A stretch of DNA of 27,660 nucleotides from NCBI GenBank assembly GCA_030608245.1, contig JAUWEO010000001.1, positions 1 through 27,660 of the forward strand, in the 5' to 3' direction. A program made the position numbers and the translations under genes. The stretch comes from Candidatus Latescibacterota bacterium. Its GTDB lineage: Bacteria > Latescibacterota > MVCY01. Each line of letters opens with the position of its first letter. Positions within the stretch are counted from its first letter, which is position 1. Below are positions 1 to 27,660 of this stretch, piece by piece. The notes under the pieces are model-generated. The model saw nothing but the letters and a program-made list of their open reading frames with translations. It was not told the origin of the DNA and searched no databases.

Positions 1-408
1 GGGCACAATGCCCATTCCTACCTCATTAGACACCAGGACCACATGACACCCCTTGATTTGGCTCAACACCATCGTGAAATCGTCCAATAACTGCGTCATC
101 TTTTTCTCTTCATATTTCAGGATTAGATTGGACAACCACAGGGTGAGACAATCTATTAGGATCACCTCGTAGTTTTTGGCCTTTTGTTCCAGCAGTTGGG
201 CAATGTGGATGGGTTCTTCAACTGTCTCCCAGTCGGGCCCTCTGCGGGTCCGGTGTTCAGCGATTCTGTTTTTCATCTCTTGATCTCGTGCTTCCGCAGT
301 GGCCACAAAGAGTTTCTTGCCGCCCAACCGATTTGCCGAATTTAAGGCATAGGAGCTCTTGCCGCTTCGTACTCCCCCTAATATCAGGTAACGCTTGCCA
401 GGTTCCAT
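1..408 (-). CDS. cobU: Bifunctional adenosylcobinamide kinase / adenosylcobinamide-phosphate guanylyltransferase (partial, 3' end runs off the window)
   Basis: Not in the ORF track; translated by hand: MEPGKRYLILGGVRSGKSSYA...FVATAEARDQEMKNRIAEHRTRRGPDWETVEEP...ILIDCLTLWLSNL...VVLVSNEVGMGIVP. The P-loop GGxRSGKS and the VSNEVGxGIVP motif are typical of CobU. GGAG RBS lies 8 nt upstream of the ATG at 408. Confidence 0.93.
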   Translation of the reverse strand, partial: MEPGKRYLILGGVRSGKSSYALNSANRLGGKKLFVATAEARDQEMKNRIAEHRTRRGPDWETVEEPIHIAQLLEQKAKNYEVILIDCLTLWLSNLILKYEEKKMTQLLDDFTMVLSQIKGCHVVLVSNEVGMGIVP

Positions 409-467
409 TGGTATGACTCCTTCAAGACATCGACGGTATTGCCTGAGCCGCTTCTTAGGAGTTGATC

Positions 468-1292
468 TTAACCTTTATCAGTTCTGTTGAGTTGGTTACT
501 CTTGGCCTTCAATATGGCTTCCGGTACCAAACAGATAAGCGGTTTTGACACAACTGGATTTGTTTTCACGACCACAGGGGTTCTGTAAACCTCTTCGATC
601 ACAGGATAGGTGAGAATCTCCTCCGGGGTGCCGATTGAGTGGATTTTCCCTTCTTTCAACAAAATCAGAGTATCGCAGTATAGGCTTGCCAGATTCAAAT
701 CGTGAAGGACTATAACTATGGTAAGGCTGTTTTCGTGGTTTAGTTTTCTCACCAAGTCGAGAACCTTAACCTGATGGCCGATATCCAGATGGGCGGTAGG
801 TTCATCTAACAGAAGCAATTGAGGTTCTTGAGCAAGGGCACGAGCGATAGTTGCCAATTGTCTCTCGCCTCCGCTCAACTCAGAAAGGAACCGTTCCCTG
901 AGTTCGAGAACGCCGGCTAAGGCCATTGCCTGTTCAGCCACCTGCTGGTCACCTTCGGTCTCTAAAAATTGGAATTGCCTGCGGTGGGGAATTCTTCCCA
1001 AAAGCACGAATTCCTCTACCGTCATATTCATCCCTGCAGCGGAGGACTGAGGAACAAAGGCCACCTTTTGGGCAAGCTCTTTAAACCCCATTTGACTGAT
1101 CTCTTTTCCGTCAAAAACCATCCTGCCCTTTTGAGGTTTGAGCACCTTGGTTATGGCTTTAAGCAAAGTGGTTTTCCCTGATCCATTGGGGCCGATTACG
1201 CCCAGGAGCTCTCCATCGCCTATTTTAAAGTTGATGTTCTGGAGAACAAATTTTGAATCGTAACCGCAGGACAGGTTGTCTACTTGAAGCAC
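468..1292 (-). CDS. btuD: ABC transporter ATP-binding subunit, cobalamin/iron-siderophore family (BtuD/FecE-like)
   Basis: Walker A GPNGSGKTT, signature LSGGERQ, Walker B LLLLDEPT, H-loop VLHDLNLA. GTG start coupled to the permease stop; lies in a B12-riboswitch operon. Confidence 0.9.
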   Translation of the reverse strand: MLQVDNLSCGYDSKFVLQNINFKIGDGELLGVIGPNGSGKTTLLKAITKVLKPQKGRMVFDGKEISQMGFKELAQKVAFVPQSSAAGMNMTVEEFVLLGRIPHRRQFQFLETEGDQQVAEQAMALAGVLELRERFLSELSGGERQLATIARALAQEPQLLLLDEPTAHLDIGHQVKVLDLVRKLNHENSLTIVIVLHDLNLASLYCDTLILLKEGKIHSIGTPEEILTYPVIEEVYRTPVVVKTNPVVSKPLICLVPEAILKAKSNQLNRTDKG

Positions 1293-2311
1293 TATTTGTC
1301 TCCTAAAGGGATGAGCTGGCGTCTGGTCAAAGCGTATACGAAAAGAATTCCCCCAATAATGCCCGTAACCACACCTACCGGCAACTCCATCGGAGCGATA
1401 ATCGTCCTGGCCAGGGTATCACAGAGAATAAGAAAAGCCGCTCCGGACAGATAGGAGGCGACGAGCAGAATCCTGTGATCTGATCCTACAAGCATACGCA
1501 TAAAATGTGGGACTACCAGACCTACGAATCCAATTATGCCCGCCACCGCCACACTACAGCCAGTGAGTAAAGATGCCAGGATAAAAAGCAATCTCTTGGA
1601 CCTTTCTATATTTACACCAAGATGGAGCGCCTCCTCTTCTCCTAAGGAAAAGGCGTTGAGGTCTATGGAGAAAAGGTAGGAGATAATCAATCCAATGAGA
1701 GAAATCGCCAGGGCTATTTTTATAAGAAACCATTGGGATGTTTCCAGGGAGCCCATTGTCCAGAAGATAATGCCGTGGAGATCTTCAATGCGGGAAACAG
1801 CCATAATAAGCATGATTAAAGAGGAACAGATAAAGCTTATCATTACTCCGGTGAGCAAAAGCCCCTGGATTCTTAACAGCCCTTTTTTCAAGCTCATCAT
1901 GTAAACGGCAAAGATGACGGTGATCGCCCCCAGGAATCCACTTGCTGGAAGAGCGAGAATCCCCAAGGTGTTGGTTAATCGCAACAGAATACTGAGACAT
2001 ACGCCCAGTGCAGCTCCCCCGGAGATACCTAAAGTATAAGGTTCAACCAGGGGGTTACGAAACATTCCCTGCAGGATAACCCCGGCGATGCTCAAGGCAC
2101 CACCTACCGCGAGACCTAATAAGATGCGGGGCAAGCGAATGCCGAAAACGATACTATGTTCGATATTACTACCTTCTCGATGAAATAAAGAGATAATTTC
2201 TCTAAATGGGATGCGGACTGAGCCCACACACAGCGAAAACGCAGCTACTACGGAAAGAATGCCGGTCAGAATCAATATCCACAGCAGCCAGCGAAGAAGT
2301 CTCTTATTCAC
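1292..2311 (-). CDS. btuC: ABC transporter permease, FecCD/BtuC family
   Basis: IRLPRILL, QGMFRNPLVEPYTLGISGGA, EAxxLG loop (EEALHLGVN), GIIGFVGLVVPH and ELPVGVVT motifs; multiple hydrophobic segments. Confidence 0.92.
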   Translation of the reverse strand: MNKRLLRWLLWILILTGILSVVAAFSLCVGSVRIPFREIISLFHREGSNIEHSIVFGIRLPRILLGLAVGGALSIAGVILQGMFRNPLVEPYTLGISGGAALGVCLSILLRLTNTLGILALPASGFLGAITVIFAVYMMSLKKGLLRIQGLLLTGVMISFICSSLIMLIMAVSRIEDLHGIIFWTMGSLETSQWFLIKIALAISLIGLIISYLFSIDLNAFSLGEEEALHLGVNIERSKRLLFILASLLTGCSVAVAGIIGFVGLVVPHFMRMLVGSDHRILLVASYLSGAAFLILCDTLARTIIAPMELPVGVVTGIIGGILFVYALTRRQLIPLGDK

Positions 2312-2323
2312 CTATGTCTCCTG

Positions 2324-3238
2324 CTATTCCCTTGGCGGTGTGTTTGGCGCAATTTTACCTGTTATCTCAGGATGAAAAATATCAGCGAATTCTTCCAGGG
2401 TCTCGACAAAACTGAGGGGGGTGGGGCTACAAACCTTATCGGAATCAACGATATGGATATTGTTGTTCTTCACTGCATTCATGGTTTTAAATCTCTGCCA
2501 CATTTCCTTTTCTTGTTCACCGACCACTCCCATGGTGACAATAAGAATTATGTCTGGGTTTTGTCTGATGACCTTCTCTCGGCTGTAAAGTCCGCTTGTC
2601 GTTCCCCGGGCAATATTGATCCCCCCAGCCAGTTCGATCAGTTCATTTATGAAAGAATTCTCAATAACAGTAAACAACGGATTGGCCCCTACTTGCATGA
2701 AGACATTGGGCTTGGGCAGCCTCTCAATTACAGTTCTCACCCGCTCTATCTGCTCTGTTGCCCTTCTTACTATATCCCGGGCTTTTTCTTGTTCACTTAC
2801 GAGCTCACCTAACTGGAGGAAAATTTGACAGATTTGGGAAAAATTCTGGGTCTGGGAAAGTTCTGTCACCTTTATGCCTAAACTTCGCAGTTTCTCCACC
2901 TGTTTGGAATCGGTCAAAGAGGTAGCCAGAACTAAATCTGGTTTGAGGCTTACAATTTTTTCCACATCAACCTTAATCACTGTTCCTATCTTCTGCTTTT
3001 TCTTCGCCTCAGGAGGGCTCTGGCAGTATTTGGTGTTAGCCACAAGTCTATCCTCCACACCCAGGAGATAAAGCTCTTCGGTTATTGCAGGGCCTAAAGA
3101 GATTATCCTTTGTGGGGGATTGAGCAGTTCTGTCTCCCTTCGTAAGTCGTCCGTTGCTTTTATTGGGAAGCAGAAGCCTCCACTTGGAGAGCTAATCACC
3201 AATATTGGTATCAAAACTAACCCTATAGATTTTCGCAT
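2324..3238 (-). CDS. btuF: Periplasmic cobalamin-binding protein (BtuF / helical-backbone metal receptor family)
   Basis: N-terminal hydrophobic leader; PQRIISLGPAITEELYLLG, EKIVSLKPDLVLA and EKVIRQNPDIIL motifs; GGAGGT SD 8 nt upstream; operon context. Confidence 0.88.
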   Translation of the reverse strand: MRKSIGLVLIPILVISSPSGGFCFPIKATDDLRRETELLNPPQRIISLGPAITEELYLLGVEDRLVANTKYCQSPPEAKKKQKIGTVIKVDVEKIVSLKPDLVLATSLTDSKQVEKLRSLGIKVTELSQTQNFSQICQIFLQLGELVSEQEKARDIVRRATEQIERVRTVIERLPKPNVFMQVGANPLFTVIENSFINELIELAGGINIARGTTSGLYSREKVIRQNPDIILIVTMGVVGEQEKEMWQRFKTMNAVKNNNIHIVDSDKVCSPTPLSFVETLEEFADIFHPEITGKIAPNTPPRE

Positions 3239-4203
3239 CCTACTAGACCTCCAGGACGATATGACGACAGATCCTCTTTAGTTCTTCCGCAGATGCGACA
3301 GTGAAGTGCTCGCTTGTCCATACCCGCACCACAGAAAGGACACTCCAATTCTTCCCCTTGAGGAGAGGGTATTTCTCCCACTACCTTTTTATAAACCTCA
3401 TAGTAATAAAGATGCTCCCGGTTTAGAAACCTTATCGAATAGTTCTTTTGCTTCCTCTGGAATTCCTCGTCGGATATCTCAGACTCGATAGTCCCTCTTA
3501 GAGTACTGAAACCGGATCCCAACTCAATGGGTCTTTTCTCCTGCCAGAGAATCTGGTGTGGCAAATTCCCCTCGAATGACTTTCTCAATATCCACTTGCC
3601 CCAGGTTTTCCCCTCTTCTCTCACCACTTTCAGGGCTGGTTCTATTCCCAGAGCGAATTCTACGAACTCTTCATCCAGAAACGGCTGTTCTGTGCTAATC
3701 CCTAATGTTTTACCCAAGGAGACGGAGTTGAAACGCATCCTTTTAGCTAAGCGGGGAAGATAGGATTTAAGGTCAAGATCGAACATATAAGAATATCCGC
3801 AGAAGAGCTCATCTGCACCATCCCCTGTCATAACCGAGGATGCCCCTTTTTCTTTTGCCAGTTGGAGGGCAAAATAAGTAGCCAGATCGTTGGGAATGGC
3901 CGGATCAAAGGTCCTTAAGATCCTAATCACCTGGGGGATGGCCTCAAGGGCCTTCTGGATTTCCACCCTCACAGAAGGATGTTCCATTCCCAGATAAGTG
4001 GCAGTCAGGCGTGCATACTCCGAATCCTCGCCGTAGGAACCCAGGGAAACGGTGAACAGAGAGACCTGGGGAGAAAGCGAAGCGAGGATGCTGGAATCCA
4101 GGCCTCCGGAGAAAAGGATTCCTTCGGCTTCATGCTTTGCTACAGCCTCCTTCAGCTTCTTTTTTAAATCTATAAGGATTTTTGAATATCTCTGAGTAGT
4201 CAT
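3223..4203 (-). CDS. Asparagine-synthetase-like protein (synthetase/PP-loop domain only, no glutaminase domain) with C-terminal Zn-ribbon-like Cys motif
   Basis: PP-loop LFSGGLDSS, TGDGADELFCGY, GKWILRKSF..LP..ILW motifs of Asn synthetase C-terminal domains. Only 326 aa with no Ntn Cys-start domain. Tail CPFC-x10-CRIC. Confidence 0.85.
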   Translation of the reverse strand: MTTQRYSKILIDLKKKLKEAVAKHEAEGILFSGGLDSSILASLSPQVSLFTVSLGSYGEDSEYARLTATYLGMEHPSVRVEIQKALEAIPQVIRILRTFDPAIPNDLATYFALQLAKEKGASSVMTGDGADELFCGYSYMFDLDLKSYLPRLAKRMRFNSVSLGKTLGISTEQPFLDEEFVEFALGIEPALKVVREEGKTWGKWILRKSFEGNLPHQILWQEKRPIELGSGFSTLRGTIESEISDEEFQRKQKNYSIRFLNREHLYYYEVYKKVVGEIPSPQGEELECPFCGAGMDKRALHCRICGRTKEDLSSYRPGGLVGCENL

Positions 4204-4218
4204 AGGTGAAAATAGTGG

Positions 4219-4518
4219 TTACAGGCCCAGATAGATCAATCCTGACACACCGTTTCCGATGAGAACGGTCTCCGGATCAATCTGGTGGTGGGTTGAAAGC
4301 TTTTCCACCAGATCGGAGCATTGAGGGTCCGGATAATGAACGATAGACCGCAGATGCCTTTTTAATCCTTTCTCTACAGGGGATGGGGGCCCCAGCGGAT
4401 TGATGTTGGCACTAAAATCTAAGAACGTACTTTCAGGTAGTCCGAACTCCAGAGCCGCTACCCTGAGGCTTCCTCCGTGACTATTATTGTTCAATTCCCT
4501 CTCTGGCTCCGACTCCAT
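4219..4518 (-). pseudogene. cobD: Truncated threonine-phosphate decarboxylase (CobD); N-terminal ~90-99 aa only
   Basis: HGGSL...LDFSANINPLGPP...YPDP...VLIGNGVSGLIYL matches the CobD/HisC-like N-terminus. A TAA follows at 4219-4221 and the next gene starts 16 nt later, so the PLP-lysine region (~250 aa) is absent. Alternative TTG start at 4494. Confidence 0.8.
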
Positions 4519-4849
4519 TCTGGTAGTAATGCTTCACCTCCTGCATCTCTGTCACCAGATCTGCCCGCTCGACGATCTGCCTAGGAGCATACCGTCCAGT
4601 GATCACCAGCTCCACGGTCTCAGGTTTCAGGTTGATTAAGTCCACCAGCGCTTCAACCGTCAATAGTCCAAAGCGCAGGGCTACTGTGACTTCGTCCAGG
4701 ACAATGATATCGTATTGCCCTGAGCACATCGCCTCCAGGGTCTTTAGTTCCCCTGAGGGCTGTCCTTTCATGAACTGTCCGATATATGTCCTCAGGCCTC
4801 TGGGGAAACTGCAGCCTGTTGGCTTCCAGCTATAGATACGAAATCTCAT
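4484..4849 (-). pseudogene. cobO: Degenerate cob(I)alamin adenosyltransferase (CobO/BtuR family), lacking the P-loop and a central segment
   Basis: Retains GLRTYIGQFMKG, YDIIVLDE, ELVITGRYAP, ADLVTEMQEVKHYY and AREGIE. Only 121 aa (family about 170-200 aa). No GxGKGKT P-loop, and GQFMKGQPSGELKTL is joined directly to EAMCSGQYD. Confidence 0.75.
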
Positions 4850-6258
4850 TATTTCAGCAGCGTTGCCTTTACTGTCTTAGTGCTTCCGTCTACCTCCAGT
4901 TTGATGACATACATACCACTGGAGACCGGCTCTCCTGAAAGGTCTCGGCCGTCCCAGATGGCGAGGTGGGTTCCTGGGTCTTGCTGCTGGCATACCAGGG
5001 TTTTCACCCGCCGGCCCAGCAGGTCGTAGACCTCCAGCCGAAGGAACGACTCTTCCGTTCCGCTGATCTGATATGGGATGACCGTGGAGGCGTTGAACGG
5101 ATTGGGATAATTCTGTCCCAATGAGCTGCCTAGAGGCGTCAGTTCCGGGCTTGTCTGTTCGGCCACGTCAGTGGTTGCTTCGCCCACAAAGGCAATTGAG
5201 TTGGGAGGAAGTCCGGTGGAGATAGGACCTGCGATCAGGTGGTCGTCAAACGTGTCGTAGATGTAAATCCCGGGGTGTTCTGTCGAGCGGTCGGCAACAT
5301 ACAGTTTTCCGATCCCGCTGACTGCGACATTTGCCGCCGAGCTAACCTCTGCCAGTGGGTTCCCGAGGCTTCCATCCACAGGGTTAAACGGTTTCACCAG
5401 TGTATTGGGCCATGTCCCCATCACTAAGACATAGCCTTTGGATGCTGAGACCATCGCCACCCCGGAGAGGTTTCCTTCCAGGTCCGTTTCGCCGATCAGA
5501 ACCCCCTGGTTGGTATCCGTGGCAGTGTCGATCACCTCAATGCCTCCGTCTGTGGGGTCCCACCAACTGCCTGTGCAGGCTACATAGAGTTTCCCACCAA
5601 ACAGGGCCATATCGCAGGGATTTTTCCGCTCCAGCTCGATAGTTTTGACTACACTGTCGCTGGTTATATCTATTATTATGATGAGGCTTAGGTCACCTGG
5701 TCCCCATCCTTTTAATCTCTGGCAGGTTACATAGAGTTTCCCCCCAGCAATGGCCATCGATGACATCTGAGGGACTGCCTCGGCGCTGTCTGTGCCGGCG
5801 TAGGCGACAAAGCCTGACAAATCAACCTCTCCGATCTTATCACCTGTGGAAGGATCGATAACCCACAGGGCTGTGTCGTCATAGCGTGAGACATAGGCCT
5901 TGTGCTCGCTCACAAAGGCGATATCATGGGGATTAGAGTCGTTGCCCATAGACTTCTGGTAAATTATCCCGCTTTCGCCCAAGTTGTCGGGGTCCAGCTT
6001 GATGATGTCATCGGCGCCTTTGCGCTCGATCACATACATATAGCCTTCATAGGCAGTGACTGCGTTGTCGCTGTGGATAGGCAGCAGATCGATTGCGGCG
6101 GTAGTTTCTCCTTCGCTAATGCTTGCCAGGTTTCCGCTGGAATAATCGGTTGTAGTGATCACGGCCATCTGCTCTGCGATAACCTCCTGACCGATTACTG
6201 AGATGCCCAAGACCAATATCGCAGCGAAGAATATCTTCAATATCTTAGTTTTAAGCAT
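4849..6258 (-). CDS. Secreted beta-propeller protein (YncE/BtuG-like) with C-terminal FlgD-Ig / T9SS type A sorting-like domain; probable corrinoid-binding protein
   Basis: Start re-called at 6258 (AAGGAGGAG SD; MLKTKILKIFFAAILVLG signal peptide without a lipobox Cys). Repeated blades: NPHDIAFVSEHKAYVS, GGKLYVTC, NPCDMALFGGKLYVAC, GKLYVADR, PNSIAF. Tail LGQNYPNPFN...LEVYDLLGRRVKTLV...WDGRD..G..VSSGMY...TVKATLLK. Confidence 0.8.
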   Translation of the reverse strand: MLKTKILKIFFAAILVLGISVIGQEVIAEQMAVITTTDYSSGNLASISEGETTAAIDLLPIHSDNAVTAYEGYMYVIERKGADDIIKLDPDNLGESGIIYQKSMGNDSNPHDIAFVSEHKAYVSRYDDTALWVIDPSTGDKIGEVDLSGFVAYAGTDSAEAVPQMSSMAIAGGKLYVTCQRLKGWGPGDLSLIIIIDITSDSVVKTIELERKNPCDMALFGGKLYVACTGSWWDPTDGGIEVIDTATDTNQGVLIGETDLEGNLSGVAMVSASKGYVLVMGTWPNTLVKPFNPVDGSLGNPLAEVSSAANVAVSGIGKLYVADRSTEHPGIYIYDTFDDHLIAGPISTGLPPNSIAFVGEATTDVAEQTSPELTPLGSSLGQNYPNPFNASTVIPYQISGTEESFLRLEVYDLLGRRVKTLVCQQQDPGTHLAIWDGRDLSGEPVSSGMYVIKLEVDGSTKTVKATLLK

Positions 6259-6426
6259 AGTTTTCTCCTCCTTAATTGTAACCCTTTCATTTATAGCTGG
6301 AAACCGTCGGCGGCAGTTTTCCCCAGAGGCCCGGCCGGCCCAACCTGATTGGACTCCATGCTGTGTTCCCTCTCTTTTCACCTCCTTTCTCATTAAGTAG
6401 AAAGGTAATTCTGGGAAACCCTAGTC

Positions 6427-8712
6427 TTAGAATGCTCCGGAAACAGTAACATAGTACGACCTTCCTGGCAGCGGATATCCCCACAGGTCGGCTACCTGCG
6501 TGTCGGTAAGATTTTTGGCCTGTAAGGTGCCTTTCAGTTGCCTCCGCCAGGGACACACCACCGTGAAGCCGATGCTGTGAATGACCCGCCTCTCGATGGG
6601 CACCTTGTTGTACAGGTCGTGGAAGTTCTTATCAGTGTACGAATAATCGTAGAATATCTCCCCATGATCTCCAGAGAAAACTGTTCCCCGAACGCTGGTT
6701 TCCCTCTTGGCTTTATTGGGCAGCAGCTTATCGTAGTAAATCCCCCCGTAAAGATCAGAGCGATTCAAGGCCTGCTGGTAGGTGAAGTTTCCCTCGATTC
6801 TTAGATGCCCTAAAATGTTCGTTCCCCCTGTGATTTCCAGCCCTTGTATATGTGCCTTGCCGATGTTCTCGGGTCTGGAGGTCATCTGTGAGTGTTGGAT
6901 AAACTGAATCAGATTATCCATACGGTTGTCGAAATACGCTATCTCCAGAGCAGTTTCTTGTATCTTCCCAATGTGTCCAATGGTGACCCTGAACCCTATG
7001 TCCCGGCTGAGTCCCCGCTCTGGTTCCAGACCCGTATTTCCGATCGTTGCCCCTTTGTCACCAAAGAGTTCGTAGAAAGAGGGGACACGGTAGTATTTCC
7101 CGATATTGCCCTTTATTGTCAGCCAGGTGAGGGTCTTGTATTTAACCCCCAGTCGATGGCTGAGAAATCGATACTCTCGTTTTCTGGCCGGAGCTTTCAC
7201 CCAGTGCCCATGGGTGTAATCGCCGTAGAAGCGGCTTTGGTAGCTTTCTTTGCGCAGTGAAAAAATACAGCTCAGTTTTTCTCTGAGCAGAACGATCTCA
7301 TCTTCAGCTGCCAGTGAATAGCTCCACCGCTTGCTTTCAAACAGGTGCTCGTGGTGCAGTCGATCAGAGGGGAGAAATCGTTCTTGCTTCCATTTGAGCA
7401 ATAACGACCATACCTGATACTGTCCTACTATGGATTTTAGGGATATTTTTCCACCGTAGGTTTGGGTGACATTGTGGCTATCCTGTTTGCCGAGGCCTAC
7501 CTCGGCTTCTAAGTCGCGATAATCGTTGGCGTAGTAGGTGTTAAATCCTTTCAAAGCAAAGGTCCATCCATACTTTGGGAATCCCCGCCTCAAGAAAGAG
7601 ACTTCGGTCAGATTCTGGGTCACCTTAAGTCGGGCGAATCTGGACTGGAAACTCCCCCTGCCTGGGATCCCCTTGGAGGACCAGCAGAAGTTGTTATTTA
7701 CAGAGAATTCTGCCCGACCAGAGAATCTCCAGAGGATCTTGCCAACGAAGTTGGCTGATTGGAATCCGTTGTTCTGTCGCCGTCTCCACTGGTCGTCTGC
7801 CTTGTTGTAGCGTGTCCCGTTGTCGTCTAAAAAGGGGAAATCATTATCGCTCTTAGTATAGTCTATTGCTGTCAAGTAGTTGAAATCTCTATGTCTCCCC
7901 GAAAAGAATACACTGCTCTGTCTGGTTCCGAAGGTGCCACTGTTCAATCCGTAGCCTCCGATCCTGGCTTTCATTCTTTTGGTGACGATATGTACCACCC
8001 CGCCCAAGCCGCTTCCGCCGAACTTCGCCGGGATTGTTCCTTTGTAGACTTCAATCCGCTCCACATTGGAGAGGGGGATATTACCCAGGTTAACCCCTCC
8101 CCCTAAGGCGCTGTTCAAGGGCACGCCATCTAAGTACACTCTCACCTGTTGAGCTGAGGTCCCCCGGACAGAGACGGTGCTGTAGCTGCCTAGCCCCCCT
8201 AAGGTCTTGATCTGGACTCCGGCGGTTCCGGCAAGCACCTCAGGCAAGGAGACAGATTTGTCTTCAAACTCCTCTGCCCTGATCACGGCGACAAAGGCCT
8301 GGGAGTGTTCTGCCTCAGAGATCTTTTCTTTTTCGGAAATCACCACCACATCTTTCAGGCGGAAACTCACTGGCTCCATAGTTAGAGAGATCTCAACTGT
8401 CTCTGCGGTTTTTAGCTTGAGTTTTTTGCAGACCAGGCTGTAACCGATTATGTGTCCGTGAAGCTGGTAAGTACCAGGAGGCACTTTTCCGATGGCAAAT
8501 CTCCCTGAGGAGTCTGTGGTTGTCCCTATCTTCAGGGGTTCGATCCATACAGGTACTCCTGCCAGAGGTTGGCCTGTGGAGGTGTCGGTCACCTGGCCTG
8601 TGATTTGCCCCGGTTCGGAAGAGAAGCAGATGGTGGGGAATAGCGAGACCAACATAGCAAACCACAAAAGGTGTTTTCCTTGTTTGCCTAATCCCGAGAT
8701 CATCTCTCGCAT
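6427..8712 (-). CDS. btuB: TonB-dependent outer-membrane receptor, probable cobalamin transporter, with N-terminal carboxypeptidase-regulatory-like domain
   Basis: GQITGQVTDTSTGQPLAGV N-domain; plug motifs SVRGTSAQQVRVYLDGVPLN and IERIEVYKG; PSFYELFG; C-terminal NLTD...YPLPGRSYYVTVSGAF ending in an aromatic residue. First gene after the cobalamin riboswitch. Start may be the ATG at 8703. Confidence 0.9.
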   Translation of the reverse strand: MREMISGLGKQGKHLLWFAMLVSLFPTICFSSEPGQITGQVTDTSTGQPLAGVPVWIEPLKIGTTTDSSGRFAIGKVPPGTYQLHGHIIGYSLVCKKLKLKTAETVEISLTMEPVSFRLKDVVVISEKEKISEAEHSQAFVAVIRAEEFEDKSVSLPEVLAGTAGVQIKTLGGLGSYSTVSVRGTSAQQVRVYLDGVPLNSALGGGVNLGNIPLSNVERIEVYKGTIPAKFGGSGLGGVVHIVTKRMKARIGGYGLNSGTFGTRQSSVFFSGRHRDFNYLTAIDYTKSDNDFPFLDDNGTRYNKADDQWRRRQNNGFQSANFVGKILWRFSGRAEFSVNNNFCWSSKGIPGRGSFQSRFARLKVTQNLTEVSFLRRGFPKYGWTFALKGFNTYYANDYRDLEAEVGLGKQDSHNVTQTYGGKISLKSIVGQYQVWSLLLKWKQERFLPSDRLHHEHLFESKRWSYSLAAEDEIVLLREKLSCIFSLRKESYQSRFYGDYTHGHWVKAPARKREYRFLSHRLGVKYKTLTWLTIKGNIGKYYRVPSFYELFGDKGATIGNTGLEPERGLSRDIGFRVTIGHIGKIQETALEIAYFDNRMDNLIQFIQHSQMTSRPENIGKAHIQGLEITGGTNILGHLRIEGNFTYQQALNRSDLYGGIYYDKLLPNKAKRETSVRGTVFSGDHGEIFYDYSYTDKNFHDLYNKVPIERRVIHSIGFTVVCPWRRQLKGTLQAKNLTDTQVADLWGYPLPGRSYYVTVSGAF

Positions 8713-8751
8713 CCTTGTTTCTTTGCTAGGAAATCCCAGCCGTTTTTTTTC

Positions 8752-8848
8752 AACGCAAAGACGCTAAGACGCAAAGAAAGAGAATCTTTCTTAATAATCA
8801 GATAATTATATCTCTTATTTTCTCTCTGCGCCTTTGCGTCTCTGCGTT
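8752..8848. repeat. REP-like imperfect inverted repeat (26-nt arms built on an 8-nt ACGCAAAG/ACGCAGAG unit, 45-nt AT-rich loop) in the btuB 5' UTR
   Basis: AACGCAAAGACGCTAAGACGCAAAGA (8752-8777) pairs with TCTCTGCGCCTTTGCGTCTCTGCGTT (8823-8848). On the minus strand 25 of 26 positions pair, including 3 G-U. Confidence 0.8.
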
Positions 8849-8879
8849 AGATTTTTTACGAATCAACGATCCTTAGGTC

Positions 8880-8917
8880 AAAAAAAATCCCCAACCTCCT
8901 GAATTGAAAGGTTGGGG
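8880..8917 (-). terminator. Intrinsic terminator (riboswitch expression platform)
   Basis: Minus strand reads CCCCAACCT-loop-AGGTTGGGG followed by ATTTTTTTT, about 50 nt downstream of the aptamer and upstream of btuB. Confidence 0.85.
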
Positions 8918-8967
8918 CCATTGGCAATACGGTCGCCACCTCCCCTCGGAGGCTTCTGATGCAAACC

Positions 8968-9129
8968 GAAACCAGGCAGGTCTCCTGACTTACGACCAAT
9001 TCTGCCGCGCCTTCCCACCCTTAACAGGCAGTGGCATTCTGCGGCAGCCTTATCGGCCGATTACAGTGGCGGGGCCGTGACGGACTTTCACCGTCTTCCC
9101 CTATTCTCCTCTTGCGAGGCACCTGGTTC
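8968..9129 (-). promoter_or_regulatory. Cobalamin (AdoCbl-type) riboswitch aptamer
   Basis: Minus strand: GAACCAGGTGC...AATAGGGGAAGACGGTGAAAGTCCGTCACGGCCCCGCCACTGTAA...GCCACTG...GGGAAGGC...AAGTCAGGAGACCTGCCTGGTTTC. All hallmark segments, including the B12 box, are present; P1 is closed by GAACCAGG/CCTGGTTTC. Confidence 0.97.
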
Positions 9130-9153
9130 CACTCATTAGAATGTCGATTTCAT

Positions 9154-9182
9154 ACAATAACTATTAAGCAGACATTTGTCAA
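9154..9182 (-). promoter_or_regulatory. Sigma70-type promoter for the riboswitch/btuB operon
   Basis: TTGACA (9182-9177), 17 nt, TATTGT (9159-9154), ending about 25 nt before the aptamer. Confidence 0.7.
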
Positions 9183-9378
9183 CCTCAAAATACAAACCTC
9201 AGTGAAATTTTTTGCTTATTTCCCTGGTTTGATAGTTTTCCTTTTTTATCGAGACCAACGTCTCAACGGCTATCGGTCTTTCTGTATTATTTTAGTAGAG
9301 TTATCTCGCGAACTGTCAAAAAACTTGGCTGAGACAAGCTGACCCACCGGAGTGCCCGGGCGCTTCTCAAACACAGTA

Positions 9379-9423
9379 TTGACAAAAATTCGTCAGGAGG
9401 TTATATTGAAAATAGCCTTCAAT
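9379..9423 (+). promoter_or_regulatory. Sigma70-type promoter with overlapping palindromic operator
   Basis: TTGACA (9379-9384), 17 nt, TATATT (9402-9407). The inverted repeat ATTGAA-AATAGCC-TTCAAT (9405-9423) overlaps the -10/+1 region. Confidence 0.6.
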
Positions 9424-9529
9424 TAGTCCCAGTCTTCCCTGGTGATCAGGGATAAAGATCACAGAAGATGATTAGATACAATACCCATAGGCTAATTTGT
9501 ATTAAAGGATTTCGACACAAGAGGGGAAA

Positions 9530-10150
9530 ATGGGCAGGCAAATACTAAGTGAACTCAAAAAGCATGTTCCCTTCACTGCTTTGGGAGCGATTACGGGGAT
9601 TGTTGTGATGGTTATAGTAATACTTGGCAATATGCTTGTCCAAGCTTCCCAGGCTTCTCCAACCATTTTTTACGTCTTGCATCCAACCCATGTGGCCTTA
9701 AGTGCAATTGTCACCACAGCAATCTACAAACTACACAAGCCTGAGTGCAAAGTCTTGACGGCCATTGTGATTGGTTATATTGGTTCAATTGGGATAGCTA
9801 CATTGAGCGATTCAATAATTCCTTATCTGGGCGAATTAATACTTAATCTACCGAATAGAGGGATTCATATAGGGTTCATTGAGGAACCATTGCTAACAAA
9901 TCCTGCAGCATTTTTGGGTATTGCAATCGGTTTTTTTAGACCGTCAACTAAATTTCCCCATTCCGGACATGTGTTAATCAGCACCTGGGCATCATTATTT
10001 CATATCATCATGGCCTTAGGTCTAACAGTGAATTGGATTGTAATTGTCGCTATCTTTTTCTTTTTGTTTTTAGCAGTATGGATACCTTGTTGCGCGAGTG
10101 ATATAGTATTCCCTCTTTTACTCGTTCCTACAAGAAGTGGAGGAAGATGA
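9530..10150 (+). CDS. Uncharacterised integral membrane protein, His-rich (possible metal transport/binding)
   Basis: 206 aa with about 6 hydrophobic segments. His/Cys in or beside helices: KKHVPF, LHPTHVALS, HIGFIE, FPHSGHV, SLFH, PCCASD. GAGGGG RBS and its own promoter. Confidence 0.8.
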   Translation: MGRQILSELKKHVPFTALGAITGIVVMVIVILGNMLVQASQASPTIFYVLHPTHVALSAIVTTAIYKLHKPECKVLTAIVIGYIGSIGIATLSDSIIPYLGELILNLPNRGIHIGFIEEPLLTNPAAFLGIAIGFFRPSTKFPHSGHVLISTWASLFHIIMALGLTVNWIVIVAIFFFLFLAVWIPCCASDIVFPLLLVPTRSGGR

Positions 10151-10996
10151 GAAAAACTGAAGTGAATCATCTATGAAAGAGGAAAGCCTTTTGAGAGTTT
10201 CCACCGTCTGATAAGTGACTTTATACTTACCTATTCCACTGAGTAACCTAGCCTTACCATGATAATCTGATCCCCCCGTGCAGACCAGGTTGTACCTTTG
10301 AGATATCTCCTTATAATGTCGGATAAGCTGTGGTGTATGCATAGGGTGAATAGTCTCGATGCCCTTAAGGCCCCACTTCACCAACAGGGGGATAAACTCA
10401 TCTTTGTGCATTGTGGCAGGATGAGCCAATACCGGCACCCCTCCGGCCCTCCCAATCAGATCTATGGCCTCAACCGGGGAGAGCAAGCGCTTGGACACAT
10501 AGGCAGGCCCGTTCTGTCCAATGTATCTGTTGAACGCTTCACTGTAGGAAGAGACTACCCCTTCCCTAACCAAGGCATCGGCAATGTGGGGTCTGCCCAC
10601 TACTCCCTCCCCCGCAATCTGGAGAACCTGATCTAAGTGCAAATTTATTCCCAATTTCTTCAGCCGAGCGACCATCTTCTCTGCTCGAAACAGACGTCCC
10701 TCCTTCAATTCCCTCATTTTTTCCCCGAAGGCTCTGTTCTGCCAATCCATAAAATATCCTAAAATGTGAATCTCGCTGTCGTTCAGCATTGTGCTCAGTT
10801 CAACGCCGGGGATGACCTCTATATTCAATGGCGAAGCGGCCTGCAGGGCTCTCTCGATCGCCCGGACGGTATCGTGGTCGGTGATGGCGACTGCCTTGAG
10901 TCCGGCCTTCTCAGCCAGACCGGGTATTTCCTCCGGCCGGCCTATCCCATCTGAGCAGGTGGTGTGGATGTGTAAATCGACATAGGAGTCTTCCAT
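10118..10996 (-). CDS. PHP-domain phosphoesterase (TrpH/YciV-like)
   Basis: DLHIHTTCSDG, AITDHDT, IPGVELST, IHILGY, GRPHIADAL, VLAHP and TGGSDYHG metal-binding motifs; AAGGAAGG RBS. Confidence 0.92.
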   Translation of the reverse strand: MEDSYVDLHIHTTCSDGIGRPEEIPGLAEKAGLKAVAITDHDTVRAIERALQAASPLNIEVIPGVELSTMLNDSEIHILGYFMDWQNRAFGEKMRELKEGRLFRAEKMVARLKKLGINLHLDQVLQIAGEGVVGRPHIADALVREGVVSSYSEAFNRYIGQNGPAYVSKRLLSPVEAIDLIGRAGGVPVLAHPATMHKDEFIPLLVKWGLKGIETIHPMHTPQLIRHYKEISQRYNLVCTGGSDYHGKARLLSGIGKYKVTYQTVETLKRLSSFIDDSLQFFSSSSTSCRNE

Positions 10997-11042
10997 TGCC
11001 TTCCTTTTCTGTCAGCCTTTCGTTCTGTCTATGTTTAGAGAA

Positions 11043-11211
11043 TTGAACACTGAAAAACACCGAAACAACTTTCAATCATGGATCGTAGAGTTGCTTTACG
11101 AAAACTTAATTGAGAATATGTCAAACGATATTTTGAAATTCACAGTTGTTTCGGAAAATAATCCGGTTGGGCTATTTCGTACTGTTCTTTGGTTGTTTCA
11201 GTGTGTTTTTC
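11043..11211. repeat. ~169-bp MITE/REP-like element, copy A
   Basis: Left end TTGAACACTGAAAAACACCGAAA matches the reverse complement of 16243-16265 at 22/23 nt. Right end GGTTGTTTCAGTGTGTTTTTC shares blocks with 16099-16128. Confidence 0.6.
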
Positions 11212-12356
11212 GAATCAGGGCTTATTTCAGCCTGAAATGCATAGAGATACCCATCATCGGAGCCAATATACACTCCCCTGGAAGTGATTGCGGGAGAGGA
11301 GTTAATGGCTCCATTAGTCTTATGTTTCCATCTTGATTTGCCCGTTTTGGCATCGACAGCATAGAAAAAACAGTCCTGAGATCCGAAATAGACAGTCGAT
11401 TGCGTCAACACTGGCGAGGACCGGATAACTCCCTTGGTTTGAAAGCTCCACAGCAGCTTCCCGTCCCGGCTGGCGAGGGCATAGAGAGACCGGTCAGTGG
11501 CGCCGAAGTAGACCTTTCCCTCACCCAGTGCCGGGGAGCAGTAGATACCTCCCTGAGCAGTGAAACTCCAACGAGGCTCACCAGAAAGGCGGTCAAGGCA
11601 GTAGAAACTTCCCCCCACAGTGCCTAAATAAACATAGTCCTGGCCTATTGCTGGGGCAGAATAAATGCTGGCATCCAGTTTCTGCTGCCATTTTAGTCTG
11701 CCATCAAAGATAGAGACGGCATACAGACAGTTGTCGTCAGAGCCGAAGTAAAGCAGGCTGTCGGAAACAGTAGGGGAGCAGTGGATTTGTCCCTCGGTGC
11801 CAAAAGACCAAAGTTCTCTGCCGGTGTCTGCGTTCAGAGCGACTATTTTACCCTGCTCTGTTCCCACAAAGACCCGGTTGCCAGCCACACAAGGAGAGGA
11901 TAGAAAGATCTCCCCCAGATTTTTCCTCCACCGAAGACTTCCCTTGGCCAAGTCAAGTGCCAGCAGAGAGTGCTTCCCGCCCAGAAGGGGAAGGAACAAG
12001 ATGCCATCTCCTACCGCCGGGGCAGAGCAGATCTTTCCCTCAAATTTATAGCTTCCTTCAGCTCGGCCTGTCTGTTCATCTATAGCATACAACTTTCCGT
12101 TGAGAGCTCCAATAACGATTTTTCCTCCCACTGCAAGAGGAGAGATCTCCACGGCTGTTACCGCCTTAAATCTCCATTTGAGTCCAAGTGGCGGCTCTAC
12201 TCCTTCAGGGGCGTATCCTGTTGCCCCAAGATCCCCACGAAAACAGGGCCAGTCGTTCTCTCTTATCCGAAGCCCTGGAAACATAAAGCGATGGGAACAG
12301 CAGGGCAGAACAACTGAGACCACAACTAACAGAATTTTGAGGACTTGCCTTTTCAT
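11172..12356 (-). CDS. PQQ-repeat beta-propeller lipoprotein (BamB-like family)
   Basis: Lipoprotein-like signal MKRQVLKILLVVVSVVLPCC. About 8 repeats of the type SSP-x5-VYFG-x-D-x2-LYA-x5-G-x3-W-x-F. Confidence 0.85.
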   Translation of the reverse strand: MKRQVLKILLVVVSVVLPCCSHRFMFPGLRIRENDWPCFRGDLGATGYAPEGVEPPLGLKWRFKAVTAVEISPLAVGGKIVIGALNGKLYAIDEQTGRAEGSYKFEGKICSAPAVGDGILFLPLLGGKHSLLALDLAKGSLRWRKNLGEIFLSSPCVAGNRVFVGTEQGKIVALNADTGRELWSFGTEGQIHCSPTVSDSLLYFGSDDNCLYAVSIFDGRLKWQQKLDASIYSAPAIGQDYVYLGTVGGSFYCLDRLSGEPRWSFTAQGGIYCSPALGEGKVYFGATDRSLYALASRDGKLLWSFQTKGVIRSSPVLTQSTVYFGSQDCFFYAVDAKTGKSRWKHKTNGAINSSPAITSRGVYIGSDDGYLYAFQAEISPDSKNTLKQPKNSTK

Positions 12357-12410
12357 GAAGCTCGTCGGCCAATTATCGGCCGATTAGTAGAGAGGAGTCA
12401 TCTCCCTGAG

Positions 12411-15206
12411 CTAAAAATCCCACCCGAAGGAAAACTCTGAACGGGTGTTTTTGCTCAGAGAGCGGAAATCGGTCTGTCTGCTGAAGTCCAACCTGAGGAC
12501 CACGAAATGAGAGAGCCTCAAACGGGCCCCTATACCGAGACTTCCCAGCAGTCCTTGTTGGCGCATCTGGGCGGCATTGTCCCAACCGTTTCCGATGTCA
12601 ACAAAAAGTGTCCCTCGGATATCCCTCAGCCAAAGTCTAATCCAGGGGAATTTGATCAATAGCTGGTCAATCAGCGGATACCTCAACTCGCCGCTCAACA
12701 GCAACAGATGGTGTCCTCCGATGGAATTGAGCCGATAGCCACGGAAACTCCAGCTTCCCCCGCTGAAAAAGCGTTGTGGTCGTCTGCCGTGACTTGATCT
12801 GGCAAACAACTTTAAGGCCAGGGTATTTCTTCTGGAGAGTCTAAGATAACGGCGCCAATCTGCGAGGAGGCTGAAGTAGTGAATTCGGTGGTGTTCGATA
12901 TCAACAGTTTGTCCTAAGGTGAGGTTGTATCTTTCTCCGTCGATAGGGCCTACGGTGCCCCAAAGGCTGTTGTCTTTGGTGTAGCCGATGTAGGTGGAGA
13001 AAAGCAATCCCCCTTCCGGATCCAGCCCGCCGAAGAACTCTTCGCCCTCACAGTGGCGAAAGACAAGGTCTGTCTGCAGACGGGTGAATTTTGAAAAGGG
13101 GTAGCTGAGAGTGAAAAACCCGCCGTAGCGACGGTAGTGAATCCAGTTAGCCGAGGCGAGACTATATCCAGCCAAGTGAAAGACGCCCAAGGTTTTACTC
13201 CAGCGACGCGTAAGGTCTGCCTTGACTACGGCGATATTCATGTTTCTAAGCAGGTCTCTTCTTGTTCCCGCGGTATTGGACAAAAAGAAGTAGTAGTGGT
13301 GATCTCCCAGCATATCAGTTACTGCCACTCCCAGGCCGCCCACCGGTCCTAATTCTGGGTCGTAGGCGATTACACTCTGGGCCAAATCGAGGCTGAACTT
13401 GCGTTGGTATGGAACCACTCTTTGAACACAGTTTTCCCCTGTCCCGGAAAATGTCCAGTGTTCTCCTGTAGTTTCCGGCTCGGTGGGCTCTACCACTGTT
13501 AGCTGTTGGGGAAGAGAGAATCGGTAGATTTGAAAACTGCCTTTCTCAAAGGCGCAGAATAACAGTTGCTTGCCATCAGGAAACCAGCAGGGGGAGAAGG
13601 CCCCGGTTAAGATATTGGTAATCCTTTTGCACTCCAGGTTTTCGTCCAGGAGGTAGAGATTGAAGCCCCCATCGCGGTCGGAAGAGAAGGCCAATTCTAA
13701 ACCATCAGGAGACCAGGCAGGGGAGAGATCATTGTGTCTGCCCCAGGTCAGAGGTTTTATCTCTCCAGTGGAGAGCTGATAGATAAACAGGTTGTAATAT
13801 CCATGTTCCGGGGGCCTATTTCTGTCCGAGCTGAACACGACCTGCTGCCCGTCGGGGAACCAACTGGGTTCCCGCTCGCTGTAGAGGTCGTTGGTTAGTT
13901 TCTGGAGTCCACCGTCTTTCACCGAAAGGATGTAGAGATCACTTACGCCCTGAGTATCTTGTGCGCAAAAAGCCAGTTGTTCTCCGTCTGGTGACCAACT
14001 GGGAGAGAACAGGGATAACAAGGGCTCAAAGGCGAATTTTCTGATCAATCGGTGCCGGCTGATATCCCACAGATAGAGGGCATCTCGTTCTCCCCTTCTG
14101 GAGACAAAGGCCAATACCTGTTGGCGATTCACAGAGAGTCGGCTGTGTTGGGGGTGAAAGGACTCGAATTCTGCAGTGCGTTCCCCTTTGATGATTTTTT
14201 CCGCTCCGGGTTGGGAAAATCCCTGTCGACAGATGTTGAAATAACCCATCCGATTGGAAATAAACAAAAAACTTTCTGCAGTACTGTCGACAGGGGAGGT
14301 TACAATTACGGGTTGTAGATTCATCCCCGTGTGGGTGAGTTTGGTGGCGATTTCGCTTACCGCCTCGGCGGTGCCCATTCGGGGGAAATACTGCTTCTGG
14401 AGCCAATATCGCCACTCTTCGTTCAGCTTTTTCAGACTCACTCCGGTGGCCGAACGAAAGACAGACTCAAAATCCTCACTGCGCCACCAGTTCTCAAAAA
14501 TGAGGGATATTTTGTCTTCTCCGTATTTTTCAGCAATGTATTTGAGAATACTCTGCCCCTCTTTGTACATCTTGAACGAGCCCTCTATTAGGGCCATATC
14601 CTGGATAGAGACCAGAGTCCCGGAGTAGAGGGCATCTCTTATCACCATATCGGCAGTAGAATCCCACCCCTGGGACCAGTATTCGGCCAGCCCCTCGTTA
14701 AACCAGAGAGGTGGGAGGTAAAAATTATAAATGCGATGTTTCGCCGTTATTGTTTTTAACTTCTCGCAAGTGAAGACGTGGACTAATTCATGACGGATTA
14801 CATGCTTAAACTCTGCAACCGAGCCGGTGTAGGGGATGACCACGCGTCCTTTGGCAAACTCCATAAATCCGCCCACATCTTCGGGCAGGAGGGCAGGAAT
14901 GGTATTGGTCTGCTGGAAGTGAATAGATGAGCTGTAGAAGATGAGGGGAATCCGGCGGTGGAGGGTATAGGTAAGCTTTCGTTCTAAGAGAGTGTAGCTT
15001 TCCTCTGCCAATCTTGCTCCTATCTCCGCAATCCGTCTTTCCTCAGGATAGAAATAGATGTGAAAGTGAGGGGTGGTCATCCTCTGCCAGTCGAAATCTG
15101 TATAGCGGACTTTGTTTTTACCGAAATAGTATTGGGCATGAAGATCAGTTGAGGAGAGCACCAGGCAGAGGAGAACCAGCAGGGGTATTTGCAGGTGATG
15201 TTTCAT
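12411..15206 (-). CDS. Omp85/BamA-TamA family outer-membrane protein with N-terminal zinc-peptidase (HExxH) domain and PD40/TolB-like propeller
   Basis: Start re-called at 15206 (MKHHLQIPLLVLLCLVLSSTDLHA signal, then QYYFGKNKV). HELVH...PLWFNEGLAEY; several PSWSPDG/PAWSPDG repeats; C-terminal GSWSFRGY, SGELRYPL, FVDIG and terminal FSFGWDF barrel signature. Confidence 0.88.
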   Translation of the reverse strand: MKHHLQIPLLVLLCLVLSSTDLHAQYYFGKNKVRYTDFDWQRMTTPHFHIYFYPEERRIAEIGARLAEESYTLLERKLTYTLHRRIPLIFYSSSIHFQQTNTIPALLPEDVGGFMEFAKGRVVIPYTGSVAEFKHVIRHELVHVFTCEKLKTITAKHRIYNFYLPPLWFNEGLAEYWSQGWDSTADMVIRDALYSGTLVSIQDMALIEGSFKMYKEGQSILKYIAEKYGEDKISLIFENWWRSEDFESVFRSATGVSLKKLNEEWRYWLQKQYFPRMGTAEAVSEIATKLTHTGMNLQPVIVTSPVDSTAESFLFISNRMGYFNICRQGFSQPGAEKIIKGERTAEFESFHPQHSRLSVNRQQVLAFVSRRGERDALYLWDISRHRLIRKFAFEPLLSLFSPSWSPDGEQLAFCAQDTQGVSDLYILSVKDGGLQKLTNDLYSEREPSWFPDGQQVVFSSDRNRPPEHGYYNLFIYQLSTGEIKPLTWGRHNDLSPAWSPDGLELAFSSDRDGGFNLYLLDENLECKRITNILTGAFSPCWFPDGKQLLFCAFEKGSFQIYRFSLPQQLTVVEPTEPETTGEHWTFSGTGENCVQRVVPYQRKFSLDLAQSVIAYDPELGPVGGLGVAVTDMLGDHHYYFFLSNTAGTRRDLLRNMNIAVVKADLTRRWSKTLGVFHLAGYSLASANWIHYRRYGGFFTLSYPFSKFTRLQTDLVFRHCEGEEFFGGLDPEGGLLFSTYIGYTKDNSLWGTVGPIDGERYNLTLGQTVDIEHHRIHYFSLLADWRRYLRLSRRNTLALKLFARSSHGRRPQRFFSGGSWSFRGYRLNSIGGHHLLLLSGELRYPLIDQLLIKFPWIRLWLRDIRGTLFVDIGNGWDNAAQMRQQGLLGSLGIGARLRLSHFVVLRLDFSRQTDFRSLSKNTRSEFSFGWDF

Positions 15207-15255
15207 AGCAGATAAAGTCGGCCAACAGTTCTTGCCAGAGTCCCTGGGGGAGAAT

Positions 15256-16059
15256 TTACGAGTGAGTGAATCTTTTTGGCAGAACAAGAAGCATTGCCAC
15301 CGCCAACACAAACAGCAGCACGCACACACCCTGATTAAAGAGCACCGGGACTTTCCCGATCTTAAATAATATCATGCTATTTTCGTAATAGCGCGCAGAA
15401 TCAACTACAAAACGAGCTACTGCATAGGAGGCAAGCAGCAGCCAGAAGGTGAAGCCGTCGAACTTCTTAAACCTCTCTAAGAAGAGCAGAAGTCCAAAGA
15501 TTATCAGCCCATAGGCGGAGGAATAGAGCTGGGTGGGATGGATGGGGGTGTGGGGGAAGACAAAGCCAGCTGGACTGTCGGGGGGGAAACCCATCGCCCA
15601 AGGAAGCTGAGAGGGTTTTCCAAAACAGCAGCCGTTTAAAAAACAGCCCATCCGCACCAGAAATATCCCCGAGGCAATAGAGGGGGCGAAGGCGTCTGCC
15701 GTTCTCCAGAAAGGGAGTCTGTGTCGCCGGATATAGAGAAACCCCACTGCCAAAGCAGGGATCAATCCGCCGTAAAGTATCAGGCCGGATATGCCGAATC
15801 CCTCAGGGCCGAAGGGATTGATGATAGAGATCGGGTTATCCGAGTACTGGCCCCAGTGAAACGCCACATAGGTCAATCTTGCCCCGATGATGCCTGTAAC
15901 AATGCCCCATACTGACATATCCATCATTTGACTGGGTTCGACCCCCACCCTCTGGGCGCGCTTTACCGCCAGCCACAGCCCAAAGAAAAAGGCCAGGGCA
16001 AGCATCAATCCGTAAGAGCGAATGGCAAAGGGACCTACTCGGAACAAGAGAGAGTGCAT
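15256..16059 (-). CDS. lgt: Prolipoprotein diacylglyceryl transferase
   Basis: IRSYGLMLALAF, GARLTYV, LYGGL, RMGCFLNGCCFG, HPTQLY and RFVVD motifs. Confidence 0.93.
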   Translation of the reverse strand: MHSLLFRVGPFAIRSYGLMLALAFFFGLWLAVKRAQRVGVEPSQMMDMSVWGIVTGIIGARLTYVAFHWGQYSDNPISIINPFGPEGFGISGLILYGGLIPALAVGFLYIRRHRLPFWRTADAFAPSIASGIFLVRMGCFLNGCCFGKPSQLPWAMGFPPDSPAGFVFPHTPIHPTQLYSSAYGLIIFGLLLFLERFKKFDGFTFWLLLASYAVARFVVDSARYYENSMILFKIGKVPVLFNQGVCVLLFVLAVAMLLVLPKRFTHS

Positions 16060-16098
16060 CTTAGTCTCCCCTTTCTATGGAGTTAAAGACAAATTCAA

Positions 16099-16265
16099 GA
16101 AAAACACCGAATCAACGCTGAAACAACCGGAAAAATGATGGTGACGTTTCATTAGGTTGGGTTTCGTTGCTCAACCCAACTTATAGCGACTGCAAGTGCT
16201 CCCGAACACATTGAAAAACAATTTAATATGGTATTCAGTACCTTTCGGTGTTTTTCGGTGTTCAA
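16099..16265. repeat. ~167-bp MITE/REP-like element, copy B, with an internal REP-like hairpin
   Basis: Ends GAAAAACACCGAA... and ...TTTCGGTGTTTTTCGGTGTTCAA match the ends of copy A (11043-11211) in inverted orientation. Internal hairpin TAGGTTGGGTT-TCGTTGCTC-AACCCAACTTA at 16153-16183. Confidence 0.6.
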
Positions 16266-17257
16266 ATCTTCGTGTCTAAGTTGAAAATGGAATCCTCGAT
16301 CATCTCCCGGGTAACCGGCACTACACCTACCTGCCCCACCACGGCCCCGGCTGCATGGTTTGCCAGAGTAGCCGCTTCTTTCACCGTTGCACCAGCGGCC
16401 ATTGCCACCGTCAGGGTGGCGATCACCGTGTCACCAGCACCAGAGACATCGAAAACCTCTCTTGCTACCGTAGGGATAGAAGCCATACCACCCTCGGTTG
16501 CAAATAACGACATCCCTTTGGAACCCCGGGTGAGCAGGACATACTCGCACTCTAATTGTTCCAGCAATCTGCGGCCTGCCTCCAGAAGCTCCGCCTCTGA
16601 AGCGATCTTGATGCCGAAAGCCGCCTCCACCTCCTCCTGATTGGGCTTGAACAGAGTGACTTTCTTGAAATCAAAGAAATTGTGAAACTTAGGATCAGCG
16701 GTACACGGCTTTCCCTGGATCAAGGGGATAACCTGGGTCAACACACCGCCGGTGATCACCCCCTTGTTGTAATCTTCGATGAGCAAGGCGTCTGCTTGTT
16801 TGATCTGTTCGGCGATAAAATCAACTATGCGACGGGCAATGGAGGCGTCCACAGGACGGGTAATCTCTCTGTCTGCCCTGACCACATGTTGGTGGCGGGC
16901 GATCACTCTGGTTTTAACTGTTGTGGAACGGGAGTGGTCTACAAACACCCCAGCGGTGGATAAATCCATTTGCTCCATCTTTTCCAAAAGCTTCCGACCA
17001 CCGCTGTCTTCTCCAACTACTCCCACCGGGATGGGAATAGCCCCCAGACAGCTTATATTGCGGGCAACATTGGCTGCTCCCCCCAAGCCTGTGGATTCTG
17101 AGGTTACCTCCACTACTGGCACGGGAGCCTCGGGAGAGATCCTTCTCACCTCTCCCCACAGGTATTCATCCAGCATCAGATCTCCCAGAACCAACACCCG
17201 CACAGAATCAAACCGGGAAAAGAGTTCAGTCAATCTCTCACTTGTAAAGTCTGTCAT
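16262..17257 (-). CDS. rfaE1: D-glycero-beta-D-manno-heptose-7-phosphate kinase (HldE/RfaE domain I, stand-alone)
   Basis: VLVLGDLMLDEYLWG...RISPEAPVPVV, GGAANVARN, TTVKTRV, DYNKGV, KPNQEE and VFDVSGAGDTVIA motifs. Confidence 0.93.
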   Translation of the reverse strand: MTDFTSERLTELFSRFDSVRVLVLGDLMLDEYLWGEVRRISPEAPVPVVEVTSESTGLGGAANVARNISCLGAIPIPVGVVGEDSGGRKLLEKMEQMDLSTAGVFVDHSRSTTVKTRVIARHQHVVRADREITRPVDASIARRIVDFIAEQIKQADALLIEDYNKGVITGGVLTQVIPLIQGKPCTADPKFHNFFDFKKVTLFKPNQEEVEAAFGIKIASEAELLEAGRRLLEQLECEYVLLTRGSKGMSLFATEGGMASIPTVAREVFDVSGAGDTVIATLTVAMAAGATVKEAATLANHAAGAVVGQVGVVPVTREMIEDSIFNLDTKI

Positions 17258-17279
17258 AATTTACTCCGAAGATGATACC

Positions 17280-17312
17280 AACCTCCCGCAGGTTTGGAAC
17301 CTGCGGGAGGTT
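17280..17312. repeat. Perfect 15-bp-stem palindrome (REP-like or terminator/stability hairpin)
   Basis: AACCTCCCGCAGGTT-TGG-AACCTGCGGGAGGTT. Confidence 0.8.
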
Positions 17313-17337
17313 CTGGACGCTGTTTTCATCTTTCGTG

Positions 17338-17356
17338 ATGCCGACCCCGTCGGCAT
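17338..17356. repeat. Second short palindrome in the same intergenic gap
   Basis: ATGCCGAC-CCC-GTCGGCAT. Confidence 0.5.
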
Positions 17357-17381
17357 GAGCGTTTACGAGCGGATCAAATAC

Positions 17382-18341
17382 TCATTCATTAAGTTGAGCC
17401 AAGGTGGGCAAGGCAGGGATAGCGCCTTTCCGGGTGGTGGTGATCGCCCCTGCTTTGTTGGCTAACTCCAGAATCCCGCGCATCTTTTCCAGGGGAACCT
17501 GTTCCAATCCCTCTCCTTCTGGGAGGCAATCTAACAATTTCCAAAGCAGAGCAGCCGCGAAGGCATCACCGGCTCCGGTGGTATCTATGGCTTCTACCTT
17601 GACTCCATCTACTTTCAGTTGTGCTTTCTTGTCAGAGAAAAAGCATCCCTCTTTTCCTAAGGTTACCACCACCATTAGCGGTCCTGCTTGCCGGAGTCTG
17701 TTGCTTCCCTCCAGTAAATCTTCTGTATCGGTAAGAAACGCAAGCTCTTCCTCGTTCACCTTCACAATGTGAGCCAGAGGAAGCGTCTTCTCTATCTCTC
17801 TTCTGGCCTGTTCGGGGTTTTCCCAAAGGTTGAGCCGGAGGTTAGGATCGTAGGAGACGACCAGATCGTGGCGATTTGCGTATTCAATTGCCTTCAGGGT
17901 GGCAGAACGGGAAGGCTCAGAGATGAGGGAGATAGAGCCGAAGTGGAAGATCCGGGCACTGCCGAGATAATTTTCGTCTATCTCTTTTGGATTCAGGAGT
18001 ATATCGGCGCTGGGATGGCGATAGAAAGAGAAGCTTCTTTCGCCATCTGAGCGAAGGGAAACGAAGGCTAAGGCGGTACGGGCACTTTTTTCAAAGAGCA
18101 GCTGAGAGGTATCTACCCCATTGCTGGCTAAGGTTTCTTGGAGAAAATGACCAAAGGGATCATCGCCGACCTTGCCGATAAACCCAGCATCCACGCCCAA
18201 TTTACCCAGAGCAGCAGCCAGATTAGCTGGAGCCCCACCGGCTGCCCTCAGAAACCCCGGGGCATCCTTTACCTCCACTCCGGTCTGCAGGGAGACAAAA
18301 TCGATCAGGGCCTCTCCTAAGCTGATAATCTGGGGCATCAA
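17382..18341 (-). CDS. PfkB-family carbohydrate kinase (fructokinase-like)
   Basis: GEALIDF, AGGAPANLAAALGKLG, GKVGDDPFG, YDPNLR, KVNEEE, TLGKEG and IDTTGAGDAF signatures; AAGGAG RBS. Confidence 0.92.
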   Translation of the reverse strand: MMPQIISLGEALIDFVSLQTGVEVKDAPGFLRAAGGAPANLAAALGKLGVDAGFIGKVGDDPFGHFLQETLASNGVDTSQLLFEKSARTALAFVSLRSDGERSFSFYRHPSADILLNPKEIDENYLGSARIFHFGSISLISEPSRSATLKAIEYANRHDLVVSYDPNLRLNLWENPEQARREIEKTLPLAHIVKVNEEELAFLTDTEDLLEGSNRLRQAGPLMVVVTLGKEGCFFSDKKAQLKVDGVKVEAIDTTGAGDAFAAALLWKLLDCLPEGEGLEQVPLEKMRGILELANKAGAITTTRKGAIPALPTLAQLNE

Positions 18342-18404
18342 ATCTCCTTAGAGGATTAAAATTTAAGCAATTAAGTTAGGAATTTCTTGTTCGAGAGTTT
18401 CAAT

Positions 18405-18434
18405 AATATAACCCACCCAGGGAGTTTTTGTCAA
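18405..18434 (-). promoter_or_regulatory. Sigma70-type promoter for the pfkB-rfaE1 cluster
   Basis: TTGACA (18434-18429), 18 nt, TATATT (18410-18405). Confidence 0.55.
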
Positions 18435-18533
18435 GCCTTATTTGTAACTTCAAGAAAATCCCAATAGTGGTAAACGCGACCAGGTAGATTCTCTCTTTTC
18501 CCAAAAAAAATTCATCAGAGAGCGATTTTTTTC

Positions 18534-18562
18534 TTGCGGAACAGAGAAAGGTGCATTATATT
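18534..18562 (+). promoter_or_regulatory. Putative sigma70-type promoter for rex
   Basis: TTGCGG (18534-18539), 17 nt, TATATT (18557-18562); same -10 hexamer as two other promoters in the window. Confidence 0.45.
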
Positions 18563-18623
18563 TGACGAAACGTTTTTCAGCAGCCGATTGGCACCCTTAT
18601 TAGTTGTTGATTTTACTGCATAA

Positions 18624-19259
18624 ATGGGGAGTTGGAGAGAAAAAGGTAGATTTCCGGATAGGGTAGTTAGTAGGTTTTCTCTCTATCTGCGATACCTCAA
18701 GCAAGTAGGACAAGAGGGTGTTTACTTAGTTACCTCCTCTCAAATAGCCCAGGCGTTGCATCTGACTGCTCCGCAGGTGCGTCGTGATCTTTCTTATTTA
18801 GGACAATTTGGGTTAGCCGGCGTAGGATATAATGTAAAGAAGCTCGCTTCCACTTTGGAGAAGGTTTTAGGGTTGAACAAAGAATGGCCGGTGGTTCTGG
18901 TGGGAGCAGGTAATCTGGGAGCGGCCCTGTTTTCGTACTCGGGATTTAGAAGACGAGGATTTAAGATCGTTGCCATCTTTGACAAAGATCCTAAAAAGGC
19001 CGGCACCAGATGGGCTAATGTGGCGATATTAGATATAGATCGTCTGCCCGAGACAATAAAGCAAAAAGATGTAAAGATAGGAGTTATTGCCGTGCCCCAG
19101 TATGCAGCGCAGGAGGTGGCAGATCGACTTGTTGGCTCGGGAGTCAAGGCTATTCTCAATTTCTCCCCCTGCAAAATAGAAGTTCCCGACGATGTGAAGC
19201 TGCAAGATGTGGATGTGACCACTGAGCTGGAAACCCTCAGTTGGTTTCTCAGCCAGTGA
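18624..19259 (+). CDS. rex: Redox-sensing transcriptional repressor Rex
   Basis: RFSLYLRYL, SSQIA, QVRRDLSYLGQFG..GVGYNV winged helix; Rossmann VLVGAGNLGAAL; AQEVAD, AILNFSP. Confidence 0.96.
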   Translation: MGSWREKGRFPDRVVSRFSLYLRYLKQVGQEGVYLVTSSQIAQALHLTAPQVRRDLSYLGQFGLAGVGYNVKKLASTLEKVLGLNKEWPVVLVGAGNLGAALFSYSGFRRRGFKIVAIFDKDPKKAGTRWANVAILDIDRLPETIKQKDVKIGVIAVPQYAAQEVADRLVGSGVKAILNFSPCKIEVPDDVKLQDVDVTTELETLSWFLSQ

Positions 19260-19275
19260 TAATTTTTGAGATATT

Positions 19276-19293
19276 TTGTGAAACTTTTCACGA
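19276..19293. promoter_or_regulatory. Rex operator
   Basis: TTGTGAA-ACTT-TTCACGA, one mismatch to the Rex consensus TTGTGAA-N4-TTCACAA; 17 nt after the rex stop and 80 nt before the next gene. Confidence 0.85.
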
Positions 19294-19373
19294 AATAGAG
19301 TATAAGTTGTTATCTTCGCTGTGTAAGGTTAAATACAAAAGACAGGTGGTTCCAAGTCACAAGTAGCGTTTAT

Positions 19374-20396
19374 ATGAATTATATCTCTAAAAACAATCTT
19401 GTCCAGCTACTGGAGATTCTCAAGAAAGATTACCAAGTCTATTTGCCCGTTAAGAAGGGCGAGCAGCGTTTTTATGACAGATATACCACATTCACAGATG
19501 ACATTGTCATTGGTGAGATAAGACCGTTTGAGCCTCTGAAGGCCTTTTTCACACCTGCAAGAGAGATAGTCGCCGAAGATTTCAAACCCGATATCCCTCA
19601 TTCTCATGATAAACCTTTTGCCATTGTGGGCGTAAAGGCCTGCGATTTAAAGGGGTTCAAAGTTCAGGATTATGTATTCAAAGATCACGATTACCAAGAC
19701 CCCTTCTATATGAAGCTACGCGAAGAAAACCTCATCATATCTGCAGACTGTACCTGCACCATAGATACATGCTTTTGTCTCTCCCTGGATGTTAAACCCT
19801 ACCCCCAAGAAAATTTCGATATTAATCTTTCTCAAGTAACAGAAGGCTATATTGTCGATGTCGGCTCTCCCAGAGGCCAGACGCTCGTTGAGAAGAATTC
19901 TTCCCTTTTTGAAGATGTCAAGGAGAAATTGATTTCTGAAAGAGAAGAGCAGAGAGCGAGGGTTGCCGGAGAGGTAGAAGAGAATATTGAAAAGAATGAT
20001 ATTCCCCATCAAGATGCGCTCAACGGTGCCATAGAAAAGAAATTTGAATCTGACATTTGGAAAAATGAGGCAGAAACTTGCGTCGAATGCGGGGCGTGTA
20101 ATGCTATCTGCCCCACCTGCCACTGTTTTCTGTTGTATGACCAGAAGGACGAAGAACACATGGCGCGGTTGCGTATCTGGGATTCATGTATGATAAAGGA
20201 CTTTGCCAGGGTTGCGGGAGGTGCCAACCCTCGTCCAGAATTGTGGATGAGATTGAGAAACAGGTTTGAGAAGAAATTTGATTTCTTTCCCAAGGTAGCT
20301 GACGTATATGCCTGCACTGGCTGTGGACGCTGCATCTTGGCCTGCCCAGCAAAGATTGATATAAGAGAAGTATTGAAGAAATTAACTGAGAGATAA
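19374..20396 (+). CDS. 4Fe-4S dicluster protein, sulfhydrogenase beta subunit / AsrA / FlxB-like
   Basis: GVKACDL, DCTCTIDTCFC, CVECGACNAICPTCHC, WDSC, RVAGGANPR, RLRNRFEKKF and CTGCGRCILACPAKIDI motifs. Confidence 0.88.
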   Translation: MNYISKNNLVQLLEILKKDYQVYLPVKKGEQRFYDRYTTFTDDIVIGEIRPFEPLKAFFTPAREIVAEDFKPDIPHSHDKPFAIVGVKACDLKGFKVQDYVFKDHDYQDPFYMKLREENLIISADCTCTIDTCFCLSLDVKPYPQENFDINLSQVTEGYIVDVGSPRGQTLVEKNSSLFEDVKEKLISEREEQRARVAGEVEENIEKNDIPHQDALNGAIEKKFESDIWKNEAETCVECGACNAICPTCHCFLLYDQKDEEHMARLRIWDSCMIKDFARVAGGANPRPELWMRLRNRFEKKFDFFPKVADVYACTGCGRCILACPAKIDIREVLKKLTER

Positions 20397-20425
20397 GTAA
20401 CAGAAAGTATGGAGATAACATAAAG

Positions 20426-20944
20426 ATGTCTATAAAAAATAGAGCTAAGAGTTTTCTTTATCTCTTTCTATTCCTGGTTTTAATATGGCTGTGCCTCACT
20501 TCGACTTTTAACAGGCAGGAGCTGTTTAGTGGTATTTTTATAAGTCTTGTTTTAGCCTTGTTTTTTAATGAATCCTATCTCAGATTAGGGCTTCCTCCTT
20601 TGACCTTGAAAAGGTTTGCCTTTTTCATTGTCTATGTGATTGTCCTTTTAAAGGAAATAATAAAAGCCAACTTTGATGTCGCCTACCGGATTATTCATCC
20701 CAAGATGCCCATAAAACCTGGGATTGTGCTCATCAAAACTGAACTTAAGTCTGACATCGCGAAAATGATTCTGGCCAATTCTATTACTTTGACGCCGGGA
20801 ACATTTACTCTGGATATTCTGAGGGATAAGATTCTTGTGCATTGGATAAATGTGAAGACAGAAGATATAGATGAGGCCACAAAAATCATAGGGGAAAGGT
20901 TCGAGAGATATCTGAGGGTGATATTCGCCCGAAATCTACATTAG
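20426..20944 (+). CDS. mnhE: Mrp/Mnh subunit E (MbxA/MbsA-like)
   Basis: EIIKANFDVA...PGIV...LANSITLTPGT...VHW motifs. Confidence 0.92.
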   Translation: MSIKNRAKSFLYLFLFLVLIWLCLTSTFNRQELFSGIFISLVLALFFNESYLRLGLPPLTLKRFAFFIVYVIVLLKEIIKANFDVAYRIIHPKMPIKPGIVLIKTELKSDIAKMILANSITLTPGTFTLDILRDKILVHWINVKTEDIDEATKIIGERFERYLRVIFARNLH

Positions 20945-20978
20945 CCAAATGAAAATAAGATTACTGGAGGTGTGAGTC

Positions 20979-22325
20979 ATGCAGAGGAGAATCGTTGTGG
21001 TAGGTGGAGGGCCTGGTGGTATCACTGCAGGCATCACGGCAAGAAGGTACCATCCGGAGGCCGAGATTACCCTTATTCGTCGAGAGGAAAAGGTTTTAGT
21101 CCCATGCGGTATACCCTATATCTTCGGCACGCTTGGTTCCCCGGAGAAGAATCTGATTCCTGATACCGCGCTTTCGAACAACGACATTGATCTGATTGTG
21201 GATGAGGTCACTTCTATAAACAAGGCTGCCAAGACCCTCACCACAATTAATCATGAGACCCTCAGTTACGACAGGATGGTCATGGCGACGGGTTCCTTGC
21301 CTTTAGTTCCCCCATTGCCCGGTGTTGATCTGGGTAACGTCTTTACCGCAAAGAAGGATATGGAATACCTGCAGAAATTGTCACAGGCCTTGGATAAAGC
21401 CGAGGATGTCGCTGTCATCGGTGGAGGTTTCATCGGATTAGAATTTGCCGATGAGTTTAATAAAAGGGGTAACTTAAATGTAACAGTGGTGGAACTTCTC
21501 CCTCGCTGTTTACTTCTGGCCTGCGACGAAGAGATATGTACCCGTGTGGAGAAAAAGCTGTCTGAGAGAGGCATAAAGATTCTGTCTGGCAGAAAAGCGA
21601 AAGCCCTGCTGGGTGAGGAAAGTGTTCAATACGTGGAACTGGAGAATGGTCAAAAACTTAAAGCAGATCTGGTGATTTTGGGGATAGGGGTAAGACCCAA
21701 TGTTGAGCTTGCCTTAAATAGCGGGTTAGAGGTTGACGAAAAAGATGGTATACAGGTTGACGGTTTTATGAGGACGAGTGATGAGAACATCTTTGCAGCC
21801 GGTGATTGTACAGCAAAGAGATGTTATCTCAGTGGTTCACCCATAGCTGTTAGATTAGCCTCAATGGGCACTACTGAAGCCAGGATAGCTGGAGCAAACC
21901 TGTTTGGGATTCGGCGGAGGGTTGAGTGTGCTATAGGTATATTTTCCACCTGTTTCGGTGACCTTGCTGTGGGGTCTGCGGGGCTGACCGAAAGAGCGGC
22001 AAAGGAGATGGGCATAGATGTTGTAGTGGGCGAAGCCGCCGCTCCGGATAAACATCCTGGTGGTATACCTGGCGCCAAGGAGTTAGGCATAAAGCTGATA
22101 TTTGAGAGGGATACCGGCTTACTTATAGGTGGACAGGTCTACGGTGGAGCGACAGTCGGTGAGAAAATAAATTTCATTGGTGCTCTTATCCAGCATAAGA
22201 TGAGAGCAGATGAGGTGTGTACTTTTCAGATGGGAACGCACCCTATGCTCACTGCCTCACCAATGGCTTATCAGCTTGTAAATGCCGCTCAATTTGCCGT
22301 AGCGAAACTGAGGAAAGCGAAATAA
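20979..22325 (+). CDS. FAD-dependent pyridine nucleotide-disulfide oxidoreductase (CoA-disulfide reductase / NADH oxidase / NSR family)
   Basis: VVVGGGPGG FAD-binding motif; single redox-Cys motif PCGIPY (C43); ATGS; VIGGGFIGLE NAD(P)H-binding motif; IFAAGDC; C-terminal dimerisation domain; GGAGGTG SD. Confidence 0.9.
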   Translation: MQRRIVVVGGGPGGITAGITARRYHPEAEITLIRREEKVLVPCGIPYIFGTLGSPEKNLIPDTALSNNDIDLIVDEVTSINKAAKTLTTINHETLSYDRMVMATGSLPLVPPLPGVDLGNVFTAKKDMEYLQKLSQALDKAEDVAVIGGGFIGLEFADEFNKRGNLNVTVVELLPRCLLLACDEEICTRVEKKLSERGIKILSGRKAKALLGEESVQYVELENGQKLKADLVILGIGVRPNVELALNSGLEVDEKDGIQVDGFMRTSDENIFAAGDCTAKRCYLSGSPIAVRLASMGTTEARIAGANLFGIRRRVECAIGIFSTCFGDLAVGSAGLTERAAKEMGIDVVVGEAAAPDKHPGGIPGAKELGIKLIFERDTGLLIGGQVYGGATVGEKINFIGALIQHKMRADEVCTFQMGTHPMLTASPMAYQLVNAAQFAVAKLRKAK

Positions 22326-22326
22326 G

Positions 22327-22584
22327 ATGAATGGAACGCTGATCATTTTTCTTGCCATCATAGGGGCAGGTCTCATCCTGTGTTTTTTGCGTATGTTGAA
22401 AGGTCCTACTGCTTCGGATAGAGCGGTGGCGGTGGATACGGTTACCACAACTATCGTCGCTTTACTCGTTCTGTTAGGCTTTATCTTCGAGAGATATGTT
22501 TACTTGGATGTTTCTTTGGTTTATTCCATGATATCTTTTGTCGGATTAGTCGCTCTGGCCAGATTTCTGGAAAGGGGAATTTAA
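22327..22584 (+). CDS. mnhF: Mrp/Mnh subunit F (MbxB-like)
   Basis: RMLKGPTASDRAVAVD, YLDVSLVY, SFVG..ALARFL motifs. Confidence 0.92.
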   Translation: MNGTLIIFLAIIGAGLILCFLRMLKGPTASDRAVAVDTVTTTIVALLVLLGFIFERYVYLDVSLVYSMISFVGLVALARFLERGI

Positions 22585-22917
22585 ATGCATTTATTTGGGG
22601 TAATTATTACCGGAATTGGAACTATATTTCTCTTTTTAGGAAATCTTGGAATACTTAGATTGCCTGATGTATATAACCGGGTTCAGGCAGGAACAAAATG
22701 CACTACCCTGGGAGCTTTTCTCACCATTATCGGAGTGGGGATAATGCAGCCAGCTTGGTTCTGGAAAGCTTTACTTATTGCTGTATTTATTCTTGTAACC
22801 AATCCCATCCCGAGCCACGCCATAGCCAGAGCTTCTCGTAAGAGTGGAGTCCCCTTGTGTGATAGAAGTGTGGTGGATAAGACCAGAGAATTTGAGGAAT
22901 ATGAGGAGAAAGGATGA
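22585..22917 (+). CDS. mnhG: Mrp/Mnh subunit G (MbxC-like)
   Basis: GILRLPDVYNRVQAGTKCTTLG and TNPIPSHAIARA motifs. Confidence 0.92.
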   Translation: MHLFGVIITGIGTIFLFLGNLGILRLPDVYNRVQAGTKCTTLGAFLTIIGVGIMQPAWFWKALLIAVFILVTNPIPSHAIARASRKSGVPLCDRSVVDKTREFEEYEEKG

Positions 22918-23150
22918 TTTTTGTTTTCCTTTTGGTGCTTTTGATGCTTATAGCAGCAATTGCCGCCTCTATTTTTAAGGATCTGATAAGCGCTGTCATT
23001 GCTGCGGCTTTGGTTAGTCTGATAGCAGCTATCCTTTTTTATCTCCTTCAAGCACCGGATGTAGCCATGGCGGAAGCAGCTATCGGGGCAGCACTGGTTA
23101 CCGTTGTGTTTATTATCGCCATAAGAAGAACAAAGAGGTTCGAGGAATGA
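22914..23150 (+). CDS. DUF4040 / MbxD-like small membrane subunit
   Basis: KDLISAVI, LQAPDVAMAEAAIGAAL motif; ATGA overlap with mnhG. Confidence 0.88.
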   Translation: MIFVFLLVLLMLIAAIAASIFKDLISAVIAAALVSLIAAILFYLLQAPDVAMAEAAIGAALVTVVFIIAIRRTKRFEE

Positions 23151-23833
23151 GAAGGATAATTAGTATCCTCTTATTAGGGATAATAGCCTTAGGCATCACC
23201 CTATCCCTGGCGAAGATTCCTTTTGGCACGCCTAAGACAAAAGTAGGCAGATACTATATTGATAAAGGGGTCGAAGAAACTGGGGCTACCAATATTGTCA
23301 CTTCCGTGGTGGTGAATTATCGTGCTTTTGATACCTTAGGTGAGGTTACGGTCTTATTTATCGCGGCTATTGGTTTGGGTGCAGTGCTGACGACTGGCAG
23401 AAGAAAAAAACCTGAGAGAAAAATAGAGCCAGCCAGTTTAGTTCTCTATACCGGCTGCAGATTTCTGTTTCCGCTTATTCTTCTTTTTGGTGCTTATATC
23501 TTTGTCCATGGTCATCTTACCCCTGGGGGAGGATTTCAAGGGGGGGCAATCGTCGCCTCTGCCTTTGTTTTGACTTATTTGGGTTGCCGGGAAAGAAGGA
23601 TAAGTGAGAGAGGGAGTAAACTTGCAGAATCTTTGGGGGGATTGATCTTTGTAATAGTGGGACTGGTTGGTTTAGCCGTGGGCGGCTATTTTTTGATGAA
23701 TTTTCTCCCTAAGGGGATCCCCAATTTTCTTTTTAGTGCGGGCATTATCCCTATTCTCTATATTGTTATTGGAGTTAAGGTGGGTTCAGAGTTGGCCGGT
23801 ATTATTGATAACCTGATAGAGGAAAGCGAATGA
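23147..23833 (+). CDS. mnhB: MnhB-domain subunit (fused MbxE+MbxF-like)
   Basis: GATNIVTSVVVNYRAFDTLGEVTVLF in the N-half and HGHLTPGGGFQGG in the C-half. Confidence 0.9.
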   Translation: MRRIISILLLGIIALGITLSLAKIPFGTPKTKVGRYYIDKGVEETGATNIVTSVVVNYRAFDTLGEVTVLFIAAIGLGAVLTTGRRKKPERKIEPASLVLYTGCRFLFPLILLFGAYIFVHGHLTPGGGFQGGAIVASAFVLTYLGCRERRISERGSKLAESLGGLIFVIVGLVGLAVGGYFLMNFLPKGIPNFLFSAGIIPILYIVIGVKVGSELAGIIDNLIEESE

Positions 23834-24189
23834 GTTTTCTGAATCACTACATTTATTATATCGGTGCCTTTGGACTCATATTCATCGGGCTTTATATCGT
23901 CCTGGTTAAGCATAACCTTATCAAGGTTATTATCGGCCTTAGCATTATGGAGACCGGGGTAAATTTATTTCTTATCTCCATTGGGTATATTAAGGGGGGA
24001 ACGGCTCCCATCTTCTCAACACCTGAAATAGAGGCCGCCCGTATGGTCGACCCCGTACCCCAGGCGCTGGTACTGACGGCTATTGTTATCGGAGTGGCAG
24101 TCTTAGCGTTGGCCCTTTCCTTGGCTATTAGGTTATATCAGCATTATGGCACACTTAATCTTCGTAAGATAAAGGAACAAAGATGGTAA
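23830..24189 (+). CDS. mnhC: Mrp/Mnh subunit C (MbxG-like)
   Basis: NLIKVIIGLSIMETGVNL and DPVPQALVLTAIVIG motifs. Confidence 0.93.
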   Translation: MSFLNHYIYYIGAFGLIFIGLYIVLVKHNLIKVIIGLSIMETGVNLFLISIGYIKGGTAPIFSTPEIEAARMVDPVPQALVLTAIVIGVAVLALALSLAIRLYQHYGTLNLRKIKEQRW

Positions 24190-25655
24190 ACCCCGTACTT
24201 CTGATTGCTGTGCCTTTAGGTTTGGCTTTTGCGATCCCTCTATTTGGGTTTATTTCGCAAAAGTTAGAGAAATACATCCCACCGGTGGCGATGTTATTTA
24301 ACCTCATTGTTTCCTTATCACTCATCCCTAAGGTATTAGAACAACCGATTGTTGTCTCCATAGGCGGTTTTCCACCTCCTTTCTGTATTAATCTGGTAGC
24401 CGGGCCAGTGGGCGTTCTGTTTTCCGCTATCATTGCTTTAGTAGGTTTTTTAGTTTCCATCTATGCCTTGGATTATATAAAAGAGGGGGCTACCGAGAAG
24501 TACCATATGCTTTATCTCTTACTTCTTACCGGAGCCACAGGTGTTGTCCTCACTGGAGATATATTTAACCTGTTTGTCTTCTTTGAGATTCTTTGCATCT
24601 CCTCCTATGCTCTGGTAGCTTACTTAGGGAATAGGGCTGGGATTGAATCGGCGGTAAAATATCTCATTCAAGGGGCTATTGGCTCAAGTCTTGTGCTTAT
24701 AGGGGTGGCCCTGCTTTACGGTCTTTTCGGGACCCTGAATATGGCCGATATTGCCAGAAATATAGATTCGGTTAGCCCGATATCGGTGTTTGTCCCGTTG
24801 GTTTTATTGATTACCGGATTGGGAATAGAGGGAGCTATATTCCCATTAAACGCCTGGTTGCCCGATGCTCATTCATCTGCACCATCCTCTATTAGCGCCA
24901 TTTTGTCCGGTATAGCCATAGAAGTAGGTATCTATGCGGTGGCCCGGGTTATTTTCACCGTATTTGGCGCCTCAAGCATTTTCCTATTTCTGGTGCTCTT
25001 AGGACTTTTAACCCTTCTTGTGGGGGAGATGTCCGCTTTTAGCCAAAAAAATATCAAAAGGCTTCTGGCTTACTCCAGTATAGGGCAGATAGGATTGATC
25101 GTCTTTGCGCTGGGAATCGCCACCTCGTACGGAGTGGTTGGCGGTCTATTCCAAATCATCTCTCATTCTTTGAGCAAGGCATTACTTTTCTTAGCGGTAG
25201 GCTATATGATCTACCGCACCGGCTCTATGGATATTTCTACTTTGGATGGAATGGGTAAGAGGATGCCCTTTACTTCCTTGGCCTTTACCATCGGAGCGTT
25301 CTCCCTCGTGGGGCTGCCCCCTTTCGTAGGATTTCCCAGTAAATTTCTGATCGTTCGGGCTGCCTTAGCTAAAGAAGAGGTCTTGTTCACCGTGCTTATT
25401 GCGCTTGTCCTCTTAGGCACAGTCATTGAAGGGGCTTATTTCTTCCGAGTGATACAGACTCTGTATTTTAAGGGGAAAAGGGTTAGTCCTAATAAGAGAG
25501 AGGAAGCGCCTATCGCTGCTTTAATCCCTATAGGTATCCTGATGATACTGATCATCGTTATAGGGGTATATCCCAGGCTCGTAACCGATATCTTAAACTC
25601 GGCGGCTTCAGAACTCCTGAATAGAATCGGGTATATCAAAGGGGTGTTAGGATGA
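24183..25655 (+). CDS. mnhD: Proton-conducting membrane subunit, MnhD/NuoN-like (MbxH-like)
   Basis: TGDIFNLFVFFEI, AVKYL, WLPDAHSSAPSSISAILSG, KRLLAYSSIGQIG, HSLSKALLF and GLPPFVGFPSKF motifs. Confidence 0.92.
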   Translation: MVNPVLLIAVPLGLAFAIPLFGFISQKLEKYIPPVAMLFNLIVSLSLIPKVLEQPIVVSIGGFPPPFCINLVAGPVGVLFSAIIALVGFLVSIYALDYIKEGATEKYHMLYLLLLTGATGVVLTGDIFNLFVFFEILCISSYALVAYLGNRAGIESAVKYLIQGAIGSSLVLIGVALLYGLFGTLNMADIARNIDSVSPISVFVPLVLLITGLGIEGAIFPLNAWLPDAHSSAPSSISAILSGIAIEVGIYAVARVIFTVFGASSIFLFLVLLGLLTLLVGEMSAFSQKNIKRLLAYSSIGQIGLIVFALGIATSYGVVGGLFQIISHSLSKALLFLAVGYMIYRTGSMDISTLDGMGKRMPFTSLAFTIGAFSLVGLPPFVGFPSKFLIVRAALAKEEVLFTVLIALVLLGTVIEGAYFFRVIQTLYFKGKRVSPNKREEAPIAALIPIGILMILIIVIGVYPRLVTDILNSAASELLNRIGYIKGVLG

Positions 25656-27502
25656 GTTTAGAGCTTTTACTTATCATTGCCTTTGGCGGCGCATTTCTCA
25701 CGTATCTTTTAGGGAAGCTCTCTTCCGGGGTGCGCAATTTCTTTGCTGTCTTTATTTCCTGTGCTCTGGCAGCCATTGTAGCTTACCTTTATGGGAAGCC
25801 CTCGGAGGAGACTTTTTATCTAGGATTTTTGGGCTTGCCCCTTCTTTTAAGATTGAATATGCTTTCGTGGTTTTTTGCTATTGCCATAGCCGTTGTGGGA
25901 GCCCTTTCTATCATTTTCTCTTTAAGCTATATGAAAGGAAGAGAAAAAACCGACTTTTATTATTTGATGATGCTTCTGGTAAATGCGGGCATGTTGGGGA
26001 TTGTGCTATCGGGTGATTTGGTTTCCTTCTACATCTTCTGGGAGATCATGTCGTGGAGCGCATTTCTGCTCATAAGTTACAACCGAGGACCTGCTTTGGC
26101 TGCAGGGATGAAATACATCATTATGTCCATTGTCGGTTCTGTAGCTATGCTCATCGGAATGTTATCACTCTACGCCAATTATGGAACTTTGAGTATTTCA
26201 GAGGTTGCTCCCTTCGTAGCCTCTGCCTCTTCTGGCTACATTTTATTCATTTTGATCGTTTTCTCTATTGCTTTCGGAATCAAAAACGCAGTGCTTCCAT
26301 TTCATACCTGGCTTCCCGATGCTCATTCAGAAGCGCCATCTCCATTTTCTGCTGTGCTTTCCGGGATATTGGTCAGGATGGGAATGTACGGCTTTCTTCT
26401 CTTTTTCTTTGTGATAGTAGGATCGAAACTTTTTCTTGGTTTAGGACGGGATAATTTCCATTACATTCTTGCCTGGATAGGGGCTATCAATATAGTAATC
26501 CCCACATTTATTGCTATGCTTCAAAATGATTCCAAAAGATTGTTGGCCTGGCATGGAGTTGGACAAGGAGGATATATGGTTCTGGGGGTTGCCTTAGGGA
26601 CCAGTTTGGGAGTAACTGGGGGTACATTTCACATTGTTAACCATCCTTCATATATAGCGCTTCTGTTTTTAGTAGTGGGAGCAGTCGAATACCGAACTAA
26701 GGGAATCCGAGATTTGAATTCTCTGGGTGGACTTATCAAGAGGATGCCCATCACTTTTATCGGGGCTTTGGTAGGTGCTTGTGGATTAATCGGGCTTCCC
26801 TTGACCAATGGGTTTGTCTCCAAGTGGCTAATCTATAAGAGCTTAATTCTTCAAGGGCATCCTTTCTTGGCCTTTGCTGCCTTGATAGGAACTTGGGGAA
26901 CTATTCTTTCCCTTTATAAATTTCTGCACAACATGTTCTTGGGACAGCTTCCTGAAAAATATAGGAACGTGGAAAAGGCTCCTTTCAACATGCAATTTCC
27001 AATAATTATATTGAGCCTGATTATTATTCTCTTCGGCATTCTTCCCGGCATTCCCCTCAAGGTCATAAATTCTATTACGACTTCCTTTGGCCTTGAGTCC
27101 TTAAATATAAACATCTGGGGAATTGCCTCAGAGACCGGGGCATTGAACACCATAAACATCTTTGCCGCCATTCTGGCGGTTGGTCTTATTGTCTGGCTGA
27201 TTTTTAGGGCGGGACCGAAAGCGGCACCCATTGCTCAAGATGACAACTACGCTGCCGGAGCATATGTCCCCAAGGAGAAATACCATTATACGGTTGATTT
27301 CTACAATCCTCTATATCGAATGATCTCGCCTTATCTAAGAGATTTCATAGATGAGTTTTACATGAAGCTTGCAAGAGGCACCCAGAAACTGTGTGGTGGA
27401 ATACGACACGTTTATACCGGAGACGTAGGTCATTATGTAATGTATATAGTGCTGTTCCTGGCATCGCTGATTTTCGTTCAAATCAAATGGGGTATATGGT
27501 GA
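25652..27502 (+). CDS. Second, longer proton-conducting membrane subunit (MbxH'/NuoM-L-like)
   Basis: 616 aa; GDLVSFYIFWEIM, WLPDAHSEAPSPFSAVLSG, KRLLAW and GLPLTNGFVSKW motifs, plus a C-terminal extension (YAAG...FY...YTGD) typical of lateral-helix-bearing subunits. Confidence 0.9.
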   Translation: MSLELLLIIAFGGAFLTYLLGKLSSGVRNFFAVFISCALAAIVAYLYGKPSEETFYLGFLGLPLLLRLNMLSWFFAIAIAVVGALSIIFSLSYMKGREKTDFYYLMMLLVNAGMLGIVLSGDLVSFYIFWEIMSWSAFLLISYNRGPALAAGMKYIIMSIVGSVAMLIGMLSLYANYGTLSISEVAPFVASASSGYILFILIVFSIAFGIKNAVLPFHTWLPDAHSEAPSPFSAVLSGILVRMGMYGFLLFFFVIVGSKLFLGLGRDNFHYILAWIGAINIVIPTFIAMLQNDSKRLLAWHGVGQGGYMVLGVALGTSLGVTGGTFHIVNHPSYIALLFLVVGAVEYRTKGIRDLNSLGGLIKRMPITFIGALVGACGLIGLPLTNGFVSKWLIYKSLILQGHPFLAFAALIGTWGTILSLYKFLHNMFLGQLPEKYRNVEKAPFNMQFPIIILSLIIILFGILPGIPLKVINSITTSFGLESLNINIWGIASETGALNTINIFAAILAVGLIVWLIFRAGPKAAPIAQDDNYAAGAYVPKEKYHYTVDFYNPLYRMISPYLRDFIDEFYMKLARGTQKLCGGIRHVYTGDVGHYVMYIVLFLASLIFVQIKWGIW

Positions 27503-27660
27503 TGAATGTTGTAGAGATAATTTTCTCCCCACTTCTGGCACTTATCGTCGGAATATTCTTTCTGGGTTTATCCAGAAAAATAATGGCTAGAATTCACTGG
27601 CGGTGTGGTCCTCCTCTCATACAGCCGGTTATTGATATCATTAAGTTATTCAGTCAAAAG
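27502..27660 (+). CDS. NuoH/HyfC-family membrane anchor subunit (MbxM-like), partial, runs off the window
   Basis: Not in the ORF track; ATG overlaps the upstream TGA. Hand translation MNVVEIIFSPLLALIVGIFFLGLSRKIMARIHWRCGPPLIQPVIDIIKLFSQK matches the RK..AR...R.GPP..QP..D..KL signature. Confidence 0.88.
   Translation, partial: MNVVEIIFSPLLALIVGIFFLGLSRKIMARIHWRCGPPLIQPVIDIIKLFSQK

Follow-up and report, generated by a model that had tools for sequence, protein, structure and literature searches.

A glutaminase-less asparagine synthetase-like protein of cobalamin operons, a candidate ammonia-dependent corrinoid amide synthetase

Introduction

What is a gene resembling half of an asparagine synthetase doing in the middle of a vitamin B12 operon? 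The B12 pathway is considered completely charted, and markers such as cobQ/cbiP are relied on to predict from genomes which organisms make the vitamin and which need it. The window analysed here, a stretch of 27,660 nt from a Candidatus Latescibacterota bacterium (assembly GCA_030608245.1, contig JAUWEO010000001.1), encodes a protein, P0001, for which the original prediction proposed a role as a corrinoid amide ligase, acting either by amidating or repairing corrinoid side chains with NH3 or by attaching an alternative linker. The first part of that proposal, a role in corrinoid metabolism, is upheld below by the enrichment of cob and btu genes and riboswitches around the family, and NH3-dependent amidation or repair is the version that best fits the phyletic data; the alternative linker is not supported.

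Results

An intact gene in a partly decayed operon

The P0001 gene (3223..4203 (-)) starts with ATG and encodes a 326 aa AsnB-like, glutaminase-less PP-loop amide synthetase, so named from its PF00733 match, an AlphaFold2 model and a family alignment. P0001 is a real, intact family member and not a chance ORF, because it has 1951 homologues at E ≤ 1e-3 (the best 120 of the 1951 are all 292–354 aa long), keeps 55/55 of the columns that are invariant in an alignment of 25 diverse members (A1), has a dN/dS of 0.21 against its same-genus orthologue, and yields an AlphaFold2 model with a mean pLDDT of 90.5. Its 3' end overlaps btuF (2324..3238 (-)) by the predicted 16 nt, and a GGAGG sequence lies 9 nt ahead of the btuF ATG, within the 3' end of the P0001 gene.

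The surrounding genes make up the B12 operon that had been claimed. It is headed by a cobalamin riboswitch (8958..9141 (-); RF00174, 121 bits, E 3e-30), and on the same strand are a BtuB-like TonB-dependent outer-membrane receptor (6427..8712 (-); Plug and TonB_dep_Rec_b-barrel domains), a beta-propeller protein with a T9SS sorting tail (4849..6393 (-); Por_Secre_tail and DUF5074 matches), the remnants of cobA/btuR and cobD, the P0001 gene, a btuF-type periplasmic corrinoid-binding protein (Peripla_BP_2; BtuF model NF002894, E 6e-34), a btuC-type permease (1292..2311 (-); FecCD, 316 bits), a btuD-type ABC ATPase (468..1292 (-); ABC_tran) and cobU, encoding adenosylcobinamide kinase/guanylyltransferase, which is cut by the window edge (1..408 (-); NF004469, E 4.5e-43).

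Of the corrinoid adenosyltransferase, the cobA/btuR remnant (4484..4849 (-)) encodes no more than the C-terminal half (PF02572 positions 89–171 of 172), and it shows two deletions when compared with locus L002 of the same genus; a second, intact cobA copy is present on contig C169 of the same genome. Only the N-terminal 99 aa remain of the threonine-phosphate decarboxylase encoded by cobD (4219..4518 (-); TIGR01140 positions 1–80 of 331); compared with L002, a 1810-bp deletion has taken away the remainder of cobD and the whole of cbiB. The P0001 gene has remained intact, and its dN/dS indicates purifying selection, while the neighbouring cobA copy, cobD and cbiB have decayed.

With cobT-cobS found on contig C212, the host is, judged by its gene content, a pure salvager: it has the riboswitch, BtuB, BtuFCD and CobU/T/S, but CbiB, CbiC, CbiA and CobQ were not found in its 90%-complete genome. 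The loss of cobD had been seen as fitting the attachment of an alternative linker by P0001. This idea is unsupported because the sister genome, of the same genus, has cobA, cobD, cbiB and the AsnB-like gene, in that order, in a single operon; the window simply lost the 3' part of cobD together with cbiB through the 1.8-kb deletion.

P0001 corresponds to the synthetase half of asparagine synthetase B

The sole Pfam domain in P0001 is PF00733 (Asn_synthase), at 145.2 bits against a gathering threshold of 21, and residues 285–306 give a weak zinc-ribbon match (Zn_ribbon_3). P0001 aligns to AsnB positions 209–504, the match beginning at about position 209–211 of 553, and is the synthetase half only of asparagine synthetase B, in agreement with the predicted absence of an N-terminal glutaminase. 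We considered a glutaminase remnant 5' of the gene and rejected it; what lies upstream is the decayed cobD and cobA. Because P0001 is without a glutaminase domain, any nitrogen must arrive as free NH3 or as an amine.

The sequence motifs reported originally are all intact. The PP-loop SGGLDSS, an ATP pyrophosphatase motif, occupies residues 32–38 (4090..4110 (-)), with S32, G33, G34 and D36 invariant in A1, and TGDGADELF occupies residues 126–134 (3802..3828 (-)), its acidic cluster D128/D131/E132 corresponding to E364/D367/E368 of human ASNS. At the C-terminus, the CPFC and CRIC motifs (aa 288–291 and 302–305) form a Cys4 ribbon, C288-x2-C291 ... H301-C302-x2-C305 (3289..3342 (-)), which is the site of the weak Zn_ribbon_3 match and whose C288, C291, H301, C302 and C305 are invariant in the 25 aligned sequences. 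K223, invariant in the family, aligns with the Lys of AsnB WRQKEQ, the catalytic Lys (E. coli K449, human K466).

The aspartate site gives a mixed picture. In ASNS the acidic cluster E364/D367/E368 binds the aspartate alpha-amino group (PMC6748925), and the site also includes D400/R403 in human numbering. P0001 keeps the cluster as D128/D131/E132, and the family profile has lost the stretch that carries D400/R403. In addition, P104-N105-D106 replaces the Arg of the AsnB TTIR segment; this P-N-D is invariant in a bacterial-type clade, whereas an archaeal-type clade retains the Arg.

The AlphaFold2 model places P0001 in the same fold as the AsnB synthetase domain (E. coli AsnB 1ct9, human ASNS 6gq3), 1ct9 being the best PDB match of the model (TMq 0.71, 27% identity). 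Common to both proteins are the PP-loop, the acidic motif SG(E/D)G(S/A)DE and the catalytic Lys; the chemistry, an acyl-adenylate followed by ammonia, is presumably common too. They differ in that P0001 lacks the glutaminase domain, and hence the ammonia tunnel, has the additional C-terminal Cys4 ribbon, and is encoded in a B12 operon rather than a housekeeping context.

The second-best structural matches of the model are beta-lactam and carbapenam synthetases (1jgt, 1q15), which descend from AsnB but have given up glutamine, and whose substrates are not aspartate; the PDB sequence matches in this comparison (E 1e-9 to 4e-7) cover the synthetase domain only. These enzymes still have an N-terminal domain, now dead, and make intramolecular lactams within antibiotic clusters, whereas the family is single-domain and B12-linked. 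We rejected P0001 as a beta-lactam/carbapenam synthetase or a lasso-peptide/macrolactam cyclase, as it falls below the HMM cut-offs (37 against 300 for NF033561, 27.9 against 525 for NF033535) and lacks the two-domain architecture.

The family accompanies corrinoid genes in bacteria and archaea

P0001 belongs to a large set of proteins of about 305–325 aa, to which it is 50–91% identical and with which it shares every element of a common signature: a single domain, the PP-loop, TGDG[AS]DE, GKWILRK and a C-x2-C...HC-x2-C tail. The survey of neighbours within 10 kb covered 85 non-redundant loci, drawn from over 15 phyla of bacteria and archaea. The original prediction had proposed enrichment near cob/btu genes and riboswitches as a check, and this is what we observed: cob or btuFC genes lie within 10 kb in 60/85 loci, and in 27/35 of those flanked by 5 kb or more in each direction, and a cobalamin riboswitch precedes the operon in 7/7 family loci tested, in addition to the window. 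BtuF is a neighbour in 43 of the 85 loci and CobU/T/S in about 30; CbiB (29/85) and CobD (28/85) also stand beside the family, which is further evidence against the linker idea. Taken together, gene context supports the view that the P0001 gene is a dedicated part of corrinoid metabolism and not a stray asparagine synthetase.

The usual partner, absent from the original prediction, is a second PP-loop ligase, akin to the diphthine-ammonia ligase Dph6 (PF01902). It is present in 56/85 loci, and in 43/85 it is no more than 600 nt away and in the same orientation; the same-genus genome carries it, and none was found in the window or the 90%-complete host genome. Dph6 has a PP-loop and, like P0001, no glutaminase, and it uses free NH3 to amidate a carboxylate, as is proposed below for P0001; it belongs to a distinct PP-loop family. 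No other recurrent neighbour family occurred in more than 7 of the 85 loci, and clustering of unassigned neighbouring ORFs gave no recurrent family besides ExbB/ExbD/TonB.

Several archaea encode CobY::AsnB-like fusion proteins of 526–533 aa, which form at least 5 clusters down to 45% identity and sit in cobT-cobS-fusion operons; no fused forms of 572–2000 aa were found at E ≤ 1e-30. A search for CbiA- or CobQ-like ORFs inside 87 AsnB-like loci found none. In the archaeon G291 an AsnB-like gene and cbiA form an operon, in that order, adjoining btuFCD. An ESM Atlas search with P0001 returned same-family clusters only, all prokaryotic, and gave no new functional lead. We found no paper on the B12-operon AsnB-like family; one paper linking asparagine synthase with B12 concerns a different gene. 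By its fold, this large and unstudied family of bacteria and archaea would be ATP-using and amide-forming.

The family avoids genomes with full-length CobQ

We then compared the distribution of the family with that of CobQ in 251 Thermoproteota genomes and in 50 carriers from other phyla. Among the Thermoproteota, the family occurs in 0/19 genomes with full-length CobQ and in 34/34 with a glutaminase-less CobQ; for CbiC+ genomes the corresponding numbers are 0/11 with full CobQ and 48/55 without it. Full-length CobQ was present in 2 of the 50 other carriers, which included 2 with CbiC and 6 with CbiA, CobQ being found in 0/2 and 0/6 of these respectively. Genome G172 has a cbiMQO-cbiC-D-E-T-L cluster, yet CbiA and CobQ were not found in it. 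These counts come from related genomes and MAGs, so that a few clades could drive them, and absence from a MAG is weak evidence. The anticorrelation between the family and full-length CobQ is new in the present analysis, as are the operon with cbiA and the fusions to CobY. An ammonia-oxidiser-like clade, in which the family has no B12 neighbours, retains a glutaminase-less CobQ beside it; because of this, the family need not replace CobQ outright.

Discussion

A possible stand-in for CobQ

Because the family occurs almost only in genomes without full-length CobQ, we are drawn to a CobQ-type amidation that uses free ammonia. We propose, as close to an even call but a little short of it, that P0001 is an NH3-dependent corrinoid side-chain amide synthetase that substitutes for CobQ/CbiP, finishing or repairing imported corrinoids in the salvaging host. 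ATP would bind at the SGGLDSS loop, P0001 would adenylate a side chain left as the free carboxylate in a corrinoid whose amidation is incomplete, and free ammonia would displace AMP to give the amide. We infer the substrate, the use of ammonia as nitrogen donor and the identity of the amidated carboxylates from context and fold. In most genomes the AsnB-like enzyme would act beside the Dph6-like ligase, which is absent in the host; there, P0001 may complete or mend the amide side chains on cobinamide-type corrinoids that have been taken up, ahead of nucleotide-loop assembly.

The proposed reaction, an ATP-dependent conversion of a corrin carboxylate to an amide, is like that of CobQ/CbiP (TIGR00313), the glutamine-dependent cobyric acid synthase of ordinary B12 producers, and of the a,c-diamide synthase CbiA/CobB (TIGR00379), and all are encoded in late cob operons beside cbiB, cobD and cobUST, the distribution of full-length CobQ being complementary to that of the family. 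The folds are not related: in CobQ and CbiA a MinD-like P-loop ATPase is joined to a GATase_3 glutaminase, and a domain search of P0001 found neither the CbiA-type P-loop ATPase nor GATase_3. The activation differs as well: the carboxylate is phosphorylated by CobQ and CbiA but adenylated by a PP-loop enzyme. P0001 would therefore be at most an analogue of CobQ/CbiA, not a homologue.

A broader form of the proposal, which we put forward slightly more tentatively, is that the AsnB-like and Dph6-like proteins constitute an unrecognised, glutamine-independent PP-loop route of corrin amidation that replaces CobQ/CbiP and, in some archaea, also CbiA. It might then provide the cobyric acid synthase that is missing in many archaea that produce B12, ammonia-oxidiser-like lineages with only a glutaminase-less CobQ among them, and might let salvagers in anoxic sediment repair under-amidated corrinoids or put them to use. 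If a PP-loop enzyme does perform the amidation, many archaea and bacteria scored as being without cobyric acid synthase would have to be re-scored, under-amidated corrinoids would be a new class of environmental B12 precursors relevant to microbial cross-feeding, and a second, ammonia-dependent enzymology of corrin amidation would be open to study and engineering.

Several observations count against a stand-in for CobQ. The conserved D128/D131/E132 would also suit an amino-acid-like substrate, the 2/50 carriers from other phyla noted above do possess full-length CobQ, and the usual Dph6-like partner is missing from the host. The proposal also has to explain why salvagers lacking CbiB should meet enough under-amidated corrinoids to retain the enzyme.

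Alternative explanations

An improbable alternative is that the AsnB-like enzyme forms, or helps CbiB to form, the amide between the cobyric acid f-propionate and aminopropanol(-phosphate) or another amine, as a soluble ATP-dependent cobinamide(-phosphate) synthase or a partner of CbiB. In many loci, L001-L004 among them, the family gene lies directly 3' of cbiB or cobD; CobY, its fusion partner in some archaea, takes as substrate the cobinamide-phosphate which that reaction yields; and CbiB, a membrane protein, is not known to have a recognisable ATP site. Yet P0001 has been kept intact despite the deletion of cbiB and cobD in a genome in which no cbiB was found, about two-thirds of the loci have neither CbiB nor CobD within 10 kb, and CbiB suffices in organisms without the AsnB-like family; the phyletic complementarity, too, is with CobQ, whereas CbiB coexists with the family. 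Somewhat more doubtful is action on a non-corrinoid salvage substrate, which might be a carrier protein, a precursor of the lower ligand or linker, or the CbpA peptide, made with the radical-SAM enzyme CbpB. This would suit the loci in which CbpA/CbpB (TIGR04164/TIGR04163) and a small radical-SAM gene lie between the AsnB-like and Dph6-like genes, and fold relatives that cyclise or amidate peptides (the weak lasso-cyclase and macrolactam matches). It leaves unexplained the avoidance of full-length CobQ and the operon with CbiA, and CbpB occurs in 8/85 loci and the small radical-SAM gene in 11/85, neither being an operon partner in the window or the host genome.

We think it quite unlikely that P0001 makes asparagine with ammonia, or is an amide ligase with some other housekeeping role, and only happens to be co-regulated with B12 genes. 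AsnB is its nearest solved and curated relative, the catalytic Lys and the acidic cluster are conserved, the TTIR Arg persists in the archaeal-type clade, and the ammonia-oxidiser-like clade has no B12 neighbours. P0001 nevertheless scores far under the cut-offs of the asparagine synthetase B models (147.6 bits against 499 for NF006949, 118.5 against 267.1 for TIGR01536), the equivalents of human D400/R403 are missing, and the bacterial-type clade has exchanged the Arg for its P-N-D; nor does asparagine synthesis offer a rationale for the embedding of the gene between cbiB and btuF behind riboswitches in many phyla, or for the fusion to CobY. Least credible of all, and very nearly dismissed, is that the Cys4 tail binds an Fe-S cluster and that the adenylated intermediate undergoes non-amide chemistry, such as the sulfur insertion of TtuA, NcsA or LarE. 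These PP-loop proteins with Cys clusters are distant structural matches of the model (TMq 0.27–0.37); sulfur-carrier genes are not recurrent in the neighbourhoods, AsnB, beta-lactam synthetase and CarA match the model much better (TMq 0.6–0.73), and the P0001 tail fits zinc-ribbon models.

The AsnB-like gene belongs to a conserved family

P0001, the 326-aa product of the AsnB-like gene (3223-4203, minus strand), has Asn_synthase as its sole Pfam domain (145 bits), and the motifs named in the original prediction are all in place: SGGLDSS at residues 32-38, TGDGADELF at 126-134 and CPFC...CRIC at 288-305. Because it aligns with E. coli AsnB positions ~209-504, it represents the synthetase half only. 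The possibility that P0001 is a truncated AsnB was rejected, as it belongs to a real family: a large protein collection yielded 1951 homologues at E ≤ 1e-3, the best 120 of which are 292-354 aa long and 51-91% identical, and P0001 possesses 55/55 of the columns that are invariant in an alignment of 25 diverse members. These include the PP-loop, T126-G-D-G-x-D-E, G202-K-W-x-L-R, K223 and the C288/C291/H301/C302/C305 tail (P0001 numbering). Literature searches found no publication on the family.

A tree of 107 members divides into two clades, a bacterial-type clade with the motif FDPA[IL]PND, into which P0001 falls, and an archaeal-type clade with FDPE[IV]RNS, in which the AsnB-like Arg is kept. 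Members paired with a Dph6-like ligase and members linked to Btu/Cob genes are found in both.

Homologues are enriched near corrinoid genes

We analysed 85 non-redundant loci, drawn from 80 species genomes (GTDB collection) and from metagenome contigs, and annotated them with HMMs made from those same loci. Genes for cob or btuFC functions lie within 10 kb of the AsnB-like gene in 60 of the 85, and in 27 of the 35 loci with 5 kb or more of sequence on each side. By rough reasoning, chance alone would put a given B12 locus in just a few percent of 20-kb neighbourhoods; the homologues are therefore clearly enriched near cob/btu genes, the reverse of what the original prediction had named as its refutation. 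BtuF (43/85), BtuC (43/85) and BtuD (45/85) are the commonest of these neighbours, followed by CobT (30/85), CobU, CobS and CbiB (29/85 each), CobD (28/85) and CobA (25/85), and a TonB-dependent receptor is present in 26/85. A cobalamin riboswitch was found upstream on the same strand in all seven loci tested, ending in one (L047) 100 nt ahead of the AsnB-like gene. We conclude that the gene very probably encodes a genuine PP-loop amide synthetase, conserved and dedicated to B12.

The Dph6-like ligase (PF01902) is present in 56/85 loci, on the same strand and within 600 nt in 43/85. The catalogued CbpA/CbpB peptide/radical-SAM pair (TIGR04164/TIGR04163) occurs in only 8/85, its insertion between the AsnB-like and Dph6-like genes being a minority arrangement; examples are L004:10935-12421 and L003:11657-13250, each with a CbpA precursor and a CbpB radical-SAM/SPASM maturase. 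No further neighbour family recurred in more than seven of the loci. Carriers in this set are for the most part anaerobic sediment lineages, including Dehalococcoidia, Syntrophales, Desulfobacterales, Omnitrophota and Nitrospirota, and among archaea ANME and other methanogen relatives, Bathyarchaeia, Hadarchaeota and Asgard archaea.

The window operon has lost cbiB and retained the AsnB-like gene

The operon in the window lies wholly on the minus strand. At its head a cobalamin riboswitch (RF00174, 121 bits; 8958-9141) is followed by a TonB-dependent receptor (6427-8712), a beta-propeller protein with a T9SS tail (4849-6393), a C-terminal fragment of cobA (4484-4849), an N-terminal fragment of cobD (4219-4518), the AsnB-like gene, btuF (2324-3238), btuC (1292-2311), btuD (468-1292) and the start of cobU (1-408). 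The 16-nt overlap of the AsnB-like gene with btuF, noticed earlier, was confirmed, and GGAGG stands 9 nt ahead of the btuF start. Elsewhere in the genome, cobT and cobS (contig C212:60-1882) begin 60 nt from a contig end and are probably the continuation of the operon that leaves the window's left edge after cobU; a second, intact cobA lies on contig C169.

Within the phylum the AsnB-like gene is rare (2/168 genomes, both of the same genus). In the same-genus genome G029 (locus L002) the order is cobA-cobD-cbiB-AsnB-like-(163-aa ORF)-Dph6-like; the ORF (L002:5154-5645) has no Pfam or NCBIfam match. Nucleotide alignment with L002 revealed three deletions in the window (L002 positions 1371-1667, 1740-1853 and 2372-4181), of which the cobA and cobD fragments are remnants: two cut cobA, and the third, of 1810 bp, removed the 3' end of cobD and all of cbiB. 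Neither cbiB nor a Dph6-like gene was found in the window's 90%-complete genome. The AsnB-like gene stayed intact (dN/dS 0.21) despite these losses; its function is therefore independent of CbiB/CobD. Nor is it a replacement for them, since the sister genome and about one-third of loci have all three together, and we have accordingly abandoned the earlier suggestion that it attaches an alternative linker.

Complementarity with CobQ

In ten carrier genomes from diverse phyla, CbiC was not found in nine, which are salvagers, and CobQ and CbiA were both missing from all five of these also tested for them. The exception, G172 (Nezhaarchaeales), has a cbiMQO-cbiC-cbiD-cbiE-cbiT-cbiL cluster (L088, G172:C1:391000-410900), and its whole assembly yielded neither CbiA nor CobQ, only generic small glutaminases.

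We next searched a single fixed set of 251 Thermoproteota genomes for the AsnB-like family, CobQ, CbiA and CbiC. The family, carried by 79/251, was present in 0/19 genomes with full-length CobQ and in 34/34 with a CobQ reduced to its ATPase domain (~280-290 aa, without GATase_3). Among CbiC+ genomes it was present in 0/11 with full CobQ, 48/55 without it and 9/12 that lack CbiA as well as CobQ; Fisher values on this cross-tabulation overstate the evidence because the genomes are mutually related, gene absences are soft because many are MAGs, and the complementarity was measured mostly on the archaeal-type clade, the window's protein being bacterial-type. The truncated CobQ represents a real gene. 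Its copy in G410 (L093:4395-5234), one of the 34 genomes, belongs to a cobD-cobQ'-cbiB-cobS-cobY operon and consists of just the CbiA-type ATPase domain, which matches TIGR00313 positions 1-250.

Among 50 further carriers from other phyla, mostly bacterial, full-length CobQ was present in just two, CbiC in just two (CobQ in neither) and CbiA in six (CobQ in none). CbiA without CobQ is biochemically sensible only if another enzyme amidates the remaining carboxylates. Two direct links strengthen this picture. In G291 the AsnB-like gene is directly upstream of a co-oriented, full-length cbiA in a co-transcribed arrangement (L097:9884-12255), divergent from btuF-btuC-btuD-btuF, and neither CbiC nor CobQ gave a match in that genome. 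The second link is a fusion: several Thermoprotei join the AsnB-like enzyme to a CobY-like guanylyltransferase in one protein, encoded in cobT-cobS-fusion operons (L114:6295-8058, L118:8001-9587; proteins P0129-P0131, P0133 and P0137). This architecture occurs in at least five protein clusters, with identity down to 45%; in these 526-533-aa proteins an AsnB-like domain bearing the ribbon forms the C-terminal part, and the N-terminal part is a CobY-like NTP transferase whose best NCBIfam matches (TIGR00454 and an AdoCbi-P guanylyltransferase model) are both under cut-off.

Proposed function

The best mechanistic reading, which we advance tentatively, is that the enzyme amidates the carboxylate side chains of corrins in an NH3-dependent reaction. 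Amidation or repair with NH3 is the part of the original prediction that the phyletic evidence favours. The enzyme would do the same job as CobQ/CbiP but with an unrelated fold, and in the window's salvager it would complete or repair imported corrinoids.

A competing proposal is that it is a cobinamide-phosphate-forming ligase or a partner of CbiB. Against a CbiB partner stands the survival of the gene in the window after cbiB was deleted. Fe-S chemistry is another rival; the cysteine-rich tail is invariant, and at the end of P0001 it gives a weak zinc-ribbon match.

The remaining rivals are a plain asparagine synthetase and an enzyme acting on a non-corrinoid substrate. The confident AlphaFold2 model of P0001 (pLDDT 90.5) has as its best solved matches AsnB (TMq 0.71), human ASNS, beta-lactam synthetase and carbapenam synthetase. 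With residue roles taken in part from PMC6748925, ASNS and P0001 share an acidic cluster (human E364/D367/E368, P0001 D128/D131/E132) and the catalytic Lys, but the ASNS segment with human D400/R403 is absent from P0001, which has the invariant P-N-D in place of the Arg found in the AsnB TTIR segment. P0001 falls far short of the curated AsnB models (147.6 bits; cut-off 499). An amino-acid-like substrate would likewise be compatible with the conserved acidic cluster. In an ammonia-oxidiser-like subclade the family has no B12 neighbours and truncated CobQ is also kept; there the enzyme may share work with CobQ instead of replacing it, or have another role. CbiA homologues are able to serve other tetrapyrroles.

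Some archaea carry two AsnB-like paralogues (L102/L101 in G339, L105/L104 in G353), one with a Dph6-like partner and the other standalone, which hints at sub-functionalisation within the family. At L001 a CbiR-type cobamide remodelling phosphodiesterase (8746-9609; NF041277, 243 bits) shares an operon with the AsnB-like gene, btuFCD and cobUTS, and L025 provides a second case.

Follow-up and report, generated by a model that had tools for sequence, protein, structure and literature searches.

A CoADR-like flavoprotein gene at the mbxA–mbxB junction of a bacterial MBX/MBS-type operon with a predicted Rex operator

The MBS complex of Pyrococcus furiosus (formerly MBX; PDB 6U8Y; PMC7684303) is encoded in the order A-B-C-D-E-G-H-H′-M-J-K-L-N and is under the control of SurR. 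This archaeal prototype has been shown to be a sulfane reductase rather than a ferredoxin:NADP+ oxidoreductase (PMC7684303). In bacteria, mbx-like operons whose N subunit is related to GltD have also been published (PMC4758237; PMC9431562; 10.1101/322537). In Thermotoga maritima, nsr and mbxA are co-induced by S0 (PMC9431562), and the NSR gene (TM0379) resides at a separate locus.

Here we describe a related operon in the window, by which we mean the whole stretch of 27,660 nt that was analysed. The window is an entire contig of a metagenome-assembled genome (MAG) from anoxic cold-seep sediment, and this MAG is 90% complete. On it lie rex, a predicted Rex operator and then eleven genes that make up the front two-thirds of a single MBX/MBS-type operon (Table 1).

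Table 1. Positions of rex, the predicted Rex operator and the operon genes in the window, with supporting matches
Feature	Coordinates	Strand	Supporting evidence
rex, redox-sensing repressor, 211 aa	18624..19259	+	NF003995 257 bits and NF003993 256 bits, both above cut-offs; Pfam Put_DNA-bind_N and CoA_binding
Rex operator (predicted) TTGTGAAACTTTTCACGA	19276..19293	+	Between rex and operon; one mismatch versus TTGTGAANNNNTTCACAA
HydB/AsrA-like multi-cluster Fe-S protein, 340 aa	19374..20396	+	Pfam Fer4_22
mbxA (MnhE/MrpE-like)	20426..20944	+	PF01899 140 bits
CoADR-like single-Cys FAD/NADH flavoprotein, 448 aa, at the A–B junction	20979..22325	+	Pfam Pyr_redox_2, Pyr_redox, Pyr_redox_dim
mbxB (MrpF-like)	22327..22584	+	PF04066 69 bits
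mbxC (MrpG-like)	22585..22917	+	PF03334 89 bits; NF009314 124 bits, above cut-off
mbxD (MbhD/DUF4040)	22914..23150	+	PF13244 69 bits
mbxE (MbhE and MnhB fusion)	23147..23833	+	PF20501 and PF04039; NF009217 252 bits
mbxG (NuoK/MnhC-like)	23830..24189	+	PF00420 94 bits; NF006250 109 bits
mbxH, first antiporter-like subunit, 490 aa	24183..25655	+	PF00361; NF006241 (PRK08377) 476 bits, full length
mbxH′, second antiporter-like subunit with C-terminal extension, 616 aa	25652..27502	+	NF006419 (PRK08668) 504 bits, residues 1-608 of 613 profile positions
mbxM (NuoH-like), 5′ end, cut by contig end	27496..27660	+	PF00146 at 27532-27657, E 4.7e-8

The gene order and tight packing claimed in a first-pass annotation of this DNA are confirmed, in that open reading frames and family assignments agree and neighbouring genes of the operon overlap by at most 7 nt and are at most 34 nt apart. 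Specifically, an in-frame ATG for mbxM at 27496 overlaps the mbxH′ stop codon. Terminator-like and promoter-like sites within the operon show no excess over the shuffle expectation. Chance does not account for the gene order, since it is shared by at least 10 loci of other phyla. Metatranscriptome contigs at least 99% identical to the operon were found, including across the flavoprotein/mrpF junction, although contigs from an RNA library are no proof of transcription; in the same library, rex had no contigs at this level of identity. A Logan contig of run X2 extends approximately 1.8 kb beyond the end of the window.

The assignment of these genes to the membrane arm of an MBX/MBS-type complex also stands. 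Subunits A, B, C, D, E, G, H and H′ make up an Mrp-derived arm, for which the NuoH-like M serves as the anchor. P. furiosus MBS likewise has two antiporter-like subunits, H and a longer H′, and the order is that of the archaeal operon with two extra genes inserted. A stand-alone Mrp antiporter would have no NuoH-, NuoB-, NuoC- or NuoD-like genes attached, whereas here a NuoH-like gene starts at 27496 and J-K-L-N follow in relatives. Unlike P. furiosus, the hosts are mesophilic bacteria of sediments. The 13 core genes and the fusion of N (NCBIfam NF010590) are also those of the bacterial MBX of Thermotogota and others, and the window shares one 15-row clade of the MbxH tree with a Thermotogae MAG (L119). 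The complex is not an undescribed type of module, as had been suggested, since bacterial mbx-like operons are in print (PMC4758237; PMC9431562; 10.1101/322537). However, in canonical bacterial operons (L117, L118 and L119) mbxA is followed by mbxB after gaps of 57–153 nt with nothing between them. In contrast, the window has two additional genes, a flavoprotein gene of 1.35 kb that separates A from B and a HydB-like gene ahead of A, neither of which is found with P. furiosus MBS.

Because the window is an entire contig and its own 90%-complete MAG yielded no NuoD-like gene, J-K-L-N can be read only in a genome of the same genus (G003), whose proteins are 84–95% identical to those of the window. 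A contig of this genome (C12) starts inside mbxH and continues with M-J-K-L-N, where N is fused to an NfnB-like part. By synteny, J, K, L and an N::NfnB/GltD-like FAD/Fe-S fusion probably follow in the operon of the window.

The large subunit had been named in advance as the gene that would reveal a NiFe hydrogenase or a quinone-type NuoD, and in G003 it proves to be neither. Its best match is MbsL (6u8y_L, 347 bits), compared with 258 bits for Nqo4 and 156 bits for MbhL. No CxxC motif is present in MbxL of G003 or of three further loci (L034, L035, L036), and no Cys occupies any of the four NiFe ligand positions. A group 4 [NiFe]-hydrogenase (MBH/Ech) is rejected by the absence of these two motifs. 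Separate NiFe hydrogenase clusters in G003 and L035 do carry them (CGIC and CYSC/CYCC). Similarly, the quinone ligands His38 and Tyr87 of Nqo4 (T. thermophilus numbering) are both Val in MbxL, and a quinone-reducing complex I (NDH-1) is rejected on this basis. Weak negative evidence comes from the 90%-complete genome, in which neither MenA nor MqnA/D was found. Lack of both a NiFe site and quinone ligands is a property of P. furiosus MBS as well. The archaeal L keeps two of the four cysteines, whereas the bacterial proteins keep neither (C85 of MbsL is replaced by Asn and C385 by Val), although these residues are dispensable in MBS.

The J subunit of G003 matches MbsJ with 228 bits and aligns without gaps over MbsJ residues 14–169. 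It contains FCTGCG, with a CTGC motif identical in length to that of MbsJ, and keeps the equivalents of C93 and C123. In MbsJ this short CxxC motif leaves a proximal cluster held by three cysteines, and the bacterial subunit may have the same arrangement. The first Cys of the motif is Gly in J of other bacterial clades.

The N subunit departs from the free-standing, ferredoxin-docking N of P. furiosus. In G003 the protein has 623 aa, with an MbsN-like part (108 bits) joined to an NfnB/GltD-like part (257 bits). It matches NF010590 over its full length with 726 bits (cut-off 946), and the fusion is present in all complete operons of the clade. Because of this fused flavoprotein, the electron donor is probably NADH rather than ferredoxin. 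The NAD(P)H linkage proposed earlier is probably too wide, with NADH alone as the likelier donor: in the clade of the window, the NADPH motif YRR(R) of the NfnB-like part is replaced by the NADH-type SLEDWD, and in the flavoprotein encoded in the operon the NAD β-strand ends in Glu172.

Control by Rex had likewise been proposed, and is supported by the predicted operator ahead of the operon; the archaeal operon is instead under SurR. The operator is the sole such site in the window, with 0.01 expected by chance per window. Rex boxes precede mbxA in seven operons of the clade; in G003, L126, L143, L034, L035 and L036 they lie 130–270 nt upstream of mbxA. In an Aerophobetes locus, the flavoprotein gene and mbxA are each preceded by a box. 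Furthermore, a rex gene is located upstream of the operon in the Thermotogae MAG.

The N fusion and the Rex operator bear on an older ‘Mbx’ model, in which the complex would be an Rnf-like ferredoxin:NAD(P)+ oxidoreductase that reduces NAD+ at the NfnB-like domain and pumps ions without sulfur chemistry at J/L. Bacterial Mbx has been described in these terms (PMC4758237; Mesotoga preprint 10.1101/322537), NfnB-type modules are reversible, and electron transfer from ferredoxin to NAD+ yields more energy than transfer from NADH to polysulfide. However, coupling in this enzyme family sits at the J/L/M pocket, which a path from ferredoxin through N to FAD would be expected to bypass (PMC7684303), and the ferredoxin-docking side of N is probably occupied by the fused domain. 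The sulfane reductase activity of the archaeal prototype also argues against the model. Rex derepression at high NADH suits an NADH consumer, not a producer (PMC8836258). Moreover, RnfD is encoded elsewhere in the genome, and the ferredoxin:NAD+ job is therefore already covered. We consider the Rnf-like model unlikely, and favour an NADH-oxidising, MBS-like pump.

The two added genes, both for soluble accessory redox proteins, differ in how widely they occur. The HydB/AsrA-like protein scores 192 bits against NF040829 (ShyB), below the cut-off, and its nearest solved relative is the β subunit of P. furiosus sulfhydrogenase I (9nez_B, 168 bits, full length), with the Cys motifs conserved. Its gene was seen only in the window and in one other genome (G001), is missing from the operon of the same-genus G003, and occurs beside mbxA in no operon of two locus surveys. 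Hence the first-pass annotation overstated the case in counting an Fe-S relay as part of the module; this is a lineage-specific leader gene of the operon.

The flavoprotein, in contrast to the leader gene, has orthologues (at least 65% identity) that adjoin mbxA in 11 of 12 surveyed loci from about six phyla; the insertion is not confined to the source genome. None of five close MBX operons sampled via MbxL carries the gene, and these operons are otherwise intact. Operons with the gene are scattered over the MbxH tree, and in one locus (L036) it lies outside the operon order. We conclude from its place beside mbxA in 11 of 12 loci and its absence from all five close operons that the flavoprotein is a dedicated yet dispensable accessory of MBX, and not the built-in subunit that had been envisaged.

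In fold, domain order and a single N-terminal redox Cys, the flavoprotein resembles the NSR/CoADR/CoAPR group, and it is paired with an MBS-type complex in a way that recalls how NSR is co-induced with MBS. At 211 bits, A. fulgidus NoxA-3 (6PFZ) is the best solved relative, followed by the CoA-persulfide reductase of E. faecalis (8A56, 200 bits) and the CoADR of P. horikoshii (4FX9, 197 bits). Cys43 (in PCGIPY) does not vary across 84 sequences and coincides in the alignment with the cysteine of CoADR/CoAPR. Nevertheless, identity to this group is approximately 30%, and scores are far below the curated cut-offs for CoADR/NSR-type enzymes (TIGR03385, 255 versus 579 bits; NF007123, 236 versus 458; NF010037, 117 versus 394). 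The protein is therefore not an NSR/CoADR orthologue, contrary to its initial placement in that family. It also differs in having no rhodanese domain, a C-terminal THPMLTASP motif and six extra conserved cysteines, and its wider family is tied to ORP-like Fe-S gene clusters.

One alternative is that the flavoprotein is merely an NADH oxidase that detoxifies O2 or peroxide, guarding an O2-sensitive Fe-S complex from outside energy conservation. Mbx-like operons are reported often to have rubrerythrin at their end (PMC4758237), source annotations of the homologues read ‘NADH oxidase (H2O2-forming)’, the top solved match is named NoxA-3, and the gene is dispensable in close operons. However, the scores against true Nox/Npx enzymes are the lowest among the listed relatives (157 bits for NF046103, with a cut-off of 600, and 130 bits for Npx, against 197–211 for the CoADR/CoAPR group). 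The position that we take to correspond to His10 of Npx/Nox, beside the first glycine motif, reads Pro in the flavoprotein (GGGPGG), which counts against a Nox/Npx identity. The anoxic habitat and the apparent co-regulation of the gene with mbxA through its own predicted Rex box in L036 also speak against this role, which we judge to be distinctly unlikely.

The gene neighbourhoods of more distant homologues raise another possibility, in which the flavoprotein would help to supply or repair the many Fe-S clusters of the complex, for instance through the release of sulfide from persulfides. Among 71 loci with homologues of 48–63% identity, NifX-like proteins are adjacent in 18, MinD/Mrp-type ATPases with Fer4 in 17, radical SAM proteins in 8, NifU in 6 and DUF134 in 6. 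Thus the nearest relatives not linked to MBX neighbour Fe-S biogenesis-like genes rather than sulfur genes, in a setting that fits the ORP/MrpORP context (PMC6345978), and C177, C187 and C277 are kept across the family. Yet the MBX-linked subclade is distinct, with three cysteines of its own and a different conserved neighbourhood, Rex control points toward redox-balance metabolism, and Fe-S-rich MBX operons that do not carry the gene look intact. This role appears quite improbable.

All 13 MBX-linked sequences share the subclade-specific cysteines (C182, C282 and C317), which are rare in 71 others. These residues could suggest that the flavoprotein, alone or with the HydB-like protein, is a true extra subunit forming a second entry or exit for electrons, with the six extra cysteines holding a metal or Fe-S centre. 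Its gene ends 1 nt before mbxB inside the operon, and the family adjoins HydB/HydG-like genes in Chloroflexota and Planctomycetota loci. Against this, the gene is absent from close operons and displaced in L036, and the seven-Cys pattern recurs in the flavoproteins of L050 and L051, in whose two MAGs no MbxL was found. In the structure model, confidence in the active-site and Cys loops is low, too low in the latter for a metal or Fe-S site to show. An extra subunit is, in our view, highly improbable.

From gene content, protein families, conservation, the operator and motif states, we infer the donor, acceptor and direction of electron flow and a role for the flavoprotein. In the reading that we hold with slightly better than even confidence, the complex is an MBS-like pump that is derepressed through Rex, oxidises NADH and probably has sulfane sulfur as its acceptor, and the flavoprotein is its soluble partner, a thiol/persulfide reductase. 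A rise in NADH/NAD+ would release Rex from the operator. The flavin of the N fusion would then oxidise NADH and pass electrons through the clusters of N to the proximal [4Fe-4S] cluster of J. By analogy with the mechanism of P. furiosus MBS (PMC7684303), this cluster may reduce a sulfane-sulfur substrate, such as polysulfide or an organic per- or polysulfide, in a J/L/M pocket. Sulfur reduction would in turn drive H+ or Na+ through M, H′, H and the Mrp module.

The energetics of this scheme are tight. Electron transfer from NADH (-320 mV) to polysulfide (about -260 mV) provides only ~10–12 kJ per electron pair at standard potentials, a small yield on which to run two antiporter modules, all the more so where the sediment is sulfidic. 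For this reason, the compound that is actually reduced may be a disulfide of more positive potential or some other acceptor.

The complex itself is of a known type, and the novelty of this operon is the optional CoADR-like flavoprotein gene at the mbxA–mbxB junction. Its product would be a soluble, NADH-preferring enzyme that acts on the same sulfur/thiol pool, for example by converting persulfides or disulfides of CoA or other low-molecular-weight thiols to thiol and H2S, and may in this way be useful to the complex while forming no part of it.

The rex gene is followed by 11 co-oriented open reading frames that run from position 19374 to the contig end, spaced between an overlap of 7 nt and a gap of 34 nt (see table). 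Naming with Pfam and NCBIfam bore out the gene list and families of the first-pass annotation, and a scan of the window found promoter-like and terminator-like sites within this gene block no more often than expected by chance. Ahead of the block lies the sequence TTGTGAAACTTTTCACGA, which differs from the Rex consensus at one position; the window contains no other such site, and chance alone would give 0.01. Rex boxes with zero to two mismatches are also present 130-270 nt before mbxA in G003, a genome of the same genus, and in four further loci (L126, L143, L034 and L035). An Aerophobetes locus (L036) carries one box before the flavoprotein gene and another before mbxA. Rex is bound to DNA with NAD+ and released with NADH (PMC8836258), and the predicted operator places the operon under putative Rex control.

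Features of the window and of related loci
Feature	Source	Positions	Strand	Remark
Asn-synthase-like gene	window	3223-4203	-	one-directional block, 3223-8712; a putative corrinoid salvage operon in the first-pass annotation
FlgD_ig-type C-terminal-domain protein	window	4849-6393	-	same block
TonB-dependent receptor	window	6427-8712	-	same block
BamB/PQQ-propeller protein	window	11172-12356	-	next after the 972-aa protein
972-aa protein	window	12411-15329	-	Peptidase_MA-like domain, PD40 repeats, Omp85 barrel
lgt	window	15256-16059		upstream of the gene for the 972-aa protein
Rex	window	18624-19259	+	Pfam/NCBIfam
Predicted Rex operator	window	19276-19293		
HydB/AsrA-like Fe-S protein	window	19374-20396	+	Pfam/NCBIfam
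MnhE (mbxA)	window	20426-20944	+	Pfam/NCBIfam
Pyr_redox_2 flavoprotein, 448 aa	window	20979-22325	+	Pfam/NCBIfam
MrpF, MrpG, MbhD, MbhE+MnhB fusion, then NuoK-like protein	window		+	Pfam/NCBIfam
Antiporter-like protein, 490 aa	window		+	top match PRK08377
Antiporter-like protein, 616 aa	window		+	top match PRK08668, full length
NuoH-like protein, first 55 codons only	window	at contig end	+	
NuoH-like; NuoB-like, 186 aa; NuoC-like, 172 aa; NuoD-like, 365 aa; 623-aa fusion; ArsR-type regulator (in order)	G003, contig C12			
Second cluster	L027 (G003, contig C12)	7495-19000		follows on directly from the MBX operon with its ArsR gene
MBH-type hydrogenase operon	L035	1-9100		adjoins the upstream end of the MBX operon that carries the flavoprotein gene
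mbxA|mbxB junction region	L143	232-2911		membrane-anchored thioredoxin just upstream of mbxA

The runs that hold the locus are nearly all cold-seep or marine-sediment metagenomes, and the DNA runs of several seep studies hold it with few differences. When window positions 18400-27660 were compared with a cold-seep metatranscriptome (run X20), contigs at least 99% identical were found for the HydB-like gene, the flavoprotein gene, the flavoprotein/mrpF junction, mrpG and the gene for H', and none matched rex. These near-identical contigs suggest, short of proof, that the operon is expressed in situ.

The source MAG (276 contigs, 90% complete), of which the window is an entire contig, gives no match to the NuoD-like family PF00346. 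A Logan contig of sequencing run X2 extends ~1.8 kb beyond the window end, and the nearest public genome is Candidatus Latescibacterota bacterium CSMAG_1060, whose flavoprotein is 98% identical. The downstream subunits J, K, L and N are encoded in G003. Its contig C62 has rex-mbxA-flavoprotein-mbxB through mbxH in common with the window (proteins 84-95% identical), and its contig C12 begins within mbxH and encodes an H' 87% identical to that of the window. The G003 operon lacks the HydB-like leader gene, which apart from the window was seen in the genome G001 alone. The 623-aa product on C12 joins a NuoI/MbsN-like part with two [4Fe-4S] clusters to a part made up of Fer4_20 and Pyr_redox_2.

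The L subunit of G003 aligns over its full length with MbsL of the Pyrococcus furiosus sulfane reductase MBS (6u8y_L; 347 bits), compared with 258 bits for Thermus thermophilus Nqo4 and 156 for MbhL. No CxxC motif is present in L of the four MBX operons checked; the hydrogenase motifs RVCGICS and DPCYSC are replaced by RINVIEP and YVVAPE, and both are kept in the separate hydrogenase clusters of G003 and L035. The residual cysteines of MbsL, C85 and C385, correspond to Asn and Val in G003 L, and the quinone ligands of Nqo4, His38 and Tyr87, are both replaced by Val. A quinone acceptor is further, if weakly, disfavored because neither MenA nor MqnA was detected in the window's 90%-complete genome. 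G003 J matches MbsJ without gaps (228 bits), carries the motif FCTGCG and retains the other two cluster cysteines. In MBS, catalysis takes place at the proximal cluster, to which the short J motif leaves only three cysteine ligands (PMC7684303). In G003, the closest available genome, the large subunit is therefore of neither the NiFe nor the quinone type, either of which the first-pass annotation had named as grounds for refutation.

Hydrogenase genes do occur nearby in two of the loci. The second cluster of L027 encodes HydB-like, HydG/AsrB-like, ferredoxin, NuoH/B/C-like and antiporter-like proteins and a NuoD-like large subunit with both NiFe motifs (CGIC and CYSC); the set resembles a membrane-bound hydrogenase of group 4 connected to an NAD(P)H module of the sulfhydrogenase type. 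The MBH-type operon of L035 encodes, besides Mrp-like subunits and the HycI protease, a NuoC-NuoD fusion that carries NiFe motifs, and its position beside an MBX operon echoes the MBH/MBS pair of Thermococcales.

In the window's clade, the YRR(R) of NfnB and of other bacterial MBX clades gives way to SLEDWD in the NfnB-like domain of N. Since this acidic motif replaces the stretch that binds the 2'-phosphate of NADPH, the clade probably uses NADH. The same split is seen in J: among the N and J proteins of L027, L117-L119 and L123-L186, SLEDWD, together with a short insertion in N, goes with FCTGCG, whereas YRRR goes with YGTGCG. The pattern divides bacterial MBX into two classes, predicted to be NADH-type and NADPH-type complexes.

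The best solved relatives of the flavoprotein are Archaeoglobus fulgidus NoxA-3 (211 bits), Enterococcus faecalis CoA-persulfide reductase (200 bits) and Pyrococcus horikoshii CoADR (197 bits); lower scores, of 130-175 bits, are given by true NADH oxidases and peroxidases. The score falls far short of curated CoADR models (255 bits against a cut-off of 579), and ESM Atlas matches carry only generic names. Cys43 (PCGIPY), C177, C187 and C277 are invariant in 84 family members, and Glu172 stands at the end of the NAD beta-strand. Three further cysteines (C182, C282 and C317) are invariant in all 13 MBX-linked flavoproteins and rare in the other 71. As a marker of MBX genomes, the resulting seven-cysteine pattern was ruled out; it also turns up in L050 and L051, whose two MAGs gave no MbxL. 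A structure model has a mean pLDDT of 70, with the cysteine loops 43-50, 174-180 and 276-319 below 50.

More than 120 flavoprotein clusters at 64% identity or above are present in a large protein collection. Homologs with at least 65% identity were placed in 12 loci, from MAGs labeled Latescibacterota, Bacteroidales, Prolixibacteraceae, Pirellulales, Atribacteria or Aerophobetes and from unclassified MAGs. The gene adjoins mbxA in 11 of them, the contig of the twelfth being too short to tell; the arrangement is A-flavoprotein-(ArsR)-B in ten and flavoprotein-CsoR-like-A in one. Below ~63% identity the setting shifts to an ORP-like Fe-S context (PMC6345978), with NifX-like proteins, MinD/Mrp-type ATPases with Fer4 domains, NifU, DUF134 and radical SAM genes as neighbors. 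HydB/HydG-like genes are the neighbors in three loci. The nearest unlinked homologs (L046, L047, L050 and L051) have uninformative neighbors. More broadly, L046-L116 (48-63% identity) represent a large CoADR-like family of many bacterial and archaeal phyla that conserves C43, C177, C187 and C277 and often lies beside genes of the ORP-like context.

Sampling through MbxL gave a different view of the mbxA|mbxB junction. Five operons among 80 metagenome loci (L 78-87% identical) span it, arranged as A-B (two), A-ArsR-B (two) or A-DUF3034-ArsR-B (one), and the flavoprotein is found in none of the five. It is also missing from canonical operons of other Bacteroidota and of one Thermotogae MAG; of 300 Bacteroidota species drawn at random, just three genomes, including the center genome G041, have an MBX-type L. 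In an MbxH tree all flavoprotein-bearing operons fall within one 15-row clade (support 100/97), interleaved there with flavoprotein-free operons in a pattern that takes two or more gains or losses to explain. The flavoprotein, described in the first-pass annotation as built into the complex, is thus not a fixed subunit; the MbxL sample and the scattered tree make it a specialized but dispensable accessory at a variable junction. Across L126, L138, L143, L034, L035, L041 and L045 this slot holds ArsR alone, DUF3034 plus ArsR, or flavoprotein plus ArsR.

A persulfide sensor beside these genes was also considered. The neighboring ArsR-type regulator is closest to BigR, yet the BigR/SqrR cysteine positions are not kept, and the CsoR-like protein of the Aerophobetes locus has no Cu-binding His but is not clearly CstR. 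The ArsR proteins of the junction have two invariant cysteines of their own, in NEC and CY motifs.

The complex itself had been put forward as undescribed, but its type is already in print. In mbx-like operons of Thermotoga and proteobacteria a gltD-related flavoprotein replaces NuoI (Degli Esposti, PMC4758237), and Thermotoga maritima MBX is regarded as a 13-subunit MBS homolog induced by S0 along with a separately encoded NSR (PMC9431562). The Mesotoga Mbx has been discussed as an Fd:NADP oxidoreductase (10.1101/322537). A literature search, with most subscription papers outside its coverage, yielded no description of a flavoprotein gene within an mbx operon. The operon is genuine and conserved, and its kind is already known; what is undescribed is the accessory flavoprotein cassette, to which the window's lineage adds an extra HydB-like gene.

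At the level of sequence, the operon shows a J/L pocket resembling that of MBS but lacking both the NiFe site and the quinone ligands, an N subunit with a fused flavin module of the NADH type, a Rex operator, and a CoADR-like accessory that is likewise of the NADH type. NADH would serve as electron donor, a sulfane-sulfur or related disulfide compound would be reduced at the J cluster, and this reduction would drive ion movement. The flavoprotein may act in the cytoplasm on the same sulfur/thiol pool, a role like the one proposed for NSR alongside MBS. An Rnf-like role is disfavored because RnfD is already encoded elsewhere in the genome. Energetics are the main weakness of the NADH-to-sulfane-sulfur reading: from standard potentials, electron transfer from NADH to polysulfide yields only ~10-12 kJ per electron pair, so the true acceptor may be more positive. 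It is a speculative and rather improbable extension that the MBX-linked flavoprotein clade, set apart by three additional invariant cysteines, supplies a dedicated partner that closes a thiol carrier cycle (CoA or other, via per/polysulfide) with the complex; that the two together respire sulfane sulfur, driven by NADH, controlled by Rex and coupled to ion pumping, and that gene transfer has spread this capacity among mesophilic bacteria of seeps and sediments in six or more phyla; and that the mbxA|mbxB junction is a cassette site that swaps partners and an ArsR-type sensor.

Bacterial MBX is widespread in anaerobes, and in the window's clade three pointers (the Rex operator, the acidic motif in the N fusion and the NADH-type accessory flavoprotein) converge on NADH as the donor. 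The partner flavoprotein, soluble and easily expressed, could reveal the sulfur/thiol substrate. Should the NADH-to-sulfane-sulfur reading fail, the locus would be an ordinary member of a known operon type. If it is true, bacteria of cold seeps and sediments in many phyla would conserve energy by Thermococcales-type sulfur reduction that runs on NADH, with bearing on sedimentary sulfur cycling and on the evolution of complex I.
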